IMG/VR virus record: IMGVR_UViG_3300045988_178965
Coordinates: 32,001-96,000 of that record
Source: a virus
Direction: 5' to 3' (one strand)
Length of the DNA stretch: 64,000 nt
Shown: piece after piece, positions 1 through 64,000 of the stretch
Numbering within the stretch: the first letter of the stretch is position 1
Layout: each line of letters starts with the position of its first letter
Translations under genes and position numbers: made by a program
The notes under the pieces: model-generated
What the model saw: only the letters and a program-made list of their open reading frames with translations
Databases searched by the model: none
What the model was told of the DNA's origin: nothing

Positions 1-43
1 CGGGTGGGAGTCTGAGTTAATATTATTTGACGAATTTGGAAAG

Positions 44-1303
44 ATGAGCTCTGGATCGATGTCATTTTTAAAAGACAATAGTTCAGTTTCAGCTACGAAT
101 GGGTATGGATTTATTCCAACTAGTAATAAAATAAGACTAAAGTCGTATGTACCAGTTTCTGCATCTATCTATAAAAGAGGCCCCTCATCTGACTCTGTTT
201 ATATAAAATATGGCAACAGTAAAGACCATAAATACTATGTCACAACAACAAGGGTTGGAGAGTTGGACCACATAGAGGAAGACTCCCATAATCATGGTAT
301 AAACCTAGAAGAGGCCGGTGAACTTGCAATTGAAATCTCTCATATTACAATTGACGGAGAGAAAACAAAAATTTCATCGGATAAGGTTATAAAACTGGAT
401 TACTACCCTGTTGCCAATGTAAGTATCGATGGCTCTACCGATTACATTGTCAATGAGTATTCTGGGATCGTTATAAATAAATCCGGAGCAGAGTTAACCA
501 TTAGGTATAGTTTAGCGCCACTGGTAATTGTTCATAACGGACCAGCCGTATATACAGACGCAATAGATCCTTCGATTGTTTTAAACTTATTAGAGATAAA
601 TAACAAGTCGGAAGACAATATCGTCTCTAGCGGCAATACAATAACCTCTAAAGTAAACTTCTTTTTAGAAGCATCAGGGACTATCGATATCAATGGTGTT
701 GTATATTATCCTGGCAAAAGGCATATCCTTTCTCCTGGTCAGTATACTTTAAATCCTGCAAGTTCAGAGTGGACAAGAGAGGCTCTATCAAAAATAGGCG
801 AATCTGATATAACTGTCATCAATGATATTAAGTCGAAGCTATTAAGCAGATATAAAGCAGGCGGCGCAAATCCAATATCATATAATAGCGTAGCAAATGG
901 CGATGTGTATAAAGCAAAAGATAATCCACAGTCTGGTATTTATTCGCTTGAAGTAGTGGTAGATGATAAAGATAGAAGAATTATTCTTCCTTATTTGACA
1001 GATAAGAATTCGATATCTATTGTTAGGATCGGTCATAGAAATTCAAGAACAGAAGTTGCAGACTATGATAAAGATGATGCAGGCACAATAAAGCTCAATT
1101 CAAGTGGAAGATATATTATTAAATATACTCCAATAAAGGAAGATGAATGGGTAGAGTCAAATTCTAATATACTCAATTCAATAGTAGCTGCATTAGGAAC
1201 GCCGCAAAGAGAAGTAGAAATATATTACGGAACCGAAGAAAACGGCTCCATCGAGTATTTGAATATAGCTAACCCTATCACTATAGGTAATAACAATGGA
1301 TAA
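44..1303 (+). CDS. virion structural protein, tail/baseplate module (function unassigned)
   Basis: 419-aa ORF opening a run of tightly packed + strand ORFs. Its stop overlaps the next start (ATGGATAA). No catalytic motif recognised. Confidence 0.55.
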   Translation: MSSGSMSFLKDNSSVSATNGYGFIPTSNKIRLKSYVPVSASIYKRGPSSDSVYIKYGNSKDHKYYVTTTRVGELDHIEEDSHNHGINLEEAGELAIEISHITIDGEKTKISSDKVIKLDYYPVANVSIDGSTDYIVNEYSGIVINKSGAELTIRYSLAPLVIVHNGPAVYTDAIDPSIVLNLLEINNKSEDNIVSSGNTITSKVNFFLEASGTIDINGVVYYPGKRHILSPGQYTLNPASSEWTREALSKIGESDITVINDIKSKLLSRYKAGGANPISYNSVANGDVYKAKDNPQSGIYSLEVVVDDKDRRIILPYLTDKNSISIVRIGHRNSRTEVADYDKDDAGTIKLNSSGRYIIKYTPIKEDEWVESNSNILNSIVAALGTPQREVEIYYGTEENGSIEYLNIANPITIGNNNG

Positions 1304-4300
1304 ATTAACTCTGCTTTCAGGAAGCACAATAACCCAGCAAGGAACAATTGATGCTATAAACAGGCTTGCAGAAGCAAGTAATAGCATTAATAGCGATATC
1401 GGCGACGTAAATAATTTTACTGGGAAGTCAGACTCTCTTAATAGTACACTTGCTGGTACACTTGGCAATGGTGAACTATTAGCGCCACAAATTCCTTTCG
1501 GCGAAACCATTACAGACTTTACTGAAATCTTTAGCGGATCGTCTTCTCAAGATTTCGTATTGACACTTATACCTTTGACAGATGTAACAATTACTGCTCA
1601 ATCCGGCAAGTCATACGAAAAAGTCGATAAGACTACAATGACTAATGACTCCCATTATTCTATTAATGGTCGAAGACTAAACTTTTATAAGAATCCAGAG
1701 GGCCAATTCTCTGTAACCTATAAAGGAAGATTTCCAAGTGTTCCTGGATATGAAAAATATGTAACCAATACATATCCAAATATAGCAAGTGTAACTAATG
1801 GTAAACAGCCAAGATCAGAAGTTCAAAAGCTAGATAATACAACATATTCTGTAACAATTAAACCTACCACAAAGGTTGGCGATATTAATATCCCCAATGG
1901 TCTACAACCATCATTACCAGAAAAGGTTAGACCATATGTTGATCCAAATGGAACCAAAGAAGCTAATCCGTCTGACGTATCAGTATGGGTTAAGTCAGAT
2001 GAACGTTACCAAAGGGTATCAGATGCAGTTGTATATCTATTAAGCGACTCTACATTTAAATTTAAGACACAGATGTCTCTCCCCGAAAATCCTGAAATCG
2101 TTTTATACGTAAATGGATGGACGGTCGGGGATGGTGTAGGGCTTCTATACAAACTGTTTACTTCTCATGCCCATAACGGCGAAGACCCATCTGCTCTGTT
2201 AAGCCACTCAAAATTGGTGGATTTAATTTCTGATAGGTATGTTAGTGGACAGCCTGGATTTGGCGTCTCTAAACATAAGGGTGATGACCACCCTCATTAT
2301 TTCCATAGAGATGGTTATACGCCAGACAATCCTGGTAACTTTAATAACGCAATCCTCGGCGACGTTCTTATAGGTTCTACAAACCCTGGAGACCTCTATA
2401 ATAATACGTTGGATAATTCAAATAAACTGTTCTTCGGTTCCGTCTCTACCGGTACATCATTGATGTATGATAAAGACTTCCAAGGTATAAAATTATTTGG
2501 TGCAAATTCTGGCCTTAAAATCAATACCCATGGTCTGCCAAGTGAAGAGAAAAACCTATATGCTACTGCCATTGAATTTGATGGAAATAAGATTTACTCT
2601 ACAGGTGATAAGGGTGATGCTAAGAACGTTCTTAATATTAAGGCAAAAGACGGCTTAGTTAAAATCTCTAAAACAGATGAAGAGTTGGCATCAGTAGAGG
2701 CTAAAGATATCTCTGTTCAAGACGCATCTGTATCTGGTACTCTCGCAACTAAGGGTACAGGTGGTATCAAGGTTTCTAAGGTTGATTTCCGCAGTAATGA
2801 TGGCAATAAGGTTGAAGTATCGTCAGATGATGCTGAAGCGTCAGTTGAATTTAAGCTTCCTGTCACCTTTGACAAAATGTCCGCAAAATCTTTTAATCCT
2901 ACGTCTATAGATATAAGCGGAGATGGTTCAATTAAGTTTGGCGGCGAAGATTCTAACTCTATTAAGAGCGTAGGCGGCTCGGCAACAATCGCAGGTAAGA
3001 AACCACTTACTATTGAAGAGTCTGGTAAAAATACCGGTATCCGCTACCAACGCCAAGAAGGTCTACCATTTGCAAATGTTTATGTATCAGCAGAAAACGG
3101 TGGTCAAGCTACACAAACAGACCATGATACATACTTCGAAACTGGCAATGGTGATTTATATTTCCTAAAAGATACCACAAAGGTTAACAGCGTCCTTGGA
3201 ACCAAATATGGCTTCGGGGAACTTGCAAAAGATGGCGCAACAAGGTTAGATAATCTTACATTAATGCCAAGAGCAAATACCTTCGCTGGCACAGGTGATT
3301 TCTACAATATCAAAGTTAAAGAATCATCTTTGCGCGATAGGCAAGGTATCCACGTAGGCCCAGATGCAAATATATATGCAACAGGTGCAGATGCAGACTG
3401 TCCTCCTGGATGGCTCGTTGTAGAATCTAGGAACGGTGTAGTATTCGCCGAAACTAGAGCCGGCGAGATGAACTGTTCTAACCTGTCATATTCAGAGGTT
3501 ACAACAGGTCCATTAAAAATATTTGGCTCAGCATCTATTGATAAGAATATCGGCCTGAACGGCAATATAGATGCCGCTGGTTATATTAGCGCAGAGAGCG
3601 GAGAATTCAGAACTAAGATTTCCACAAAAGAAATTGACGTTTCAGGAAACTCAAGATTCACTGGTAAGGTTGACTTCACAGAAGATGTTGAAATTACATC
3701 TGGACTTTCTGTTGGTGGATCAATCTCAACTAAGAATAGACTTGCTGCGAATGAATTGGCAATTCAATCTAGTTCAATATTCTCAGGTCCTGCAACATTC
3801 TCAAAACAGATCAATATTGAAGGCGATATATATTCTAGAGCCGGATTTAGTGGATCTGGAACTATATCTACAACAGGTGCTATTAATGGCGACTCGGCAA
3901 AATTTAATGCAGCCACCATTGGACAGTTATCAGTAGTAAACAAACTTGATGCTAGAGCAGGTATCTCTGGTGTTGGCGATTTCGTTACAAATGGCAACTT
4001 AACTGCTGATGGCGACGTAACAGCCACAAATGCTAGATATACCGGAACTGCAACTGCATTGATGCTAAGCATAGAGAAAGATACATCTATACAAGGTGAT
4101 ATGTATGTTGGAGGCAAGGTACAGCTAAATGGTGATACCTATATAGGTTCAGATGAAAATGATAAGTTAAATGTCTTGTCTAATGCAACGTTTAACAATA
4201 ATAGAAACATCTTCCTTGGCGATGTAGAAATGTCAGCGCCGGTTTCTATTAAATCTGAATTGGATGTAATAGGTCAATCCAGCTTCCAGTCTGCAATTAA

Positions 4301-5348
4301 AGCAAAAGCAGGTCTAGATATAGATGGCCCAATTAATTCCAAGTCTAGCGCAGAGTTCTCAGCCTTAGATATTAAAGAGAATATTAGTTCAGCTGGTAAT
4401 ATATATGCCAAGGGTGATATTGTTTCTGATGGACAATTAAGAGCCGACAAAGGGGCAACCCTCTTAGGAAATTCTAATATTGGACAGCAGGGCGACAGTA
4501 TTACTATTGCCGGTGATGTAATATTCGGAAACGAAAAAACTACATTCTCTGGTGAAGTATTGATGACCGATAAGGTTACAATATCCGGAGAGACTACTCT
4601 TAACTCAAAAGTGAACGTTGAAGGTTCAATTAAGGCTAAGGGTAATCTTGATGTAGAAGGTATTGCCAATGTTAAAACAATACGCGCAGAAGCTCAATCA
4701 GAGTTTAAGGGCGGTATTATTATTGACAAGCAGGCGGATCTGAATAGTGTCTATATTAGAGACAAGGCAATTGTCGAAAAAGACTTAATCGTTTCTGGAG
4801 GGCTAAGTCTTCAGGGCGATATTACATCGATCCCATCATCAACTGCAACACTTGGACAAGTAAACGTTTCCAGAGGTGTTACACAGATAGGGGCTGCAGA
4901 GGTTAACAGCTTTGCGGGCGAAACCAGATTTAACTCCACAGTTAGCGTATCTGGCAAGATGAACGTATCTGGTGCTATAATGACAGGTAGTGAAAGATCT
5001 GGCGTTATCATTGAAAACAACACTATTCTTATGAATGGTGAAGCTTCATTGATTAAAGCAGACTCGATGTCTGTTAATAGCATAAGAGGCGACTCTACAA
5101 AAACAGTCCCAATAACCTCTTCTAATGCTGCAATGTCTAGAGAGGCAAACAACCTAAGTCGTAAGAAATTTACGACAATCAATAATGCATACATCGAAGA
5201 CTCTATGGTTGCAAACGGTAACTTGTTCTGTCTTGGTACATTGTTTGTAAGCGGTATAGAAGTAGTTGAAAATGATAAATCGAAAAACGAGCTGAATAAT
5301 AAGTCTGTTTTAAATATTATTGCAAGAAGGGCAAAATACGCTCCATGA
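1296..5348 (+). CDS. large fibrous tail/baseplate protein (tail-fibre-like)
   Basis: 1350-aa ORF. The C-terminal two-thirds is G/S/T/N/I-rich with quasi-periodic short beta-strand-like repeats (e.g. SGNSRFTGKVDFTEDVEITSGLSVGGSIST), typical of fibrous or beta-helical tail proteins. It has a His-rich patch (SHAHNGED..HSKL..DDHPHYFHRDG). The reverse-strand ORFs inside it are repeat artefacts. Confidence 0.6.
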   Translation: MDKLTLLSGSTITQQGTIDAINRLAEASNSINSDIGDVNNFTGKSDSLNSTLAGTLGNGELLAPQIPFGETITDFTEIFSGSSSQDFVLTLIPLTDVTITAQSGKSYEKVDKTTMTNDSHYSINGRRLNFYKNPEGQFSVTYKGRFPSVPGYEKYVTNTYPNIASVTNGKQPRSEVQKLDNTTYSVTIKPTTKVGDINIPNGLQPSLPEKVRPYVDPNGTKEANPSDVSVWVKSDERYQRVSDAVVYLLSDSTFKFKTQMSLPENPEIVLYVNGWTVGDGVGLLYKLFTSHAHNGEDPSALLSHSKLVDLISDRYVSGQPGFGVSKHKGDDHPHYFHRDGYTPDNPGNFNNAILGDVLIGSTNPGDLYNNTLDNSNKLFFGSVSTGTSLMYDKDFQGIKLFGANSGLKINTHGLPSEEKNLYATAIEFDGNKIYSTGDKGDAKNVLNIKAKDGLVKISKTDEELASVEAKDISVQDASVSGTLATKGTGGIKVSKVDFRSNDGNKVEVSSDDAEASVEFKLPVTFDKMSAKSFNPTSIDISGDGSIKFGGEDSNSIKSVGGSATIAGKKPLTIEESGKNTGIRYQRQEGLPFANVYVSAENGGQATQTDHDTYFETGNGDLYFLKDTTKVNSVLGTKYGFGELAKDGATRLDNLTLMPRANTFAGTGDFYNIKVKESSLRDRQGIHVGPDANIYATGADADCPPGWLVVESRNGVVFAETRAGEMNCSNLSYSEVTTGPLKIFGSASIDKNIGLNGNIDAAGYISAESGEFRTKISTKEIDVSGNSRFTGKVDFTEDVEITSGLSVGGSISTKNRLAANELAIQSSSIFSGPATFSKQINIEGDIYSRAGFSGSGTISTTGAINGDSAKFNAATIGQLSVVNKLDARAGISGVGDFVTNGNLTADGDVTATNARYTGTATALMLSIEKDTSIQGDMYVGGKVQLNGDTYIGSDENDKLNVLSNATFNNNRNIFLGDVEMSAPVSIKSELDVIGQSSFQSAIKAKAGLDIDGPINSKSSAEFSALDIKENISSAGNIYAKGDIVSDGQLRADKGATLLGNSNIGQQGDSITIAGDVIFGNEKTTFSGEVLMTDKVTISGETTLNSKVNVEGSIKAKGNLDVEGIANVKTIRAEAQSEFKGGIIIDKQADLNSVYIRDKAIVEKDLIVSGGLSLQGDITSIPSSTATLGQVNVSRGVTQIGAAEVNSFAGETRFNSTVSVSGKMNVSGAIMTGSERSGVIIENNTILMNGEASLIKADSMSVNSIRGDSTKTVPITSSNAAMSREANNLSRKKFTTINNAYIEDSMVANGNLFCLGTLFVSGIEVVENDKSKNELNNKSVLNIIARRAKYAP

Positions 5349-7036
5349 CAACAATAACCTACAATATTTCAATTGTAGGGAAAAAGCATTCAGCAGAATT
5401 TCAACAAGCCACAGACAGCAGAAATGCTGTCGTGGCTATTGATACATCTCCTTTGAATGGATCCCTAATTGAAATTGAACACAAAAGCCAAGGAGACAAA
5501 CTCAGATTTGTCAGACTTGAATCAAAATCTATATCCGGAGTTACCATTAGGTCTAGCAGCCCTGATATATTAATTACGGATATATCTCACAATGGATTTC
5601 CGCTTTGGTATAAATATCAGCTTAGAGGGGATCCAATTGTCACAGCAGAACATTGGACAAAAGACGATAAGTGGATATATAGCGATTCACCATATCTTAA
5701 TGTTAAATATGGTAGTATTGAGTTGCGCGAAATCGGAATTCCCGTATTTGTAAAAGAGTCCAATCATTTCCTAAATGCCATTAAGACAATCGACAATAGA
5801 ACATATTCTGTATCCCAAGATGCATCTGGAGAATATATTATTAGATGTAAAAAACAGAATATTTCATTCTCTAGTATATCTGGTGAAATTGCAACAATTT
5901 CTGAATATACAAATCCAAATAGCCCGATAGTAGGCATCTTTGCAAACGAATATTCTAGTGATAGGATTGCCGTAATTAATGAGCTAAAGACGAAGTATAG
6001 ATTTCAGTCTCCAGAGTTCATAGCATCAGTAATTAAAACAAATAAAATAACAGTTCCTGTAAATTCGGGTGTAGCAAAATTACCGCATAGGTATATCAAT
6101 TCTGTTAAATCTCATGCAGATAAGGACGTAGTATATAATCAAGGATTCGTACTTGTTAACCAATCATTGAAATCAATTGAGGTTGAATATGAATATATTG
6201 AGCCTGTAAACAACTATGCATCTATACCATTAAACATTATTAGAAATGCGTCTGTAGTTAAGGTCTATGCAACACCATATTCTATTACAAAGGGTGATGC
6301 AGAGGATTTTTTGAATACAGAACTTTTATTCTCTGCATTTGATAAATTTGGGGTCTGCATTTATTCAACAATGACTGGCATAGACTATTCTGCGCCGTCG
6401 GCTATTGTTATTACACCTAATTCCGTAAACGGGGTTGAATATAAAATAGGCAGTAATAATGCAAAATCAGAGACACCGCGATCATTATTCCACACTTCAC
6501 CAGAATCAGAAAAAGATACGGTATTGGAAATAGCAGAAATACGAATTAAGAAAATGAATTTAGACTATGCCATTTCCGGAAGAAGAGCTATGCCGGCGAA
6601 AGGTAGTATAGGCCTAAGGGATTTAAGGATTCCAAAGCTATCTTTCTCAAGAATAGTTTTATCTGAATATACTCCACAGTCCGTAAACTCTAACGTAACA
6701 GTAATAGACGCAAATTTATCAGCTGGATATCCAATTATTATTGGTGAAACAGAAACCGATATACTTGCAGAGATAGAAAATATAGAAGAAGAAACAGATG
6801 TTGATTTTGTCGATGATGATGATGGCCGTTTCCATAGACGGAATTCTCCTGTATTCCTTGGCGAGAATTCTAAACTATGTTTAGTTAATACATATAATAC
6901 ACATAGAGAGATTTTAGTAGAGCTTGCATCGAAAAAGCTTGATGGTAAAACATATATTAAAGCTAAAAAATCAGATTATCCTATAGGAAGAATTACAGCC
7001 GAATATATACATTTATCTAATATTCCAAAAGGTTGA
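5345..7036 (+). CDS. virion structural protein (function unassigned)
   Basis: 563-aa ORF with 4-nt overlaps at both ends (translational coupling) inside the structural block. Confidence 0.5.
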   Translation: MTTITYNISIVGKKHSAEFQQATDSRNAVVAIDTSPLNGSLIEIEHKSQGDKLRFVRLESKSISGVTIRSSSPDILITDISHNGFPLWYKYQLRGDPIVTAEHWTKDDKWIYSDSPYLNVKYGSIELREIGIPVFVKESNHFLNAIKTIDNRTYSVSQDASGEYIIRCKKQNISFSSISGEIATISEYTNPNSPIVGIFANEYSSDRIAVINELKTKYRFQSPEFIASVIKTNKITVPVNSGVAKLPHRYINSVKSHADKDVVYNQGFVLVNQSLKSIEVEYEYIEPVNNYASIPLNIIRNASVVKVYATPYSITKGDAEDFLNTELLFSAFDKFGVCIYSTMTGIDYSAPSAIVITPNSVNGVEYKIGSNNAKSETPRSLFHTSPESEKDTVLEIAEIRIKKMNLDYAISGRRAMPAKGSIGLRDLRIPKLSFSRIVLSEYTPQSVNSNVTVIDANLSAGYPIIIGETETDILAEIENIEEETDVDFVDDDDGRFHRRNSPVFLGENSKLCLVNTYNTHREILVELASKKLDGKTYIKAKKSDYPIGRITAEYIHLSNIPKG

Positions 7037-7428
7037 GTATGAAAGAGTTTATTCAGAATCATCAGTTTAACTATGTTAACGATGAACTTCAGGTCAAAGG
7101 AATAAAAGACCTAGATACTATAGGCATTTCTTATGTAACAAAAGAAATTTCAAGATTTGGAGAAACTGCTACATCTTCATCTGACTTTATAGTAGAATCA
7201 ATGGATAGAATTGAGTCTGATTTGGAGAAATGGCATAATGGTTATATAGAAAAACTCGGTATTATTAAAAGCGGGTCAGACTTTATACAGGGCAGTAACC
7301 TTTCGTCAGAAGACGCTGGCCATTATGCAATTATGGAAATTGACACCTCAGCAAGAGGAAGTATGATCTACTCTACTACTGATGAGGCATATATTATGCC
7401 ACCATATAATGAAAGGCATTTTTCATGA
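7033..7428 (+). CDS. hypothetical structural-module protein
   Basis: 131-aa ORF overlapping both neighbours by 4 nt. Confidence 0.5.
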   Translation: MSMKEFIQNHQFNYVNDELQVKGIKDLDTIGISYVTKEISRFGETATSSSDFIVESMDRIESDLEKWHNGYIEKLGIIKSGSDFIQGSNLSSEDAGHYAIMEIDTSARGSMIYSTTDEAYIMPPYNERHFS

Positions 7429-8213
7429 AAGAATTAAGAGAGACTTTGCGGCCGGGCGTATCATTCTTTAATAGAATTATAATTCGCCCTAACGTAAGAG
7501 ATGTAGTTATATCCTCAATTACAGCAATTGATTCTATGGGAAATACAAGTCCAGTGGTGTCATTTCCTATAGCAGTAGATGAGCCTCTTGTAATCAAGAA
7601 TAAACACAAAAATTCAATGGCAATTGAAATCTCTATTATTCATGAACATATCGAGGACGGAGACTCTTTATCTAAGTTTATCGATATTGATGCCAACCGA
7701 ATCTCGTCAAATGATGTCGCATCTCTAAGAACCAAAAGGGCAGAGATTCTTAACTCTGGGTCATTGAATGTTGTAATCAAGGGTGAGGATTTAGAAACTG
7801 CAATTATATCCGGTAATATCAACGTGACTGGATATTCTCGATCTGGCATAGAGTTAATGGACGAGAAAATTACCCTTGGTTTAGGTAAGACAAGAGAGGT
7901 AGTCTTAGGCAATGAGAAGTTCAAATATAAGATATCGAATGCCTATAAATATAGGGACGGCATGGTGAGTAAGGATGAGGTTGTAATAAAAGATGGCCTT
8001 ATTGAAGATAGAGATGAATCTTGCTTTTATATTGCATCGCCAGATTATAGCAATGGACTATACAAAAATGAAAATATATCCATTGATGAAAATAACTCAA
8101 TTAGAATATTAAATAATGGTGTTTATAGGATAGCTTGTTACTTAGATGCTATTGTGATCGATCCTGACAAGTCAGAACCTAACATTAAGTATGTCGGAAT
8201 AATATCGAAATGA
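7425..8213 (+). CDS. hypothetical structural-module protein
   Basis: 262-aa ORF overlapping both neighbours by 4 nt. Confidence 0.5.
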   Translation: MKELRETLRPGVSFFNRIIIRPNVRDVVISSITAIDSMGNTSPVVSFPIAVDEPLVIKNKHKNSMAIEISIIHEHIEDGDSLSKFIDIDANRISSNDVASLRTKRAEILNSGSLNVVIKGEDLETAIISGNINVTGYSRSGIELMDEKITLGLGKTREVVLGNEKFKYKISNAYKYRDGMVSKDEVVIKDGLIEDRDESCFYIASPDYSNGLYKNENISIDENNSIRILNNGVYRIACYLDAIVIDPDKSEPNIKYVGIISK

Positions 8214-10837
8214 TAAAAGACTATTTTAACTCATACTCTATTTATTCAAAGCGTCTTCCAGGATGGAGAGAACAGCTATTGTCTGATATTAAAACAAGGG
8301 CAGACAAAATTGCTACATCTGTTAATGATTCGAATAATAGAGTTGCTATGGCAATAGGTAAATTTGCAGAGGGCGTATCTGATATAAGGGAACAGATGTC
8401 AGAAGTGTCTGACTTGTATTTAACAGTTTCTACTATAAGCGGCAATACGAATAAGCAGTTCGGCATTAACAATATGCCAATCCTAAAAAATAGCGGAATT
8501 GTTATAAGTGGTAGCACAATCTCTCTGCAGACAAAAACATTCTCGCCAGTCCCTATTATTGATGTAAAAATCAGTACAAATGGGCAAGAAGGGAATTCTG
8601 CCGATTTTGATATTCCAAGATATAATGACAAAAATACAATTATATCAGACACCCAGTATGAAATAGAGAAATTTGACTCTGCTATCACGGCGGTTCTTAC
8701 AATTAATCTGCGTGATGTAAATCAGGTAAATAGAATATCGTTAATACATTCTGAATATGGTATTGATAAACCGACAGTGATGTATCTTGAGGTTTCACCT
8801 GATGGCAAACGTTTTTATAGGTCAGACTTCTCAGTGCAAGAGGTAAATGGCGTATCTCAAATAAATTTCCCAGGAGTTAATGCTACATCTGTTAAAGTAT
8901 CTTTTTTACAGAATAATCCATACACCTCAAAGAGTGGACAAACAAGATACGCTATAGGTGTTAAAAACTTGTCTATAGGTATCGCTACATCGATAGAAAG
9001 CGGAGAGGTTGTATTTGGACCTATTACACAGAAAGAAGAAATCTTAAAGGCATCAATTGCTGCATCAATTCCTACTGACAAATATTCTTTTGAAAATATC
9101 GCATTTGAAATCAGTAACGACTCTTCTACATGGTATCAAGTTTCTACACCATTCTCAGTAAGTGATCATCCTAAGCACCTAGATTTTAATACCAAGTCAG
9201 AAAATTCTATTAATACGAAGACTCCTGTAACTACATTATTCTTTAGAATAAGAATGACCGGCAGTAAACATAGCTTACCGCTTATGGCATCTAGTATTGA
9301 TAGACATATACAACAGGTTAGTCAACAGTCTCCTGTAATACAGGTTCCATTTGATTTGTCTGATAAATATATAGTATCAGAAAGACTTGGATATCAATTC
9401 GGAGAAAGAGGATCTTACTTTCTATATAACGACAATGAGAATCTTCTAGACTCTATTAGTTCAATAAAATCTGGACCAGATAGTCTTATTAAAACAGTTG
9501 CACCTATGAAAAACATTACAAGGGCAACAATAAGAGCTAACAAAATTAAATGCGCAATCGAAGGTGGGGAGATTTATAGGATCGTTCCTCCATATGCTAT
9601 TGACCCTAAATCAGCAAAAGCATATAAAGCTTCACTTCCAGTTAAAAGGGAGGTTAGAATATCGGACAGCAACAATATGGTTATACCATTTAAAGAACCT
9701 GCCGGTATATATACTCTTACAGATGGTGAAAATACAAGAAGGCTTAATCTGACATTAGGTGCATTTACATCTTGCTATGAGTGGGTATTTATGCCTTCTG
9801 ACAGAACAGTATCATTAACTGACCCATTTGGCAAAAAGGTTATGGAGTTTGAAGCAGGTAAAACTATAAACCTGTTAGATTATTTTACTGCAACCATACC
9901 GACAAGTTCAGATAAATCTAATATTAACTTAGTATTTAATAGTAGATACCCAGATGTTCTATTAAATGAAGGCGAATTTACTATTATAGATGGTAAGTTT
10001 TATTCGTCCTCTCATTCAGCCATTATAGATGGTATGTATATAAACTACGAAGAAATACCTTTGGTTATGAGATCCAATATTAACGGTATTGATTTATATA
10101 CAGAGGAAGCCAAGTTTTCAAGATCAAAAGAAAAACTGTCCAAGTTTGACGGACAGACATCTGCGAAACTTGAGCATTCTGGCCTCTTAAAAGGCGGGCT
10201 GAAATTTACAAATAAATCATCATCTCTTTTATCATTTGTAAAAGAGGTTCCATATATAAATGGTATTGATGAGTTTAAATCTTCAAGTAAGGCAAATATA
10301 CTTATTCCAAAATCTGTAAATAGATTTAGTCTTGGCAGACTTGTAAATCACTTCGAAGATATTGAAGTCACTGGCGGTGTTGAGCAATTAAGTTCAAAAG
10401 TTTTCAGTAGAGATGAATTAATCTATCGCGGCGACTATATGCTTGAAGATATAGGCAACGAGACATTCGTTCAGCTACCAGATGGCATCAAAACAGACGA
10501 TATTATTGATACATTTATATCTGTAAATATCGCAGACTCAAACGGCTCAAGTGGGTTATACTCTATTGACTATACAAACGGTATGCTGTATTCTCAATCT
10601 ACAATTAGTGGCGAGTCAGAGGTGGAATATATCTATTCAAATATCTTTATATCGGGCTTTCCAATTAAAGTTCTGGATAAGAAATCATACACGGTAAATG
10701 AGCGTCAAGTAGAACTAAAAGATGCAACAATGGACACTGAGTATGTTGTACTATCGGAAAGTAAAACAGATAAAAGTGCAGAAATTTTACGCTCTCCAAC
10801 ATTAAAGAATTTAACATTAAACACAGTAACGGTATAA
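8210..10837 (+). CDS. large virion structural protein, possible carbohydrate-binding jelly-roll segment
   Basis: 875-aa ORF. The stretch VNRISLIHSEYG..MYLEVSPDGKRFYRSDF..ATSVKVSFLQNN resembles discoidin or galactose-binding-like domains. This is a weak by-eye call. Confidence 0.45.
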   Translation: MIKDYFNSYSIYSKRLPGWREQLLSDIKTRADKIATSVNDSNNRVAMAIGKFAEGVSDIREQMSEVSDLYLTVSTISGNTNKQFGINNMPILKNSGIVISGSTISLQTKTFSPVPIIDVKISTNGQEGNSADFDIPRYNDKNTIISDTQYEIEKFDSAITAVLTINLRDVNQVNRISLIHSEYGIDKPTVMYLEVSPDGKRFYRSDFSVQEVNGVSQINFPGVNATSVKVSFLQNNPYTSKSGQTRYAIGVKNLSIGIATSIESGEVVFGPITQKEEILKASIAASIPTDKYSFENIAFEISNDSSTWYQVSTPFSVSDHPKHLDFNTKSENSINTKTPVTTLFFRIRMTGSKHSLPLMASSIDRHIQQVSQQSPVIQVPFDLSDKYIVSERLGYQFGERGSYFLYNDNENLLDSISSIKSGPDSLIKTVAPMKNITRATIRANKIKCAIEGGEIYRIVPPYAIDPKSAKAYKASLPVKREVRISDSNNMVIPFKEPAGIYTLTDGENTRRLNLTLGAFTSCYEWVFMPSDRTVSLTDPFGKKVMEFEAGKTINLLDYFTATIPTSSDKSNINLVFNSRYPDVLLNEGEFTIIDGKFYSSSHSAIIDGMYINYEEIPLVMRSNINGIDLYTEEAKFSRSKEKLSKFDGQTSAKLEHSGLLKGGLKFTNKSSSLLSFVKEVPYINGIDEFKSSSKANILIPKSVNRFSLGRLVNHFEDIEVTGGVEQLSSKVFSRDELIYRGDYMLEDIGNETFVQLPDGIKTDDIIDTFISVNIADSNGSSGLYSIDYTNGMLYSQSTISGESEVEYIYSNIFISGFPIKVLDKKSYTVNERQVELKDATMDTEYVVLSESKTDKSAEILRSPTLKNLTLNTVTV

Positions 10838-10838
10838 A

Positions 10839-12575
10839 ATGAATAAAGTAGAAGAAGCTATTTACAATTTAAATTCATTCCAAGCTTCATCTGCTGGAAC
10901 TCAAATACCAGATATTGGTGATGAGTATACTGAAGCTGGATTAAATAAAATTCTAAAAGAATGGTATGACATCCTATTTTGCAATCAGGATAAAATGGAT
11001 GAATTGCTGCCGAGAATAGAGAAGTTTGAAATTAAATCATCTGACTATATAAGAGACATTAAAACAAGGCTGGCTAAGGCATCGTCTGATGCCAAGGCCG
11101 CAAATGTCGCAGATAGGTCAATCACTAAATATACAAAAGCTGTTTATTATTCTCCATCTTCTATTTCATACATAGAGGATGAGACAACTGCTTATGTTGA
11201 TGGTGGAAAAATTGTTGGGGTAAAAGAATCTGATACGTTTGAAAAATCTGAATCTTCCATTATTTCCAATAATACCAATTCAGGAATATCCTGCTATATA
11301 TTTGATAATAATAAGAAGATTGATTTGGTGTGGACCGTTGATAGCGGAGAGGCACAAAATCGCAACATCCTAAATTCAAACGTTAAGTCAACTATATCTT
11401 ACTCTTCATTAAATGGCGGAAGCAAAAGCTTTATACTAGATATTGATAGAAAAGAATACGGCGTATTTAATAATATTCAATTAAAAACAAAACGGGCGTA
11501 TGTATATACAATTTACACAAGCAATGATTCGATAGGCTATAATAGGATAACAGATAGAGTCCTAACAAATAGTCTAAATGAATCAATTGGTGAAACTAAC
11601 GACCGTTATGTTCGTATAGTTATTGATCTTGATAAAAGCTCAGACTACATATCCGGAAGATACATTTACAATGTAGAGATAAGTTCTTTCCATATAGCAG
11701 TAAAAAGATACTCCACCCCAACAGAATACGTTACAGGCGATATTCCTATTAGAGCCACTGGTGAGTTTGTAGCAATAGATACTTGTGATAATTACCAGTC
11801 TAAAAATGTTGATATGCACTATCAGATCTCAATTAATGGTGGCGCATATAAAGACATTAAACCTCTCAGGAAGTTATCAAAAACTGGTAGGTCAATTAGG
11901 AGCATTTTGCCAATAAATGACTATTCTGATAATAACATTGTTACGTTACACTCCCATACTAGAGATTCTGATGGGAACACTTTCACGACTGAAATAGATC
12001 CAGCATTACTAGAGACAAATATCTTTAAGTATTACGATGCCACAAATCCTATATCCGTTAAAGGTAATGTAGTATCTGCATCCGGTATAGCTATTTCAGA
12101 AAAGGTTGTAAACTTTAAGGATACATACTTCGTAAATGGTGTACCATTCTCTGGCGAATCTACTATTTATACAGGGTTTAACAGTTTATCATTCCCTGCT
12201 GACAATTATGTCGAAATTTATGACGTAACTAAATACACTCTAGTATCTTTTAAATCCGGGGAGTTTAGGGTTGTGGATACGGCCGGCGAAGAACATACAA
12301 TCGTAGATGAAGACTGGGAGAAAAACCCATTCACTTCTATTGTTCTATCGCTTAAATATATCCTTGGTAGAGAACTAGAGTACGGCAAAGATATTAATAC
12401 TAGAAAATCAGAGAATGGATACCAGCTAAAAACATCAGAGAATGTAAAAGCTCTATATGTAGCTGCCAGACAAAAGAATGCTATTATTAATACCGCCAGA
12501 ATTAAGATAAAGATGAAAACCTTGGATGGATACACTAAACCTAATGTATCCAGGATTTTAATTAAGGTAGCATAA
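10839..12575 (+). CDS. virion structural protein (function unassigned)
   Basis: 578-aa ORF starting 1 nt after the upstream stop. Its own stop overlaps the next start (TAATG). Confidence 0.5.
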
Positions 12576-13489
12576 TGCAGTTAGATTTAAAACTGAAACA
12601 AGCCGCATTCTTCTTCGTCAACGGAATTTCTGTCAAAAAGGAATTTTCAACATTCAATGTTGACAATGGTGATACTGCAGCTTTAATTTCAATAGTCAGA
12701 GGGATTGAAGGCAAAAGGATTGAATCCTCAGTACCTGCCGCATCTATACGAGCAATTGTTACTCCATCTGGCGGAGGTGGAGGCGGAGGAAGTGGTAGTC
12801 CGGGTCCTCAGGGCCCTCAGGGGCCACAAGGCCCAATGGGTCCAGTAGGTCCAGTAGGACCGATGGGACCATCAGGTGCAACTGGTCAACCAGGCCCACA
12901 GGGACAACCTGGCCCGCAAGGACAGACAGGACCTAAAGGTGACACCGGACCAGCAGGGGCAAATGGACTACCTGGCCCTAAAGGCGAGCGTGGTGCAGAC
13001 GGTTTACCTGGTGCAAAAGGAGAGGCCGGAGAACGCGGAAAAGACGGCAAATCTGCTTATGAGATTGCTGTTGAGCATGGCTTTGTTGGAGATGAAGTGC
13101 AGTGGCTTGAAAGCCTAAAAGGACGTAACGGTGAACGCGGCCAAGATGGTCCGGCCGGCCCTAAAGGGGATAAAGGCGAGCCATTTAAATTCTCTGACTT
13201 TACTTCCGAACAGTTAGAGTCACTAAAAGGACCCAAAGGGGACACAGGTCCAGCCGGACCTCCAGGACCTAAAGGTGATGCCGGCACTGGTCAAAATGGA
13301 GCTACTCCAGACCTCTCTCTAAAGATTGCTAAATTCTACAATACTACCGATGATATGAACGCAGACTCTGCTATAGAAGAAGGAACATTCGTTGGAGTTT
13401 TGGACAGAGAGGGTAATCAGGAAAACTCTATTATATACAGAAAGGTTAACGGACTTATGGAAGAAATAGTTAACTTTTCAGAAATCTAA
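12575..13489 (+). CDS. collagen-like repeat tail fibre protein
   Basis: 304 aa. A Gly run is followed by about 35 uninterrupted G-X-Y triplets ([34 protein letters not shown]...). These are interrupted by the phage-fibre motif [26 protein letters not shown], after which further G-X-Y blocks follow. Confidence 0.8.
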
Positions 13490-13528
13490 GTCCGAACTAT
13501 CTAAACGTATATAAAGGTAATATATAAA

Positions 13529-14845
13529 ATGAACGTTTTACAATTAATGGCATTGCAATTCAAAAAGATTTCGCAGAGCCTAAACGCTTTAAAGTCCAAA
13601 GATAAAGAGCTAGAAGAGAAGGTTGCATCTCTAGAAACTTCAGCTGGTTCTGGTCAAAAAGGTGCGGACGGAAAATCGGCCTATGAGATTGCAAAAGAAA
13701 ATGGTTACACCGGCACAAAAGAAGAGTGGCTGCTATCACTAAAAGGCGATAGGGGACTACAAGGCCCGCCAGGCCCACAAGGGGAACGCGGAACTGATGG
13801 TCTTCCTGGGCCCAAGGGTGACAGAGGTGATGCAGGTGAACGAGGACCAGAAGGACAACGTGGCGAACCAGGTCAGCAAGGCATGCAAGGATTCCAAGGT
13901 GTACAGGGTATACAGGGAGAACGTGGCGAACGGGGAAGCCCATTTTCTATTTATAGAACCTTTAAAACAAAAGAACAGCTTAAGGCATATACAGGTATAC
14001 CAGAAGGCGGAATGGCAGTCGTAGCCTCTGACAATCCTGATACAGACGAAGATAATGGTAGATTGTATGTTCGAACTGCAGAAGGATGGGACTTCCTTTT
14101 AGACCTATCGGGCGTTAAAGGTATTCAAGGTCCGGCAGGTGAACGTGGCCCACAAGGCATTCAAGGTCCGGCAGGTGTAGGCGTCCCTCAAAAGTTAACA
14201 CTATCCGAAAATACTCTTACCTTATCAGACGGTGGTGGGAGTGTAACGCTACCAAGTTCATCCGGACAGGGAAGCCAATATGAAATCCACGGTACCGGTA
14301 TGCCTAACGGAAATGTTGCCGCTCCAGTAGGTACAACATATGTAGATACCAATGCTACAAATGGCGCTTTAAAATGGATAAAACGAACCGGAACTAATAA
14401 TCAGGGATGGGAAGTTCTAACTGGAGATACTGGATGGCGAACACTCAATATCCATTCAAAACTGGGCGCGTCATACCTAAAAGTTAGACGCAAAAACGAT
14501 ACCGTTATGTATCAATTCGGTGGTCTAAGCTGGGGCTGGTTTGGTATTGTTCGACGTGGTGGACCAGGGTATTCTATCCAGCCATCTGACAGAGAACGAA
14601 ACGTTTTTATTTTAGGTTTGCGAGGAATACCGGAAGGATTTAGATCAGAATTTAGCTTAATTGGCAACATCTACAATGACAAGGGTACACCATATGGTAC
14701 TTGGTACGTTGGAGGACCTACCGATGCGAATATGTTACGTTTCCAATTTACTGACCCTGTTCCTACTGACCGAGATATTGGTGACATTCGTGTAAGCCCT
14801 ATTATGTATCTAACTAGCGAACCTTGGCCTACTGCCTTACCATAA
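13529..14845 (+). CDS. collagen-like repeat tail fibre protein with globular C-terminal (receptor-binding-like) domain
   Basis: 438 aa. It has an N-terminal coiled-coil-like helix, the motif [26 protein letters not shown] and G-X-Y blocks. About 220 non-repetitive aa at the C-terminus are rich in W/Y/G. Confidence 0.8.
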   Translation: MNVLQLMALQFKKISQSLNALKSKDKELEEKVASLETSAGSGQKGADGKSAYEIAKENGYTGTKEEWLLSLKGDRGLQGPPGPQGERGTDGLPGPKGDRGDAGERGPEGQRGEPGQQGMQGFQGVQGIQGERGERGSPFSIYRTFKTKEQLKAYTGIPEGGMAVVASDNPDTDEDNGRLYVRTAEGWDFLLDLSGVKGIQGPAGERGPQGIQGPAGVGVPQKLTLSENTLTLSDGGGSVTLPSSSGQGSQYEIHGTGMPNGNVAAPVGTTYVDTNATNGALKWIKRTGTNNQGWEVLTGDTGWRTLNIHSKLGASYLKVRRKNDTVMYQFGGLSWGWFGIVRRGGPGYSIQPSDRERNVFILGLRGIPEGFRSEFSLIGNIYNDKGTPYGTWYVGGPTDANMLRFQFTDPVPTDRDIGDIRVSPIMYLTSEPWPTALP

Positions 14846-14866
14846 TTTTAAAAGGAAAATGAAAAA

Positions 14867-15226
14867 ATGAAATTAAGTAAAGAAGGTATTGTTGAGTACG
14901 TAAAGGATGTTATACCTTTATGGGTAAAAGTACTTCCAGCTATTTTTATTTTAGGGCTTACAGCCGCGTTAGTCTATGAATATGGACAAAACCAGTATCA
15001 ACGTGGACGAACTGATGCTGAGGCAATGTATCTTAAAACTTCAACTGATTTAGCAAATAGAATTAGAGGAGTAGAGGGTACATTGCTTACCCAGTTTAGA
15101 GAAGGTAGAAAAGGGCTGCAAGAAATGCTAGATAGTAACAACTCTGAGATACGCTCTCTTATAGTTGACAAAGAATGTGTTTCTGAAGACTTTAAAACTG
15201 AATATAACAAAAGGCTGAAAAAATGA
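14867..15226 (+). CDS. i-spanin-like membrane protein
   Basis: 119 aa. It has a single N-terminal TM segment (VIPLWVKVLPAIFILGLTAALVY) followed by a charged helical region. Its stop overlaps the start of a lipoprotein gene (ATGA). Confidence 0.5.
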   Translation: MKLSKEGIVEYVKDVIPLWVKVLPAIFILGLTAALVYEYGQNQYQRGRTDAEAMYLKTSTDLANRIRGVEGTLLTQFREGRKGLQEMLDSNNSEIRSLIVDKECVSEDFKTEYNKRLKK

Positions 15227-15492
15227 AAAGATTATTAATAGTCTTGACAGTATTATCCATGAGTGCTTGTTCTACCTTTGCACAAAAACCTAAAAAAGCA
15301 CAACAAATACAGATAGCAGAAGAAGTAAGACTCGGAAAATGTGAAGAGGAAATACAAGAACTACAAGGAACTACATCAAGAGCATTAATTGAGCATTCAT
15401 TATCGCTTATTGGTAAAGTTCATAATTGCAGACTTGAGAAACAATACCTAGTAAACCTAATCGAAAGTTACAATAAAGAGGTAAATAAATGA
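15223..15492 (+). CDS. o-spanin-like outer-membrane lipoprotein
   Basis: 89 aa. It has a signal peptide with a lipobox (MKRLLIVLTVLSMSAC) and a 4-nt overlap with the upstream TM protein gene. Confidence 0.55.
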   Translation: MKRLLIVLTVLSMSACSTFAQKPKKAQQIQIAEEVRLGKCEEEIQELQGTTSRALIEHSLSLIGKVHNCRLEKQYLVNLIESYNKEVNK

Positions 15493-15836
15493 AATGGCTG
15501 GTTAAGAAAAAGTACCTAAATGAGTATATTACATTTGAAGGTGTAAATATCGGTACAACCGAAACAGAAATTAAAGTTAGCGATGACAATGGTTCAGCTA
15601 TTCGTGCAGTAAAAAACACTTTATCTCGACTAAAACGCGAAGGACGTATTGAAATCGTATCTGGAGATGTTCCAGAAAAAGTTACAACCGTCTATGCCAA
15701 AAGAGATGAAAGACAAAAGCTTAAAGAAGCCTCTCCGGCAAAACCAGTTCCAGCGGAACCAGCACCAGCAACTAGAGAAGAAGATAGTCGCGAAAATCGT
15801 GGTCCACAAACCGTTGGTCCAGAGGATAGATTATAA
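15489..15836 (+). CDS. hypothetical protein, tandem paralog 1
   Basis: 115 aa. The N-terminal 60 aa align with the next ORF (MKWLVKKKYLNEYITFEGVNI..AIRAVKNTLSRLKREGRIEIVSGD versus MKWVVRKLRKNDYITFEGKTI..TIRSVNNTLNRLKNENRIEVLSGE). Confidence 0.55.
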   Translation: MKWLVKKKYLNEYITFEGVNIGTTETEIKVSDDNGSAIRAVKNTLSRLKREGRIEIVSGDVPEKVTTVYAKRDERQKLKEASPAKPVPAEPAPATREEDSRENRGPQTVGPEDRL

Positions 15837-15855
15837 ACAAAGGTAATGTCATAAT

Positions 15856-16239
15856 ATGAAATGGGTAGTTAGAAAACTTCGAAAGAATGATTATATTACT
15901 TTCGAGGGAAAAACAATCAAAGACGAACCAACTGAAATAAGCATTCCTGATAATCCAAGCACAATTCGTTCTGTAAATAATACACTTAATCGCCTTAAGA
16001 ATGAAAACAGAATCGAAGTGCTATCAGGAGAAACTTCAGACGGTAGCAATTCATATATCGGTTCAGGAAACGGGAATATTAAATTGGACGGACCTACCAT
16101 TGATTCTTCTACATCAACTGAGGTTAAAACCGAAGTTACTCCAGATGGAAAAGAAAAAATCATAGAAAAAGTTACTGTTACAAAAATCGTAGATATTAGT
16201 AATAGTACCAAAAACGAGATAGAAAAAATCCTAGCTTAA
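15856..16239 (+). CDS. hypothetical protein, tandem paralog 2
   Basis: 127 aa. It shares an N-terminal domain with 15489-15836 and has a divergent C-terminal tail. Confidence 0.55.
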   Translation: MKWVVRKLRKNDYITFEGKTIKDEPTEISIPDNPSTIRSVNNTLNRLKNENRIEVLSGETSDGSNSYIGSGNGNIKLDGPTIDSSTSTEVKTEVTPDGKEKIIEKVTVTKIVDISNSTKNEIEKILA

Positions 16240-16248
16240 GAGGCCAAT

Positions 16249-19200
16249 ATGACAACTCCAAATTTAGATGCAGTAACCCTTTTAATGGCCCAGAAAATTG
16301 CTGCCAATAAAGCTACTCAAAATACAATCAAAGAGACCTTAGAAAAAGTAAAAGAGTCTCAAACCGAGTCAGAAAAGAAAGCAGCAGAAGCTATTCAGAC
16401 TGCCAATACTGTCAGTGGCAAGGTTGCACAAACAGAGCAGGCTATTAATCAAATTAAGCAAGAAGCTCAGGCAACCAAAGAGGAAGTAAAAGTTGCTGCA
16501 ACACAAGCCGCAACGGAAGCTGCTACTCAAGCCGCTACACAGGCAGCAACTCAAACTGCCGAAAGAGTCGTAGGCGAGCAAGTTGCCCAAGAGGTGACTA
16601 GAAAAACTGGTGAAATGGCTCAAGATGTTGCCACTGCAAAATCAACTGCGCAAGAAGCTTTAGCAAAAGCAAACGAAGCTAAAGAGTCTATTGTTCAACC
16701 TAAGGTTGATATTACTGTCGGTGATGAAGGCGACATTAAAGTTAACGATAAGAATACTGGCGTAAAAGTAGTAACACCAAGTACAGTCGAAACTGAAGTG
16801 AGCAAAGCTTTAGGTTCGGAAAATGCCAGTGAAAAGATTCTTAACAAACAAATTGAACAATCTTCAGGTGGAGAAAAATTAAAATCTCCTTTGCGTTTAG
16901 CATTAGAAGCTAATATCTTCTACATTGAAGACGCACTAACAGAAGAGCTACGCAAAAAAGTAACATCACGATACTACGAGCCTTTGGATAAGAAAGCCGA
17001 GGGTAAAGAAGATGCGAAACAAATCGTTCGTTTGATTCAAGAGTGGTACGATAAACTTCCTTCGAACTGCTACATCTCTTCTCGCGGCGGCGTATTCCCT
17101 TTTACCAAAAACAAAGGTTACAAACCTGAATACTACGGTGCAGACAACCGCTCAATCAGACGTAACCGTAATGATCCAATGACATTAGTCGTTCATGGTC
17201 AACAACCATGTGTTTCATTCTACAAATCAATTGGCAATAAATTCGACTTTAAACTTGCCAAGTTTGTAATTGAAGAAGCAGGTCAAGATGCATTCCATCT
17301 TTGCGGCGATTCAGTTGACAATGAGATTATTCACGGCGGTACGATCATATCTCGTGCATATCAAGAGTTTAGCTACAAAAAAGGCGCAGACTTAGATAAA
17401 ATGCTATTCCCACCTATTGATGGATGGACCAAAGAAAATCCTCACATCGGTACAGGTATGGGTGATAAAGGTACAGCTGAAGCAGGCTTCAATACAACTA
17501 CCCAACGTCATGATCTAGCAGGATACATGAATAACGGTTATGAAGCACAAGACATTGAACAACCAGAAGGTTTCAATGAAGAAAAAATCATTCAACTGCT
17601 AAGAGACGGAGCTTCATTACGTTTCCGCAGTGCTGGTGGATACTTCAATGCTCAAGGCGAATCTGCATTCCCACAAGATGATGGAACAACATCAAGAAAA
17701 TGGGGAACATGGCGCGGTGGTCAACATGGTAGCCGTGCATATGGATGGCGTTTATTTGGAACCCGCAATACTGTCATTAGAGACTTCGATGTTCGAGGAT
17801 TAACAGGTGGTGCTATTAACTGTGGCCTATACGGTACACCATCAGGCGAAGCGGTTGATGCCCGAGATTCTGAAGCTGCATTCAGAGCAGGTATTGTTGC
17901 TACTAATACCAAAATTACCGGCGGATACTTTACCCATAACTACACCTGTGGTATCGAATGTATTCGTGCTTCAGGATTTGAACTTACTGGTATTTATGCA
18001 CCAGATTCAGTTGTAGGTCACCCAGATGCACACCTAGAACATACACGTGGCATCGGTGGCGGTACTTCATTAGACCCTGGTTACCAACAATGTACATCAC
18101 GCTATCTGCCTATGGATAACATCTTTATCCACGATAACGTTTTTGGTAGAGGTATGCGTAAGGTAATGGATATCCATACCGGTAACAATGTTCGCATTAT
18201 TAATAATAAAGGTGAAGCTCAATATTACGGTGTATCAACAGTAATCGAAGAGCTATTTGCAGGTAAACTTATTAGCGACACTCCAGGTAGCAAAGATATT
18301 CCAGATCCACATTCTTTCTATTACCAAGATAGCAATATCGAAGTAAGAGGAAATACAATTCTTTCCGGTCAATACGGATTGCATCCTATCAATGGTGCAA
18401 GAGGTGTTAAATTTAGACGCGACGGTAAAAAATGGTGGTTGCGTTGTCACCAAGTATGGGCAGACAATGTCGTATATGCTCCGCGCGGTATGCAATGTAA
18501 CTTCGGTCATAACCACTACTTGATCGAAAACAACCAATTCACATTTGCACTTCCATTCGGTGAATTCTGGGGACAAAGATATATCTCTGCATTGACCATT
18601 ACAAACCCTGGTTCAGGATACACTACACCTCCTAAAGTAATTGTAGAGGGTGGTGGTCCAGAAGCATTCGGTGCTAAAGTAACAGCACAAATAAAAGATG
18701 GTAAAGTTGTAAATCTAAAACTAGACCGTATGGGAAGCCGATTCTCAGAACCACCTACTATCCGATTTGAAGGTGGTGGCGGTTCAGGAGCCGAAGCAAC
18801 TGCATTTGTTAACACTGCAACATACGGCATGCTAGTAGGTTCTGAGCCACATTACGGCGAAATGCTTGGATGCGTTATCTCCAAAAACTGGGTACAAAAC
18901 TCTCCAGAAGGAAACTTTGCTCGTCAAATCCTAGTCGGTAGACTAAAAGGATCTAGCCTTGCATTTAACTACACTGACGTAACTCCATATACAAGCGTAG
19001 AAAAAGGAAGACTTCCATTTGGTGATCCATATGTGTCAAACACTATGAAATATCGAGATGGTATCCAAAGTCTTGGATTCTATGGTGGTAATTTGGAAAC
19101 ATGTGAAGTAATTGGCAACTATGAATATGACCAGCTAAAACAAAGTCTAACTCCTTGGACTGGTAAAAATAGCAACGGTAGTGTACATAAGGGCTATGTA

Positions 19201-20124
19201 CCAACATACTATCAATCAGTTCTTAATATGGAAGAAATTTCCAAATTGACAGCTAAAATCACAGAGCTAGAGAAAAAACTTGCATCTAACCAAAATGCAT
19301 CTCCAGCCGCACCTAGCACTGAGAATACCGGTACACCAGTACCTCCTGTTGCAAAACCAGAGGAAACACCAGGACAACCAGTAGCTCCAACACCAGGTGA
19401 AGGAAATCCTCCATCAGGTTCTGAGAGCCCTGCTCCAGTAAGACCAGAGCCAGCTGTACCTGCAGCTCCAACTCCAGCCACAGAAGAGCAAGGTGAACCT
19501 GTTGTAACGACTTTCGACTTTAGTTCTTTAGAGAGTACAGCAGAAACAGCAGAAGCTGGAAGTCTAAAACTGAAAAGCCTGAACTCTTCAATTAAAGCAG
19601 GAGATCCAGTTGACTGGGCCGGCGCAGTAAAAGAGTTTGATGGTCATAAATCTATGATCACAATGGCTTCTGACGGTAAAGGATTTAGATACTTAGAAAC
19701 AGAAGGATTTGCATCTGAGTCTGGTAAACCTAAAGCCGTAATCGTTCCATTTAGACAATCTAAAGGTGGTTCTAATGGTTCAGCATTCTCAATCATAGGA
19801 CTGAAAGATACAAATATCATCGCTCCTGCATTAATTACTACTAATGAAGAAAACGGATTTAAAGTCCGTCATTATCCAGACGTTAAGATTAATGGTAAAG
19901 GTATTGACCCTAGCAAAGTCTATGAATACGATAAATGGTATGTCATCACATTACCAGTTAAATCTGACGTAGAATTCAACAAATTTAGATTCGGTGCTAA
20001 CCAACATGCCAACACTATACGTCTAGTAGCAATTGGTTCAGGAATTGAATTTGTAGAAGGCAATATCTCCAAAGTTGAAGAAAGAGCTAAAGCACTTATG
20101 ACTAAATACGGAATTGAAGGGTAA
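16249..20124 (+). CDS. tailspike-like protein with right-handed beta-helix (possible polysaccharide depolymerase)
   Basis: 1291 aa. The N-terminus is a coiled coil containing an (A-A-T-Q/E)x5 micro-repeat. The central region is rich in G/N/H turns typical of pectate-lyase-fold proteins. A tandem repeat of about 35 aa follows (PPKVIVEGGGPEAFGAKVTAQIKDGKVV / PPTIRFEGGGGSGAEATAFV), then a Pro/Thr-rich linker and a C-terminal domain of about 210 aa. Confidence 0.55.
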   Translation: MTTPNLDAVTLLMAQKIAANKATQNTIKETLEKVKESQTESEKKAAEAIQTANTVSGKVAQTEQAINQIKQEAQATKEEVKVAATQAATEAATQAATQAATQTAERVVGEQVAQEVTRKTGEMAQDVATAKSTAQEALAKANEAKESIVQPKVDITVGDEGDIKVNDKNTGVKVVTPSTVETEVSKALGSENASEKILNKQIEQSSGGEKLKSPLRLALEANIFYIEDALTEELRKKVTSRYYEPLDKKAEGKEDAKQIVRLIQEWYDKLPSNCYISSRGGVFPFTKNKGYKPEYYGADNRSIRRNRNDPMTLVVHGQQPCVSFYKSIGNKFDFKLAKFVIEEAGQDAFHLCGDSVDNEIIHGGTIISRAYQEFSYKKGADLDKMLFPPIDGWTKENPHIGTGMGDKGTAEAGFNTTTQRHDLAGYMNNGYEAQDIEQPEGFNEEKIIQLLRDGASLRFRSAGGYFNAQGESAFPQDDGTTSRKWGTWRGGQHGSRAYGWRLFGTRNTVIRDFDVRGLTGGAINCGLYGTPSGEAVDARDSEAAFRAGIVATNTKITGGYFTHNYTCGIECIRASGFELTGIYAPDSVVGHPDAHLEHTRGIGGGTSLDPGYQQCTSRYLPMDNIFIHDNVFGRGMRKVMDIHTGNNVRIINNKGEAQYYGVSTVIEELFAGKLISDTPGSKDIPDPHSFYYQDSNIEVRGNTILSGQYGLHPINGARGVKFRRDGKKWWLRCHQVWADNVVYAPRGMQCNFGHNHYLIENNQFTFALPFGEFWGQRYISALTITNPGSGYTTPPKVIVEGGGPEAFGAKVTAQIKDGKVVNLKLDRMGSRFSEPPTIRFEGGGGSGAEATAFVNTATYGMLVGSEPHYGEMLGCVISKNWVQNSPEGNFARQILVGRLKGSSLAFNYTDVTPYTSVEKGRLPFGDPYVSNTMKYRDGIQSLGFYGGNLETCEVIGNYEYDQLKQSLTPWTGKNSNGSVHKGYVPTYYQSVLNMEEISKLTAKITELEKKLASNQNASPAAPSTENTGTPVPPVAKPEETPGQPVAPTPGEGNPPSGSESPAPVRPEPAVPAAPTPATEEQGEPVVTTFDFSSLESTAETAEAGSLKLKSLNSSIKAGDPVDWAGAVKEFDGHKSMITMASDGKGFRYLETEGFASESGKPKAVIVPFRQSKGGSNGSAFSIIGLKDTNIIAPALITTNEENGFKVRHYPDVKINGKGIDPSKVYEYDKWYVITLPVKSDVEFNKFRFGANQHANTIRLVAIGSGIEFVEGNISKVEERAKALMTKYGIEG

Positions 20125-20132
20125 GGACTAAA

Positions 20133-20330
20133 ATGGAAAAAGATCTATTACTTCAGCAAATAGAGGACCTGAAACGTCATTGCAGAAATCTTCAAGATAA
20201 TATCCACGAGATGCTGGCAAATGAAAACCAGGGCGGCGCAATGGCACTAATGGACGACCTCCAAGACGCAGAATTCCTCATTGATGTAAAGAAATCACAA
20301 GTAGAAGAATTAGAGTCTAAAGGACAATAG
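20133..20330 (+). CDS. hypothetical small acidic protein
   Basis: 65-aa ORF closely following the tailspike gene. Confidence 0.4.
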   Translation: MEKDLLLQQIEDLKRHCRNLQDNIHEMLANENQGGAMALMDDLQDAEFLIDVKKSQVEELESKGQ

Positions 20331-20333
20331 TCT

Positions 20334-20861
20334 ATGATAGAGACCATTACCATTACAGGTACTGGCGAATCTGTCTATGAAGTTCCCGCAAAAGCAAAAC
20401 GCGGGTCAGTTAAATCTACTAATGATAACTATCAACTACAAGAAATCGACGGTAGCCTGGACACAAATTCGGGCACTGTCCTTGTATTGATTACACCAGA
20501 ACTACCAGTAGGCTTTAAATTAGATTTGGAATACGAAGTTCCAGATAAAGAGGCATTACAAAAAGTAGAACGAGCAGTATTTGGTGAACAAATAAAATCA
20601 TCTTCACTAAAAGATATCATAGTTGTATTAACGAATATCATAGAAAGACAAGATAACTTAGAAAAACTCTTATATGATAAAGTCGGATATTCTGAACTTG
20701 ATGCAGCTGTGTATCCGGTAAAAGAATCTCTATCTTTAATCGTAGAAGATATTAAGTTACGTCAAAAGAAAAAGACTTCGGAGAAATCAAAAGATAACTC
20801 TGGAAGTTTTGACCTGTCACCTACAGTAGTTAAAAAAGTTGAGGATCTTCTCAGCAATTAG
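20334..20861 (+). CDS. hypothetical protein
   Basis: 175-aa ORF, the last gene of the + strand block, followed by a terminator hairpin. Confidence 0.5.
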   Translation: MIETITITGTGESVYEVPAKAKRGSVKSTNDNYQLQEIDGSLDTNSGTVLVLITPELPVGFKLDLEYEVPDKEALQKVERAVFGEQIKSSSLKDIIVVLTNIIERQDNLEKLLYDKVGYSELDAAVYPVKESLSLIVEDIKLRQKKKTSEKSKDNSGSFDLSPTVVKKVEDLLSN

Positions 20862-20870
20862 TCAAAACAA

Positions 20871-20906
20871 AACCCCGGCACCAATTAAGGTGTCGGGGTT
20901 ATTTTT
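20871..20906. terminator. bidirectional intrinsic terminator between convergent modules
   Basis: 12-bp stem aaccccggcacc / ggtgtcggggtt (one G-U pair) with loop aattaa. It is followed by atttttatt on the + strand and by ttttgtttt on the - strand. Confidence 0.7.
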
Positions 20907-21618
20907 ATTGATACAAAGATTTATTATATGTATCAGTAGTAAAATATTTTAAAGGATCAACACGCCCAGCGAGACCTTTCCCTGGATGCTGAGTAGTTCT
21001 AACTTCAAAATGAAGATGAGAACCTCCAGCCATATCACGCATTGTCCTAGCATTACCAGAAGAACCGGTTAATGCAACAGCAGTTCCGGCTTTTACGCGC
21101 TGACCTTCTTTAACAAGAATGTCTTTAAGATGAGCGTAAACAGCAAATAAACCACTATCAAGTTTAATAATAAGCATTCTTCCATAACCATTGTCATCAG
21201 AAGATTTTACAAATGAAACAACGCCGTCATCAACAGCATAGCAACGGTAGTTATTTGGCACAGCAAGGTCTACACCTTGATGAGCTCTAGTTCCGCCATT
21301 GCGAACCATGCCAAAGCCAGCTGAACGAACAGATGCCAATTTAGCAGTTCTTAAAACATTCAGACCATGCTTTAGTGGTTGAAATTTAAAACCACCCGGT
21401 AAAGGCTTATAGCCGCTCACAGGAGCGTTTTTTACAGCAGGTGGAGCCTCAGTATTAACGGATGGAGAAACCTCTTCTACGATGCTTTTTTGAGCATCTA
21501 CAGAGGCCTCATTTACTTCTTCAAAAGAATCTTCTTCCAACTTGTATGGAATTTTAACTTCGGAGCTTTTATCGTTACCATGATGTAACAATCCTCCAAT
21601 AATATCAAAAATATTCAT
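20905..21618 (-). CDS. M23 family (LytM-like) peptidoglycan endopeptidase, probable lysis or virion-associated enzyme
   Basis: Carries M23 motifs HQGVDLAVP (HxxxD) and GSHLHFEV (HxH). The start is trimmed to MNIFDII (ATG at 21618, preceded by AGGAAAAAG) because the longer ORF overlaps the upstream gene. Confidence 0.8.
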   Translation of the reverse strand: MNIFDIIGGLLHHGNDKSSEVKIPYKLEEDSFEEVNEASVDAQKSIVEEVSPSVNTEAPPAVKNAPVSGYKPLPGGFKFQPLKHGLNVLRTAKLASVRSAGFGMVRNGGTRAHQGVDLAVPNNYRCYAVDDGVVSFVKSSDDNGYGRMLIIKLDSGLFAVYAHLKDILVKEGQRVKAGTAVALTGSSGNARTMRDMAGGSHLHFEVRTTQHPGKGLAGRVDPLKYFTTDTYNKSLYQ

Positions 21619-21643
21619 AGACTTTTTCCTAATAATGTAGGGA

Positions 21644-22369
21644 CTAATCCCAAATGTGAAATTTACTAATAAATTCTGCAGCGAGCGGCAAAGCCTGGTC
21701 ATACATGCAGTCATCTATTCCATATGATACCACATCTGGCACATCATCGAAGCCTATGGTTTCCCGCCTCCATATTAGAGAGTCGTATACAGGACCTCTT
21801 CTAAGAAAATCTCTAAATTCATATTCTAAACAATCTGGAAATTGATTAATAAAGAATGTACTGAATTTAAATTTTGCGTCATGATTATATTTTGGCAAAG
21901 ACCAGGTCATGAATTTATTTAGGGCATTATTCCAAAGTGTCGGCCAATTCTCTTCAAGTATCGACCAGTATTTTGAATTTAATTTGAAATGTACCCTTAA
22001 TTCAAATCTAAAAAGAATATCATCTCTTATTAATTTGTAAGAGCCTTTCCATTCCTTTTTAAAGACCTTATCAAAGACAAGATATGATCTTGTTAATCTT
22101 GACATTATTCGATTCATCTTCCTAGTATTCTTGAGTCCCATCATTAGCTCTTCTTGGCTAAAATCGGACAACTCATTAACTAAAGAAGATTTGAAAATTA
22201 ATTCATCTCCAATGGACTTATCTAAACATTTTTCAATCCTAGATGCTCTAGCCTTATTGCGCTTTTGTCTTTTCTCTTTGAATTGACGCTGCGCCTTGTA
22301 ATATGCGGACCAATCGGTAACATATGGGATTTGTCCATCGTATCTATTATTGATAGCTACGTCGTTCAT
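21644..22369 (-). CDS. hypothetical protein
   Basis: 241-aa ORF with a 4-nt overlap with the upstream small ORF. Confidence 0.5.
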   Translation of the reverse strand: MNDVAINNRYDGQIPYVTDWSAYYKAQRQFKEKRQKRNKARASRIEKCLDKSIGDELIFKSSLVNELSDFSQEELMMGLKNTRKMNRIMSRLTRSYLVFDKVFKKEWKGSYKLIRDDILFRFELRVHFKLNSKYWSILEENWPTLWNNALNKFMTWSLPKYNHDAKFKFSTFFINQFPDCLEYEFRDFLRRGPVYDSLIWRRETIGFDDVPDVVSYGIDDCMYDQALPLAAEFISKFHIWD

Positions 22370-22548
22370 AACTTCATAAAGCTATATAACGATGCCATAG
22401 GATTTTTGCCATAATTGCGTTGAAAAGTTTTTTCTTTACGAGTAAGAGTATCCAATGCAAAGTTGACAATTCTTTTAGCCAAGATAAGCATACTTTGGAA
22501 TGCTAAGATTCCAATGAACTTAGAGAGTGACAACATAAATATTACCAA
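22366..22548 (-). CDS. small hydrophobic protein (weak holin candidate)
   Basis: 60 aa with a hydrophobic N-terminal half (MVIFMLSLSKFIGILAFQSMLILA). It lies two genes upstream of the M23 peptidase. Confidence 0.35.
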   Translation of the reverse strand: MVIFMLSLSKFIGILAFQSMLILAKRIVNFALDTLTRKEKTFQRNYGKNPMASLYSFMKL

Positions 22549-22570
22549 GGATTACTTTGCTTGTATCTTT

Positions 22571-22822
22571 CTACGCTAATTTTGAAAGGCGAATCCTATA
22601 ACCTTTTAAATTAGTTTGGGCTGATAAAACAGGCTCAATACGAAATTCATATCCGCAACATCTATCATAACCAGTTATGAAATTCATGTCTGCAGAATCA
22701 TTCCAGGCCAGTTTCAAATCCCATTCAAGAGGAGTACCACAAATATGGCAACAACTCAAAAGTGCCTCTTCTATTGTATCGAATACGGCACCATCTTCAG
22801 CATCTATATAAACAGTATTCAT
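22571..22822 (-). CDS. hypothetical Cys-rich (zinc-ribbon-like) protein
   Basis: 83 aa with CCHIC..(31 aa)..CC pairs. Confidence 0.45.
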   Translation of the reverse strand: MNTVYIDAEDGAVFDTIEEALLSCCHICGTPLEWDLKLAWNDSADMNFITGYDRCCGYEFRIEPVLSAQTNLKGYRIRLSKLA

Positions 22823-23385
22823 AAAGATACCGCAGATTCAAAAACTTCTTTAAGAGAAACCAGATATCGAGAGGAGAAATCATTTTCCAAATCAATAACT
22901 CCATTAACGTTATCTTCAATTCCCCATTCTGACATATGCTCTAAGAATTTAGATTTTTTATGTTTATCACTAGAACTAATAATATTTATGACTAGTCCGC
23001 CATTATTAATAATATAATCGCGCTCATTATTAAATCTAATATCAGAGACAATGATAACATCGAAATCAGAATATCGTTCTGAAATTCTTTTGTCTAAAAT
23101 CTTAACCCATATATCTTCAGAGATCATGTGTCTACCCCAATCAGTACCGAGGCTCTGGAGAATTTCTCTTAAAGAAACTCCAAAACCGTCTATTGGGTCT
23201 TCTTTACTACCACGTCTATAAATATCATCAACATCAAAAATTGGTCTAACCATATCTCTAACAGCATCAGCAAAAGCAACCTTTGCAATTTTTAGGTTAG
23301 GATATTCTTGAATAATATGGTCGGCTGAAAAGTCTTTACCACTGTGGGCCTTTCCAGCGAAGCCCAATAAGAACGGTTTCTTCAT
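22819..23385 (-). CDS. deoxynucleoside monophosphate kinase (T4 gp1-like)
   Basis: P-loop GKAHSGKD. Other matches to T4 gp1 are ILQSLGTDWGR, IWVKIL and IIVSDIRFNNERD. Confidence 0.75.
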   Translation of the reverse strand: MKKPFLLGFAGKAHSGKDFSADHIIQEYPNLKIAKVAFADAVRDMVRPIFDVDDIYRRGSKEDPIDGFGVSLREILQSLGTDWGRHMISEDIWVKILDKRISERYSDFDVIIVSDIRFNNERDYIINNGGLVINIISSSDKHKKSKFLEHMSEWGIEDNVNGVIDLENDFSSRYLVSLKEVFESAVSL

Positions 23386-23417
23386 TTTTTATTATACCTT
23401 GTTCAACTTATTTATTC

Positions 23418-23609
23418 TTATCGAACTGGGTGTCCTTCTACAGCTACAATCTTGCAGAAGCCCCATGTGTCATCTACCTCTATATCTACATTAATAGTAG
23501 AAAAAGCAGAACGTATTGCATCTTGCTGCTCTTCATTGAACATAGCAGCACAATGATCCAAAGGAGGAATTTCTCCTTCTTCCATTTTAAATTTGCATCT
23601 TACTAGCAT
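23418..23609 (-). CDS. hypothetical protein
   Basis: Small ORF with the start moved to MLVRCKF (ATG at 23609, preceded by TAAGGGT). Confidence 0.4.
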   Translation of the reverse strand: MLVRCKFKMEEGEIPPLDHCAAMFNEEQQDAIRSAFSTINVDIEVDDTWGFCKIVAVEGHPVR

Positions 23610-23644
23610 GTTAACCCTTAGCAATATGTAGCTGTACAAACTAT

Positions 23645-23989
23645 TTATCGAACAATAGATCCTAAAATTTTAATAAGCATTGCTGCATCGCGCTTATGTT
23701 TATGAGCATCCAATTTTCGCTGATGTCTTTCTAAAACGGAGACATCATCCTCTTTATCGATAATGCTTGCCATAGTAATAGCGCCAATGAGCTTCAAGAA
23801 CTCTTCAAAGTCTTTTTGATCGCCATCCATATCCTCGCAATCAAACACTTTTGTTGGAACAACTTCTACAGGCTCGTCATCTTGGACTGCTCTTAAATAT
23901 CCAAGTCCGTTAACAGCTTTACTTCGTTCTGCGGCTTTATGAGCCGACATAATTTTGGCGATATCGCCAGGGGATACGTTTAAAATCAT
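23645..23989 (-). CDS. hypothetical protein
   Basis: 114-aa ORF whose start overlaps the nrdA stop by 1 nt. Confidence 0.5.
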   Translation of the reverse strand: MILNVSPGDIAKIMSAHKAAERSKAVNGLGYLRAVQDDEPVEVVPTKVFDCEDMDGDQKDFEEFLKLIGAITMASIIDKEDDVSVLERHQRKLDAHKHKRDAAMLIKILGSIVR

Positions 23990-26319
23990 TATAGTTTACA
24001 CGCTACACAATCGTCTTCATCGTCTGTGTTAGAATCATCCGGAATCTCAGTAATATTACCTTCCATAATATCAGAAGATTGACCATCATAGTTATTATTA
24101 TAATACATGGTTTTACCTCCTAATAGGTAATGCAGGTAAATATCCCAAGATACAACTGATGCGGGGACCTTGTTGTTAGGATAATTCTGTTTATTGTAAT
24201 ATGTATTAACAGAGATAGCCTGATCGGTATATCTCTGAATAACAGCATAAGTTTTAATTAATGCCTCATTTGAAGTATGATCCCAAATGCGGTCATATTT
24301 ATCTTTGAGTCGCGCCAATTCAGGCACTACAAATTTAGCTTGTCTATTCTTGCCGCCCTTAGAAATAATCAATTCTCGTATTGGTTCAATACCATTAGTA
24401 GTACCAGAACCGGAAATCTTAGCACTTGTTTCAGCAGGGAACATAGCAATCATAGATGCATTTCTAACACCATGTTTAGCAATTCTAGCACGGAGACTTG
24501 TCCAATCTAATTTCTCCTCATAATTAAATAAAGAGTTATACATAGGAGTAGTCATATCTTTTGGAAGTTTACCTTCCGCCCATAGCGTATCTTTGAATGC
24601 ATCACAGGCGCCACGTTCTTCAGCAAGATTAACTGAAGCACTAATAACTCCATAGGAGAAATGTTGCATCCATTCATCTAACAGTTCATAGCAATTGGAA
24701 TATTTTTTATCATTCTTAGCTAACCAATATGCAAGACCTGTAATACCAATGCCGATAGGTCTAAATAATCTGTTATGTTCCTCAGCAGCCGGGAAAGGAT
24801 GCTCTTGGAAATCTAGCAAATTATCAACAGCACGCATAGTTACATAAGCTACACGTTTCAAATCTTCGGGATTATCAAAAGCCCCAAAGTTAATACCACT
24901 CAAATTACATAAAGCAATCAATCCCTCTTGCTTGTATGTCTTACTTACAGGATCATAAGTTCGTGTAAGTCCTTGAGTTGGAAGAACAATTTCCTGGCAG
25001 AGGTTACTCTGCTTAATGGGATATTTGTCGGTATTATACATAGAATGGCGATTAATATTATCCGCAAACCCCACATATACTCGACCAGTACCAAATCTTT
25101 CTTCCACCAATAGGTCCATTAGGTGTCGTGCATTAATAGTGCCAACAGCCTCGCCTTTATTCATGGCTCTGGTGTAAGCATCATAAAAATGAGAATCAGA
25201 ACAGCTAGAATAAAAAGCATCATAAACCTCTTTAGAAATGTGTGGAGAGAACAAGCCAATATCTCTATTTTCTGCGGCGGCCTTAAGCATGAATCCGTTT
25301 AAAAATATAGAGTGATCAGAATGTTTCATTGATTCAGAATCCTTCTTCATATTGTTTTTATAAAGAAGTATTTCTTCAACATCTGGGTGCAGACCCCACC
25401 AGTTAAATGTTAGCGAGCCCTTCCGAATTGAGCCTTGACTGCATGACAATGCGCTATACTCAATAGATTTAGCGTGATAGAGAGCTCCACTATTTACAGC
25501 GGCACCATTTCTAATTGCCGCATTACGTTCTCTTAATTTAGATGAACCAATACCAAGGCCAGCTCCAAGTGTTGCATATTTACGGGCAGCAGTTGCTACC
25601 TCGCCAATAGAGTCGATAGAGTCATCAGATTCAATCAGAACACATGAACTAAAACTACGAGTAGGCTTTCTCAGATTTGCAATATGGGGAGTCGGTACAT
25701 TTACCCGTCCAAGAGACATATTGTCATAATGTTCTTTAACAAAACTTAGGCGATCAGTATAAGCATCGCCATCATCATTGATAAAATACATCATTGCTGC
25801 AACCATATACGAAATCTGTGGAGTTTCGTAATATTCTTTGGTTTTGGCATTCTTCGCTAAATATTTAGCCTCCCATTCGACAGCACCAGAGATAGAATAC
25901 ATCATATCTCTATTGTGATCGATTTGCTTATTCAGCCACTCTATTTCATCCTCAGAGTATTTTTCAAGAATAATCTTATCATACACTCCAAGTCTTGTAT
26001 TCTTCTTAATAACGGAAAGCAGATTCTTAGGCTCAAAATCGCCATAGACATATTTACGCATATTACAAAGAAGAATACGGCCAGCCACAATAGCATAATC
26101 AGGATGCTCTTCATCAATTAAATTATTAGCACTGGTTAACAATGCCCCATTAATTTCTTCAGTAGTTATCCCATCATAAAACATGATGTTGCTATTTACA
26201 GCAATTTCAGAAACAGAAACGTTATCCAACCCTGCACATACAAATCCCAGGAAAGAATTAATACGTTCAGGGTTGTAAGGAACAACATCACCATTTCTTT
26301 TGGTAACATTGAATCCCAT
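23989..26319 (-). CDS. nrdA: ribonucleotide reductase class Ia large subunit
   Basis: 776 aa. It has an N-terminal ATP-cone (VTKRNGDVVPYNPERI), an active-site region (CNLSGINF, PAETSAKISGSGTTNGIEP) and a C-terminal redox Cys pair (CVACKL). Confidence 0.95.
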   Translation of the reverse strand: MGFNVTKRNGDVVPYNPERINSFLGFVCAGLDNVSVSEIAVNSNIMFYDGITTEEINGALLTSANNLIDEEHPDYAIVAGRILLCNMRKYVYGDFEPKNLLSVIKKNTRLGVYDKIILEKYSEDEIEWLNKQIDHNRDMMYSISGAVEWEAKYLAKNAKTKEYYETPQISYMVAAMMYFINDDGDAYTDRLSFVKEHYDNMSLGRVNVPTPHIANLRKPTRSFSSCVLIESDDSIDSIGEVATAARKYATLGAGLGIGSSKLRERNAAIRNGAAVNSGALYHAKSIEYSALSCSQGSIRKGSLTFNWWGLHPDVEEILLYKNNMKKDSESMKHSDHSIFLNGFMLKAAAENRDIGLFSPHISKEVYDAFYSSCSDSHFYDAYTRAMNKGEAVGTINARHLMDLLVEERFGTGRVYVGFADNINRHSMYNTDKYPIKQSNLCQEIVLPTQGLTRTYDPVSKTYKQEGLIALCNLSGINFGAFDNPEDLKRVAYVTMRAVDNLLDFQEHPFPAAEEHNRLFRPIGIGITGLAYWLAKNDKKYSNCYELLDEWMQHFSYGVISASVNLAEERGACDAFKDTLWAEGKLPKDMTTPMYNSLFNYEEKLDWTSLRARIAKHGVRNASMIAMFPAETSAKISGSGTTNGIEPIRELIISKGGKNRQAKFVVPELARLKDKYDRIWDHTSNEALIKTYAVIQRYTDQAISVNTYYNKQNYPNNKVPASVVSWDIYLHYLLGGKTMYYNNNYDGQSSDIMEGNITEIPDDSNTDDEDDCVACKL

Positions 26320-26320
26320 A

Positions 26321-26635
26321 TTATTCGCCTTCTTGATTTAAATATTTAACCAATTCAATAACTTTGGCTCGAAGATCTTTGAACTCTACATGCTCATAAG
26401 AGCCTGTATCATCACGGTCAATAAAGATTTGAGGGACAGAGCGCGGCTCTGGCTTACCCATATCTTCAAACCGCTTCTTCATTTCATCCATTTCAGCTTT
26501 ACCGGCATCAACATAAGTTTTTTCAAAATAGAATCGCTTATGCTTATCAATATATTTAGTGCCGAGATTTTCTAAGATGGATGTAGCCTGTACACATTGT
26601 GGACAGCTAGATTTGGAATAAATCAAAATTTTCAT
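26321..26635 (-). CDS. glutaredoxin/NrdH-like redoxin
   Basis: 104 aa with a CPQC active site and a VPQIFI motif. It sits between nrdB and nrdA, and its start overlaps the nrdB stop (ATGA). Confidence 0.8.
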   Translation of the reverse strand: MKILIYSKSSCPQCVQATSILENLGTKYIDKHKRFYFEKTYVDAGKAEMDEMKKRFEDMGKPEPRSVPQIFIDRDDTGSYEHVEFKDLRAKVIELVKYLNQEGE

Positions 26636-27096
26636 TGACTTTTCTCCGTGCTATATTTGTTAAACGCGGATAGAATCTCTCCATAATTGGTTTGAGACTT
26701 ATCAATAATCCCACGTTCATAATCTGTCTTCTCTGCTTCTTGCGGAGCCACTTGCTCTTTTTCTTCACCATTCCAAGCTGTAACCCAAGGAATAGGATTC
26801 TTAGTAACAGATGGAATACCACATAGTTCTTCTAATGGCGGTAACCCATATTTCTTTAGTCTTGAGGTGGCCAAATAACACAAATACTCTTCAAGAATAG
26901 ACTGGTTAAATGCAAAGATTTCGCCTTCTTTGAAAAGATATTTACACCATTCAAGCTCTTCTGTTATAGCGTCACGCCATATTCCCTCCACTGCACGTTT
27001 AACCTCGTCTTCTTCAGAGACCATCAAAAAGTCAATATCGTCAACAGGTAAAATGCTTAGAAGATTATTTGTAATCGCCACATGAATGTTCTCATC
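26632..27096 (-). CDS. nrdB: ribonucleotide reductase small subunit, exon 2
   Basis: Reading upstream of the tracked ORF gives DENIHVAITNNLL, which completes the R2 motif ..IIKLINR|DENIH. The C-terminus NPIPWVTAWNGEEKEQVAPQEAE matches the E. coli NrdB tail. Confidence 0.85.
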   Translation of the reverse strand, partial: DENIHVAITNNLLSILPVDDIDFLMVSEEDEVKRAVEGIWRDAITEELEWCKYLFKEGEIFAFNQSILEEYLCYLATSRLKKYGLPPLEELCGIPSVTKNPIPWVTAWNGEEKEQVAPQEAEKTDYERGIIDKSQTNYGEILSAFNKYSTEKSQ

Positions 27097-27845
27097 CAGT
27101 AATGTTCAATAGGGTTCGCTACTTCCCTACCAGCTTATTAAGCTTCTGCATATCGCTATGCAGCTCAGACTATATCATTATCTCCGTATTGGAGATATCT
27201 GGCTTTTCGAGTGCCAATAGCTTGCACCCTACGCCTTTCGGCTAGTCGTTGCTCTACTTTTATTCGATTTAGGAAATTTGCCGTATTTTTCTGTAATATG
27301 GCTCCATCGTTTATGCCCTCTTATAAGAGAAACATATCTAGGATGTAAGGAATATAGCGACGCTATACTTTCGTTATCATATCCAGAAAGAAGTAATTCG
27401 CAAATCTTTTCAACATCAGGCTCAGTCAATTTTGACATAGCGTTTCTTGAGCCTAAATTTGTTTTAATACCGATTCGAAATGCATGCTTAAGATTTTCAG
27501 ATTTAGTAACTATTTCTAAATTAGACAAATCATTATTAGTCTTATTACCATCTATATGGTTAACCTCCATGCCAGGAGGTATATCGCCAATAAATGTTTT
27601 AACAACTAGTCTATGAACTAAACCAAGTTTAGAGCCCAGCATATAATACCCGGCCTTTGTCATACAATGTTTCATAAACTTGTTACTAATTTTTGAATAA
27701 ACACGCCCATCGGTGTAAACAATATATTTTCCTATATCTTTATATTTCATAGTTGTAAAAATAGATCAGGATTGTCTACTAGAGATGTCCCCTGAGTTAA
27801 CCAGATTTTCGACTAGGGTCGCCCCTAGAAGCCGCCATATTTTTA
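27097..27845 (-). mobile_element. group I intron in nrdB (749 nt) carrying an HNH endonuclease ORF
   Basis: The intron separates R|DE of the conserved ARDE(A/N)xH R2 motif. The 5' exon ends in U (CGT) and the intron ends in G (..AACATTACTG). Its core motif GGAGATAATGATATAGTCTGAGC plus a GCGA-looped hairpin are shared with four introns in dnaE. Confidence 0.75.
27229..27750 (-). CDS. intron-encoded HNH homing endonuclease
   Basis: 173 aa with an HNH motif (VNHIDGNKTNNDLSNLEIVTKSENLKH). It lies wholly inside the nrdB intron. Confidence 0.85.
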   Translation of the reverse strand: MKYKDIGKYIVYTDGRVYSKISNKFMKHCMTKAGYYMLGSKLGLVHRLVVKTFIGDIPPGMEVNHIDGNKTNNDLSNLEIVTKSENLKHAFRIGIKTNLGSRNAMSKLTEPDVEKICELLLSGYDNESIASLYSLHPRYVSLIRGHKRWSHITEKYGKFPKSNKSRATTSRKA

Positions 27846-29405
27846 ACGGTTAATGAGCTTGATAATACGTGCAAGTCCAGGTAATTTACCCATTTGTCCA
27901 AAAATAAAGCTACATGCAAAAGAAACCTGGAACCTGATAGACTCTAAAGCGTTAGCAGTATGCAATGCAAGCCATATAGCTCTTACAGCATCAATACGCT
28001 GGCATCTGCCCTCGTAATAATCTTGAACCTTTTGGATAGCATCATCATAGTATTTACAAATACTATCTTTACATTGAACAATTTCCTGAATATCCATAAC
28101 AGTGTCCAACGTCTCTTTCGGATTAACAAAAGATTGTTGGATGATATGAGTATAGGAGAAAGAATGTAAGCAATTACCGGTAACAGAAGGAATACCTTTA
28201 TAGCGAATAACAAATGCGCCGGTAGGAACAGTTAAACAATAGACTTTGCCTTCATATTGCTCATAGGTTTTCTCAACAAGGTCACCACGAACAGTATCTT
28301 CATCACTAACAAATAGAATATATCCACCTTCTTCTTCTTTAAATGTAGAATGAATTCCAGACATCAAAAGTAATGCTTGAATATCATCAATAATTTCTTT
28401 ACGCTCAACCCAAAGGTTATTTTCACCAGACTTCTCAACCATATTTTTAATTAAGCCAAGAAGCTGATAACCTTTAAGGTAAGTCATCGAAGAAAGAGGC
28501 AATACATCAGTAAGGCGATCACAATAGGCATCTTTAATTGCTCCGTCTAATTGAAATTCAATGCGGTCATCTAGTACAAAATTTGGTTGCGCCAGATTTG
28601 ATAACAGATGTGCGGCGTATTTGTTTCTTCCATAAAAATGAAGCTCATCAGGAATATTTTCATCTGTTTTAAGATGATATCCAAGAATGGTTGAATATAT
28701 TTTAGCCGCAGTTATTGCATCAAATTCGCCACTAAATTCTTCATCTTCAAAAGCAGTTCCAGTCAATGGTAAACTAATCAGTTCATGTGGTTCAAAATTA
28801 TCCGCTTCTTCAAAAGCAAAAGAATTCGAAGTAATGAATGGCATTCGATGAGCTTTGGTCACGAACTGTTCAAAATTGCCATCAACAGATTTAAAACGAA
28901 TAAGCTCTTCGTTCTTATCATAAATATGAATCTTTTCAGGGCGAGTCCAATACAAGCCTCTATTGGTAGAGCGATACTGCGCAACCATAGTTTCCACGGT
29001 TACATCTTTGATATCGAGCCATCCCTTATCAGTAAGAACTTCAGTCCCTTCAGCCAAACACTCAAATAGGGACCATGTTTGAATAACACATTCAAGACTT
29101 GGATCGGCAACAGCGGGATTAAATACCGCAGTAGGAGCACGGCCCATAATGGAATCCAATAAGATTTGACGCTTAATATTAGAAATAACAATATGCTCTT
29201 CAGCCTTTGTGAGTAGGGGGAAATTGGTCCTATCATTAGTCATATCAATTTCCTCTGGCCTCCAAATCTTTTCGAGCTGCATTGTAAATAGATCTAAGAT
29301 AACCTTATATCTAGGGTTGTCAAAGCGTTGGACCGTAGCTCCTTGGCTGCGGTCCAAAAATAACGTTTTAGGAAACAATTCGTTTCCAAATACTGTACCT
29401 GTCAT
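27846..29405 (-). CDS. nrdB: ribonucleotide reductase small subunit, exon 1 (contains an intein)
   Basis: The start is trimmed to MTGTVFGN (ATG at 29405, preceded by AAAGGA). The R2 iron-ligand motif is split as QTWSLFE-[intein]-CLHSFSYTHII. The exon ends ..ARIIKLINR. Confidence 0.9.
28173..29060 (-). mobile_element. intein (296 aa, probably with an endonuclease domain) in NrdB
   Basis: Begins CLAEGTEVLT, has block B VTKAHRM (TxxH) and ends SVTGN followed by Cys. Removing it restores E-x-x-H (FE|CLHS). The central part of about 150 aa is long enough for a LAGLIDADG-type domain. Confidence 0.85.
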
Positions 29406-29465
29406 ATTAATTATTCCTTTTGTAATTATTGTAATAGGAACATCTGAAATTGCATTTCGCAATTA

Positions 29466-30245
29466 AAGGACGGTTTGCAAAAACCGTTGCATCCTGCAGG
29501 CGCCGGCCGCGGGATGCATGAATTCACCTCATTCTTAAATTTGGAACAAATTTAAGAATTGATGTATCACGAACCTCGATTCGTATAGTAAAAACAATAT
29601 TGTCAAAGATCGGAAGGAATTCTTCCGCTTTGGGCCCGGCCTCACCTGGGGCCCAAAGGATCTGGATCAGGACGCAGTCCTGAAATTATTCTCTAGAATA
29701 ATTATCTAAATATTAATAGGCCTAAGCCCTTAAAGATAGAAGACCATAGAATCATCTTGACTTCGACAGAGTCTAGTCAACGAGCCACACGGCTTTAACA
29801 TGTTAGAATACCTTCTAACATGTTAAAATTAAATATACCATCAGCGTATATTTAATTTTATAGTCAAAGTATACTCATCCTAGGATGACAAAGACCGGAA
29901 GGTATGCTTCCGTAAATCCGGACAGGACCAGATCCTAGTCCTTCCGGACTCCGTCGGACCCTTCGGGACGACGGGCGCATTATTTTGGTAAAATAATGCA
30001 AGTTTATATTAATGGACCTCAATCCATTTCAAGGTCGGAAGGCATGCTTCCGCGAGGACGGGTGATCCCGGCCTTCGACGCAGCTCTGCAGCTCCGAATT
30101 ACCGCACGGAATTCGGACAGAGCTATTGGGTTTTTATAACAATCCTAAAATTGTATTGCCGACTCTTCCCTGGTCGGCCCGGGTGAAAGGAAAATCATCA
30201 TGCATTGTACTTAATTTAACTAAATCAAATACCTGGAGCTTAATC
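29466..30245. repeat. ORF-free GC-enriched array of about 20 inverted repeats/hairpins
   Basis: Perfect or near-perfect stems sit at 29470-29487 (GCAA loop), 29489-29517, 29531-29559 (12 bp), 29611-29627, 29628-29658 (10 bp), 29667-29683, 29684-29703, 29757-29780, 29794-29827 (15 bp) and 29825-29859 (14 bp). Further ones sit at 29875-29888, 29896-29912, 29918-29947, 29951-29974 (UUCG loop), 29977-29999 (10 bp), 30011-30028, 30036-30052, 30059-30070, 30082-30124 (nested) and 30158-30178. The motif cggaag-N5-cttccg occurs three times. Confidence 0.85.
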
Positions 30246-30270
30246 CAACGTCGCAATTATATTTTTATTT

Positions 30271-30759
30271 TTATGTGGCATTGCGATCAACCACACTTCT
30301 TTGTTTTTGTTCTCTATAACGCTTTGCCCTAATCTCCCTAGCTTTCTCTAAAACTGGATTTTCAGGATTCTTCATTATAGAGTTAAAATCATATTCGATG
30401 TCAGGATAAGGAACTGAATCTATAATAGCCTTTAATTCTTCCTTACTCTTAGGGCATTCTGATTGGAGTATTCTAACAAGTTTGATGCCAGATTCTTCGG
30501 CCAGCAAATCCTTTTTCTTGTCCTTGAACTGCTGCCATCTAAAACCATTGGCATCTTTGTGAAAGTGTTCAATAAATTCAACATGCTGCCGGCCATCCAA
30601 TTCTATAACTATTCCCATTTCTTTCACAAAACAGTCATATCTCGTCCCATCTGGAAGACAAGCTTCATATATAACATTGCATGTAGGATAAAGCTGACAT
30701 AGATATTCATAGATAATACGCTGCTCATTTGAGCCCCTATTATCGAACCCCATAACCAA
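30271..30759 (-). CDS. PD-(D/E)XK / DUF559-like endonuclease (possible free-standing homing endonuclease)
   Basis: 162 aa. The motif YDCFVKEMGIVIELDGRQH matches the D..(E/V)xDGxxH signature of Vsr/DUF559-type nucleases. Confidence 0.5.
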   Translation of the reverse strand: MVMGFDNRGSNEQRIIYEYLCQLYPTCNVIYEACLPDGTRYDCFVKEMGIVIELDGRQHVEFIEHFHKDANGFRWQQFKDKKKDLLAEESGIKLVRILQSECPKSKEELKAIIDSVPYPDIEYDFNSIMKNPENPVLEKAREIRAKRYREQKQRSVVDRNAT

Positions 30760-31069
30760 TGCCCTGGATATTGTTTAATTGGCCATGAGCTATGCCGTCA
30801 ATAATGCTTCCCAATCCATTATCATAAAAGAATTTACGATAAGCTTCAAACGCCTTATCATCATCAACTCTTTTAAAATTGTGGGTAGCAAATTTCCATA
30901 TAGCGTCTTTGTCGATTAGCTCATTGATATAGCAGGCGTTATATACCTTATCTACAATCAAGGCGACTTGGACGCCATCATCCTCAAGTACAGCTACAAC
31001 AACCTGATGGTCGAAGCTACCCTCTACATTGAATCCCATTCTTTCAGGGGCCATATGCACTATCTTCAT
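30740..31069 (-). CDS. hypothetical protein
   Basis: 109-aa ORF overlapping both neighbours. Confidence 0.45.
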   Translation of the reverse strand: MKIVHMAPERMGFNVEGSFDHQVVVAVLEDDGVQVALIVDKVYNACYINELIDKDAIWKFATHNFKRVDDDKAFEAYRKFFYDNGLGSIIDGIAHGQLNNIQGIGYGVR

Positions 31070-31367
31070 CTGAATCCTTTTCTAAACAATCTTTTTTAAT
31101 CTTGCATCTAATTAATATATATGTTTGCTCAATGAGAAGAAGAAATGTAACTAATGCTAGTATACCCAATATGAAAATAACAGGCGACATCAATAGTAAT
31201 GGCCAGGGGATAAATGAAGCTTCACCAGCAGTTTTTAATAATACTATTGGGAATATACCGGCAGTGAACCCAACGCCAATAAGTTTTAAATGCGAAAATG
31301 AAAATTCATTTTCATCTAGAGCGAGTTTGACTTTTCTGTTTTTACTTTTATTTGAACGAACTTTCAT
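31044..31367 (-). CDS. hypothetical membrane protein
   Basis: 107 aa with two hydrophobic segments (LIGVGFTAGIFPIVLL and SPVIFILGILALVTFLLLI). Confidence 0.45.
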   Translation of the reverse strand: MKVRSNKSKNRKVKLALDENEFSFSHLKLIGVGFTAGIFPIVLLKTAGEASFIPWPLLLMSPVIFILGILALVTFLLLIEQTYILIRCKIKKDCLEKDSDEDSAYGP

Positions 31368-31377
31368 ATCTTAGTCC

Positions 31378-32277
31378 TTAGAAATTATCAGGTATCATTT
31401 TTTGTATTCCACAATAACTGTGGTTTAAACAAGCAGAACATTTCCCTGGGTTTCCGCCAGAAGTAGAATCAGAATTTATGAATTTAATAGCAATTTCTTT
31501 TAAATGACCATCTGAAAAATTGGGCCTTTTGGTTACACTAACATTTGAATTAGGAGTCCATCCAAATGGAACTCTGATATCGTGTATTGTTTTAATAGTA
31601 ATACCAATATCCTCTATATGTTTAACAACAGCCATTGTTCTTGGGTTATTATAAGCATACATAGGATTGTTCCTATTATCCTGATGGAAAGGCGTTAATA
31701 GAAATATTTCAATACCATCATCCATCAGTAATACGAGATCGATTACAGTATGAAATGTTTTTCTTGGTTTTCTACCATAAGACCAAAATATAAGTTCGTC
31801 GTTTATAGCGCCGTTGGAATGATAAACCCTATCCGATATTTTGTCTAAAATTTCAGTAAGAAATCTGCGCAAAGATGCTTTATATGACTCTACACCTTCA
31901 TCTTCATTGGGAAGTATCTTTTTGATTTTACGTTCAAAATAAAGAATAGGTGCATTACTAGGTCCGTTCAAATCAGACATATAGATTTTAATGGCTTCAT
32001 ACAAAACCAATGATGCTCTTTCTCTTGCACTAAGATTTTCATCTTCAGATGATAATCCATCAAAACAAACTATTTGATTTAGATTAAGATAAACAGTATC
32101 AGGAGCATTAATTTTATATTTGCACTGAGTATACAGTTTAAACATATTTGCATTAAGCTCCATATACGGAGCATCTGACCTAGTTCTTTTGTCATGAGGA
32201 GGTATTTCTACCTCCTCCTTTAGAATTAGCTCTTCTATTTCATTATTAAACATTTTGATTGGCACCATTTTGAGCAA
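31378..32277 (-). CDS. hypothetical protein with C-terminal CxxCx5C cluster
   Basis: 299 aa ending ..GKCSACLNHSYCG. It overlaps the end of the primase-helicase gene. A nuclease or Fe-S fold is possible but the catalytic motifs are unclear. Confidence 0.45.
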   Translation of the reverse strand: MLKMVPIKMFNNEIEELILKEEVEIPPHDKRTRSDAPYMELNANMFKLYTQCKYKINAPDTVYLNLNQIVCFDGLSSEDENLSARERASLVLYEAIKIYMSDLNGPSNAPILYFERKIKKILPNEDEGVESYKASLRRFLTEILDKISDRVYHSNGAINDELIFWSYGRKPRKTFHTVIDLVLLMDDGIEIFLLTPFHQDNRNNPMYAYNNPRTMAVVKHIEDIGITIKTIHDIRVPFGWTPNSNVSVTKRPNFSDGHLKEIAIKFINSDSTSGGNPGKCSACLNHSYCGIQKMIPDNF

Positions 32278-34768
32278 TGGCAGTATTTTGCAAAATTAAT
32301 GCCTCAAATTCACGAGGAGTCATCTCTTCAAAATATGCTTTTTCAGGCCAAAATCTAGTTGGAATATCACCCTTAAAGGATGCAACTTTATTTTTACCAA
32401 TGCTCCAAATTACAAGAGGTTTCTTGCGATGGGCTTCATCTTCACTATAATCAATATGATAGGCTACAGCCTTTTCACGCAAGCCATGAAGTTCATTCCA
32501 GCCGTGCATAATAAGATTACTGTCATACACAAGGCTATTAGACTCTGCGATATTGTTATTATGAGGACGAACTTCTGGTGGCATTTTTGTGTATTCCACC
32601 GTAGAAACAACAGTTAAGCCAAACTCTACAGAATATGCCTTCAATTCGTGAGAAATGTGTTGGAATTTTTCTCGACCAGATTTCTCCGTCGGAACCTGAA
32701 TCAAATGGAAGTTATCTATAAAGAAATAAATATGTCTACCAGGATACTTATCCCGATAGTTCGACATCAATGTTCTAATAAAAGATAGTGAGCGACCATC
32801 GACGCTATCATAAATAATAAATCTGTCTTCTCTGGCATAACTTAAGAATTTGCGGAAAAATATTTCACGCTCTTCTAAAATCATAGGATATTCTCTGCTA
32901 TCTTTATAAAGTTCGGGTTTAGCGAACTTGTTAATATTGATAGCATCAAAAATATCTATATTGCCATTGTCCTTTGCTCTTTTTGCCGCATCATAAGAAA
33001 TAAATCTCGGCAACAGTTCTTTTGCACTATCATCAATAGAAAGGAAAATTACCATTGCATGTGGATTATTCTCTACAATACGCCAAGACAAATTAACCTG
33101 CCATGAAGTCTTACCGGAATTAGAGGAACCGCCGATAAAGATAACCTTTTCTTGAATATCGCCATCAGTAGTTGCAGATAGGATTGGCATATCACCACCC
33201 CAATCTGTATATTTACCGCTAGACGGATCTTCCTGATATTCCTTAATTCCCAAAATATTATTAACACGGGCAGAAGTATCCATAATGTCAGTGTTATTCA
33301 TTTGGTTAATCTGTCCTATATTAGACAGTGCTTCATTGAGTAAAAGTTCAGATCCACTTCCTGAGTCATTACTCAAATCTTTAATAAGCTTCTCGACAAT
33401 TGCTCTTTTAGAATCTTCGCTTCTACGAGTTTTTTCTCTCTCAGATTTATTAACTTCATCGCGGATAACTCTATCACTATAACCAGTAAATATAGACAAT
33501 TCCGAAATCATCTTTTCTCTTCTAATAGAGCTAGGCTCACTGGTTATAATTGGAACCATTTTTTCGCAAATATCTGCAGGGTCTATATCTTCATCTTCAA
33601 ATAAAGACAATCTCCAAGAGAATGACGAAATTTTTGGAATCTCTTTAAATTTTTCAATCCCATATTTACGAACAAATTCATCTGGATCTATTTTAACCCT
33701 AACCCCATCTACATATTCATCAGGTAAAAATACAAATGAAAATTTGATGTCATGGGTTTTTGCGACAACCTTATCTAGCATATCCACGGCCTTTTGTCTG
33801 CCAGCCGCATCATTATCTAAACAGATAGTAACATTGTACAATCCATTGCGTCGCAAAGTGTTTAAATGTGCTTCAGAAAAATCTAAACCACAAATTCCAA
33901 CTGCATTGGTCATTCCATGATTATGTAGACTTAATGCATCGGAATTTCCTTCTACAATGAAAATAGAGTCCGTTGACTTTTTTGCCTTATCCAGCAAATA
34001 CAGTCGCTCGTTTTTCTTGTAGATATTTTTCTTAACACCATTCTTAGTTCCAATAAATTTTGGGCCATTTATAAGTTTGCCCTCATCATTAAGAACTCCA
34101 TCATAATTCAAATTGCGAGCTTGAAATCCGACAGGTCTTCCAAACTCATCACAAATGGTATAAATAAAATTGGAAGGATTAAACAGCATCGGATTGCATA
34201 AATCTATTTCATCAATAAATGTATTTTTAAATCCGAGATTGTTTAAATATTTTCTTAGATCCGCATTATCATTACATACTCCAATTCTATATTTTTTCAT
34301 GAATTCTTGACTGAATCCACGCTTCTCCATTTCTCCCAATTGTTTATCATTAAAATTAGTTTGAGATGTAATATAGTTTGAAGCAGCCTCATAGGCCTGA
34401 TACATATTAAGCTCGTATATTTCATCTTCGGATAATTTTCTATATACAAGCTCAATTCCATATTTGTCAGCGAGATATGCAACAGTATTATCAACAAACC
34501 CTGGCCCAGACATTGGCTTATCTTCTAATACATGTGCTGCATTAAAAATGTCCATAGTTGAACCACAGCTCATACATTTGACAAGAGGATAACCTTGTTC
34601 TGCCATAAACATAGACATAGATGGATGATGGTCATCATGATCAGGATTTAGACAACAAATTTTCTTACCATTTTCAACATTGAGGCCATGCTCATGCAGA
34701 TATGCAGGTAAGAACATCCGAATGCTATCAAGCTGACTTTCAAAGTCACTTATTTTTCTGTAAGACAT
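32246..34768 (-). CDS. bifunctional DNA primase-helicase (T7 gp4-like: zinc finger + TOPRIM + DnaB-family helicase)
   Basis: 840 aa. It has a Zn-binding motif (CCLNPDHDDHHPSMS..CMSCG), a TOPRIM motif (IFIVEGNSDALSLH..CLDNDAAG) and a Walker A (GGSSNSGKTSW) with a DnaB-like C-terminal half. Confidence 0.85.
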   Translation of the reverse strand: MSYRKISDFESQLDSIRMFLPAYLHEHGLNVENGKKICCLNPDHDDHHPSMSMFMAEQGYPLVKCMSCGSTMDIFNAAHVLEDKPMSGPGFVDNTVAYLADKYGIELVYRKLSEDEIYELNMYQAYEAASNYITSQTNFNDKQLGEMEKRGFSQEFMKKYRIGVCNDNADLRKYLNNLGFKNTFIDEIDLCNPMLFNPSNFIYTICDEFGRPVGFQARNLNYDGVLNDEGKLINGPKFIGTKNGVKKNIYKKNERLYLLDKAKKSTDSIFIVEGNSDALSLHNHGMTNAVGICGLDFSEAHLNTLRRNGLYNVTICLDNDAAGRQKAVDMLDKVVAKTHDIKFSFVFLPDEYVDGVRVKIDPDEFVRKYGIEKFKEIPKISSFSWRLSLFEDEDIDPADICEKMVPIITSEPSSIRREKMISELSIFTGYSDRVIRDEVNKSEREKTRRSEDSKRAIVEKLIKDLSNDSGSGSELLLNEALSNIGQINQMNNTDIMDTSARVNNILGIKEYQEDPSSGKYTDWGGDMPILSATTDGDIQEKVIFIGGSSNSGKTSWQVNLSWRIVENNPHAMVIFLSIDDSAKELLPRFISYDAAKRAKDNGNIDIFDAININKFAKPELYKDSREYPMILEEREIFFRKFLSYAREDRFIIYDSVDGRSLSFIRTLMSNYRDKYPGRHIYFFIDNFHLIQVPTEKSGREKFQHISHELKAYSVEFGLTVVSTVEYTKMPPEVRPHNNNIAESNSLVYDSNLIMHGWNELHGLREKAVAYHIDYSEDEAHRKKPLVIWSIGKNKVASFKGDIPTRFWPEKAYFEEMTPREFEALILQNTAIAQNGANQNV

Positions 34769-34783
34769 ATCTCGCCTTTATAA

Positions 34784-35173
34784 TTATTTCTCTTTTGCTT
34801 TTTCTTCTGCTGCTTTTACTGCAGCTTCGGCTGAATCAGCAAGTTTTTCTGCAGCCTCTGCGGCTGACTGTTCGGCTTCTTGTTCCAAGCGGTCACGATG
34901 CGCTTTAAGCTCTTGGCCAAGACGAGTCATTTCTTCTTCAAATTCCTCACGTGTAATTAATTTCTTGCCTTCAAGAATAGAGAGAATTGCTTCACAGATC
35001 AGGAAGTTAGACATCCATTTTCCATCTTGTTCTACAAACGCTTGACTTGCACGTCCAAGTGCACTTTGGAAACTGCCTAATGCAAAGTATACTTCGGTGA
35101 ATCGTTTAGATGCTTCGCCAAAATCTTTAACTTCAATTTGAGGTACTTGTTGTTCTTGTTTTTGTTCAGACAT
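34784..35173 (-). CDS. hypothetical protein with acidic, Ala/Glu-rich C-terminal tail
   Basis: 129-aa ORF whose start overlaps the upstream stop by 1 nt. Confidence 0.5.
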   Translation of the reverse strand: MSEQKQEQQVPQIEVKDFGEASKRFTEVYFALGSFQSALGRASQAFVEQDGKWMSNFLICEAILSILEGKKLITREEFEEEMTRLGQELKAHRDRLEQEAEQSAAEAAEKLADSAEAAVKAAEEKAKEK

Positions 35174-36111
35174 TATGTGTATCCTTGTTCTTCTTTTTGT
35201 TGTTTACACAGGGTTCTATAGTTGCAATATGCACATTGCCAATCTCCGATAGGATTGGCTTCGGGTTTTTTAACCCATTTTTCATATTTAGTTTTAGCAA
35301 TTTCGCCATCATTCCAAAGGCGAATTACTTTTTCTTTTGAATAGACATGCTCATAGTCAGGCGGCGGAGGTTCGTCTTTGTAATCACGGGCAGAATTAAT
35401 CTGTTCTTCATATCGCTGAAATACGCCTTCTAATGTAATTCCCGGCATATCGTAAGAGTGAGCAACACCTTTCACATCTTCTGTATCGATATGAATATAA
35501 GTTCTATCACCTTCAGGGCGCAGCGTTATCCAAAATTCCCTATTGTTCTCAGGGCCACCACAGGCTCTATCAAAATAGGTTAGCAAAACACGCTTAATAC
35601 CACCCTTATCCGGGGCACTAAAGTAATGTAAGTATAATGCTGCCTGCATTACGTTCTGATGCTTAGGCATAGGAACACGACCACCAATACCACCGTATTC
35701 CGCTTTGGCTTGATAATTTGCAGAACTATATGTTTTAGACTCTACGATAATAACTTCGCCTGTATCGGGATCTTTAATGGCGATATCGATTTCGCCGGAT
35801 AGGTAATACTCTGGAATTGAAAACTTTAGATTATTCATCAAAAAGAATCCGCCAAGTTTACATTGTTCAATAATCCATTCTTCCCACATCTTACCTGCAG
35901 CAAAAATATATTGACTATAAGCACCAGAAGGATCAGATTCAGAATAACCTGCAAGACGATACCAGGTAGCCCTTAAACATCCGCCATGAACCTTTGTTGG
36001 ATCATCAATATCGCGGCATGATGCAGAAGAAGGGTAAAGCGTTTTAAGTCGGCTTCCTTTTAATGCCGGCGGAGCCAAAATATTATCTTCTATTTTTTTA
36101 AAAAATTTCAT
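35173..36111 (-). CDS. Cas4/RecB-like PD-(D/E)XK exonuclease with 4Fe-4S cysteine cluster
   Basis: 312 aa. Nuclease motifs are GEIDIAIKD..VIIVESKTY and QAALYLHY (QxxxY). The cluster is formed by an N-terminal Cys (GGCLRATW) plus the C-terminal CAYCNYRTLC. Confidence 0.75.
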   Translation of the reverse strand: MKFFKKIEDNILAPPALKGSRLKTLYPSSASCRDIDDPTKVHGGCLRATWYRLAGYSESDPSGAYSQYIFAAGKMWEEWIIEQCKLGGFFLMNNLKFSIPEYYLSGEIDIAIKDPDTGEVIIVESKTYSSANYQAKAEYGGIGGRVPMPKHQNVMQAALYLHYFSAPDKGGIKRVLLTYFDRACGGPENNREFWITLRPEGDRTYIHIDTEDVKGVAHSYDMPGITLEGVFQRYEEQINSARDYKDEPPPPDYEHVYSKEKVIRLWNDGEIAKTKYEKWVKKPEANPIGDWQCAYCNYRTLCKQQKEEQGYT

Positions 36112-36515
36112 CAGTTAAACTCAGTTAAAAAATGAATAAGGTCCATAGGCATATATGGACGCATATCAAATGAATGTTCGTATATGATACCGTCAACTTC
36201 AATTCTGCATTTATAATAAAGTCTAATCATCATGTCTTCATCTCTGCGAATTGTTACACCAATTGGTTCTCCTATTTCGCTAAGAGAAACATCAGCATAT
36301 GGCGTTAATTCATAAATAGAACTCTTATTATTTGCCATTGCTTTGATGCATGCTAGAAGAATAGATTTCTTAATAGAGACATGAAGGTTTACACCTCTTG
36401 CAGAGACAGCTTCTCCATCAAAAGGGACTCCATCAAAATCAACTTTATCCTCAGGGAAAAAAGTTGCCTTCATATTAATATTTTCAAGGCCGTCAATGAA
36501 AAACTGTTTTATCAT
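36111..36515 (-). CDS. hypothetical protein
   Basis: 134-aa ORF with 1-nt overlaps at both ends. Confidence 0.5.
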   Translation of the reverse strand: MIKQFFIDGLENINMKATFFPEDKVDFDGVPFDGEAVSARGVNLHVSIKKSILLACIKAMANNKSSIYELTPYADVSLSEIGEPIGVTIRRDEDMMIRLYYKCRIEVDGIIYEHSFDMRPYMPMDLIHFLTEFN

Positions 36516-36862
36516 TATTGTTTGTTCTCCAAAATCGCCCTTTGGATATCAGAAATCCATTTGTTGGCGACAAGTTCAATTGCGGTCGGTGTTAATCTAA
36601 ACTCATTTTCTTCTAAAATATTCTCTTCGATATGACGATCTTTAAAACAATAAGTGCAACCGTATAGAATATCTGTCTCAATTTCTTTTGCTTTAAGTGC
36701 TATAAAACCGTGACGAATATCATCATCATTATTGCGAAGTGAAAGTTCAATCCCTACAGAAAGACTATCTGTTCGGAACCGTCCAATCTTTTTATTAGTT
36801 ACACTTCGTAAACAATTTGCAATATGGAATTTTGTAATAGAAGAAAGTGGGTGTTCAGACAT
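36515..36862 (-). CDS. hypothetical protein
   Basis: 115-aa ORF, the first gene after the dnaE terminator-like hairpin. Confidence 0.5.
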   Translation of the reverse strand: MSEHPLSSITKFHIANCLRSVTNKKIGRFRTDSLSVGIELSLRNNDDDIRHGFIALKAKEIETDILYGCTYCFKDRHIEENILEENEFRLTPTAIELVANKWISDIQRAILENKQ

Positions 36863-36882
36863 TTTATTTTCCGTTATTATTC

Positions 36883-36914
36883 TTAATAAAAATAGCCGGG
36901 CCGTTTCCGACCCG
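36883..36914 (-). terminator. possible intrinsic terminator after dnaE (C-part)
   Basis: - strand hairpin cggg.cg / cg.cccg (36897-36914) followed by TATTTTTATT. The stem is short and interrupted. Confidence 0.35.
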
Positions 36915-36919
36915 ACATA

Positions 36920-38329
36920 TTATCTTGTAGAGATTGTAACATCTCTAAGTCCATTAAAATCACGAACCACATCAATATCTGCGGTTTTAATATAAAATGG
37001 ACCAAACCGTATAGTTGTTTTATTGATCTTAACACCTGGACTAACCTCTGGTTCGAAATTAGCCATAGTGATAAATACTTTCGTATTATTGTCACCTTCA
37101 GACTTATTATCTCTAATTTTATTTAGGATAGTTCTAAATCTAATAGGAGATGGAATCCCAGTTAAATTGATAGTAATTTCATCAAAAGTGGATGAAGCCT
37201 CTTCATTTGAATTAGAAGTATCTACGGTTAAATCCAAAACAGAATTAATTACGCAATCAATACCAGTTCCCCTATAGCTAGGTTTTGCACTTATAAAACA
37301 TTGCAAATACTTGCCGGCGGCAAATAGCTCTTTATTTGGTTCATAAACATTCGAGAATGCAGTTAAAGCATAATCTCTACCGTATATATCTTTAGCCTCA
37401 ATAAACGCCATAGGCTTACCGGTTTTAGTTGTAATAACTCTAACTTTTGATACCTGACAAACAGTTGCCCCATAATAAACACCAGTTTTAGCAACTTCAT
37501 TTTCAATAAAGGCAGAATCATGATGAGGATCTTTAATATCTCTTGTAATAACATCCATAGGATTGCCAGAAATATACACTCCAATCAGTTCTTTTTCTGC
37601 TTCCAAAATTTCAAGAAGAGTAAATTCCTTGAATAATGGATCGACGAAATACGTATGTTCAATTTTACAGAATTCTTTTATTCTCTCTTCTGCCTCAGGC
37701 GTTAGAGCCTTCGCGGCCCTACATTCTTTTTTAAGAGCGCCCTTAGGGTCAAAGTCAAGAATAAATTTAGAATATGAGCGAATAAGAACGCTTCGTTTAT
37801 ATCCAAAAGAATCAACGGCGCCGGAAAGAATTAAACTATCACAAACCTTCTTATTGATATTAGTAGTCAAAAGGTAAGTTCTAAGAAGAAAATCTCCAAA
37901 ACTACTATAAGGTCTAAGTTCAATTAATTTACTAACAGCACCATCACCAATACCACGAATACCAGATAAACCATAAATGATATCATTATTACGGTTAAGG
38001 CCAAATGTACCAACAGATTCATTCAGGTCCGGCGGCAAGATATTGATACCCTTAGATACAGCATCCTCCATATAAGTTTTCTTCATTGGAGGATCAGTTT
38101 CACAAGTAATAATAGAACAATAAAACTCTTCCGGATAATTGGCTTTAAGCCATGCAGTATAATAAGTCAAATGACCATAGGAGTAGGCATGACTCGCATT
38201 GAATGCATACCTCGCAAATTCTAGAAGCTCTTCCCAGAACTGCGCTACTTCTTGTTTATCTTCACCATTGGCCACTGCACCATTGATAAAGTCTTCTCTG
38301 AGCGATGCTAGTTTGGCTGCATCTTTTTT
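36920..38329 (-). CDS. dnaE: DNA polymerase III alpha-type (DnaE) C-part, exon 5
   Basis: Begins KKDAAKLASLREDFINGAV and contains ARYAFNASHAYSYGHLTYYTAWLKANYPEEF, which matches the DnaE finger motif GFNKSHAAAY..AYLKAHYPAEF. An OB-fold-sized tail follows. Confidence 0.85.
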   Translation of the reverse strand, partial: KKDAAKLASLREDFINGAVANGEDKQEVAQFWEELLEFARYAFNASHAYSYGHLTYYTAWLKANYPEEFYCSIITCETDPPMKKTYMEDAVSKGINILPPDLNESVGTFGLNRNNDIIYGLSGIRGIGDGAVSKLIELRPYSSFGDFLLRTYLLTTNINKKVCDSLILSGAVDSFGYKRSVLIRSYSKFILDFDPKGALKKECRAAKALTPEAEERIKEFCKIEHTYFVDPLFKEFTLLEILEAEKELIGVYISGNPMDVITRDIKDPHHDSAFIENEVAKTGVYYGATVCQVSKVRVITTKTGKPMAFIEAKDIYGRDYALTAFSNVYEPNKELFAAGKYLQCFISAKPSYRGTGIDCVINSVLDLTVDTSNSNEEASSTFDEITINLTGIPSPIRFRTILNKIRDNKSEGDNNTKVFITMANFEPEVSPGVKINKTTIRFGPFYIKTADIDVVRDFNGLRDVTISTR

Positions 38330-39345
38330 CAATTATGTTAACCTATCGGTTTTTTATCCGATAGTTCTTATGCTTCATATTTGCATAAGTTCGGCGTACA
38401 TTTTCATCCCATTAGGATGTCGAACACTCTTGGAGATATTATATCTTTTCAATCTCTACGCTCTACGGTGGTTTACAGTTCCTGCAAACTTACCTCGGTA
38501 TTAGCATCTCAGCCTTCACCGATTTTGCTCGATACACATTGTCTTATTACTAAAACAAGGGGCAGATTCAAATTTTATCTTTTTTCTTTTTAAATACACA
38601 TTAGCATTAGAATACATATAGTCGTATAGCATTTTAGAGGGAAGTATCCCACCAAAATGAATGGAACAGAAATTTCCTCTATCGATAATTTTATACTCTC
38701 TTAGAGTTGCACCATTATTAAACAATATAGAATTCAAAACTGGTATAAAATTTTTTGAACCGGTAAAGCTTATTTTGGTCGTATTACCAGATAGGTAAAC
38801 AGAACCATCACCGTCAAAATAGCCTCTTATAAAATGAGGCAAAAGATTGGGATTGATTTCTGGAAATTCATAATCCAAACTTTTATTTCTTTTTATACCT
38901 TTAGATTCCAAAATATTTATAAAAACTTCATCAGAAAATGAAATTTTTGAAGTAGGATTTCTTCCTTCGCGGTGATACGTTTTAACCAAATTATAATCAC
39001 CAGAAATAAGAAAAGATAAGCGATTTAAAATATCTATATCGGATGAAAGAAGCTCTATCGAGAAAGTTCTCTTACCATTACTAAGATATGATATACTACC
39101 GTCTGCACCTATTAATCCTAAGAAGTAGGCTTTCTCTTCAGTATCTATATTATTGAAGAAATCGGAATTTATATTAAATCTACACCTACTTCGGCTGACC
39201 TTTATCCCATTTGATTTTAAAAATCTTGTAATTTTGTAAGGGCTTTCGCCGGTAATAGATGATATCTGCGCTATACTATTATGGTTATTATAAAGGGTAA
39301 TAAAATCTTGCATTGTGTTAATAAAAAAATAAAAGATAAAAATCT
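38330..39345 (-). mobile_element. group I intron D in dnaE (1016 nt) with LAGLIDADG ORF
   Basis: Splicing GCT GTA GGT|AAA AAA GAT restores ADVLRKAVG|KKD (DnaE LRRAMGKK). U is at -1 and the intron ends ..AACATAATTG. It shares the core GGGATGAAAATGTACGCCGAA plus a hairpin. Confidence 0.75.
38516..39313 (-). CDS. intron-encoded LAGLIDADG homing endonuclease
   Basis: 265 aa with two dodecapeptide motifs (YFLGLIGADGSIS and FIRGYFDGDGSVY) and an N-terminal HTH-like segment. Confidence 0.85.
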   Translation of the reverse strand: MQDFITLYNNHNSIAQISSITGESPYKITRFLKSNGIKVSRSRCRFNINSDFFNNIDTEEKAYFLGLIGADGSISYLSNGKRTFSIELLSSDIDILNRLSFLISGDYNLVKTYHREGRNPTSKISFSDEVFINILESKGIKRNKSLDYEFPEINPNLLPHFIRGYFDGDGSVYLSGNTTKISFTGSKNFIPVLNSILFNNGATLREYKIIDRGNFCSIHFGGILPSKMLYDYMYSNANVYLKRKKIKFESAPCFSNKTMCIEQNR

Positions 39346-39416
39346 ACCTACAGCCTTTCTCAAGACATCAGCTTTAATGTCAGAGAAGCCACACATCTCT
39401 TTTGACAATCGGAGGA
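39346..39416 (-). CDS. dnaE: dnaE C-part, exon 4 (71 nt)
   Basis: Encodes (F)LRLSKEMCGFSDIKADVLRKAVG, which aligns with DnaE ..[22 protein letters not shown]. Confidence 0.7.
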
Positions 39417-40493
39417 CAATTTGTTATCCCAAAGGCTTTTTATCCTTTGGCTCTATATCTACTTTTGCTCTCGATATAGTTCGGCATACATTTTCACCAT
39501 ATTGAAAATCAACTTAGGTGCCGGCCACTCGTGGAATCATTATATTCTCCATTGGAGTTTCAGATTCTATGCTCTACGATGCTCCGCATCATTTAAACGC
39601 GGAGTTATCTCGGTATTAGGATAAAAGCAAAATCCCTTCACCGATATTGGCCAGTCATAATAAAAAGTGTTTCCACTTTAAACGTCCCTCTTTTATATAG
39701 GGCCGTGGACATTGAAAAGCCTAATCCACTTTCTATATAAAAAGATATTGGCATCTTTGTAAAGATAATTATAAAACAATTTGGAGCTTCTTAATTTAGA
39801 GTATCTCAAATCACGTACAACAGAAGTATTTTTAAACTCATAAATACTGTAATCGTCAATCATCGCGTATTTGGCTATATCTTCAAGGATCTTTATTCCG
39901 CCTACGATGCTTATTCTTCCTTCTTTGGATGCACATCCGTCGCCATCAAAATAACCTCTAATAAAATGACGAACAAGCTCATCTGGAATAGTATTCGGAA
40001 TAATTTCATTTCCAGATTTATGCTCCAAAAACCCATGATTAACTAAATCGTAAAACATCTTTTTGCAACTTAAAGACACAGAGTAGCCAATATGGTTATT
40101 CTTTATAACTTTAGTAATAGAATTACTGCTTCCAATAGCTAATAAGAATGCTTTTATCGCATCTGCATCTTTTTCTTGAAGCACTAATTTTATATGATAG
40201 TTTACATGAGAAGAGCTTATGCACCCATCGGCCATAAGAAAGCCGAGGAAATATGCTTTTTCTTCTGTATCTATGGTTTCAAAGTAATCCTTATTTGCTA
40301 TCGAGCTAGGTTTGCCTGACCCTCTGCTTAACCCTCTTTTTCTTAGATGGTAATTTATTGTTCCAGGTTTAATACTATATTTCTTGCCAAGCTCAACGGC
40401 AGTGAGGCCGCCAAGATATTCTTCAATTATTTTATTTATAAGCTCATCGCTATATTTCTGTTGTAATTTGTTACCTTTGACAAAGGCCATTCG
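39417..40493 (-). mobile_element. group I intron C in dnaE (1077 nt) with LAGLIDADG ORF
   Basis: This is the only placement that gives U at -1 (..GAAGGTT|), a terminal G (..GATAACAAATTG|, matching the AACAWWAYTG 3' ends of the sister introns) and E. coli-like spacing between YQE and G(F/Y)(S/T). It shares the core ATATGGTGAAAATGTATGCCGAA plus a hairpin. Confidence 0.65.
39693..40490 (-). CDS. intron-encoded LAGLIDADG homing endonuclease
   Basis: 265 aa with motifs YFLGFLMADGCIS and FIRGYFDGDGCAS. It is a paralog of the 38516-39313 ORF. Confidence 0.85.
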   Translation of the reverse strand: MAFVKGNKLQQKYSDELINKIIEEYLGGLTAVELGKKYSIKPGTINYHLRKRGLSRGSGKPSSIANKDYFETIDTEEKAYFLGFLMADGCISSSHVNYHIKLVLQEKDADAIKAFLLAIGSSNSITKVIKNNHIGYSVSLSCKKMFYDLVNHGFLEHKSGNEIIPNTIPDELVRHFIRGYFDGDGCASKEGRISIVGGIKILEDIAKYAMIDDYSIYEFKNTSVVRDLRYSKLRSSKLFYNYLYKDANIFLYRKWIRLFNVHGPI

Positions 40494-40632
40494 AACCTTC
40501 CTGAAAAATCAATTCGTTATGTGCATTACTAAATATATGGTCATACTTAGGAAATCTGAATTTCGTTGGAGGAAGCTCTCCTGAAATCTTTCCTATGATT
40601 CGTTGTACTAATCCGGGAATGTTAAGCGGTCC
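40494..40632 (-). CDS. dnaE: dnaE C-part, exon 3 (139 nt)
   Basis: Not in the ORF track. Translation of the - strand gives GPLNIPGLVQRIIGKISGELPPTKFRFPKYDHIFSNAHNELIFQEG, which aligns with DnaE GPM..IP.FI.RKHG......HP.LE.IL..TYG..VYQEQ. Confidence 0.7.
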
Positions 40633-40884
40633 CAGAAATACAATACAACGGTATCTGATATTTCTATCAGGATCGGACTATCTCATCACCATATCAAATG
40701 ACTTAGGTGTCGGGCGCTGTATCTGGTTATTAAGAGTACTCTAGCTCTCCAGTAGTCTCTGCACCTTCTTATGGTGTACCATAAGCTTGGCTCAGGATTG
40801 CCTTATCTTAAATTAAGACTTAGGTTTCCCTGAATTCACCCAATTTTAACCTAACTGTTTCCAATTAGGGCCCCAGACCGCTTT
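40633..40884 (-). mobile_element. ORF-less group I intron B in dnaE (252 nt)
   Basis: Separates STYRP|GPLNIP (DnaE ALYRPGP). U is at -1 (CCT) and the terminal base is G. The core CACCTAAGTC..ATATGGTGATGAGATAGTCCGATC plus the hairpin ctgata-GAAA-tatcag are nearly identical to intron A. Confidence 0.75.
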
Positions 40885-42072
40885 AGGGCGATACGTACTA
40901 ACAATTACTGCAATATCATGAATAGTTTTAGGCTTACAGGCATTAACGAATCCAGACATACCAGCCTCTTCAAATTGAAAGATACCATAGTTTCTCTCAT
41001 TCCAAAGAACCTTATACGCCGCCTCATTATCCATTGGTAAATTATACCAATCGATATCAATGCCATGACGCTTCTTAATAAGCTCTCTAGCAAAGTTAAG
41101 AACTGTAAGCGTCTTAAGTCCTAAAACATCTAGCTTAACAACATTTGACGTATCTTCAATTTTATTACCTTCCCATTGAATAACGGGGGCGCCTTTACTA
41201 TCCCACAATGGAACATCTTCCCATAGTGGGCGATCAGATAATGCAACTCCACAGTTATGAACGACTACACCATTAGCAATGTAAGAAGAATCATCTAGTA
41301 CAGTGAAGTTATATACATCAATATCGCCATCAAGGTTAGCATCCGTCCATTTGGAAACGTCATTAACTCTGCGAGCATACAATACATCGTCATTGTCGTT
41401 AACTCCAATCATGCCATTCCCGATATTAACATTACCTGCATCCACCCAAACGATATTGCCGTTAAAGCTTCCTTCGGATTTAAATTCTTCTGAATTTATA
41501 AGTGCAATAGGATGGTTCGAAGTACATTCAATATAGCCGAAGTTATCATATTGAGAACATTGATACGAGATATGTAGAATATCTTTTCTCTTAGCTTTAT
41601 TAACTTGGACTTCAACTATTGGTTTCCATCTCAACTTATGGGTTAATGCGAGGTAACCAGGCTTAACATCTTCAATGTTAATTAGCTCTGACTGAGAGTT
41701 TTCATCTTTTTTGATGTAAACTTTTGTGCCAGCTAACAGGCATGCATGAATGCCCTGGGCGCTCAAACAATCGCTAAGCTTAATTGCATCATTCCAAACC
41801 TCTTTCACCTCAGCGTCAGAATTATACAGGGCTTTGATTTCATCACTCTCTTCAAGTAATACATCGAGTGGAGGGCACCCGATATCAGGCATTAAGCTAG
41901 ATATCTTATTAGCCTTATCAAAACCCATACCATGAATACGTGCAGCGTCTTTAAAGGCCTTCTTGCCGCCGGTATATGTCAGGGTGCCTAAATGGGCAAA
42001 CCCTTCGCCATACTTCTCTCTCAACATTTCGAACACTTCAGGACGACGTTCTTTCTCTACATCGGAATCAAT
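40885..42072 (-). CDS. dnaE: dnaE C-part, exon 2 (contains an intein)
   Basis: Begins IDSDVEKERRPEVFEMLREKYG, which is the second half of the catalytic PDIDxDF motif. It contains QGIHA-[intein]-CGVAL (DnaE HAAGVVI), VKLDVLGLKTLT and GIFQFEE (DnaE GVFQLES). Confidence 0.85.
41254..41742 (-). mobile_element. mini-intein (163 aa) in DnaE C-part
   Basis: Starts CLLAGTKVYI, has block B CTSNHPI (TxxH) and ends GVVVHN followed by Cys. Excision restores GIHA|CGVAL. Confidence 0.85.
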
Positions 42073-42325
42073 CGTTTATGTTCAGTATAGGTCGTTAATC
42101 TATACCCGGTACGAAACCAGCTCTATGTCGCCATAGAGACCAGACTATCTCATCACCATGTCCATAAGGATTTAGGTGCTCTGCGCTTCGAACCACTTGG
42201 CCCTACATAATAGTCGTTACACGTCTTTCGCTTTCGCAAATTTTCGCACGGTATTGTCTTCTAGAGAGTTCCACCGTTTTCACAGAGTTTTCTATTGTCA
42301 ATTTCTTGACAAAGGGACTAATTTA
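42073..42325 (-). mobile_element. ORF-less group I intron A in dnaE (253 nt)
   Basis: Separates GGFPD|IDSDV, inside the catalytic Asp motif. U is at -1 (GAT) and the intron ends ..AACATAAACG. It has the core CACCTAAATC..ACATGGTGATGAGATAGTCTGGTC plus the hairpin ctctatg-GCGA-catagag. Confidence 0.75.
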
Positions 42326-42586
42326 ATCCGGGAAACCGCCGCCGACAGTATGCACTTTACCGTCTGGCGGGGTTGCTACGATTCCGAGCAAATAGGCAAT
42401 AGAGGAGTTAGCTTCATTCTCTTCAATATTTTTTACACCAGCATTATACAGATTCAAATAATAGGAATCTATATGATGCAATTCGCAGTGGTTCAATTCG
42501 AACATAATATTTGCTTTATGCTCTTTGAACCAATCCGTATTAGAATGAGAAAGAACTAACTCTCTTAGCGTTTTATGTTCAGCCAT
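42326..42586 (-). CDS. dnaE: dnaE C-part, exon 1 (own start codon)
   Basis: The ATG at 42586 is preceded by AAGGAG and overlaps the upstream stop (AATGGCTGA). It ends ..NSSIAYLLGIVATPPDGKVHTVGGGFPD, the first half of the PDIDxDF motif. Confidence 0.75.
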
Positions 42587-43121
42587 TTTCTTTCTCCTTA
42601 TTACTACTGGTATTTATCAGAGAGCGCTGAGTGTGCTTTAAGTTTCTCTTTAAATCTGATTGCTCTTTTCCTAGTTCAATTAACGCAGCCGAAAGGCGCT
42701 GCTTTTCCTCTCTCAATTTGATAATCTTTAATTTCGAATAAGGATATACAGCGCTTTGGGTATATAAATCTACATCAAATGAGGCTACGACATTTTGCAG
42801 ATAAGACTTTAGAGAAGAAAGTTTTTCACTTAATTCCCTAATAAGGCTTTTATTAAAATAGATTTTTTGTTGAATTTCGCTAATATCCTTTTTAGCACCA
42901 CGAAGTTCTAAAGAGTCAGAATACCTAAGCTTCTTGTCGTTAATGACATCTTTACAATGTCTGAGTCTCTTTTCTATATTAGCCAAATCTTCTGGATATA
43001 AAAAATATTTTATGCCTTCTAGTCTAATTATAGCCCTTTCAAGTCTTCTGATTCTATTGCGTGTTCTTCGTGTTGGCCTCGAAGGATCCATCAGATATTT
43101 ATTTTTTCCGACTTCATACAT
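42579..43121 (-). CDS. hypothetical coiled-coil protein with Arg-rich N-terminus
   Basis: 180 aa with PSRPTRRTRNRIRRLERAI followed by heptad-like helices. It is translationally coupled to dnaE exon 1. Confidence 0.5.
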   Translation of the reverse strand: MYEVGKNKYLMDPSRPTRRTRNRIRRLERAIIRLEGIKYFLYPEDLANIEKRLRHCKDVINDKKLRYSDSLELRGAKKDISEIQQKIYFNKSLIRELSEKLSSLKSYLQNVVASFDVDLYTQSAVYPYSKLKIIKLREEKQRLSAALIELGKEQSDLKRNLKHTQRSLINTSSNKEKENG

Positions 43122-44181
43122 TTTCTTTACCCATGTAGTAGGCTAAAGGCTGAACAATGTAGGCAATTCTATCTTCAATGTTTGATTCTTTCGGCAACAA
43201 GTCTATAATCAACGCCCGCATTTTCCCTTTAATTTCAGCGGAATGCGGTTTTGTACAGTCGAAAGCTACAGGTTCCGAGGATACCAAAGGAATAACCTTT
43301 TCCCCAAATTTGACATAACTACCGTCTTCAACTGGGCCAATAGGTACGAATAATCTAATTCGTCTTGTATCAAAATTGATAGTATCGGTATGTTCAGAGA
43401 CGCTACAATCTTCAAATTCTTCTACTTCGACACCTGCCACAATATAGTCATTTGATTTATTATATTTCTCAATTTCCAATTCAAGACCAACAGTTGTCAA
43501 ATGGGATAATGGTGATCTGTGTGCCTTAGGATTAACAAGTCCCGCGGCGTATAGGAAGTTAGTATTCCAAACTCCAGAAAGTTTATCCATACTATTTGGA
43601 TACATGCCAATTGATTCAATAATAGAATCAAGAAGTGTATGATTTTTAAACAATTTAAAATCAGGAATTCGGATGTGTCCAGAATCACAGCTATCTGCAT
43701 AAATAAAGCTACCTTCTATAACTTCTGTATAGCTCATAGTTTGATTTGTAAAACATGAGTTATAACATCTGTCAGGCGGACAAGTCACAATGAATGCATA
43801 AATGCCGGCACCACCAATATGTTCAAATTCAGTATCTTTATTAATTTCAAAACAAAGCTCTGTGGCTTTTGATTCATAATGTTTGCCATTATATTTTAAA
43901 GAAGACTGAAATAAAGGAATTAGAAAGCTTAAAGTACCGGGAGGCTCATATCCATATGGATGACCTTTAAGTTCGCCGGATTTGCCAGGAATCCAAATAC
44001 CACATAGTGAATTTAACCCTTCTTCGCAAACTTCATAACCTTCAGCTAACTCTTGGGCAATTTTCATTCCAAAGTCGCCAGGCTTTTCGTTTACATTTCC
44101 GAAAAACCCATATCTTCCCAGGTCAGAATATTTAATGTCTGCATAGACACTTCTAAGCATATATATTGGTGAGTCGTTCAT
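43114..44181 (-). CDS. hypothetical protein (two-domain, Cys/His-rich; oxygenase/cupin fold not excluded)
   Basis: 355-aa ORF in the cassette. It has no unambiguous motif, only scattered H/D/C residues (SGHIRIPD, TKPHSAE). Confidence 0.4.
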   Translation of the reverse strand: MNDSPIYMLRSVYADIKYSDLGRYGFFGNVNEKPGDFGMKIAQELAEGYEVCEEGLNSLCGIWIPGKSGELKGHPYGYEPPGTLSFLIPLFQSSLKYNGKHYESKATELCFEINKDTEFEHIGGAGIYAFIVTCPPDRCYNSCFTNQTMSYTEVIEGSFIYADSCDSGHIRIPDFKLFKNHTLLDSIIESIGMYPNSMDKLSGVWNTNFLYAAGLVNPKAHRSPLSHLTTVGLELEIEKYNKSNDYIVAGVEVEEFEDCSVSEHTDTINFDTRRIRLFVPIGPVEDGSYVKFGEKVIPLVSSEPVAFDCTKPHSAEIKGKMRALIIDLLPKESNIEDRIAYIVQPLAYYMGKENV

Positions 44182-44193
44182 TTTCTAATTCCT

Positions 44194-44868
44194 TTATTCG
44201 GTTAAACCTGCTTTTGCTAAACCATAGAATACACCGGTATCACCATTCCAGCTTTGGAATTTCTCGGCGATAACGTGTAGTTCGGTAATATCCATTGTTA
44301 GTAATGGGAACTCTTCAAAGAAGCTCTTAGTTGAAAGGCCACCGTAGCCAATCATAATACCACCAGGGCGAAGCAATTTTTCATAAACCTGAGTAGAATA
44401 AATATTAGTAGGATCAAGAGCAAGATCATCTATTAGATCACAAACAATCAAATCATAAGTATCAGATTGCTCATTATGCTCAGAAAGAAAAGTTTGAATA
44501 TCTTTTTCTACAATATTTAAAAAGGCTTTTCCAGTCATCGCGGCATATTGCTTCTTGTACTGATTAGCAGCAGATGTACTATGAGGTTTAAATTTAGTAA
44601 AGTAATCTGTAATGCCCGGATCTACAATAGTAATACGGTTATCATAAGATAAAAATGTACATTCACTAATTAATTGAAAATCGCCGCCGCCAATAACAAG
44701 GATATTATTCCATTCCTCTGGAGCCTTATTATCAGGAAACATTCTTTGATAAACCTTATGGAACATTCGTGGATATTTAAAATAATCACGACCAGTTGCC
44801 CACTGAATTAAGCCATCAATATAATAACCAAATGACCCGCCGGGCCCTTTTTTAAATTCAAGCTCCAT
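44194..44868 (-). CDS. spermidine synthase-fold (PABS-like) SAM/dcSAM-dependent transferase
   Basis: 224 aa. Matches are YIDGLIQ (LDGxxQ), NILVIGGGDFQLISE (vLiIGGGDGgxxRE), YDLIVCDLIDD (DvIivDssDP) and LLRPGGIMI. Confidence 0.55.
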   Translation of the reverse strand: MELEFKKGPGGSFGYYIDGLIQWATGRDYFKYPRMFHKVYQRMFPDNKAPEEWNNILVIGGGDFQLISECTFLSYDNRITIVDPGITDYFTKFKPHSTSAANQYKKQYAAMTGKAFLNIVEKDIQTFLSEHNEQSDTYDLIVCDLIDDLALDPTNIYSTQVYEKLLRPGGIMIGYGGLSTKSFFEEFPLLTMDITELHVIAEKFQSWNGDTGVFYGLAKAGLTE

Positions 44869-45451
44869 ATCTTTTCACCTCATCAAAAACAAAACAGTTA
44901 TCCTTATCTATATCTGTAATGTTGTATTTTTTAATAATATCTTCCCTGCTTGGAAAGTTTCTTGTTTCACCATAAAGAATTCGATACTCTTCAGCAATCA
45001 TACTCTCTTTTAAGCAAGGAACAACGGATTGGGCAGTAGATACGATAAGTGGAGTCCATGTATTTACTTCACACGCATCAAATTCATCCTGGATCAAGCA
45101 AGCTCTAATGCAAATAGCTTTAATAGCTTTAAGGATAGACATTTTGCATGAGCGAGGATGCAAGAATACTGTTCCGCCAATAATAGAATTCGTTTGGTCC
45201 AAATCTTGACAGAAGAATCCAACATCTTTCTGGCCATTATTTACAATATACAAATCTTGCGGAGCTTTAGGATAAATATATCGTTTAAACCAATCGAAGT
45301 TATAGCACTTGTGCAATTCTTCGTCAGGGATACCAAAACTTTTCAACCAATCTTTAAATGTTCCACTATAATCATTAATAACCCAATCTTTATTGGAACA
45401 TTCTACAAGCCATTCAAAATCAGCTTCTGTCGCTTTTCGTACTAAAACCAT
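44858..45451 (-). CDS. GNAT-like acetyltransferase (tentative)
   Basis: 197 aa. It starts MVLVRKATEADFEWL, which is typical of GNATs. The central VGFF..GGTVFLHPRSCKMSILKAIKA resembles the beta4-alphaA3 region. This is a by-eye call only. Confidence 0.4.
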   Translation of the reverse strand: MVLVRKATEADFEWLVECSNKDWVINDYSGTFKDWLKSFGIPDEELHKCYNFDWFKRYIYPKAPQDLYIVNNGQKDVGFFCQDLDQTNSIIGGTVFLHPRSCKMSILKAIKAICIRACLIQDEFDACEVNTWTPLIVSTAQSVVPCLKESMIAEEYRILYGETRNFPSREDIIKKYNITDIDKDNCFVFDEVKRYGA

Positions 45452-46572
45452 CAGTCTCTCTCAACTTCTTCCTGCTCAATAGCTATCTTCAATAGCTCAT
45501 CAACTTTAGGATAAAAATAATCAATTATCTCAGGTAAATTTTCATCCTGAGAATTTACAGCAAAAATTGTAGAGTACATAGGTTTTACTACAAAATCTTG
45601 CCACGAATTAGATAGCCAATATAGGTCATTTTCAACACCCATTTGTCTATATTGTATATTTTTAACTGGACAATGCGTCAAATCTTTTTCGTTATCTTCA
45701 ACCACAGGGAAAGACTCATTGTCAGATTTTAGGTTATTTTTATTAAAGAATTGAATAACCTTCGGAGAATAGAACATCTCTTCTTCATTTGCTGCATGAT
45801 CACGACACATATAAATATTGCCGCGAGGAGAGATTGCCCTTACATTCTTAGAGCATAAGTCTTTATCACTTTTATGATACCAAGATGCGGACAACAATTC
45901 TTTTGCAACGAATAGGGATTTCTCTTCTCCTGAAATGCAAATGTCCCTAGAAATCTCCATAATGCCTTTAAACAAAGCACCAAAGAAATCTCTAGGGATA
46001 ATAACAGCTTTATCAGTTCTGTACACAGTCACAGGCTCATAACTAAATGTATCAACACCAAGCGCCGAAAAGAATTTGTAATTATCAAACATATTATCAA
46101 ATTTAGTTCGACCATATAAAACAGAACTTAAAGTAATATCAAGATCATCCGATTTGCGCATTGTTCTGATATTGTTTAAAACAGCATCAAATTGATCTTG
46201 ACTTTCGAATCGTTGCTTATTTTCTTCAAATGTAGAACCATCAAGAGAAATAAGAACCTCATCTAAAATATAAGACAGAGAAAGAACCTCTTCCTCTGTC
46301 CAGTTAGTAAATAGTCCATTAGTATATAATCTCGTAGAGATATTCATATTAAGAGAGCTGCAAAAATTAATAATATCAAACAACTCTTTTTTATGGATAG
46401 TAGGCTCACCGCCATAAAACTCGACAATAGAGCCTACCTTGGCATACTTCCTAATGAAATCTTTTATTTGTTCCAAATCGGCCAATACAGGAGATTCATT
46501 CTTAGACTGTATGCAGCAATAAGAACAATCTAAATCACAATGATTACTGAACACAATACTAAGAATATACAT
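45451..46572 (-). CDS. radical SAM enzyme (maturase-like, possible twitch/SPASM-type C-terminal region)
   Basis: 373 aa with a CxxxCxxC motif at residues 12-19 (NHCDLDCSYCC) and GGEPT downstream. Additional Cys residues sit in the C-terminal third (LCSKN, YMCRDH, THCPV). Confidence 0.8.
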   Translation of the reverse strand: MYILSIVFSNHCDLDCSYCCIQSKNESPVLADLEQIKDFIRKYAKVGSIVEFYGGEPTIHKKELFDIINFCSSLNMNISTRLYTNGLFTNWTEEEVLSLSYILDEVLISLDGSTFEENKQRFESQDQFDAVLNNIRTMRKSDDLDITLSSVLYGRTKFDNMFDNYKFFSALGVDTFSYEPVTVYRTDKAVIIPRDFFGALFKGIMEISRDICISGEEKSLFVAKELLSASWYHKSDKDLCSKNVRAISPRGNIYMCRDHAANEEEMFYSPKVIQFFNKNNLKSDNESFPVVEDNEKDLTHCPVKNIQYRQMGVENDLYWLSNSWQDFVVKPMYSTIFAVNSQDENLPEIIDYFYPKVDELLKIAIEQEEVERD

Positions 46573-46574
46573 CT

Positions 46575-47174
46575 TTATTCCTTCACTGGGTTGTCTCTAA
46601 AATAAGATTGAACTTGCAACGGGATAACTTTACGAGCTGAATCATCTTCATCAAAGAATCCCATAATGTAATCATTATAGCCAAATTTTGTCTTATATGA
46701 TTTAATTTTTTCATAAAGATCTTTGAGGTACATCCATAGCCAATCGGTTTCATAATCAAACGCAAATTGATACTTTAGATATTTGAAATCTGATTCTTGA
46801 ATTCCGTCAAGTGCTCTGTAGCATTGATACAGGTGATCAACGAATTCGCGCAATCCTCTAATATCAAGTCCTGCTAAATCTTTGTCATCTCTTGGTAATG
46901 CATATTTTTCACAATAAAACTGTGAAAATTTCAATAGCGGATATTGCTCAGAGTTTACTTCGGTTGATGCAAGCTCTTCATCAATAGTATTCTTAAGAAC
47001 ATTATAAGCGTAAAGAGAATATTCATCATCCTCAATGTTAGAGGCAAAATAAAAAATTTTCTCTGCTCTTTCTAATGACCCTTTTTCTGAGGCATTAAGA
47101 ACTTCGAGTGCCTTTTCATAATTACCTTCAGCGACGGTCATAGTGTTATTGAGTTCAAAAAAGCTAATAGGCAT
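46575..47174 (-). CDS. hypothetical helical protein (cassette member)
   Basis: 199-aa ORF whose start overlaps the stop of the small peptide gene by 1 nt. Confidence 0.5.
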   Translation of the reverse strand: MPISFFELNNTMTVAEGNYEKALEVLNASEKGSLERAEKIFYFASNIEDDEYSLYAYNVLKNTIDEELASTEVNSEQYPLLKFSQFYCEKYALPRDDKDLAGLDIRGLREFVDHLYQCYRALDGIQESDFKYLKYQFAFDYETDWLWMYLKDLYEKIKSYKTKFGYNDYIMGFFDEDDSARKVIPLQVQSYFRDNPVKE

Positions 47175-47386
47175 TAGCAGCCACCTCCAACAGTATCCTG
47201 GTGTGAATGCGTATGAATCATCAACGCCTCTATGACACGACGAATATCATTAATATCTCTGACACTGATATCGTCATCGGTAGTCACCCGTCTAGAAACA
47301 CCATTTCCAAACGGTAAGGCTTCTTGCCCTGAGCCATTGGTCCACTGAGGAACTGAAAAACCAGTAGGAGAACTTGTTTCTGGCAT
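47174..47386 (-). CDS. 70-aa peptide ending HTHSHQDTVGGGC (candidate precursor/scaffold peptide)
   Basis: First ORF after a terminator-like hairpin. It is coupled to four downstream enzyme genes. The N-terminal half is low-complexity and the tail is His-rich with a single terminal Cys. Confidence 0.5.
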   Translation of the reverse strand: MPETSSPTGFSVPQWTNGSGQEALPFGNGVSRRVTTDDDISVRDINDIRRVIEALMIHTHSHQDTVGGGC

Positions 47387-47400
47387 AAAAATCCTTTCTT

Positions 47401-47429
47401 GTAAAATACGCCAGCTTTATTACTGGCGT
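47401..47429 (-). terminator. probable intrinsic terminator
   Basis: - strand stem acgccag / ctggcgt (47408-47429, 8-nt loop) followed by ATTTTAC, between ORF 47452-47937 and the peptide gene. Confidence 0.45.
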
Positions 47430-47451
47430 AAGTATATTTTACAATAAGATT

Positions 47452-47937
47452 CTATTCTTTACTACCTTCAATTCGGATATATGCAGCATTTGATACTAAC
47501 ATAAAATTCAAAATTGCAGCCAATTCTAATAAAGAATCGGATTGATGTACGTGCCAAAGTATTCCTTCATCTAAACGATTGTCTAAGATCAGAGAATCTA
47601 AGCGCTTTTCGCCATCTTCCATTTCAAGAATTCGAGCCAATAATCCATAGATATTAGTGGTTTCATCTAAATTCATTGAGCCCTTTTTACGGGATCCGAA
47701 ATAAACACTAGGATTAACGGCTTCTGGCAAACAGCTTAATAGCAAATCGTCTTCGTCACAACAGATATTAAATGTATCCATAAATGACATCCAGTTGTGA
47801 TCAAATCCTGATTTTACAACTTCTTTTACAAATTCATATTTTCCCGAAACGGACAAATTTGTATAAGTTGAATAACAGGCAAATGTTGCATTGTTTAATT
47901 TTGGCAATAGTTCATTTTGAAGATATTGTAAAGACAT
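47452..47937 (-). CDS. hypothetical protein
   Basis: 161-aa ORF immediately downstream of the dnaE N-part. Confidence 0.5.
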   Translation of the reverse strand: MSLQYLQNELLPKLNNATFACYSTYTNLSVSGKYEFVKEVVKSGFDHNWMSFMDTFNICCDEDDLLLSCLPEAVNPSVYFGSRKKGSMNLDETTNIYGLLARILEMEDGEKRLDSLILDNRLDEGILWHVHQSDSLLELAAILNFMLVSNAAYIRIEGSKE

Positions 47938-47956
47938 TTTTTATTTTTCTTTCTGT

Positions 47957-57022: not shown

Positions 57023-57925
57023 TTAATTACACACTGTTTTTAAAACTGTTTCTACAGTTGTAGTGGGCAAACATGTAAAATTAATTCTTGCAGAAATTAC
57101 ATCTGGACGACTCATAAGTGCACATAACCAATTATGACCGACCAGTGCCGCTGTATCATTCGCAACCAGGAATTGTTCTTCCAGCTCGACATCTGTATCT
57201 GCTTCCGCGCAAGAATAGATTTTTACTTCTTCGTCTTCAGTTAATGTTTCTGGAGACATGGTAAAAAATCTTAATTTTGCGTAGTCGCTTGGTGTGGCAC
57301 CATACGGAGTGGCAAACAATTGACCGTGGGCCAATTCATTTCCAATATCTACAATCCAGCCGGTAAGTGACAGAGAGTGAACTGCACGTCTGGCGTTTTG
57401 ATTGTCAACGAGATTGAAGACCACTACAAATTCAGAATAGCAGACCATATCACCCAAAGTATTAATATGGCTAAAATGATTTGCATCATAATTACTTTTT
57501 TCTGTCAGATACTTGTCAATGTATTGAACACTAACATCCTTAAGTGTTGCACCATAACGAACAGCCATAACTTCGGCTTTATTTCTACCAATATCTGACT
57601 CGACAAAGTTCTGCCGAATCAGGTTTTTAGATTCGACCGTGTCACCATCCACAAGTACCAATGAAAAATCATTAGCAAGCAAGTTTTTACGCTTCATGTC
57701 GTTAATCGTTTTTGCAAGTTTTGGAATCAGCCAAGAGCCAGTTCCGCCGCAACCAACTACTACAATTTTACCTAAAGGAACATGACGCTTATTTGATTCT
57801 TGGCCAGAAAGTTTTTTCATCAAAGCTTCTACTTCATACTCTTCGACCGCTTTTTGATGATTATTGACTTCTTCTTCTGTTGAAAAGAATTCAATATTTT
57901 TTCTACCAATTGTAACTTTTTTCAT
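57023..57925 (-). CDS. ThiF/MoeB/E1-like adenylyltransferase
   Basis: The start is trimmed to MKKVTIG (ATG at 57925, preceded by AAAGGA). It has a Rossmann motif (VVVGCGGTGSWLIPKL) and the E1 signature LVLVDGDTVESKNLIRQNF (DxDxVexSNLxRQ). Confidence 0.8.
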   Translation of the reverse strand: MKKVTIGRKNIEFFSTEEEVNNHQKAVEEYEVEALMKKLSGQESNKRHVPLGKIVVVGCGGTGSWLIPKLAKTINDMKRKNLLANDFSLVLVDGDTVESKNLIRQNFVESDIGRNKAEVMAVRYGATLKDVSVQYIDKYLTEKSNYDANHFSHINTLGDMVCYSEFVVVFNLVDNQNARRAVHSLSLTGWIVDIGNELAHGQLFATPYGATPSDYAKLRFFTMSPETLTEDEEVKIYSCAEADTDVELEEQFLVANDTAALVGHNWLCALMSRPDVISARINFTCLPTTTVETVLKTVCN

Positions 57926-57936
57926 AAATATTTCCT

Positions 57937-59331
57937 TTAAAATTTTTCCAAATAAGCACTGATGCGTTCGGGCAGACATAAACATTTCACACCAGAAGCA
58001 TCCAGTTCTTCAGACAAACGATTGCTGGTCACAAAAAGCGAATCTTCTACAGCAAAAACAGAAGAAGCAATTGCAACGCATAGAGCTTTTGAAGGATCGG
58101 TGATTTTTTCAACAGTACTTCTAGGACCGGAATGAACGTCCGAAATTGAATCAACCAGGCTCGACATAAAAGTTTGAAGGCCAACTGAGAATACATGGTA
58201 TGGGTGATCATCTGGCAACTCTATCGCATTGATAAAATCAGAGGCAGCTGCTTCAATTTCTTTAAACTCTTCATCGCTATACAGAAGAGTATCGTTAGGT
58301 TTATAAAAGCTACGAAGAATCGAAGAGATCCATTTATACTTCGTCTTATCTTCATCCGCTTCATAACCAAGAATCCATTCATCCTGTATATCATTACCAG
58401 TTACAATTTTAGCATTTGTATCACGAGTAGCACTATTCCAATGAGTATCGTAACCGTCGTAAGGATAATCCCCAATGTCTCCGTAGTAATCATAGTTATA
58501 GGGGTACGCCCCGTAGTCTCGAGTTTGGACTTTGGAGACGTTTGATGGGGCTGATTGGTAGCCTGTATAGGGATACCCTTTCGATTTGGATTTACCATAA
58601 TTAGCATAAGCTCCATAGTTATAAACTTTCTCTTTGACTTTTAAATAATCTTCTTCCGGAACATCAAAACCGAATTGATTTTCTTCAGAAAAATCAAAGA
58701 TATCCTGCAATTGTAATGGAATTAGTGCATCAGCACAACATGCTCGTTGAACAGTTTTATATGTAAAGGTATTATCAGGTTTATTTACCAAATTGCCAAA
58801 TACAAATGAATAAATACCATGTTTACCTTTTTCATCTGAGTTGTCTGTGGCTGAATAGAATGCACCCATTGTATGATGTGAGTGAGATGTCAATACCAAC
58901 ACTTTATTAGGGTCATCATACCAACCGCCAGTTCTTTGATAAGTAATAGACGCACCAGCAACTTCTTGTTCTGGAACTTCAACAAGAAATTCTTGGGCCT
59001 CTTTATCCCACCAAATTTGCGCCATCACTTCATTCTTATTGGTTTCATAAATCTTACGATAGAAACGAATAATTCCATAAAATAATTTGCCGGGAATTTT
59101 TGGAATGTCTGTAGACTGAATAAAGCTTTCAGACATTTTTGGCATGCCGATCATCTTAGTTTTAAAGCTTTCTGCTTTAATCCAGAAATCGCCAATAACA
59201 GAACGGACAAGTTTATAAATACCGTCTTCCGCGACTATGGAATCTCCATCCTCGGCATCTTCTTTATTTTGTACAATTTGAGGTAAGCGAAAATCCATTT
59301 CGCCCATCAAGTCTTCAATGCTCAAACTCAT
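57937..59331 (-). CDS. JAB/MPN+ (JAMM) metallopeptidase with long C-terminal extension
   Basis: 464 aa with a complete JAMM motif: E101 (NEVMAQIWW) then H150-S-H152-x7-S160-x2-D163 (LTSHSHHTMGAFYSATD). A Tyr/Gly/Asp-rich low-complexity linker and a C-terminal region of about 160 aa follow. Confidence 0.8.
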   Translation of the reverse strand: MSLSIEDLMGEMDFRLPQIVQNKEDAEDGDSIVAEDGIYKLVRSVIGDFWIKAESFKTKMIGMPKMSESFIQSTDIPKIPGKLFYGIIRFYRKIYETNKNEVMAQIWWDKEAQEFLVEVPEQEVAGASITYQRTGGWYDDPNKVLVLTSHSHHTMGAFYSATDNSDEKGKHGIYSFVFGNLVNKPDNTFTYKTVQRACCADALIPLQLQDIFDFSEENQFGFDVPEEDYLKVKEKVYNYGAYANYGKSKSKGYPYTGYQSAPSNVSKVQTRDYGAYPYNYDYYGDIGDYPYDGYDTHWNSATRDTNAKIVTGNDIQDEWILGYEADEDKTKYKWISSILRSFYKPNDTLLYSDEEFKEIEAAASDFINAIELPDDHPYHVFSVGLQTFMSSLVDSISDVHSGPRSTVEKITDPSKALCVAIASSVFAVEDSLFVTSNRLSEELDASGVKCLCLPERISAYLEKF

Positions 59332-59358
59332 AATGTTTTCCTTTAATTAATCGTATAC

Positions 59359-60075
59359 TTACATCATAATGCCGCTGAGAATTGCATCATAATCATGCAT
59401 CAGTTCGCGCTCTAAGTTATAGTCTTCGTTTCCTACAGCCTTCATTGCAAAGAATTTGCAAGTAAGATTTCGAAAACGGCCGTTAACTTTAGAACTGATT
59501 TCTTCAGCAGTGGAATTTCTGAATGAATATGTATTGTCCAAATCTGTATTAAATGTTGAACCAAAGAACAATTGTGGCAATTGCTCAATATCAAACAAGT
59601 TTCCACTCTTCAAAATAGAATTAACGGTTCTTTCATTTTCGCCCCAGCAAATTCCATAAGAAGCACTATAATTATTCATTCTGAGATACCATAGTTTTGT
59701 ATCCGGTTTGATTTCATCGCCATTGCAAATAAAGATAGAGCTTTTTTCACGGATAAAATTGCCTCTAGAATTAACTACGGCTTTCATTACAATGCCGGGC
59801 AGTTTTACTACCACATCCGGAAGGCCATTATATTTAATTGTAAACATTCTAGAAGGCTGGTAAATCAAAAAGCCCTTGTACTCAGAATTTTCCCAAATTC
59901 TTAAAATATTTTGCGGAATCAGACCTGAATCTTTATTCTCGCCATTTGGGCCGGCCAAAGCAGCAGCAGCAGCTTTTGTAGTAACCATTTTTGAGGTACA
60001 TTTACCTTGCAGGTCTTGGATATGAATAACAGCTTTATCCTTATTTAAAACCTCAATATTAATTTTTCCTTGCAT
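59359..60075 (-). CDS. candidate prokaryotic E2-like protein (tentative)
   Basis: 238 aa, 27 nt upstream of the JAB gene. A beta-rich core is followed by NNYSASYGICWGEN, which resembles the N-x(n)-G-x-(I/V)-C-x-G active-site loop I recall for bacterial E2-like proteins of PRTRC-type cassettes. Confidence 0.35.
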   Translation of the reverse strand: MQGKINIEVLNKDKAVIHIQDLQGKCTSKMVTTKAAAAALAGPNGENKDSGLIPQNILRIWENSEYKGFLIYQPSRMFTIKYNGLPDVVVKLPGIVMKAVVNSRGNFIREKSSIFICNGDEIKPDTKLWYLRMNNYSASYGICWGENERTVNSILKSGNLFDIEQLPQLFFGSTFNTDLDNTYSFRNSTAEEISSKVNGRFRNLTCKFFAMKAVGNEDYNLERELMHDYDAILSGIMM

Positions 60076-60103
60076 CTTTTATTCCTTCGAAATAAAATTT
60101 ATT

Positions 60104-60733
60104 TTAATCAATTACAAAACGAGAGTAATCACATTCAAAAGAGTAATAACCCCTGTCTATGGTGCGAACATTCCTTAATGTACTTGCATTCTCTTTTGCT
60201 GCACGATTTAGTTTGTAAGATATAGAGTTATATACAGAGTCATGCATCATATTAAATTCAGAGACTGAATCCCTTAATTTACATAATATATGATCAAACA
60301 TATCATAAGTTGGATTCATGTCAAATCTAATAAGCTTATATATATAAAATTTAATTCCCCTAAAATTATTTAAAGTGCATGCATCATCCCTATCTCCAAA
60401 GTTTAATCTTCGCATATAAGAGAAATCGTCATGATACTCATAATAAATATAGGGACTAAGATTTATATAATAGCCATAAAAACCCTGATACAAATTATAA
60501 CCAATTATATGACTTATTAAAGGCTTACCGATTTCGTTTAGTATTTTTTCAATATCCATACGAACTGGTATAAGAAATTCCAAAAATATAGACGCGCTCT
60601 TTGTCCTGCGAATATCGAACATATTGGGCAACAAGATATTAAAATCTTCAATATTTCCAGAATAATCTGCGTCTAATAAAATCTTAGATACAATCAATTT
60701 ATGTAAAGGGTTATTAAGATCAATATTAGTCAT
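60104..60733 (-). CDS. hypothetical protein
   Basis: The start is trimmed to MTNIDLN (ATG at 60733, overlapping the upstream stop as ATGACTAA). Confidence 0.45.
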   Translation of the reverse strand: MTNIDLNNPLHKLIVSKILLDADYSGNIEDFNILLPNMFDIRRTKSASIFLEFLIPVRMDIEKILNEIGKPLISHIIGYNLYQGFYGYYINLSPYIYYEYHDDFSYMRRLNFGDRDDACTLNNFRGIKFYIYKLIRFDMNPTYDMFDHILCKLRDSVSEFNMMHDSVYNSISYKLNRAAKENASTLRNVRTIDRGYYSFECDYSRFVID

Positions 60734-61283
60734 CGCGGCACTCAAACAATAATCTATGTAGATTCGCATATTTTAATTGAAATGCCTCCAAGACACTATT
60801 AAAAGATAGGCGATTTTTCTCAATTGAGACGGTAGGATGATAATAGATATTGTCTATACTTTCAAAATCTCTAAATTCAAATTGTTTATCGTTTCCTTGA
60901 ACAGGATAATAATAAATCCTTTCGGCATTAATTTTATTCATCATTTGACGAGACGATGAATTTATATAGCTTCCGCCAATATGAACCAAATGAAGATCAT
61001 TCCCTCTTTTAAAAAACATAAGGAATGTAGTTAACCTCATACTAAACAGTTTTGAAACTGACTCTGGGTCAATCCTTATTGTGCCGGTAATAAGTACTCT
61101 ATCAGGATTACTTTCAGGTGGCATAAAAATTTTATAATATTTGCCAAGTAGAACATTGCCTACTAGATTAAGGTCCATTTCGTAAGGCGTTTTAAATCCA
61201 GAACTTTGGATTATTTTTAATAGCATAATCCTTTGATATATTTTATCTTTATCCATTTTAACCCTACCAAAATTAATGACCAT
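60726..61283 (-). CDS. hypothetical protein
   Basis: 185-aa ORF overlapping the upstream gene by 11 nt. Confidence 0.45.
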   Translation of the reverse strand: MVINFGRVKMDKDKIYQRIMLLKIIQSSGFKTPYEMDLNLVGNVLLGKYYKIFMPPESNPDRVLITGTIRIDPESVSKLFSMRLTTFLMFFKRGNDLHLVHIGGSYINSSSRQMMNKINAERIYYYPVQGNDKQFEFRDFESIDNIYYHPTVSIEKNRLSFNSVLEAFQLKYANLHRLLFECRDD

Positions 61284-61860
61284 TCTTAGTTAAATTTTTG
61301 AAAGTTTCACCACTTAAAAGATTCGAAATGCTATAGCTCATAGCACTATCACGACAGCAGAAAACATTAATTTTATCAATCAATGATTTATGCACAAATA
61401 AAGAATTGCCTTGAATGAATAGACCATCTATGCCATAAGCTCCATCATATGTACCCATAACATTTCTCTTTAAAATCTCCAATAGGTTTATATTTTCGTC
61501 ATATATTCCCAGGGTTATGCCTTCATTCCTTACATGCATCTTGACATAAGTTTCATCCTCTTCAATATGAATAAGTCTCTGTTCATAAGACAGCGGAGAA
61601 ATAGAAGATTCTAAACTATAATCGGCTATGAGCTCTCTGATTGTTTTTTTAAAATCAACTACAGCACTTATATAAATCCAATGATTATTAGATACATCGG
61701 ACTCTATACTAAAATGATCAAAACGCAAGTTCTTAAAGAATACGTTAAAATGATGAGGTAAAATATTCTTAGGAATTTTATATTTTATATTTAATTCATT
61801 TGCAATTTTTGCAAAAAGTAGTCTGAGAATAGCCTGTTCATTATCATTTCGCATTCTCAT
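61273..61860 (-). CDS. hypothetical protein
   Basis: 195-aa ORF. Confidence 0.45.
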   Translation of the reverse strand: MRMRNDNEQAILRLLFAKIANELNIKYKIPKNILPHHFNVFFKNLRFDHFSIESDVSNNHWIYISAVVDFKKTIRELIADYSLESSISPLSYEQRLIHIEEDETYVKMHVRNEGITLGIYDENINLLEILKRNVMGTYDGAYGIDGLFIQGNSLFVHKSLIDKINVFCCRDSAMSYSISNLLSGETFKNLTKNGH

Positions 61861-61868
61861 TCCTTTAT

Positions 61869-62204
61869 TTAAAAATATTCGTCTTGAATACTTTGGGCAT
61901 TATTAAGAACATCAAGAGCGGTATCGATTGTTACAGAAGATTTCATCCAGAATTCGGGTTTGAAGTTTCTAAAAATGCGCTCGATAATTTCTGGTTTAAT
62001 ATGAACAGTTGATCGAGCTTCCATAATAACTTTTAGGTCTTCAATATCAATACCTATATCTTCGCCTTGTTCGAAAATATTACGAAGGTTTAGAATAACA
62101 TCTTCGCTCATTTCGCCTGCTGCTTTAATTTCCTCTTCCGCCTCTTTGGCTGTGTTTTCCACATTACCAAGAATGGCTAAAAAGTCATCATCAACATAAG
62201 ACAT
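61869..62204 (-). CDS. hypothetical acidic protein
   Basis: The start is trimmed to MSYVDDDF (ATG at 62204, preceded by GGAGAG). Confidence 0.45.
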   Translation of the reverse strand: MSYVDDDFLAILGNVENTAKEAEEEIKAAGEMSEDVILNLRNIFEQGEDIGIDIEDLKVIMEARSTVHIKPEIIERIFRNFKPEFWMKSSVTIDTALDVLNNAQSIQDEYF

Positions 62205-62239
62205 ATTTCTCTCCAATAAAATACAAGAATAGCCAATCA

Positions 62240-62289
62240 TGGCGAAAAGAAATGGACTCCGCTGCATATACATGCATAGTACGGAGTCC
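62240..62289 (-). terminator. probable intrinsic terminator after the 64-aa gene
   Basis: 8-bp stem ggactccg / cggagtcc (62254-62289) with an inner tgcat/atgca helix, followed on the - strand by ATTTCTTTTC. Confidence 0.5.
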
Positions 62290-62370
62290 TATAATTATTT
62301 GGGCCCCATTGACCCACATTACGCAATCAAGCGTTTAATAAAAAATCAAATTGTATTTTTAAAGCTTTAC

Positions 62371-62565
62371 TTAAGCTTTAGAACCGGTACGGTTTGTAAT
62401 CACCAGGTAGCCATCGGCATTTACGCTGTGATCGAAAGAGCCTTCAGTGCGCAGAGCAACGAATTTAGTTTTCAGGGCGGTCAACATGTTTTCAACAGTT
62501 GTAGTGCTGCCATTTGGCAGAGTTTTAGTTTCACCGTTGTAAATATATCCACGAATTTGAGACAT
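62371..62565 (-). CDS. 64-aa candidate beta-grasp ubiquitin-like protein (tentative)
   Basis: The sequence is MSQIRGYIYNGETKTLPNGSTTTVENMLTALKTKFVALRTEGSFDHSVNADGYLVITNRTGSKA. The pattern (aromatic-x-Y-x-G, LP-x-G, T-x-x-V, hydrophobic strand, tail G-S-K-A) resembles my recollection of prokaryotic Ubl/PRTRC protein C, whose tail is G-T-K-G-like. It is followed by its own terminator. Confidence 0.35.
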   Translation of the reverse strand: MSQIRGYIYNGETKTLPNGSTTTVENMLTALKTKFVALRTEGSFDHSVNADGYLVITNRTGSKA

Positions 62566-62597
62566 AGTATTTTCTTTCTATAGTAAGGTTTAAAAGA

Positions 62598-62975
62598 TTA
62601 GCGACGATAAGTTGCTACAACTTGACCGCTAACATCGGAAATGACGAGACTGTCACCGTCAACGAGATTTGTTCGGGCATATTGTTGGAATTTTTCCAAA
62701 GATTCGAAAACCAAACGGTTATCAATGCCGGATACAAATGCGGTTAGGTCATCAGGGTGCATTTCGGTATCACCATCGAGTTGACGCATAACTTCTTCGG
62801 CGTCCAGTTCTCGAGATTCAACCAACAATGCGGCATTTAATTGGTCAACAGAAAGAGGACCAGATTGTGCAGGAATGCCAGTAGGTACACGACCTTGAAG
62901 TGCAGAAGACAAGGCTTCAGCAATTTGTTCAGCAGTAGTGGTTTCACCTGCAATTACGATTTGAATTTGAGCCAT
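62598..62975 (-). CDS. hypothetical acidic protein
   Basis: 125-aa ORF that is visibly more GC-rich in codon choice than its surroundings. Confidence 0.5.
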   Translation of the reverse strand: MAQIQIVIAGETTTAEQIAEALSSALQGRVPTGIPAQSGPLSVDQLNAALLVESRELDAEEVMRQLDGDTEMHPDDLTAFVSGIDNRLVFESLEKFQQYARTNLVDGDSLVISDVSGQVVATYRR

Positions 62976-62981
62976 AATATT

Positions 62982-63455
62982 TTACCAATTTAGGATTTTA
63001 CGAATAGCATAAGATACCAAATTTAAAATCACTTCGGCCTCTTGGCCACTTACAGGAATTGAAAATTGGGATTTTACACCGCCATTGTTTTGAGCCACCG
63101 AAATGAAGTAAGGCGATTTACCTTCAGTTGCTCTAGTAAGTTTAATAACTTTTGTAGAGCCATCAAATTCATGAAACATTTCGGCCTCTTGTCCGCGCTT
63201 CATGGAATAAACAATCTGAGACAAGTCAGGCATTCCAAGTTTTACGCCGATTTTCTTATTTTCCCATTCGTATTGTTTTTGATTTCCAGAACCTTCTTTA
63301 ACTGGAGCAATTTCCAAATAAATAAATCCTTTATTCAGAATATCTTTTCCTGAAGAGTTATTAATACGAGGGTTAACCAAGCGCATACGAAGCGCCGCCT
63401 TGGATTTGTAAATAGCATATTCCAAGGGTTGTTCTGCTACATTATAATTAGACAT
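62982..63455 (-). CDS. Whirly-like single-stranded DNA-binding protein
   Basis: 157 aa, collinear with plant Whirly/p24 proteins. Matches are YKSKAALRMRLV (YKGKAAL), GFIYLEIAP..QKQYEWENKKIGVKL (QYDWxxKQxFxL), EMFHEF (CEFFHDP), KVIKLTRA..SPYFISV and FSIPVSGQEAEVILNLVSYAIRKILNW (IPITRAEFAVL...LPYLIGW). Confidence 0.7.
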   Translation of the reverse strand: MSNYNVAEQPLEYAIYKSKAALRMRLVNPRINNSSGKDILNKGFIYLEIAPVKEGSGNQKQYEWENKKIGVKLGMPDLSQIVYSMKRGQEAEMFHEFDGSTKVIKLTRATEGKSPYFISVAQNNGGVKSQFSIPVSGQEAEVILNLVSYAIRKILNW

Positions 63456-63463
63456 ATTTCACC

Positions 63464-63826
63464 TTAAAAAGGAATATCACTAATAGGAGTTTCTGTTTCA
63501 ACTCTTCTGGTTGCAGCCTGTCCTTGATATTGAACTTCGGGCGGCACCTGAACATTGTATCTATTTCCATTATTTCCAGAAGAAGTTCTGTTATAAGCAT
63601 TCAATACAGCAGCAGTAATTGCTTCTCTAGATTCTTTGCTTACAGGGCCAGCGGTTTCTTGCCATGTTCCATCTTGTTTTTTATAAGAAGGGAACGCAAC
63701 AAATGGGCCATTTCGACCAGAATAAATAGAAATATTGATTTGGACAAATCCTTCGATTTTAACAAAACCACGAGCCAGTGTAGAGCCGTTAGAAGAATTT
63801 TCCCATAGGGTAACTTGAATATCCAT
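63464..63826 (-). CDS. SpoVG-like nucleic-acid-binding protein
   Basis: 120 aa. ARGFVKIEGFVQINISIYSGRNGPFVAFPSYKKQDGTWQETAGPVSKESREAITAAVLNAY aligns with SpoVG [60 protein letters not shown]. Confidence 0.65.
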   Translation of the reverse strand: MDIQVTLWENSSNGSTLARGFVKIEGFVQINISIYSGRNGPFVAFPSYKKQDGTWQETAGPVSKESREAITAAVLNAYNRTSSGNNGNRYNVQVPPEVQYQGQAATRRVETETPISDIPF

Positions 63827-63999
63827 TATTTACCATCCTTTTTAAAAGAAGTGAAATGACGATAAATATTCAGTTTGGCTAATTCCTCTTTGCAATTGCG
63901 TCCATAGAAATGTGAGCAATCAGAATAATATCGAATTCGATATCCACGATTTGCAAGCTCTTTCATTGAAGAACTCATTGTGCCAAAGAAATCAATACC
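63826..63999 (-). CDS. hypothetical protein, 3' end only (runs off the window)
   Basis: The open frame ends ..CSHFYGRNCKEELAKLNIYRHFTSFKKDGK with its stop overlapping the next start (TAATG). Confidence 0.4.
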   Translation of the reverse strand, partial: GIDFFGTMSSSMKELANRGYRIRYYSDCSHFYGRNCKEELAKLNIYRHFTSFKKDGK

Positions 64000-64000
64000 G

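Follow-up and report, generated by a model that had tools for sequence, protein, structure and literature searches.

The region examined here is a hairpin-dense gap at positions 29466-30245 of the window (the whole 64-kb stretch of phage DNA that was analysed), flanked by nrdB and an endonuclease gene. All genes flanking the gap lie on the minus strand, and its neighbours are primase-helicase, nuclease, PolIII-alpha and ribonucleotide reductase (RNR) genes; tRNA and tmRNA genes are absent from the window. The adjoining endonuclease, a Vsr-like protein of 162 aa, is named only by PHROGs ('HNH/homing endonuclease') and by its JGI label ('very-short-patch-repair endonuclease'): Pfam, NCBIfam and PDB sequence searches gave no match, and an exact-protein look-up found no record of it. 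An earlier sequence-only reading had set the limits of the gap at 29466 and 30245. The gap itself stands, but both edges have to be moved outward, since nrdB in fact begins, on the minus strand, with the ATG at 29405 (MTGTVFG..., kept in all relatives) and not with the TTG at 29462, and since conserved non-protein structure reaches ~30296 and so takes in the final ~25 nt of the endonuclease ORF. At this 3' end of the ORF the nucleotides are conserved between clades, while the stop codon, the reading frame and the C-terminus of the protein differ. The element therefore spans ~29406-30296.

The GC content of the gap (0.45-0.53) exceeds that of its flanks (~0.32-0.40, about 0.36), in agreement with the enrichment described earlier. 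The claim that it holds no credible ORF is likewise borne out, the longest one being 52 aa with no frame conserved among relatives. Small ORFs were considered and rejected because, wherever nucleotides are conserved, all frames of both strands give matches. A plus-strand SD plus ATG at 30186-30202 is conserved, but unrelated ORFs of 3-21 codons follow it, and we read it as the mirror image of a minus-sense UCCUUU motif.

About 20 local helices are strung along the gap around a length-conserved core of ~200 nt (29716-29914). Perfect inverted repeats of 15 nt (29794-29808/29813-29827 and 29824-29838/29846-29860), 13 nt (29531-29543/29547-29559) and 10 nt (29977-29986/29990-29999 and 29628-29637/29649-29658) are accompanied by the palindrome TCATCCTAGGATGA at 29875-29888. 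All perfect stems listed by the sequence-only reading and its 14-bp palindrome are present, two of the stems being 1 nt longer than stated (15 and 13 nt), as is the sequence CGGAAG-N5-CTTCCG at 29611, 29896 and 30036, for which 0.06 occurrences are expected by chance. The 808-nt interval folds with -279 kcal/mol in the plus and -294 kcal/mol in the minus sense, as against -202 and -214 kcal/mol for shuffled sequences (z = -10.4 and -9.9, respectively). The GCAA and C(UUCG)G tetraloops that had been pointed out do exist, but on the plus strand only, which is not the strand favoured by comparison, and both hairpins are unconserved in relatives.

Much of this array is built from a repeated two-hairpin module that consists, in this order, of a GC-rich hairpin hpA (mostly CGGAAG-N5-CUUCCG), a single-stranded RYCUUUN linker and a 4-6-bp hairpin hpB with a YYNAGG hexaloop. 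It is present four to five times in the gap, on the minus strand every time, and nowhere else in the 64 kb. The parts of the element, after the whole, are given below in minus sense from 5' to 3', loops in parentheses.

29406..30296, minus strand: whole element, an ORF-free hairpin-dense spacer from the Vsr-like endonuclease gene to nrdB (fold z of about -10, synteny, no conserved ORF)
30251..30295, minus strand: 5' end, interleaved helices TGTGG/CCACA (30291-30295 with 30274-30278) and TCGCAAT/ATTGCGA (30280-30286 with 30251-30257), with an A-rich loop between
30234..30247, minus strand: hairpin TGGA(TTAAGC)TCCA, loop conserved in clades 1-4
30156..30200, minus strand: UUUUCCUUU (anti-SD-like), then the invariant hairpin CCCGGGCCGACCAGGG-N-AGAGUCGGCAA (30156-30183)
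30139..30154, minus strand: hpB0, ACAAT(TTTAGG)ATTGT, the first hairpin with a YYNAGG hexaloop
30053..30132, minus strand: GC-rich multi-hairpin insert, only in the window and the L002 clade (alignment columns 241-360)
30002..30054, minus strand: module 1, with hpA CGGAAG(CATGC)CTTCCG (30036-30052), linker ACCTTGA (30029-30035) and hpB AATGGA(TTGAGG)TCCATT (30011-30028), then TTAATAT
29913..29999, minus strand: AT-rich 10-bp hairpin GCATTATTTT/AAAATAATGC (29977-29999), GCCC and a GC-rich variable hairpin domain (29913-29976)
29864..29914, minus strand: module 2, with hpA CGGAAG(CATAC)CTTCCG (29896-29912), linker GTCTTTG and hpB TCAT(CCTAGG)ATGA (29875-29888)
29794..29860, minus strand: core hairpins H1 (29824-29860; loop GCUGAUG, UAC/GUA closing pairs conserved) and H2 (29794-29827; 15-bp stem)
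29716..29793, minus strand: long irregular helix of the core, GCCGUGUGGCUCG...GAUGAUUCUAUGGUC, G.U-rich and enclosing a hairpin, in minus sense only
within 29716..29793, minus strand: module 3, with linker UAUCUUUAA and hpB GGG(CTTAGG)CCT (29718-29729)
29628..29703, minus strand: three local hairpins, AATTATTCT/AGAATAATT (29684-29703), TCAGGAC/GTCCTGA (29667-29683) and CTTTGGGCCC/GGGCCCAAAG (29628-29658)
29568..29629, minus strand: module 4, with hpA CGGAAG(AATTC)CTTCCG (29611-29627), linker ATCTTTGACAATATTGT... and hpB TACGAA(TCGAGG)TTCGTG (29568-29585)
29488..29559, minus strand: 13-bp AT hairpin (29531-29559) and GC hairpin TGCATCC...GGATGCA (29488-29518)
29450..29487, minus strand: terminal module, ACGGTTT(TTGC)AAACCGT (29470-29487), CCTTTAA (29463-29469) and TTGC(GAAAT)GCAA (29450-29462)
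29403..29449, minus strand: nrdB translation start region, with UUCCU (in the conserved AGAUGUUCCUAYUA) and the SD in AAAGGAA, 9 nt before the ATG at 29405

A search of the rest of the sequence for the recurring hairpin unit, as had been proposed, found the module at this locus alone. The module covariance model R1 matches at 30002-30054 (module 1, 64.3 bits), 29864-29914 (module 2, 47.9 bits), 29584-29629 (module 4, 29.9 bits, E 5e-5, a copy outside the training set) and 29706-29759 (module 3, 15.7 bits), all on the minus strand and with no other significant match in the 64 kb, where the hpB motif occurs elsewhere at chance level. Matches to the exact CGGAAG-N5-CTTCCG-RYCTT in other IMG/VR contigs are apparently due to chance, the loci scoring at most 23.5 bits as compared with 29-64 bits for real modules. 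Since the module is locus-specific, a genome-wide promoter or terminator motif was rejected. Beneath the one conserved loop, hpB takes at least 10 stem forms; AGG is kept in the loops of 23 of 23 distinct copies (selected by the loop pattern YYNRGG) and CUU in the linkers of all copies. The modules are spaced irregularly, by 115-170 nt, and number 3-6 in relatives.

The same gap between the same two genes is found in at least 15 distinct assemblies belonging to five clades (IMG/VR, ENA and Logan), a synteny that answers the concern, raised along with the original observation, that the region might be an assembly or cloning artefact. Contigs of ~180 kb from this lineage include IMGVR_UViG_3300045988_171681, ERZ773046 NODE-4 and ODIP01000002, and the endonuclease clusters P0001-P0016 represent several hundred member sequences. 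The clades are 48-70% identical within the gap and 45-71% identical at third-codon positions of the flanking genes (29-55% differ). The core keeps a length of 198-202 nt and a fixed order in four clades, module 2 forming its beginning. Shorter structured spacers occupy the same place in more distant clades, namely 383 nt in L082 (z -6.0) and 206 nt in L089 (z -7.4), and, taking the clades together, the spacer measures anywhere between 0 and 900 nt. The 206-nt spacer retains a hairpin with a CUUAGG loop and another with a GCUUUGG loop, and its 5' end pairs with the nrdB SD in the minimum-energy fold. The phages carrying the element are an uncultured lineage of ~170-185-kb human-gut phages without a close relative among sequenced isolates: neither megablast nor blastn matched the region to INPHARED phages, the primase and NrdA find only distant phage proteins (26% and 41% identical, respectively) and no annotated relative, and NrdA has no close cellular relative. 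A literature search found no description of such an element.

Whereas the sequences change between clades, the hairpins keep their positions and show compensatory changes, so that the conservation among relatives on which the earlier interpretation had been made to depend is indeed observed. At the 5' end, where the helices overlap the endonuclease stop codon (30271-30273) and form a possible H-type pseudoknot, 6 of 13 sequences carry U-A in place of C-G, both sides having changed, L003 has U.G in place of U-A, and the first helix (TGTGG/CCACA) shows a G-C to G.U change. A first automatic RNAalifold run on this block returned two helices only, because of misalignment, and was replaced by loop-anchored counting. 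The stem at 30234-30247 becomes GAGG/CCTC in the L004 clade, three of its four pairs being altered on both sides, and that of hpB0 appears as ACAGC/GTTGT, ACGAT/GTCGT and CGAA/TTCG in relatives. Likewise, the outer stem CAGCTCTG/CAGAGCTG of the 30053-30132 insert turns into CAGCTCA/TGAGCTG in L002, the 13-bp AT stem (29531-29559) has a G-C to A-U change in L001, and the AT hairpin followed by GCGCCC recurs in all clades with altered stems, next to a clade-specific GC domain (29913-29976). The stems of H1 and H2 covary, and the H1 loop GCUKWKG persists even in the 206-nt spacer. The terminal module, flagged as terminator-like, has the same grammar on different stems in every clade. Quite another behaviour is that of the 27-mer at 30156-30183, which is identical in the five clades except for the 1-2-nt N position, the rest of the element being 48-70% identical. 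It occurs once per genome, is absent from 185,579 bacterial and archaeal species (one representative genome each) and is compatible with a protein-binding site.

Quantitatively, 10 of 12 pairs show double changes among 18 copies of the module, and 88% of the cells are paired, versus 27-51% with slid partners, a pairing score reached by none of 500 shuffles. In RNAalifold, the core folds in minus sense with -36.1 kcal/mol and 50 pairs, 21 of them with double (compensatory) changes, as opposed to -18.65 kcal/mol and 25 pairs in plus sense. The module stems hold, in minus sense, 171 Watson-Crick pairs, 14 G.U and no A.C, and pairs 4-5 of hpB account for seven G.U and no A.C. An unfiltered count over all predicted hairpins gave 25 G.T versus 28 A.C and hence no wobble bias, many of the pairs in that count being chance extensions of real stems. 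Two general features by which a structured RNA can be recognised are thus found here, namely helices conserved in position with compensatory change and a strand asymmetry of G.U pairs. The strand-biased wobbles together with the minus-sense fold point to an RNA co-oriented with the flanking genes rather than to a DNA-level or recent element, since a double-stranded DNA site would not predict such a bias.

These results speak against the proposal that the perfection of the AT-rich stems favours a DNA-level or recently formed element, as the same hairpins lie at the same positions in diverged clades, with compensatory changes and strand-biased wobbles. For instance, the 15-bp stem at 29794-29827 has the counterparts CATTTTAAAG/CTTTAAAATG in L001, GCATTTTAGC/GCTAAAATG(T) in L003, whose last pair is G.U, and AAAATTTTCC/GGAAAATTTT in L004. 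Each clade having its own near-perfect stem at the same position, perfection is upheld by compensatory change and not by youth. The element is real, old, selected for base pairing, folded in minus sense, modular and confined to this locus, and the comparative evidence makes it highly probable that it is a functional minus-sense RNA structure.

An origin of replication and a cluster of palindromes or cruciforms that bind proteins had both been put forward. A DNA-level element of either sort in the replication module is very unlikely, even though the gap sits among primase-helicase, nuclease, PolIII-alpha and RNR genes, intersperses AT-rich perfect palindromes with GC-rich blocks, has six-base palindromes 2.4 times denser than the window average and contains in its unique invariant 27-mer a sequence that could be an initiator site. 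Its stems covary as the sequence drifts, whereas protein-binding sites and iterons keep their sequence, and only one of the two strands has the wobbles and the long G.U-rich helix. Moreover, the direct repeats amount to two 12-14-nt pairs and trivial tandems, with no iterons among them, and the cumulative GC skew runs straight through the locus, its sole turn lying at ~20 kb, where gene orientation flips.

Debris from mobile elements had also been considered, that is, GC-rich mobile hairpins (mitochondrial GC-cluster, REP/BIME or MITE-like) neutrally piled into a tolerant spacer. The gain and loss of GC-rich hairpin blocks among relatives (the 30053-30132 insert and a ~190-nt GC-rich insertion in L017) and the 0-900-nt range of spacer lengths would agree with it, and clustered GC-rich extragenic palindromes that come and go between relatives are what REP/BIME and mitochondrial GC clusters look like. 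Unlike those, the units of the nrdB gap are not dispersed, have one orientation and a conserved order and surround a length-fixed core. No second copy of the module or of a GC-rich hairpin occurs in the 64 kb, where the other GC-rich patches, as judged from GC-rich 40-mers, are collagen-like coding repeats; core length and order are fixed in four clades; loops and 27-mer are strongly constrained; and no transposase-like gene was identified adjoining the spacer. We consider this explanation the least credible of those weighed here, with hardly any chance of being right.

The suggestion of a large structured phage ncRNA proved right in kind but not in its type, as the element is a variable string of modules, not one fixed fold, and has no Rfam match that would make it GOLLD or ROOL. 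The Rfam scan that had been recommended returned no family for the region: with Rfam 15, positions 29300-30400 gave no match at gathering thresholds, the best matches at E<=10 scoring 15-20 bits where the cut-offs are 51-80 bits; no match at E<=0.1 was obtained with the counterparts of the spacer in L004, L017 and L082; and the matches over the whole window at gathering thresholds were group I introns elsewhere only. GOLLD, ROOL, OLE, HEARO and all other Rfam 15 families were consequently discarded, no covariance-model match coming near the gathering score. The element nevertheless resembles GOLLD, ROOL and OLE in being several hundred nt long, GC-rich and helix-dense within an AT-rich phage genome, non-coding, with many covarying helices and a context that does not reveal its function; it differs from them in having no tRNA neighbours in the window, in consisting of variable repeated modules over 206-900 nt rather than a fixed multi-domain fold, and in occurring in one phage lineage only. 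A type III toxin-antitoxin RNA and a CRISPR array were rejected, since the output of Tandem Repeats Finder was limited to two short repeats (9-nt x 2.8 and 6-nt x 2.5) and module spacing is irregular. Resemblances to SRP RNA, an anticodon loop, geminivirus/phiX origins, integron attC sites and NrdR boxes were dropped as short or non-conserved.

Taken together, these findings make a hitherto undescribed structured RNA of minus sense the most likely identity of the gap. We infer its transcription, a cis effect on nrdB and the SD/anti-SD system as its partner. In such a scenario, the gap and the replication and nucleotide-metabolism genes around it would share a minus-strand transcript, within which the gap would constitute a long untranslated leader or intercistronic spacer of the RNR gene nrdB. 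A cis-acting structured leader of nrdB is a reading that, judging from sequence comparison, we hold about as readily as we doubt it. A putative SD-sequestering pairing near nrdB is kept in two different forms: UUCCU, which could pair with the nrdB SD, is retained in clades 1-4, and clade 5 has the hairpin CCCUUAUU(GUU)AAUAAAGG over the SD instead. On the other hand, all copies found sit in one genomic context, the adjacency to nrdB may reflect conserved gene order alone, known translational operators need far less than a 0.5-0.9-kb leader with 3-6 repeated modules, and the variable number of modules would suit a dosage-type decoy no less than a leader.

With regard to mechanism, the loop AGG (often GAGG or AAGG) resembles the phage's own SD (AAGG/AAAGG), an AAGG lying upstream of 23 of 55 genes, mainly as AAAGGA or TAAGG, and the linker CCUUU/UCUUU resembles its complement. 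The array could thus be a multivalent platform that shows SD-like and anti-SD-like elements, which would pair mutually or capture a factor, be it a dedicated RNA-binding protein or the 30S subunit. The nrdB SD itself would be pairable by an upstream UUCCU or CCCUU, the outcome being that the array sets the translation and stability of the RNR message, while its dense structure would keep nucleases and Rho away from 0.9 kb of RNA that is not translated. As specified, this platform is a tentative proposal, more doubtful than the leader itself. Position 3 of the loop is not limited to purines and its two 5' pyrimidines are conserved, neither of which is required of a simple SD mimic. Pairing between linker CUU and loop AGG within one module, as a pseudoknot, was judged sterically unlikely because zero nucleotides separate the loop AGG from the 3' arm.

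Structured RNA between co-transcribed phage genes has a known counterpart in the RNase III sites of T7, single irregular hairpins of ~60 nt, one per junction, that serve processing and stabilisation in phage early operons and with which the nrdB-gap element shares the potential to set mRNA stability and downstream translation. The nrdB gap, however, has ~20 helices with repeated sequence-specific loops at a single junction, and no other junction in the window is like it.

The same hairpins might instead act in trans. CsrB and RsmZ titrate CsrA by means of many short hairpins with the same purine-rich loop motif and variable stems, in copy numbers that differ between relatives, and the nrdB-gap element is like them in these respects. 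A stable phage ncRNA, either cut out of the transcript of the operon or driven by a promoter of its own, would then be a multivalent decoy or scaffold in which each YYNAGG hairpin, with or without its linker, is the binding site of a single protein molecule (from host or phage) or of a single 30S subunit. Several hairpins with a common conserved loop and freely varying stems, a copy number of 3-6 modules that is typical of titrating arrays, stable GC-rich helices in an AT-rich genome, the terminator-like terminal hairpin ahead of nrdB and an invariant 27-nt hairpin that could serve processing or assembly are in line with this idea. Contrary to A(N)GGA, however, the loops are YYNAGG and end in AGG, the CsrA signature GGA arising only with A as the closing base (A follows in 5 of 23 distinct hairpins), and a GC hairpin and a CUUU linker go with each hairpin. 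Besides, the element lies inside an operon directly upstream of a gene, and the 206-nt version has just one such hairpin. No promoter was detected, promoter-like sites numbering 9 versus 7.5 expected with none well placed, and terminator-like sites number 3 versus 1.6 expected and have U-poor tails. Two of these three are module hairpins, with the tails GUCUUUGUCA and CCUUUAAUUG, and the tail of the module hairpin keeps a specific RYC ahead of UUU, which a plain U-tract would not need. Overall, a trans-acting RNA seems rather unlikely, though deserving of attention.

The order of linker and hairpin also brings to mind processive antitermination, with the linker as a putative boxA (NusB-S10) and the hexaloop hairpin as a putative boxB (a phage N-like protein), which would allow RNA polymerase to traverse the untranslated spacer and then the nrd genes beyond it, laden as they are with introns, inteins and terminators. 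Three features are shared with lambda nut and with the boxB-boxA-boxC of rrn leaders: a CUCUUU-like single strand, rich in pyrimidines, between hairpins; a downstream hairpin whose loop is conserved and whose stem covaries; and a location in untranslated RNA that has to escape termination. Indeed, a single-stranded G-R-Y-C-U-U-U-R-A followed by a hairpin of that kind reproduces the lambda boxA-boxB order, and a long untranslated RNA within an operon requires protection from Rho. We know of no precedent for five tandem nut sites, and this number, the hexaloop in place of a GNRA-like pentaloop and the fact that no N-like gene was identified weigh against the idea. As to boxA, GAUCUUUGACA (29601-29611) is one mismatch from the relaxed pattern GYTCTTTRANA and two (positions 2 and 8) from the gamma-proteobacterial consensus GYTCTTTAANA (PMC5725501), which may not be that of the host. 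The critical pyrimidines at boxA positions 5-6 (PMC3177189) are retained in every linker. Of the critical positions G2, C5 and U6 (PMC3177189), though, G2 (as numbered in the 12-nt rrn boxA) coincides with the final paired base of hpA; position 2 is a purine, not a pyrimidine; only one of five linkers in the window lies within one mismatch of GYTCTTTRANA; and the 34 matches in the window compare with 30 by chance. An array of nut-like sites is therefore quite improbable.

Beyond these readings lies the improbable but attractive case of a new class of phage RNA, namely an expandable 0.2-0.9-kb array that mimics both partners of translation initiation or, equally, an RNA working with the Vsr-like nuclease. 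The SD-like AGG hexaloops and the anti-SD-like CCUUU linkers (like the 16S 3' tail), in 1:1 ratio, would capture 30S subunits, mRNA start sites or another conserved host factor, whereby the phage might reprogramme host translation or couple dNTP synthesis to ribosome availability. The alternative would be an RNA-protein unit with the adjacent 162-aa nuclease, whose 3' end the RNA overlaps.

Bacterial and phage ncRNAs of more than ~500 nt with many covarying helices are rare, and OLE, GOLLD, ROOL and HEARO each began a line of research. The nrdB-gap element is a well-supported new candidate for a large ncRNA, unusual for its countable repeated modules and for conserved loops and linkers that mirror the phage's own ribosome-binding signals. 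Regulation of RNR, if true, would represent a new type of control over phage dNTP supply, and titration of ribosomes or of a host factor a new takeover strategy. Even as a mere stabilising spacer, it offers a clean comparative dataset for the study of RNA structure and function, in which five clades and no fewer than 20 helices are represented and modules are naturally deleted: L040 is without one module found in L004, and L002 without ~290 nt, comprising two modules, found in the window.

The ORF-free, hairpin-dense spacer at 29406-30296 (minus), between nrdB and an endonuclease gene, is a new, clade-restricted candidate structured RNA. It sits within a series of minus-strand genes:

23989-26319, minus: nrdA
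between nrdA and nrdB in the gene list, minus: glutaredoxin-like gene
in pieces, minus: nrdB
30271-30759, minus: endonuclease-like gene (162 aa), beyond the spacer
between the endonuclease-like gene and the primase-helicase in the gene list, minus: two small genes and a 299-aa gene
32246-34768, minus: primase-helicase

The adjoining gene product, a small Vsr-like nuclease, is restricted to this phage group. The true start of nrdB is the ATG at 29405, and the non-coding stretch is therefore longer than the sequence-only reading had reported. The nrdB gene is fragmented across 26632-29405 (minus): its N-terminal part (27843-29405) bears an intein-like insert (CLAEGTEV...VTGNC), and between it and the C-terminal part (26632-27081) lies an HNH endonuclease ORF (27229-27750) that is probably intron-borne, since a group I intron match falls slightly under threshold at 27146-27337 (44 bits, E 1e-9). 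Among relatives, nrdB is intact (397 aa) in assembly L089 and carries a group I intron above threshold in L004.

The inverted repeats reported from the sequence were all located, and CGGAAG-N5-CTTCCG has three copies where chance predicts 0.06. GC enrichment (up to 0.45-0.53) and the lack of a credible ORF were likewise borne out, the longest being <=52 aa with no conserved reading frame. Both strands fold about 10 standard deviations better than dinucleotide shuffles, and no tandem repeats were found in the spacer. Six-base palindromes reach 2.4 times the density of the whole window at 29466-30245, including PstI, NaeI, SacII, NsiI, EcoRI (three), ApaI, XbaI, StuI, AvrII, SphI and SmaI sites, as a by-product of the hairpins. 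The superficial resemblance of these sites to a cloning polylinker was discounted, the region being found in many independent assemblies.

With the endonuclease protein as query, five ~180-kb IMG/VR contigs were recovered, in which the gene order of the window recurs and an ORF-free gap of 520-816 nt occupies the corresponding position. A 27-nt hairpin, CCCGGGCCGACCAGGG-N-AGAGTCGGCAA (30156-30183), is identical in the window and these contigs except for the 1-2-nt N; used as a probe, it retrieved further copies from IMG/VR and ENA/JGI metagenomes, and it is absent from 185,579 bacterial and archaeal species (one representative genome each). The full-length spacer is now represented by 15 distinct sequences (618-907 nt as extracted), which fall into five clades. 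Spacer identity between clades is 48-70% and third-codon identity of the flanking genes to the window is 0.45-0.71; the lineages are thus well separated, which excludes the assembly or cloning artefact that the sequence-only reading had considered. Gene order is also kept in the more distant clades of L082 (spacer of 383 nt, fold z = -6.0) and L089 (206 nt, z = -7.4), and in L095, where spacer length is zero. The endonuclease gene of L017 has at its 3' end (4461-4650; also in L024 and L049) a ~190-nt GC-rich, hairpin-rich insertion, flanked by duplicated CGAGA..AAAACAAAA, that takes the place of the protein C-terminus; no Rfam family matches this insertion, which may be small and mobile.

Read in the minus sense, the spacer is built from a repeated module:

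hpA, minus sense: 5-8-bp stem with pentaloop NWUKC
linker, 3' of hpA: ~7 nt, RYCUU(U)N
hpB, 3' of the linker: 4-6-bp stem with hexaloop YYNAGG

The hpA stem is mostly CGGAAG/CUUCCG, other versions being CGAAAG/CUUUCG, CCGGGAA/UUCCCGG, UGGGAGUA/UAUUCCCA, UUGGAUA/UAUCCAA and CGGAC/GUCCG; hpB stems include UGGA/UCCA, CGAA/UUCG, UCAU/AUGA, UGAG/CUCA, UUGC/GCAG and CAAU/AUUG. Directly after hpB there is usually UUAAUAU, and the module is followed by an AT-rich hairpin of 10-15 bp, in many cases by GCGCCC, and by a GC-rich hairpin block that varies from clade to clade. In the window, four modules are canonical or nearly so, and a terminal variant and one further hpB accompany them. Module number differs by clean deletions among close relatives: L040 is 99% identical to L004 yet lacks one ~116-nt module, and L002, at 83% identity to the window, is without ~290 nt comprising the core and two modules, L047 being a further case relative to the window. 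The array in L040 and L002 evidently tolerates unit loss; its behaviour is thus that of beads on a string rather than of a single globular fold, and these three relatives are ready-made deletion mutants. The core (29716-29914) is 198-202 nt with unchanged helix order in four clades. The 5' end overlaps the last endonuclease codons, its nucleotides being conserved across relatives despite differing stop codons and frames, and a possible H-type pseudoknot with an A-rich loop is predicted there from a pair of interleaved helices.

A covariance model built from the module was used to scan the 64 kb, with these matches:

30002-30054, minus: module
29864-29914, minus: module
29584-29629, minus: module, outside the training set (E 5e-5)
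29706-29759, minus: module

No other significant match was found in the 64 kb. Relatives have 3-5 matches apiece, with diverged copies in clade 5, and the module is absent from other viral contigs in which the hpA string occurs on its own. This locus specificity and the length-fixed core disfavour debris of mobile hairpins. Within the window, GC-rich patches outside the spacer are only collagen-like coding repeats; these Gly-X-Y repeats lie in two adjoining structural genes (12575-14845, plus).

Base pairing in the module shows evidence of selection. Across 18 distinct copies, standard pairs fill 88.4% of cells, against 27-51% with partners slid 1-3 columns; two-sided changes occur at 10 of 12 pairs (36 cells), and the covariation score was reached by none of 500 shuffles. 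The stems of these copies contain 171 Watson-Crick, 14 G.U and no A.C pairs, and pairs 4-5 of hpB, in a loop-anchored collection of 23 distinct hairpins, show seven G.U versus no A.C. For the core, RNAalifold gives -36.1 kcal/mol with 50 pairs (21 compensatory) in the minus sense, including a long irregular G.U-rich helix, versus -18.65 kcal/mol and 25 pairs in the plus sense. A crude wobble count over all predicted hairpins showed no bias (25 G.T vs 28 A.C) and is weighted less because many chance extensions of genuine stems enter into it. The minus strand is the coding strand for every neighbouring gene, and together pairing, strand bias and gene orientation favour a spacer acting as RNA, a hairpin in one DNA strand being the only formal alternative. 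Covariation and strand bias speak against the DNA-level or recently formed element preferred from the sequence and, with a featureless GC skew, against a replication origin or a cluster of protein-binding palindromes.

The proposal of a large structured phage RNA stands in modular form, but not as the GOLLD/ROOL type, since no Rfam 15 family matches the spacer. GOLLD and ROOL share its size, helix density and phage origin, and differ in sequence, context and architecture; Csr/Rsm sponges share the logic of one loop on many stems, but the loops here lack their GGA motif. No description of such an element was found in the literature. An array of nut/boxA sites is attractive in its grammar, but matches to a relaxed form of the gamma-proteobacterial boxA consensus, which may differ from the host's, stood at chance level (PMC3177189, PMC5725501).

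Ribosome-binding sites of the phage are mostly AAGG or AAAGG(A/U), and this motif precedes 23 of 55 genes. The hpB loops, in hairpins selected with the pattern YYNRGG, always contain AGG (commonly GAGG, AAGG or UAGG), and the linkers always contain CUU (commonly CCUUU or UCUUU), the complement of this motif; loops and linkers occur one-to-one. In clades 1-4 an upstream UUCCU can close the nrdB ribosome-binding site by predicted pairing, and in clade 5 a different predicted hairpin, CCCUUAUU/AAUAAAGG, can do so; in the 206-nt version (L089) the minimum-energy fold pairs the spacer 5' end with this site. Most likely the spacer serves the RNR message as a leader or intercistronic RNA of long, modular build, in which the SD-like loops and complementary linkers would act as mimics controlling translation and stability, and the structured RNA would shield the untranslated stretch. 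The main rival is a processed decoy RNA acting in trans. On the plus strand, a canonical ribosome-binding site with ATG (AAAGGAAAATCATCATG, 30186-30202) is conserved in five clades, but the reading frames that begin there are unrelated to one another and only 3 to ~21 codons long (the window has MHCT*). This site probably just mirrors the UCCUUU motif of the minus sense; less likely, an antisense transcript would carry a start-stop mini-ORF.

Other elements in the window are:

40654-40894, minus: group I intron (103 bits, above the Rfam threshold)
42121-42335, minus: group I intron (66 bits, above the Rfam threshold)
36920-38332: HHH_6 ORF, PolIII-alpha (DnaE)-like region
47957-49753: PHP domain and DNA_pol3_alpha ORFs, PolIII-alpha (DnaE)-like region
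55441-56970, minus: reverse transcriptase gene, 509 aa (Pfam RVT_1)

Both introns lie within the region encoding PolIII-alpha (DnaE)-like segments, and the reverse transcriptase shows weak similarity to those of group II introns, retrons and Drt2.

Follow-up and report, generated by a model that had tools for sequence, protein, structure and literature searches.

What is a run of tightly coupled genes doing in the gap between the two parts of a phage DNA polymerase gene? In the window analysed here, a 64,000-nucleotide stretch of viral DNA, closely packed minus-strand ORFs separate the N-terminal and C-terminal cistrons of dnaE (dnaE-N and dnaE-C). The earlier note that drew attention to them was right about this arrangement, about the position of every ORF within 42579-47386 and about the junctions, which consist of overlaps of 1, 1, 11, 8 and 8 nt and gaps of 2 and 12 nt with the stop of the last ORF overlapping the ATG of the first dnaE-C exon (42323-42586, minus strand). 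The interval holds seven ORFs rather than the eight genes with which it was credited, and six of the seven form a conserved core: a small peptide, a 199-aa partner, a radical SAM (rSAM) enzyme, a GNAT-fold protein, an aminopropyltransferase-like protein and a probable bicupin. The GC content of the cassette (0.33-0.37) is the same as that of its flanks, its neighbours belong to a replication gene block (RecA, RuvC, primase-helicase, RNR and dNMP kinase) and no integrase, transposase or endonuclease is encoded inside it.

The peptide gene (47174-47386, minus strand) encodes 70 residues and its product could be a precursor or a small protein in its own right. The ORF is strongly conserved in relatives, and a dN/dS of ~0.04 with synonymous sites saturated indicates that this is a real gene under strong purifying selection. 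Its product has an N-terminal WxNGS segment, an RRV segment, a DINxxR…E helix, an HxH-x-(Y/H)-x-D motif and a Gly(n)-Cys C-terminus. The C-terminal motif that runs from HxH to the Gly(n)-Cys end is invariant among relatives, and the full set of invariant residues comprises M1, P7, W15, G18, R33, V34, DIN, R49, E53, H58, H60, D64, G67 and the terminal Cys. Conservation spans the whole sequence with no division into leader and core, and no family match was found in Pfam, NCBIfam or the PDB. In one relative (L020) a group I intron scoring 74 bits lies inside the gene. The second exon there continues to specify HAHDYSDATGGGC and the stop. In another (L153) the sole gene of the dnaE gap encodes a 261-aa protein of three tandem peptide modules that has no Gly-Cys tail, and the rSAM, GNAT, aminopropyltransferase-like and cupin genes are absent from that gap. 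The Cys tail and the rSAM enzyme thus occur together, and the three-repeat version of this relative suggests that the peptide module is probably trimeric.

The 199-aa partner (46575-47174, minus strand) keeps its position between the peptide and rSAM genes, carries an invariant (F)DYETD motif and has homologues that are traceable by HMM as far as L012 (3.7e-12). An RRE/PqqD-like fold had been suggested as something to look for in this protein, and Pfam, NCBIfam and PDB profile searches gave no signal of it; these searches returned neither a family or PDB sequence match nor a recognisable peptide-binding domain. We consider it a candidate substrate-presenting chaperone. The rSAM enzyme itself (45451-46572, minus strand; Pfam Radical_SAM 4e-15) has the CX3CX2C motif at residues 12-19, present as CDLDCSYC, and three further invariant cysteines (C240, C256 and C301), which point to a probable auxiliary Fe-S cluster of the twitch or partial-SPASM type. 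Of the SPASM or twitch domain looked for, it is thus the twitch-like or partial form that is seen and not the full 7-Cys SPASM motif. The best NCBIfam and PDB matches are PapB, CefB, SkfB and YydG, all far under the curated cut-offs for named families (44 bits versus 340 for PapB), and viperin and MoaA match about as strongly as these peptide-maturase families. In an exhaustive HMMER search all ten sampled proteins outside the enzyme's own family were SPASM peptide maturase-like, with PapB the best model for seven of them followed by SCIFF, CbpB and anSME. The enzyme groups with neither NrdG nor QueE, and its nearest outside relatives are SPASM-type peptide maturases.

Two of the enzymes downstream had been guessed to be of the GNAT and PABS types, and both guesses proved sound. 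An AlphaFold2 model of the 197-aa GNAT-fold protein (44858-45451, minus strand; pLDDT 87.3, pTM 0.85) has GNATs as all of its top 50 PDB matches, including FdhC and SpeG, at TM 0.5-0.6. Viral GNATs match it too. This assignment holds at the level of the fold; there is no Pfam match. The alignment of the protein with relatives contains invariant residues, and a non-canonical HPRSCKM takes the place of the Q/RxxGxG/A acetyl-CoA loop of canonical GNATs. The aminopropyltransferase-like protein (44194-44868, minus strand), of the spermidine synthase (PABS) family, matches Pfam Spermine_synth (5.6e-8; 33 bits against a gathering cut-off of 22.9), and spermidine synthases are the only PDB entries that its profile matches (best 4.8e-9). 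The motifs IGGGD and DLIVCDLIDD are both present and the invariant residues are GGGD, D83, D144 and D147, with the catalytic Asp conserved. It differs from the usual spermidine synthases in having no N-terminal domain and lies far under the speE equivalog cut-offs (27 bits versus 250). The 355-aa protein (43114-44181, minus strand) had been described as Cys/His-rich, an understatement given that alignments and a low-confidence model (pLDDT 49.9) make it a probable two-cupin protein: the top 33 PDB matches of this model are all of the cupin fold and mostly bicupins, as are all of the top 10. Its C-terminal barrel has an invariant H264-x-D266…H313 arrangement resembling a 2-His-1-carboxylate metal site. 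Sequence searches recovered only six clusters of this protein, every one from phages, and three relatives (L010, L017 and L147) have two separate single-cupin genes in its place. Judged by their conserved residues and the confidently predicted GNAT fold, these three proteins look catalytically competent.

More than 40 related phage loci share the gene order and the dnaE gap. In a linkage survey that drew on three collections, all members of the clade had the order peptide, partner, rSAM, GNAT, aminopropyltransferase-like and cupin in that gap, and the cassette genes were together in every related locus found. The linkage persists at 31-34% rSAM identity (L012 and L013) and in the still more divergent L123, and no bacterial counterpart of the cassette was found. 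L012 has the peptide, partner, rSAM and GNAT-like protein, with no aminopropyltransferase-like protein detected. In one sample a peptide (L136), located outside the dnaE gap, and an rSAM homologue (L015) sit in separate neighbourhoods. The gap of L035 holds a GNAT-like gene alone with no peptide module, suggesting that the GNAT may act independently of the peptide, and that of L019 holds 14 unrelated genes including SIR2-like and Tad2-like ones, so that the site acts like an island for accessory genes. A more distant relative, L036, has an unsplit DnaE and no cassette in its contig. The idea that the cassette arrived as a mobile insertion survives only for an ancient event and not for a recent arrival, because lineages with ~31% rSAM identity have inherited the arrangement and its composition is uniform.

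How these six genes work together is best explained, at about even odds in our estimate, by a phage-specific pathway in which a small protein is tailored after translation, much as RiPPs or protein-derived cofactors are. The earlier note's interpretation is partly supported in this respect, as the combination of peptide, helper, rSAM and tailoring enzymes that it recognised is real. The checks that it set against itself, on the clustering of the rSAM, the conservation of the peptide ORF and the co-localisation of the genes, all favour it. From the gene content, folds, conserved residues and linkage that we observe, along with the co-occurrence of Cys tail and rSAM, we infer the substrate relationship, trimerisation, chemical steps and biological role as follows. 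The 70-residue product would be a small folded protein, probably a homotrimer, in which three HxH motifs could build a metal site and a flexible Gly(n) linker would carry the invariant Cys at its tip. The 199-aa partner would hand this tail to the enzymes, and the rSAM enzyme with its auxiliary cluster would then act on the terminal Cys, most likely by joining the Cys sulfur through a thioether to a carbon within the conserved HxH-(Y/H)-x-D segment or alternatively by oxidising or decarboxylating that residue. Further groups (acyl, aminopropyl and hydroxyl) could subsequently be added by the GNAT-fold protein, the aminopropyltransferase-like enzyme, which would use decarboxylated SAM, and the cupin acting as an Fe(II)-type enzyme. 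In contrast to classical RiPP clusters the cassette encodes no protease, exporter or immunity gene. Since neither a protease nor an exporter is encoded, an intracellular protein that carries the modification is more likely than a secreted RiPP, and the product would probably not leave the infected cell, where it would exist as a modified protein or a bound cofactor. Such pathways are known from bacteria and have not been described in lytic phages. Besides the missing protease, exporter and immunity genes, several observations count against the reading: the partner gave no RRE signal, the rSAM scores far under the cut-offs of named families, the GNAT has a non-canonical loop, the cupin model is of low confidence, the peptide is conserved along its full length, and the cases of L035 and of L136 with L015 break the linkage.

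Two of the alternatives start from the enzymes rather than from the peptide. The aminopropyltransferase-like protein might make spermidine or a related polyamine that a SpeG-like GNAT acetylates, tuning pools for replication or packaging, while the peptide, partner, rSAM and cupin serve a separate function and merely share the operon. The exclusive match to spermidine synthases with conserved active-site residues fits this proposal, as does the high rank of SpeG spermidine acetyltransferases in the structural comparison of the GNAT, and phages are reported to encode a spermidine synthase and spermidine N-acetyltransferases that are functional (PMC9992855). The earlier note also proposed that a polyamine may be attached to DNA or virions. 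We nevertheless think the polyamine-pool reading unlikely. The single phage spermidine synthase on record is paired with speD (PMC9992855). Neither the cassette nor the scanned ORFs of the window yielded a SAM decarboxylase. The missing N-terminal domain, the score far under the speE cut-offs and the missing acetyl-CoA loop also speak against it, synthesis followed by inactivation within one operon would be odd, and in each lineage possessing the two enzymes they come tied to the peptide and rSAM, with L012 retaining its peptide, partner, rSAM and GNAT-like protein where no aminopropyltransferase-like protein is detected. A somewhat poorer prospect is DNA or nucleotide hypermodification, in which the rSAM, GNAT, aminopropyltransferase and an oxygenase would build a base adduct with the small protein as an accessory factor. 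In phages, gene clusters for thymidine hypermodification pair rSAM isomerases with GNAT acetyltransferases (PMC8989533), and the replication gene block, the weak viperin-like and MoaA-like matches of the rSAM and the restriction of the family to phages point the same way. Against this, no cassette protein matched the 5-hmdU DNA kinase or aGPT-Pplase/amino-acid:DNA transferase models, the GNAT has no similarity to Mom, the rSAM has auxiliary-cluster cysteines and peptide maturases as its nearest outside relatives, and the co-occurrence of a Cys-tailed peptide with the rSAM would be left unexplained.

The location of the cassette suggests two further readings. The small protein, modified or not, could be an assembly factor or subunit for the two DnaE fragments, given that the peptide module or cassette sits in the gap in lineages with the split, L153 included, and that the unsplit relative has no cassette in its contig. 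This is improbable, as L035 has the same split without a peptide module, the gap of L019 tolerates unrelated genes, the L136 peptide lies elsewhere and no resemblance to known replisome subunits turned up. T4-like phages offer examples of polymerase genes divided by cassette insertion, and with that precedent, a region crowded with inteins, group I introns and homing endonucleases and an AYxLGIT segment duplicated at the dnaE junction, which fits an insertion or fission event, the cassette could be a recently acquired element, selfish or mobile, that broke dnaE by chance with no benefit to the phage. The conservation data largely refute this reading and leave it very little chance: the arrangement is kept across lineages at ~31% rSAM identity, the peptide is under strong purifying selection and every enzyme keeps its active-site residues unchanged. 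The uniform GC and the cassette's want of integrase, transposase or endonuclease also count against it.

Directly upstream of the peptide gene's ribosome-binding site lies a stem-loop (47398-47445, minus strand; ~17 bp, -18.5 kcal/mol, z = -5.5). The hairpin noted earlier at 47408-47429 exists as part of this larger, composite stem. The outer stem GUAAAA/UUUUAC is kept in seven relatives with two pairs changing on both sides, the inner stem is variable, and a simple terminator scan flags the structure on the plus strand only. Its role could be that of a terminator working in both directions or of an element in RNA processing or stabilisation. Translational coupling and this conserved 5' structure are in keeping with a tailoring pathway.

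Two ORFs flanking the core are not part of it. The 180-aa coiled-coil ORF (42579-43121, minus strand), previously counted as a cassette member, is variable, occurring only in the window, L001 and L003 among the relatives examined and at 52-63% identity where its neighbours are ~90-99% identical. The 161-aa ORF between dnaE-N and the hairpin (47452-47937, minus strand) has no family match and is subclade-specific, being 58-94% conserved in L001-L009 and missing from L010 and L011.

The dnaE-N cistron (47957-49753, minus strand) encodes the PHP domain together with the first part of the palm, as judged by tblastn matches to phage DnaE, and its equivalents in relatives carry Pfam PHP and DNA_pol3_alpha; a mini-intein at about residues 400-548 is absent in L010. 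The first dnaE-C exon is 63-92% conserved in relatives, and continuous dnaE-C genes with the same N-terminus are found in L012 and L035. Further breaks in dnaE come from two mini-inteins, a minimum of two group I introns and a pair of LAGLIDADG endonuclease genes. The first dnaE-C exon ends in GGGFPD just ahead of the catalytic DxD and is followed by one of these introns (42121-42335, minus strand; Rfam RF00028, 66.4 bits, E = 1.3e-14), which lies just downstream of the cassette and shows blastn similarity to td-type and phiKZ introns.

Seven closely packed ORFs occupy window 42579-47386, all on the minus strand, where the earlier note had counted eight genes. From the upstream end these encode a 70-aa peptide (47174-47386), a 199-aa partner protein (46575-47174), a 373-aa radical SAM (rSAM) enzyme (45451-46572), a 197-aa GNAT-fold protein (44858-45451), a 224-aa PABS-like protein (44194-44868), a 355-aa probable bicupin (43114-44181) and a 180-aa protein (42579-43121). 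Neighbouring ORFs overlap by 1-11 nt or are separated by gaps of 2-12 nt, so that the tight coupling recognised in the earlier note holds, and the motifs it had picked out (CDLDCSYC, IGGGD and DLIVCDLIDD) are all present. The upstream neighbours of the cassette are a 161-aa ORF and the dnaE-N cistron (47957-49753, minus), and on the downstream side the first dnaE-C exon (42323-42586, minus) has its ATG overlapped by the stop codon of the 180-aa ORF. GC content shows no shift between the cassette and its flanks.

The cassette is preceded by an RNA element. The hairpin described earlier as terminator-like is real but is only the inner portion of a more extensive stem-loop (-18.5 kcal/mol, z = -5.5), which sits before a strong Shine-Dalgarno sequence. 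The outer stem GUAAAA/UUUUAC is conserved in relatives and the inner stem persists with changed sequence. As the terminator-type U-run pairs with an A-run lying upstream of it, the element could act as a terminator in both directions or as a site at which the RNA is processed or stabilised. The motif GTARAATATA (47433-47442), which makes up the 5' arm of the outer stem, is conserved in all aligned relatives including the related locus L010; it was considered as a repeated phage promoter and rejected, occurring once in the 64-kb window against a chance expectation of 0.87.

The dnaE gene is a mosaic extending over window 36920-49753 (minus strand) and comprising two cistrons, two mini-inteins, group I introns and two LAGLIDADG genes. 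One group I intron follows the first dnaE-C exon (42121-42335, Rfam 66 bits) and a second lies at 40654-40894 (103 bits), the LAGLIDADG endonuclease genes are found at 39693-40490 and 38516-39313 (both minus), and comparison with relatives places one mini-intein at about residues 400-548 of dnaE-N and another in the next dnaE-C exon. These mini-inteins are absent in the related loci L010 and L001 respectively, every element of the mosaic is patchy among relatives, and recA is likewise interrupted in three of them (L002-L004). The end of dnaE-N (…SLLSYALGITAIDP…LPVIEIKGY; 47957-48110) and the start of dnaE-C (…SSIAYLLGIVATPP…GGGFPD; 42323-42420) share one palm segment, each fragment retaining one copy of the AYxLGIT segment, and the dnaE-N palm copy lacks the catalytic DxD. 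The duplication looks like a remnant of the fission event and, judging from the sequence, the junction resembles an ancient fission. In T4-like phages, too, intervening ORFs separate a DNA polymerase gene into two cistrons, in a region with many homing elements; here, however, the polymerase is of the DnaE type, what lies between the cistrons is a conserved biosynthetic operon and not a homing endonuclease cassette, and the split is ancient and common to the whole clade.

A split intein joining the two DnaE halves was rejected, as the junction residues vary: dnaE-N terminates in IKGYPLKEWL with no N-intein signature, and the NH-C of dnaE-C (ELNHCELH) is replaced by ELNHLELH in four relatives (L013, L017, L018 and L035). 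Kinship between the peptide and the N-terminal extension of dnaE-C was also discarded, the peptide HMM giving no match there.

The arrangement is widely kept among relatives. In IMG/VR we found 11 closely related loci on contigs of 80-186 kb (most 170-186 kb) with rSAM identities of 52-95%, every one of which has the identical gene order between dnaE-N and dnaE-C. More distant rSAM homologues (31-49% identity) lie between PHP-domain and finger/HHH DnaE fragments in six of the seven contexts examined, a count that includes contigs covering only part of the arrangement around the dnaE gap, and at these loci a Cys-terminated small ORF and a partner ORF precede the rSAM gene and a GNAT-like ORF follows it. 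In the seventh context (L015/L016) the rSAM gene lies outside any dnaE gap. Further loci came from a search starting at dnaE-N and, since the peptide alignment is too variable to serve as a protein query, from viral and metagenome collections scanned with a degenerate DNA pattern modelled on the peptide helix; chance hits made up about a third of what this pattern matched in metagenomes. Where flanks are present on the contig, Cys-ending peptides have dnaE-N before them and partner and rSAM genes after them; the exceptions are the homologue L136 and the very divergent loci L123/L171, in which the tail is Cys-Gly and the partner is present by position and not HMM-detected. The placement of the peptide ORF two genes upstream of the rSAM gene, co-oriented and with overlapping or abutting boundaries, is kept in more than 40 loci.

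Variation affects the 161-aa and 180-aa ORFs, which leaves six genes as the conserved unit; an extra 164-aa ORF occurs in some relatives. All lineages with an rSAM gene in the gap have at least peptide, partner, rSAM and GNAT, and the PABS-like protein is not detectable in the related locus L012. Identical public sequences (DAD57… accessions) exist for the six cassette proteins looked up, annotated as hypothetical, 'putative Fe-S oxidoreductase' or 'Spermidine synthase', and a search of a literature library returned no account of this operon. In metagenomes these phages are common, the exact peptide sequence being present on 169 contigs. Among bacteria and archaea (one genome for each of 185,579 species) only generic rSAM cores of 20-32% identity were detected, with no related locus or prophage. 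The 50,697 phage records searched contained no close cultured relative, DNA matches being confined to a group I intron, and gave no tblastn match to the rSAM enzyme or the peptide. In the outgroup L036 (31% DnaE identity) DnaE is unsplit and the contig carries no cassette. The complete pathway seems to be restricted to one clade of phages, about 170-190 kb in size, and its retention in one slot through deep divergence points to a function that the phage needs during infection.

Other contents of the gap were also observed. The relative L035 has the same dnaE split with a single GNAT-like ORF in the gap (4763-5329) that overlaps both neighbours, and no peptide, rSAM, PABS or cupin gene within 14.8 kb. 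In L019 (1544-7134, 10920-12961) the gap is an island with about 14 extra ORFs, among them weak SIR2 and HAD matches and a Tad2-like (anti-Thoeris) protein, which indicates that the gap accepts accessory genes, possibly counter-defence genes. In sample 3300035181 the peptide homologue L136 (6391-6618, NNSC tail) is located between a macro-domain-like ORF and a PhoH-like gene, and the rSAM homologue L015 (10001-11038) lies on another contig near RecA, RuvC and nrdB. The L015 rSAM gene, whose call lacks the first Cys of the cluster motif, may be interrupted.

Conservation of the 70-aa peptide extends over its length. Across nine divergent peptides M1, P7, W15, G18, R33, V34, D44-I45-N46, R49, E53, H58, H60, D64, G67 and the C-terminal Cys are invariant, and dN/dS is about 0.04 in pairs with unsaturated synonymous sites (more distant pairs have 80-86% protein identity and saturated synonymous sites). 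The single Cys lies 5-10 residues past the Asp, and the CxPxR motif is absent. The tail is found as GGGC, GGGGC, GGGGGC, GGGGGGC, GGC, GSC, GKC, NNSC or GGGGTTTCG, and this variation in length suggests a flexible linker closing in Cys. In the related locus L020 a group I intron (2059-2400, Rfam 74 bits) splits the peptide gene between the helix and the HxH, and exon 2 still codes HAHDYSDATGGGC followed by a stop, which argues that the peptide frame is expressed and needed. A 642-aa DUF723 ORF follows the peptide gene in this locus. Two assemblies (L013, 9186-9408; L014, 546-768) have the peptide as two overlapping ORFs, one of 33 aa with the WTNGS part and one of 46 aa with the DINQLR…HSH…GGGGGGC part, which may represent a real split or a frameshift site.

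An informative variant is seen in L153, a 7.5-kb contig in which the sole dnaE-gap gene (1158-1943) is a 261-aa triple tandem peptide module, each copy being the whole module with WxNGS, RRV, DINELR and HxH. The protein has no Gly-Cys tail, and rSAM, GNAT, PABS and cupin genes are absent. To judge from L153, the Cys tail and the rSAM enzyme would have been gained or lost jointly; of the computational evidence gathered here, this is the strongest in favour of the tail as the rSAM target. Trimeric phage spikes and fibres bring HxH motifs together, with HxH metal sites in P2 gpV, phi92 gp138 and T4 gp37/gp12, and by analogy with these and with the L153 fusion the peptide module is probably a folded domain that would form a trimer and bring six His together. 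The invariant HxH is shared with the spike and fibre proteins, but there is no sequence likeness, the peptide is of 70 residues and its gene lies in the replication and not the structural module.

Two further identities were considered for the peptide and rejected. A ubiquitin-like protein cut by the nearby JAB/E1/E2 proteins would not account for the tails GSC, GKC and NNSC, which lack Gly-Gly, the Cys being invariant instead. For a glycyl-radical 'spare part', as the Gly-rich tail might suggest, no RVxG-type motif was found and activase models score weakly.

The rSAM enzyme matches Pfam Radical_SAM (4e-15) and begins at the cluster motif, indicating that it has no fused recognition domain. 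CX3CX2C is invariant, and C240, C256 and C301, all in the C-terminal half, show little or no variation, as does the segment AISPRGNIYMCRDHAANEE. The region of the extra Cys includes a CX10GX4C-like segment and has fewer Cys than the 7-Cys SPASM motif; of the SPASM or twitch domain that the earlier note had proposed to look for, the three extra Cys are found and the full motif is not, a pattern compatible with an auxiliary cluster of twitch or partial-SPASM type. Against named families the enzyme scores 33-44 bits where cut-offs are 180-650, with weak matches to PapB, CefB, anSME, HxsB, StsB, tungsten-cofactor maturase, viperin and MoaA, and its best PDB matches are SkfB and YydG. The individual scores were 44.2 bits for the PapB family NF047865 (cut-off 340, a family whose CX3D-type substrate is also lacking), 33.5 for MftC TIGR03962 (cut-off 265), 41.8 for anSME TIGR03942 (cut-off 349), 36.8 for the NrdG2 model (cut-off 131) and 43.1 for viperin NF038283 (cut-off 180). 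Viperin likeness was also seen with PADLOC pVip (5e-13) and PDB viperins (2e-3 or weaker), past which the PADLOC defence-system library gave nothing. QueE is not among the 25 NCBIfam matches listed. A His-Xaa-Ser (Hxs) system was rejected, as the rSAM likeness is generic only and there are no HxS repeats.

We searched 1.84 billion representative proteins exhaustively with HMMER using a 26-sequence profile, which recovered about 20 full-length members of the family followed by a sharp drop in score. All ten proteins sampled past this drop look like SPASM peptide maturases, PapB being the best model for seven of them, followed by SCIFF, CbpB, nif11, anSME and HxsB, and none resembles NrdG or QueE. 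Clustering with such housekeeping families, which the earlier note had named as grounds for giving up a peptide pathway, was thus not found, and the maturase-like character of the outside relatives favours a peptide or protein substrate.

Sequence searches of Pfam, PHROGs, NCBIfam, PADLOC and PDB gave no match for either the 199-aa partner or the peptide, and PDB sequence-profile searches with the partner, GNAT, cupin and peptide families returned nothing. An RRE- or PqqD-like fold, which had been anticipated for the partner, gave no signal in Pfam, NCBIfam or PDB sequence searches with the protein or its family profile. The 197-aa protein was better resolved by structure prediction. Its AlphaFold2 model is confident (pLDDT 87.3, pTM 0.85) and all 50 of its best PDB matches are GNATs, FdhC and SpeG among them (probability 1.0, TM 0.4-0.6), so that at the level of the predicted fold the GNAT-like assignment made from sequence is borne out. 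There is no Pfam or NCBIfam acetyltransferase match, and the acetyl-CoA loop Q/R-x-x-G-x-G/A is replaced by H98-P-R-S-C102-K103-M104-S, in which H98, C102, K103 and M104 are invariant.

The PABS-like protein matches Pfam Spermine_synth (PF01564) with 33.0 bits, above the gathering score of 22.9, and a profile of nine divergent homologues finds only spermidine synthases in the PDB (best 4.8e-9). The residues G60, G61, G62, D63, D83, D144 and D147 are invariant in the nine homologues and align to GGGDG and DSSDP of Plasmodium SpdS, the GGGD(G) motif being the one that selects decarboxylated SAM. The profile match and the retention of GGGD and of the acidic residues agree with the PABS fold proposed earlier. 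Scores against SpeE models are low (TIGR00417 27 bits, cut-off 249.55; PRK00811 27.3, cut-off 260), and the 224-aa protein lacks the N-terminal oligomerisation domain, its alignment beginning at about residue 46 of SpdS.

The 355-aa protein falls in six clusters among 5.8 billion sequences, all within this phage clade, and has no Pfam match. Confidence in its model is low (pLDDT 49.9); the 33 best structural matches to this model all have a cupin fold and are mostly bicupins, and the ten best are bicupins without exception (Foldseek E about 1e-5, TM about 0.19). These bicupins include salicylate, quercetin and 3-hydroxyanthranilate dioxygenases and oxalate decarboxylase. An H-x-D … H is invariant in the C-terminal half, and in some relatives two single-domain genes with the same HxD…H triad stand in place of the 355-aa gene. 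None of the seven cassette ORFs matches a peptidase or transporter family.

The most economical reading, which we hold with as much doubt as confidence, is that the cassette is a RiPP-like pathway modifying a protein tail, and its specific chemistry is something that we only infer. The partner would present a small, probably trimeric, putative metal-binding protein and the rSAM enzyme would act on its terminal Cys. Thioether formation is the leading candidate reaction because of the nearest rSAM relatives and the conserved nearby Asp and aromatic residues, and three further enzymes would then add groups to the peptide. As there is no protease, exporter or immunity gene an intracellular product is expected, and we expect the product logic to be nearer to mycofactocin or protein-derived cofactors than to a bacteriocin. 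A fuller version of the RiPP-like pathway, which is speculative and on the whole doubtful, is that a large lytic phage clade makes a novel protein-derived cofactor or effector, a trimeric metal-binding mini-protein whose Gly-linked terminal Cys would receive cross-links and aminopropyl, acyl and hydroxyl groups from a dedicated radical SAM pathway, and which would act intracellularly, either in replication (with the split DnaE, for example) or to counter host defences. If true this would be the first dedicated RiPP-like or cofactor pathway of virulent phages without a bacterial counterpart.

Known systems share parts of this arrangement. As with PapB, the SCIFF maturase CteB/ScfB and QhpD of quinohemoprotein amine dehydrogenase, a short Cys-containing substrate gene lies beside an rSAM enzyme with auxiliary-cluster Cys, families of these types are the best named matches of the cassette enzyme and of its nearest outside relatives, and the conserved Asp near the Cys is also a feature of PapB and QhpD substrates. 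In contrast to thioether RiPP systems, the rSAM enzyme scores far under family cut-offs and has three extra Cys and not seven, the peptide has a single terminal Cys located C-terminal to the Asp in place of CX3D repeats, conservation of the substrate spans all 70 residues, there is no protease or exporter, and the cassette is found only in phages with added GNAT, aminopropyltransferase and cupin partners. The order of peptide, small partner and rSAM followed by tailoring enzymes is that of mycofactocin (MftA, MftB, MftC), where chemistry is likewise on the extreme C-terminal residue, as expected here, and the product is used in the cell and not exported. Unlike mycofactocin, however, the peptide ends Gly(n)-Cys and not Val-Tyr, the partner has no PqqD/RRE signal, MftE-type peptidase, MftD and MftF are absent and the substrate is apparently a folded, repeatable domain. 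Microcin C combines a ribosomal peptide with SAM-derived aminopropyl decoration (MccD/MccE) and the GNAT domain of MccE, and the cassette similarly sets a peptide alongside an aminopropyl-type enzyme and a GNAT. It differs in having no MccB-type adenylating enzyme (the ThiF-like gene of the window is about 10 kb off, with E2 and JAB genes), in a peptide ending in Cys and not Asn and in a transferase of the spermidine synthase family and not the MccD type.

Several alternatives to a peptide-modifying pathway were weighed. A polyamine module has precedent, since phages encode spermidine synthase plus SpeD as well as spermidine N-acetyltransferases (PMC9992855), and both folds, that of the spermidine synthase family and that of a SpeG-like GNAT, occur in the cassette. 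We nevertheless consider it unlikely, as the transferase is divergent and truncated, no SAM decarboxylase (speD) partner was found among the scanned window ORFs, the GNAT has no acetyl-CoA loop, and the two genes are fixed members of the peptide/rSAM operon. Modification of DNA or nucleotides would fit a location among replication genes, and the thymidine hypermodification clusters of phages M6, ViI and PaMx11 also combine rSAM and GNAT (PMC8989533), are likewise confined to phages and lie near replication genes. The two enzymes that define those clusters, however, a 5-hmdU DNA kinase and an aGPT-Pplase/amino-acid:DNA transferase, have no match among the cassette proteins. The clusters have no peptide gene, hypermodification would leave the peptide unexplained, and the GNAT shows no kinship with Mom, a Mom-like DNA modifier having been rejected at an hhalign probability of 0.4%; this makes hypermodification quite unlikely.

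The invariable position, together with the triple module alone in the gap of L153, could instead suggest that the cassette provides a factor for the split polymerase. This appears improbable as the gap of L035, whose dnaE is split in the same way, contains a GNAT-like gene alone, the gap of L019 holds 14 unrelated genes including SIR2-like and Tad2-like ones, and the peptide of L136 is located elsewhere. A recent selfish insertion is contradicted by both the depth of conservation and the purifying selection, and we regard it as hardly tenable.

Radical SAM peptide-tailoring pathways are known from bacteria and archaea, where they make antibiotics and cofactors. For the phage cassette read as a RiPP-like pathway, the operon grammar is known in kind, and what is new is the substrate family, the partner, the combination of enzymes, the restriction to phages and the fixed position in a split polymerase. 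Should the product prove to be a modified protein or cofactor, it would represent a new class of phage-encoded chemistry, possibly with new enzymology on a C-terminal Cys such as peptide aminopropylation. The shared dnaE split is also a clean case of a replicative polymerase tolerating fission and becoming an island for accessory genes.

A number of other features of the window were recorded. About 8-13 kb upstream of the cassette on the minus strand (55441-60075) is a group of four genes encoding a Prok-E2_D protein (59359-60075), a JAB-domain protein (57937-59331), a ThiF/E1-like protein (57023-57985) and a reverse transcriptase (55441-56970), the first three of which look like a phage ubiquitin-like conjugation module. 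ThiF-like genes also occur near the replication module in the relatives L012 and L013, and in L015 a ThiF-like gene adjoins the rSAM homologue, apparently interrupted by a LAGLIDADG element. The ORF for the RNR small subunit has 539 aa, with its Pfam domain in two separate stretches and an HNH endonuclease gene adjacent (region coordinates 27229-29462 and 22819-23385, minus strand), which probably points to a further intein or intron. The window likewise encodes a T4 gp1-like dNMP kinase (DNMK). A Whirly-family protein (1.9e-15) at 62982-63455 is possibly a phage single-stranded DNA-binding protein, and the plus-strand block includes a 1350-aa protein with a bactofilin-like segment (1296-5348).

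Follow-up and report, generated by a model that had tools for sequence, protein, structure and literature searches.

A phage-borne ubiquitin-like gene cassette of the PRTRC type

The PRTRC system (TIGR03734-03741) corresponds to the operon type '6D' of Iyer, Burroughs and Aravind 2006 (PMC1779556). It is found on the Azospira plasmid pAZI09, on the Paraburkholderia plasmid PPGU19_p3 and in the Ralstonia phage Dina (gp02-gp07). The experimentally shown bacterial pathways of Ubl conjugation are Bil and Bub (PMC10557695, PMC11601596). Bil (BilABCD) represents type 6C; its E1 has several domains (IAD-AAD-CYS) and its E2 is of the CEHH type (PMC10557695). Bub represents type 6E and acts through oxyester intermediates, without catalytic cysteines and with a DUF6527 protease (PMC10557695, PMC11601596). 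In CBASS, Cap2 is an E2-E1 fusion working with a CD-NTase (PMC10557695). 6D/PRTRC is the one bacterial ubiquitin-like family for which no experimental study was found in the literature mentioning PRTRC, which counts against the interpretation given here.

The window analysed is a stretch of 64,000 nucleotides (positions 32,001 to 96,000 of the IMG/VR virus record IMGVR_UViG_3300045988_178965). Our results support the presence in this window of a phage cassette of the PRTRC type, composed of a Ubl, an E2-like protein, a JAB peptidase and an E1. The analysis demonstrated the homology of the four core parts, the invariance of the catalytic residues, a kept gene order and a wide spread among large phages. 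From these sequence comparisons, the cassette is probably, with moderate confidence, a phage-adapted form of the PRTRC/6D ubiquitin-like system, for which we infer a conjugating activity.

Organisation and genomic setting

A check of the ORFs of the window recovered all the cassette ORFs on the minus strand, at the coordinates given below. On this strand, the gene order is the 64-aa Ubl, four fast-evolving ORFs, the Prok-E2_D-like protein, the JAMM peptidase, the ThiF-type E1 and a strong terminator. The gaps of 27 nt between E2 and JAB and of 11 nt between JAB and E1 are those given in the earlier note. The order Ubl...E2-JAB-E1 is identical to the order C...B-A-ThiF of the Azospira plasmid, the Paraburkholderia plasmid and the phage Dina. 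The promoter/terminator scan detected an intrinsic-terminator-like hairpin (56993..57019, minus strand; 11-bp stem and T-run) that starts four bases past the E1 stop codon, at the end of the cassette. Neither hhalign against PRTRC_E and PRTRC_F nor the related loci revealed a ParB, PRTRC E or PRTRC F partner, and no E3 or target was identified for the cassette, all of which counts against the cassette reading.

The phage genome measures ~180 kb, and the cassette lies within its replication/recombination region, where the neighbouring ssDNA-binding, RecA and polymerase genes hint at functions in DNA metabolism or early take-over. A reverse transcriptase adjoins the cassette in this phage; none is found beside the cassettes of the cultured relatives ME3, D69, Arash, WH1, Edson and KLEB27-3.

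The E1-like, JAB and E2-like proteins

The E1-like adenylyltransferase of PRTRC ThiF type (57023..57925, minus strand, 300 aa) is recognized by Pfam ThiF (E 4e-15), which agrees with the ThiF/E1 signature reported from the sequence. In NCBIfam, the top-scoring models for both E1 and JAB are the PRTRC models. PRTRC_ThiF matches E1 over residues 53-273 (221 residues) with an E of 4.8e-20 and 71.9 bits (NCBI cut-off 144.75). Every PRTRC model score, for E1 as for JAB, is lower than the NCBI trusted cut-off, and this counts against the cassette reading. The protein contains the GxGxxG motif (57734-57754), the Asp/Arg/Lys ATP motifs (57572-57652) and the motif of the conserved Cys239 (57197-57217), all on the minus strand. 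The motifs GCGGTGS, VDGD...KNLIRQNF, LVDN and YSC239AEAD are kept in the phage homologs, where G58, D93, D95, K116, D174 and C239 are conserved at every alignable position; C239 is invariant across the PRTRC and phage E1s.

The JAB/JAMM metallopeptidase (57937..59331, minus strand, 464 aa) is composed of a PRTRC-A-like N-terminal domain, the JAMM core, a linker rich in Tyr, Gly and Asp, and a C-terminal domain specific to the lineage, a part that could not be aligned with other phage lineages. It is recognized by Pfam Prok-JAB (27.3 bits, cut-off 25), by NCBIfam PRTRC_A (E 5.6e-13, 48.9 bits, NCBI cut-off 101.8) and by hhalign with PRTRC_A (96.8% probability). The JAMM motif already read as complete (58843-58971, minus strand, inside the JAMM core) has the form E101...H150-S-H152-x7-S160-x2-D163 and is kept at all alignable positions of 50 non-redundant phage homologs. 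In relatives, group I introns are inserted exactly at this motif. The usual targets of these introns are sequences that are conserved and functional, and their position counts in favour of the cassette reading.

As JAB peptidases of the same superfamily undo Ubl or cGAS conjugates in host systems (PMC10557695, PMC10097602), the phage JAB could instead strip the conjugates of Bil or type II CBASS, or the phage Ubl, E1 and E2 could jam these pathways. The PADLOC Cap2 models do match E1, weakly and in its adenylation part only (E 7e-11). We consider this counter-immunity role quite improbable: PADLOC gave no (Cap3-type) match to JAB, the hosts of the carrier phages are very different, in contrast to the sparse distribution of Bil and CBASS, and a full set that includes its own Ubl family and poly-Ubl precursors suggests a pathway that works autonomously.

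The E2-like protein of the Prok-E2_D/PRTRC protein B family (59359..60075, minus strand, 238 aa) is a borderline call when its sequence is taken singly. Its sole Pfam match, Prok-E2_D (E 3.3e-5, 24.1 bits), just misses the cut-off of 25, which the homolog P0007 passes with 26.7 bits. The profile of 31 phage homologs aligns with PRTRC_B with 99.2% probability (E 5.6e-20), and the Cys and Asn of the phage family align with their PRTRC_B counterparts. The predicted active site Asn135-x7-Cys143 is invariant in 37/37 phage E2-like proteins. The candidate cysteine of the loop G-I-C-W-G, proposed in the earlier note as residue 142, is in fact Cys143 (codon 59647-59649, minus strand), and its conservation is confirmed. 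Two observations count against the cassette reading: the His that follows the Cys in PRTRC_B (HPNH) is missing and replaced by F-N-x-D-L, and the similarity to canonical eukaryotic E2s is limited to a local active-site alignment (P 0.005). A Foldseek search of the AF2 model (pLDDT 76) against the PDB gave no significant UBC match, nor did a beta-grasp match emerge for the Ubl candidate (see below), which counts against the cassette reading; both calls, E2 and Ubl, are therefore based on sequence profiles together with synteny.

Another explanation is that the small protein would be a carrier and not a tag. E1 would then form a thiocarboxylate or acyl-adenylate on it for the modification of a small molecule, a nucleotide or DNA/tRNA, by a chemistry of ThiS/MoaD/TtuB or MccB type. 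The models of ThiF, MoeB and TcdA likewise recognize the Rossmann part of E1, nucleotide-modifying genes (a thymidylate-synthase homolog and an AdoMet decarboxylase) occur near the cassette in related phages, and the literature mentioning PRTRC yielded no conjugation report for these systems. An assignment of E1 to the MoeB/ThiF sulfur-transfer enzymes, a possibility raised in the earlier note, was rejected, these models reaching <=38 bits on the Rossmann part only, against 72 bits for PRTRC_ThiF, whose match covers most of the protein. Genes for a rhodanese, a cysteine desulfurase or a cofactor pathway are absent from the cassette, and the Ubl tail is G-x-K-G/A instead of G-G. A carrier needs neither an invariant Cys/Asn pair in an E2-like protein nor a JAB peptidase, and the poly-Ubl genes described below suit a modifier. 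This alternative thus appears rather improbable.

The Ubl candidate, its neighbours and a proposed mechanism

The candidate ubiquitin-like modifier, similar to PRTRC protein C (62371..62565, minus strand, 64 aa), was detected by a remote profile link, its tail and synteny. With hhalign, its family aligns over the full length with PRTRC_C, the repeats of Vibrio phage D69 and the ME3 protein (82% probability, E 1e-5), a score reached by 0/100 column shuffles. An iterative HMM seeded without the 64-aa family still reached this protein. Sequence profiles thus support, as a remote link, its place in a Ubl family that spans many phages and is related to PRTRC protein C. Direct HMM comparison of the 64-aa family with PRTRC_C and the other candidates was not significant, which counts against the cassette reading, and NCBIfam PRTRC_C did not match the protein. 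The AF2 model (pLDDT 68) displays the order beta-beta-alpha-beta-beta, for which Foldseek found no significant beta-grasp match. The earlier Ubl proposal is consequently upheld by the tail and the PRTRC_C link, and not by the fold search.

The protein ends in N-R-T-G-S-K-A, a tail that is invariant in the close phage family. Outside this family, a final G-x-K-(G/A) is present in 26/26 non-redundant phage Ubl ORFs, of which 19/26 stop exactly there and 7/26 are tandem poly-Ubls of 2-6 units, each unit ending in GTKG; Vibrio phage D69 encodes a triple tandem. Such tandem genes imply the need for a processing peptidase. From the comparison with the poly-Ubl genes and PRTRC_C, the activated residue is probably the last one, Ala64, predicted to correspond to the Gly that ends G-T-K-G. 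A Gly exposed by cleavage is improbable in this role; the C-terminal Gly singled out in the earlier note belongs to the conserved tail. A terminal Ala after Lys is unusual for a Ubl and counts against the cassette reading; in type II CBASS, the conjugated C-terminal residue is often Gly or Ala.

A hairpin (GGACUCCG...CGGAGUCC) followed by a U-run is located downstream of the Ubl gene (~62244..62289, minus strand) and resembles a terminator. RNA folding of 62200-62375 gives a z-score of -4.2. The structure taken as the terminator of this gene is visible in the sequence; a simple terminator scan made no call there.

This hairpin and the 2.3 kb that separate the 64-aa gene from the E2 gene would also suit a protein that does not serve as the substrate. 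The three enzymes would then act on the C-terminus of another protein, as Cap2/Cap3 do on the CD-NTase, and the 64-aa gene would be part of the adjacent Whirly/SpoVG block. Like the Whirly gene, it shows higher conservation than the enzymes, and the negative direct HMM, NCBIfam and Foldseek results point the same way. We regard this possibility as very unlikely. ORFs with the same tail occupy the same relative position in canonical PRTRC loci, which lack a Whirly gene, as well as in ~30 phage contigs from lineages outside this one, hhalign and the iterative HMM connect the Ubl families, and the tail motif is scarce in the background (2/541 ORF fragments in the window; 4/1128 in nine loci, 3 of these 4 being positional candidates).

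Directly upstream of the Ubl gene, a conserved ORF of 125 aa (62598..62975, minus strand) is present in 13/13 family loci with 46-94% identity and also in the deeper lineage L034-L036. It occupies the position of PRTRC protein E; hhalign gave nothing significant with PRTRC_E. Its listing as a second beta-grasp candidate found no support in Pfam, PHROGs, NCBIfam or PADLOC, in which it has no family match.

Between the Ubl and E2 genes, the four ORFs of 60104-62204 gave no match below E 0.007 in the same four libraries, in accordance with their description as devoid of recognisable motifs. The first (61869..62204, minus strand, 111 aa) was listed by the program as 134 aa; its true start is the ATG at 62204, as had been assumed. 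It displays 41-90% identity across 13 loci, is conserved in the close phage family only (absent from related contigs outside it) and has no Pfam match. The other three are ORFs of 195 aa (61273-61860), 185 aa (60726-61283) and 221 aa (60104-60769), all on the minus strand. Their identity to relatives is 22-68% or undetectable, for 53-100% in the flanking genes. They fill the slot of PRTRC protein F, hhalign matched them neither to PRTRC_F nor to the middle ORFs of other cassettes, and the region 60104..61860 contains the GC minimum of the window (0.30).

For the conjugation reading, we infer the chemical steps of tagging, the use of Ala64 and the targets as follows. The 64-aa beta-grasp-like protein would be produced at a high level, its gene having its own attenuating hairpin, and the ThiF-type E1 would adenylate the C-terminal carboxylate at Ala64. 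The activated Ubl would pass as a thioester to Cys239 of E1, then to Cys143 of the E2-like protein, which would attach it to lysines of host or phage target proteins during infection. The JAB metallopeptidase would undo or edit the conjugates and, in those relatives whose Ubl genes are tandem or extended at the C-terminus, also excise the mature Ubl. The three or four hypervariable ORFs are candidate target-specifying or regulatory partners.

Distribution among phages and comparison with known systems

Among 69 IMG/VR contigs with a related E1, E2-JAB-E1 is present in 42/69 and a Ubl-like ORF is located upstream on the same strand in 37/69. An ORF ending in G-x-K-(G/A) precedes E2-JAB-E1 in ~30 unrelated phage contigs. 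The cultured carriers are Acinetobacter ME3 (ME3_130/135/136/139), Vibrio D69, Salmonella Arash (gp246c-248c), Bacillus WH1, Edson and KLEB27-3. They share the order Ubl, variable ORFs, E2_D-like, long JAB and E1, the E2 motifs (N-x7-C-x-G, F-N-x-D-L) and the Ubl tail, with a mere 23-40% identity to the cassette analysed here; in ME3 the JAB gene is split by ~2 kb. In their records these genes are unannotated or partly annotated, as hypothetical, ThiF, 'PRTRC protein A' or 'structural protein'. In phage Arash, proteins numbered in the range of the cassette were detected by LC-MS/MS (PMC10585845), which counts in favour of the cassette reading.

Conjugative plasmids and ICEs are the typical carriers of PRTRC cassettes (PMC1779556), and the characterised Ubl systems Bil and type II CBASS are anti-phage (PMC10557695, PMC11601596). 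With the low GC between Ubl and E2, this would be consistent with a captured plasmid/ICE or defence-type conjugation module that serves superinfection exclusion, directed at phages or plasmids in competition with the carrier, and not the promotion of the phage's own infection. We hold this to be unlikely. The cassette has a fixed place in the conserved replication/recombination block of >13 related phages (about 170-186 kb) and of deeper lineages, large cultured phages of virulent type carry it in Acinetobacter, Vibrio, Salmonella and Bacillus, and the conservation of its core genes is close to that of the neighbouring replication genes. This looks like long-term vertical inheritance rather than recent capture.

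The comparison with known systems favours the PRTRC part of the initial 'PRTRC/Bil-like' label, by the models and the gene order. The identification of the cassette as Bil, CBASS or Bub was rejected on the E1/E2 architecture and on the absence of CD-NTase and DUF6527. Type II CBASS Cap2/Cap3 shares the E1 adenylation domain, the E2-like Cys and the JAB peptidase, but Cap2 conjugates the CD-NTase and not a free Ubl. Bil and Bub share the logic of Ubl, E1, E2 and peptidase without E3, Bil having also a JAB peptidase and Bub poly-Ubl forms. In contrast to them, the cassette has a single-domain E1 and a Prok-E2_D with an invariant Cys, and it is phage-borne, whereas Bil protects hosts against phages and Bub is linked to defence regulators.

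The cassette differs from PRTRC in its scores below the NCBI cut-offs and the unmatched protein C model, in lacking the ParB, E and F proteins, in the replacement of the HPNH His motif of protein B by F-N-x-D-L, in a JAB of twice the length with a lineage-specific C-terminal domain, in a Ubl ending in Ala and in its location within the replication/recombination region of a ~180 kb phage. It shares with PRTRC the four core families (Ubl or protein C, Prok-E2_D or protein B, JAB or protein A, and ThiF E1); in both, the JAB begins with an alpha+beta domain, and the E1 consists of one ThiF domain and has a conserved Cys. Also in common are the gene order with a rapidly diverging gene slot between Ubl and E2, the carriage by mobile elements and the Ubl tail G-x-K-G/A.

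Phage background and gene order of the cassette

The window belongs to a large phage and contains genes for a tail fibre, for the two subunits of ribonucleotide reductase, and for a primase-helicase and a DnaE-type polymerase. RecA, a protein resembling MazG, an ssDNA-binding protein of the Whirly type and SpoVG are encoded as well, and a tRNA scan detected no tRNA in the window. Its relatives are metagenomic contigs of ~170-186 kb, and a megablast search of positions 55000-63500 against 50,697 phage records gave no match. In the replication region, an ORF of 396 aa (40846-42036) is flanked by a pair of group I introns on the minus strand, at 40654-40894 and 42121-42335 (Rfam RF00028; 103 and 66 bits). 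The DnaE-type polymerase is represented by two minus-strand ORFs ~10 kb apart (47957-49753 and 36920-38332) that match the N-terminal and C-terminal parts of a single PHROG, phrog_405. In one relative (L008), RecA contains an intein with a LAGLIDADG domain.

Every gene of the cassette, like the hairpins around them, is on the minus strand. The most upstream is an ORF of 125 aa (62598-62975), followed by the 64-aa candidate for a ubiquitin-like protein (Ubl; 62371-62565), a hairpin with a U-run (~62244-62289), an ORF of 111 aa (61869-62204) and three ORFs of 195, 185 and 221 aa (60104-61860). The E2-like protein of 238 aa (59359-60075), the JAB protein of 464 aa (57937-59331) and the E1 of 300 aa (57023-57925) complete the set, at the end of which the promoter/terminator scan placed a strong terminator-like hairpin (56993-57019). 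The succession 64 aa ... 238 aa - 464 aa - 300 aa on one strand is the PRTRC order C ... B - A - ThiF.

Beyond this terminator, 52 nt downstream of the E1 gene, lies a reverse transcriptase of 509 aa (55441-56970, minus strand) with the motif YVDD, recognized by RVT_1 (E 3e-11) and weakly by models of group II intron, UG17, UG36 and CRISPR-associated reverse transcriptases. All 13 relatives have it at this position, as do deeper lineages (L034-L037, L039 and L040); the cassettes of Acinetobacter phage ME3, Vibrio phage D69 and Salmonella phage Arash have no such adjacent gene. A diversity-generating (DGR) reading was rejected, no template/variable repeat being present in the window.

The slot of the PRTRC partners E, F and ParB, between the Ubl and E2 genes, is filled by three or four fast-evolving ORFs. 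These middle ORFs share 22-68% identity with their relatives or are unrecognizable, evolve much faster than the flanking genes and lie in the region of minimal GC content of the window (0.30). No NCBIfam match to PRTRC E, F or ParB was found among the window ORFs. The comparison by hhalign of the 125-, 111-, 195-, 185- and 221-aa families gave no significant match with PRTRC_E and PRTRC_F, and nothing with the ORFs in the middle of the cassettes from ME3, D69, Bacillus and Clostridium; the PRTRC_F HMM likewise had no match over 69 phage loci. The middle ORFs recall the "rapidly diverging" protein described in the 6D operons, the type to which PRTRC belongs (PMC1779556).

Conserved residues of the E1, JAB and E2-like proteins

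The assignment of the 300-aa protein to the ThiF-type E1 enzymes, made in the earlier note, is confirmed by Pfam (ThiF, E 4e-15) and by the conservation of its ATP-site and cysteine residues. The window family and dozens of homologs from phages share the residues G58, G60, D93, D95, K116, D174 and C239, and the invariant cysteine, in an SC pair, is common to the PRTRC ThiF proteins. The protein consists of one adenylation domain. Its top NCBIfam model is PRTRC_ThiF (TIGR03736; E 4.8e-20, 71.9 bits over residues 53-273, for a curated cut-off of 144.75). Because the ThiF, MoeB and TcdA models reach at most 38 bits, on the Rossmann part only (15-38 bits for ThiF and MoeB on the N-terminal part, against cut-offs of 150-450), the E1 is set apart from the MoeB/ThiF sulfur-transfer enzymes, with which a grouping had been envisaged as an objection. 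A carrier role without protein tagging is a rival explanation of the cassette. The ThiF/MoeB sulfur-carrier pathway itself was rejected on these low scores and on the end of the small protein, which is S-K-A and not Gly-Gly; a Pfam profile search found no cofactor pathway genes.

The E1 gene is intact in the window. In several relatives it is broken directly after V-D-G-D-T-V by an insert of ~245 nt (L010:12441-12685), which is also present in L006, L008 and several IMG/VR loci (L031, L032, L036, L037, L039). This insert, assigned to no family by an Rfam search, could be an undescribed small intron or reflect a split gene.

The identification of the 464-aa protein as a JAB peptidase likewise stands, with 27.3 bits for Pfam Prok-JAB (cut-off 25). 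Its family and dozens of phage homologs conserve the catalytic JAMM residues E101, H150, H152, S160 and D163. The sole NCBIfam match is PRTRC protein A (TIGR03735; E 5.6e-13, 48.9 bits, cut-off 101.8), and the comparison with PRTRC_A by hhalign reaches 96.8% probability. The N-terminal domain aligns to PRTRC protein A, including the "VR" and "W(D/N)" positions; this PRTRC protein A-type alpha+beta domain is marked by a conserved Arg and a conserved Trp. A long linker rich in Tyr, Gly and Asp precedes the C-terminal domain, for which no alignment was obtained across phage lineages. Since the PRTRC scores of both E1 and JAB are under the NCBI trusted cut-offs, the two proteins are, as judged from these profiles, divergent relatives of the PRTRC proteins rather than equivalogs.

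In related phages, group I introns split the JAB gene at the H-S-H codons of the JAMM motif (L003:12008-12284 and L008:11151-11458). At the same site, the JAB gene of phage ME3 (L001, ~4170-6196) is broken by ~2 kb carrying a tRNA-Met gene and ORFs resembling Zn-finger proteins and endonucleases.

Taken alone, the 238-aa protein matches only Prok-E2_D in Pfam (E 3.3e-5, 24.1 bits, cut-off 25). Three of the four relatives tested match in the same region, one of them (P0007) over the cut-off with 26.7 bits versus 25; for comparison, a true PRTRC protein B scores 158 bits. The search for an E2 family among the neighbouring ORFs, proposed in the earlier note, gave a positive answer with a profile of 31 homologs from IMG/VR, which matches PRTRC protein B with 99.2% probability (E 5.6e-20, 185 columns), Cys143 and Asn135 being aligned within the match. 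This larger profile was needed, as an alignment of 11 sequences compared by hhalign with three PRTRC_B sequences had no match. C117 and C143 are invariant in ten close homologs, and Asn135 and Cys143 are found in all 37 non-redundant phage homologs. The cysteine of the G-I-C-W-G loop, put forward as catalytic, is thus conserved, at residue 143 and not 142 as first numbered.

Canonical E2 enzymes have the same N-x7-C spacing in their HPN...C active site. In a comparison with three eukaryotic sequences, UBE2D2, UBE2N and UBE2I, only the active-site segment aligns (P 0.005), a resemblance to eukaryotic E2 enzymes that is suggestive and not significant. The His of the HPNH motif, C-terminal to the Cys in PRTRC protein B, is absent from the window family and from most phage homologs; the aligned segment reads F-N-(T/S)-D-L, with N176 in 33 and D178 in 31 of the 37 homologs. 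A conserved His after the E2 Cys was described in the 6D protein B by Iyer et al. 2006 (PMC1779556). Searches of PDB sequences with the JAB and with the E2 profile gave no match. The UBC fold expected for this protein was not recovered by Foldseek, the AF2 model (pLDDT 76) having a best E of 0.13 in the PDB and no E2 among the top matches; the AF2 models of the E2-like protein and of the Ubl are of moderate confidence, and Foldseek nulls obtained with them are weak negative evidence. The name E2 is therefore used here for a putative enzyme, by family membership and by the profile analysis that the literature gives for this family (PMC1779556).

The Ubl candidate and poly-Ubl genes in other phages

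The 64-aa protein displays 53-100% identity over 13 related contigs, above the conservation of the enzymes, and its tail N-(R/N)-T-G-S-K-A is invariant in the family. Direct tests of its nature were negative. It matched none of the library models, including TIGR03738 (PRTRC_C), and when 1.8 billion proteins were searched exhaustively by profile, only its own small family and two repeat-protein artefacts were recovered. The family HMM was not significant against six-frame ORFs, including PRTRC_C, of seven PRTRC-like loci. The anticipated beta-grasp fold did not emerge either: the AF2 model (pLDDT 68) has a beta-beta-alpha-beta-beta order, and its best Foldseek match in the PDB has an E of 0.93, with no Ubl among the top matches. 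A rival explanation, on which these results bear, is that the cassette acts on a substrate other than the 64-aa protein.

The comparative evidence that the protein may be a Ubl is stronger than these direct tests. Canonical PRTRC protein C has in common with the 64-aa protein an N-terminal x-Y-N-G-x-x-L-P/D segment and ends in G-x-K-G. Genes matched by their tail occupy the same relative position in the cassettes of other phages: ME3 (63 aa, end G-N-K-A-A), Arash (unannotated, end T-G-T-K-G) and D69 (263 aa, a tandem of three units, each with the end T-G-T-K-G). This kind of tail is rare, being found in 4 of 1128 ORF fragments from nine loci, three of the four being the positional candidates, and in 2 of 541 fragments of the window, one of which is the 64-aa gene. 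By hhalign, the family aligns over its whole length with PRTRC_C, the D69 units and the ME3 protein (82% probability, E 1e-5; score 31.2, versus a mean of 9.4 and a maximum of 22.2 in 100 column-shuffled controls). An HMM seeded without the window family and enriched from other phage contigs detected P0020, a distant family member, with an E of 1.2e-6; after addition of P0020 it reached the window protein (E 2.2e-3) and the homolog P0018 (E 2.9e-5). A third iteration, contaminated by family members, was left out. Some seeds were picked by their tail, which biases the C-terminal columns and not the rest of the alignment. Together, hhalign, the iterative HMM, the G-x-K-G/A tail and the position support a remote homology of the 64-aa protein with PRTRC protein C.

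In Arash, the probable Ubl gene (L024:50-304, end R-R-T-G-T-K-G) is unannotated, and the record shows over it an overlapping ORF in another frame, gp251c (102-320 of the locus).

A scan of IMG/VR with the E1 alignment detected 69 loci, of which many belong to contigs 100-260 kb long. A JAB gene is present in 53 of them, an E2_D-like gene in 46 and both in 42, mostly in the order E2-JAB-E1. Counter-immunity by deconjugation is a further rival explanation of the cassette. A Ubl-like ORF on the same strand occurs in 37 of the 69 loci, mostly ~1-2.5 kb upstream of the E2 gene. In the non-redundant set of 26 Ubl ORFs, from which the window family was left out, all have the final G-x-K-(G/A) (Gly in 20, Ala in 6); 19 stop exactly there and the others are extended by 1-48 residues. 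Seven of the 26 are tandem poly-Ubls of 2-6 units. Polyubiquitin-like genes lie in L002:3385-4176 (Vibrio phage D69), in L069-L072:289-1407, with six units in L069, and in L042, L043, L055, L062, L065 and L074; in all of them each unit ends in G-T-K-G. No description of phage polyubiquitin-like genes was found in the literature searched. Such head-to-tail precursors and capped tails would make sense only with a processing peptidase, as in the logic of polyubiquitin.

The pattern of stops, extensions and tandem units indicates that the mature end is the last residue of G-x-K-(G/A). The window Ubl would therefore need no cleavage behind Gly61, its predicted activated residue being Ala64, at which translation ends. 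An activated C-terminal Gly is accordingly less probable, since the tail ends in S-K-A and the pattern points to Ala64 instead of Gly61.

Cultured carriers of the cassette are Acinetobacter phage ME3, Vibrio phages D69, D148 and D181, Salmonella phage Arash and Bacillus phages WH1, Edson and KLEB27-3. The particle preparation of Arash comprised 116 proteins, including ribonucleotide reductase (PMC10585845). Among the proteins detected by LC-MS/MS in these purified particles, some are numbered within the cassette range, although the numbering of the paper maps imperfectly onto the GenBank tags (PMC10585845); this detection is taken as a sign of expression and not of virion location.

On a Clostridium botulinum plasmid (L012:6567-6980) and a Bacillus thuringiensis plasmid (L014:5475-5951), a Ubl-like domain is fused to a Lys/Glu-rich N-terminal region and ends in ...A-K-G or ...A-K-N-G. 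The fusion gene immediately precedes the E1 gene, and between the latter and the E2-like gene these plasmids have no evident JAB gene.

Proposed pathway and comparison with known systems

We interpret the cassette as a Ubl conjugation pathway. The sequences show the homology, the invariance of the catalytic residues, the synteny and the poly-Ubl genes; each chemical step and the targets are inferred. In this pathway, E1 would adenylate the Ubl and then bind it as a thioester on Cys239, the Ubl would pass to a thioester on Cys143 of E2 and from there to a target lysine, and JAB would be the peptidase maturing the Ubl and reversing its conjugates. The genes for ssDNA-binding protein, RecA and polymerase nearby give no more than a hint of functions in DNA metabolism or take-over; an exclusion module is a rival explanation of the cassette.

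Five E1/E2/JAB operon types were predicted in 2006, and for four of them (6A MBL, 6B CBASS, 6C Bil and 6E Bub) biochemistry or a role in defence is by now established. The PRTRC/6D family has also been predicted since 2006 (PMC1779556), and we found in the literature no experimental work on it, nor any paper on Ubl, E1 or DUB systems encoded by phages; the cassette genes are not mentioned in a survey of jumbo phage genomes from 2021. In large phages of both Gram-negative and Gram-positive hosts, 6D appears, by sequence, to be a stable cassette that is catalytically intact. A broader reading, which we put forward tentatively and hold to be somewhat less probable than its contrary, is that many unrelated large-phage lineages encode a complete Ubl conjugation pathway, with polyubiquitin-like precursors, that tags proteins of the host or of the phage in the course of infection. 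On this reading, the hypervariable genes that separate Ubl from E2 would be fast-evolving target selectors in an arms race; prokaryotes would have here their first E1-E2-DUB-Ubl system encoded by a virus, and the PRTRC/6D operons shared with plasmids and ICEs would gain a first function. The interest of the cassette is real, not exceptional, mainly because it is testable now: the cultured carriers ME3, Arash, D69 and WH1 make the PRTRC role and any phage ubiquitination directly accessible, and the tandem poly-Ubl genes offer a ready-made substrate for the peptidase. Given the penultimate Lys, trypsin is predicted to leave a remnant of a single residue, which is unusual, on the modified lysines (Ala, +71.04 Da, or Gly, +57.02 Da, the latter shift being isobaric with carbamidomethyl). 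Many phage labels such as "hypothetical", "structural" or "ThiF thiamine biosynthesis" could be corrected.

Among the known systems, Bil (type 6C) has a multidomain E1, with inactive and active adenylation domains and a Cys domain, and a CEHH-type E2 (PMC10557695). Bil was rejected, and with it the Bil-like label of the earlier note, given that this architecture is absent: the E1 here has a single adenylation domain and the E2-like protein matches Prok-E2_D only. Cap2 of type II CBASS is an E2-E1 fusion acting on a CD-NTase of its own operon (PMC10557695, PMC11601596). This system (Cap2/Cap3) was rejected as E1 and E2 are separate genes; the PADLOC E1-E2 models match only residues ~50-150 of E1, and PADLOC found no CD-NTase or effector among ten ORFs. 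Bub (type 6E) possesses a DUF6527 protease and E1 and E2 proteins without catalytic cysteines (PMC11601596); it was rejected on the lack of a PF20137 match and the invariance of E1 Cys239 and E2 Cys143.

Unlike Bil and type II CBASS, which serve the defence of the host, the cassette of the window is virus-borne. NCBI labels indicate a full PRTRC set in Ralstonia phage Dina and a "PRTRC protein A" in ME3. The window cassette shares with PRTRC the order C ... B - A - ThiF and a Prok-E2_D protein with the aligned Cys, but differs by the lack of E, F, ParB and the HPNH His. Canonical PRTRC adjoins ParB, DnaN or SSB genes, a setting similar to that of the window cassette beside ssDNA-binding, RecA and polymerase genes. 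From these comparisons, the window cassette probably represents a phage-adapted form of the known PRTRC/6D family.
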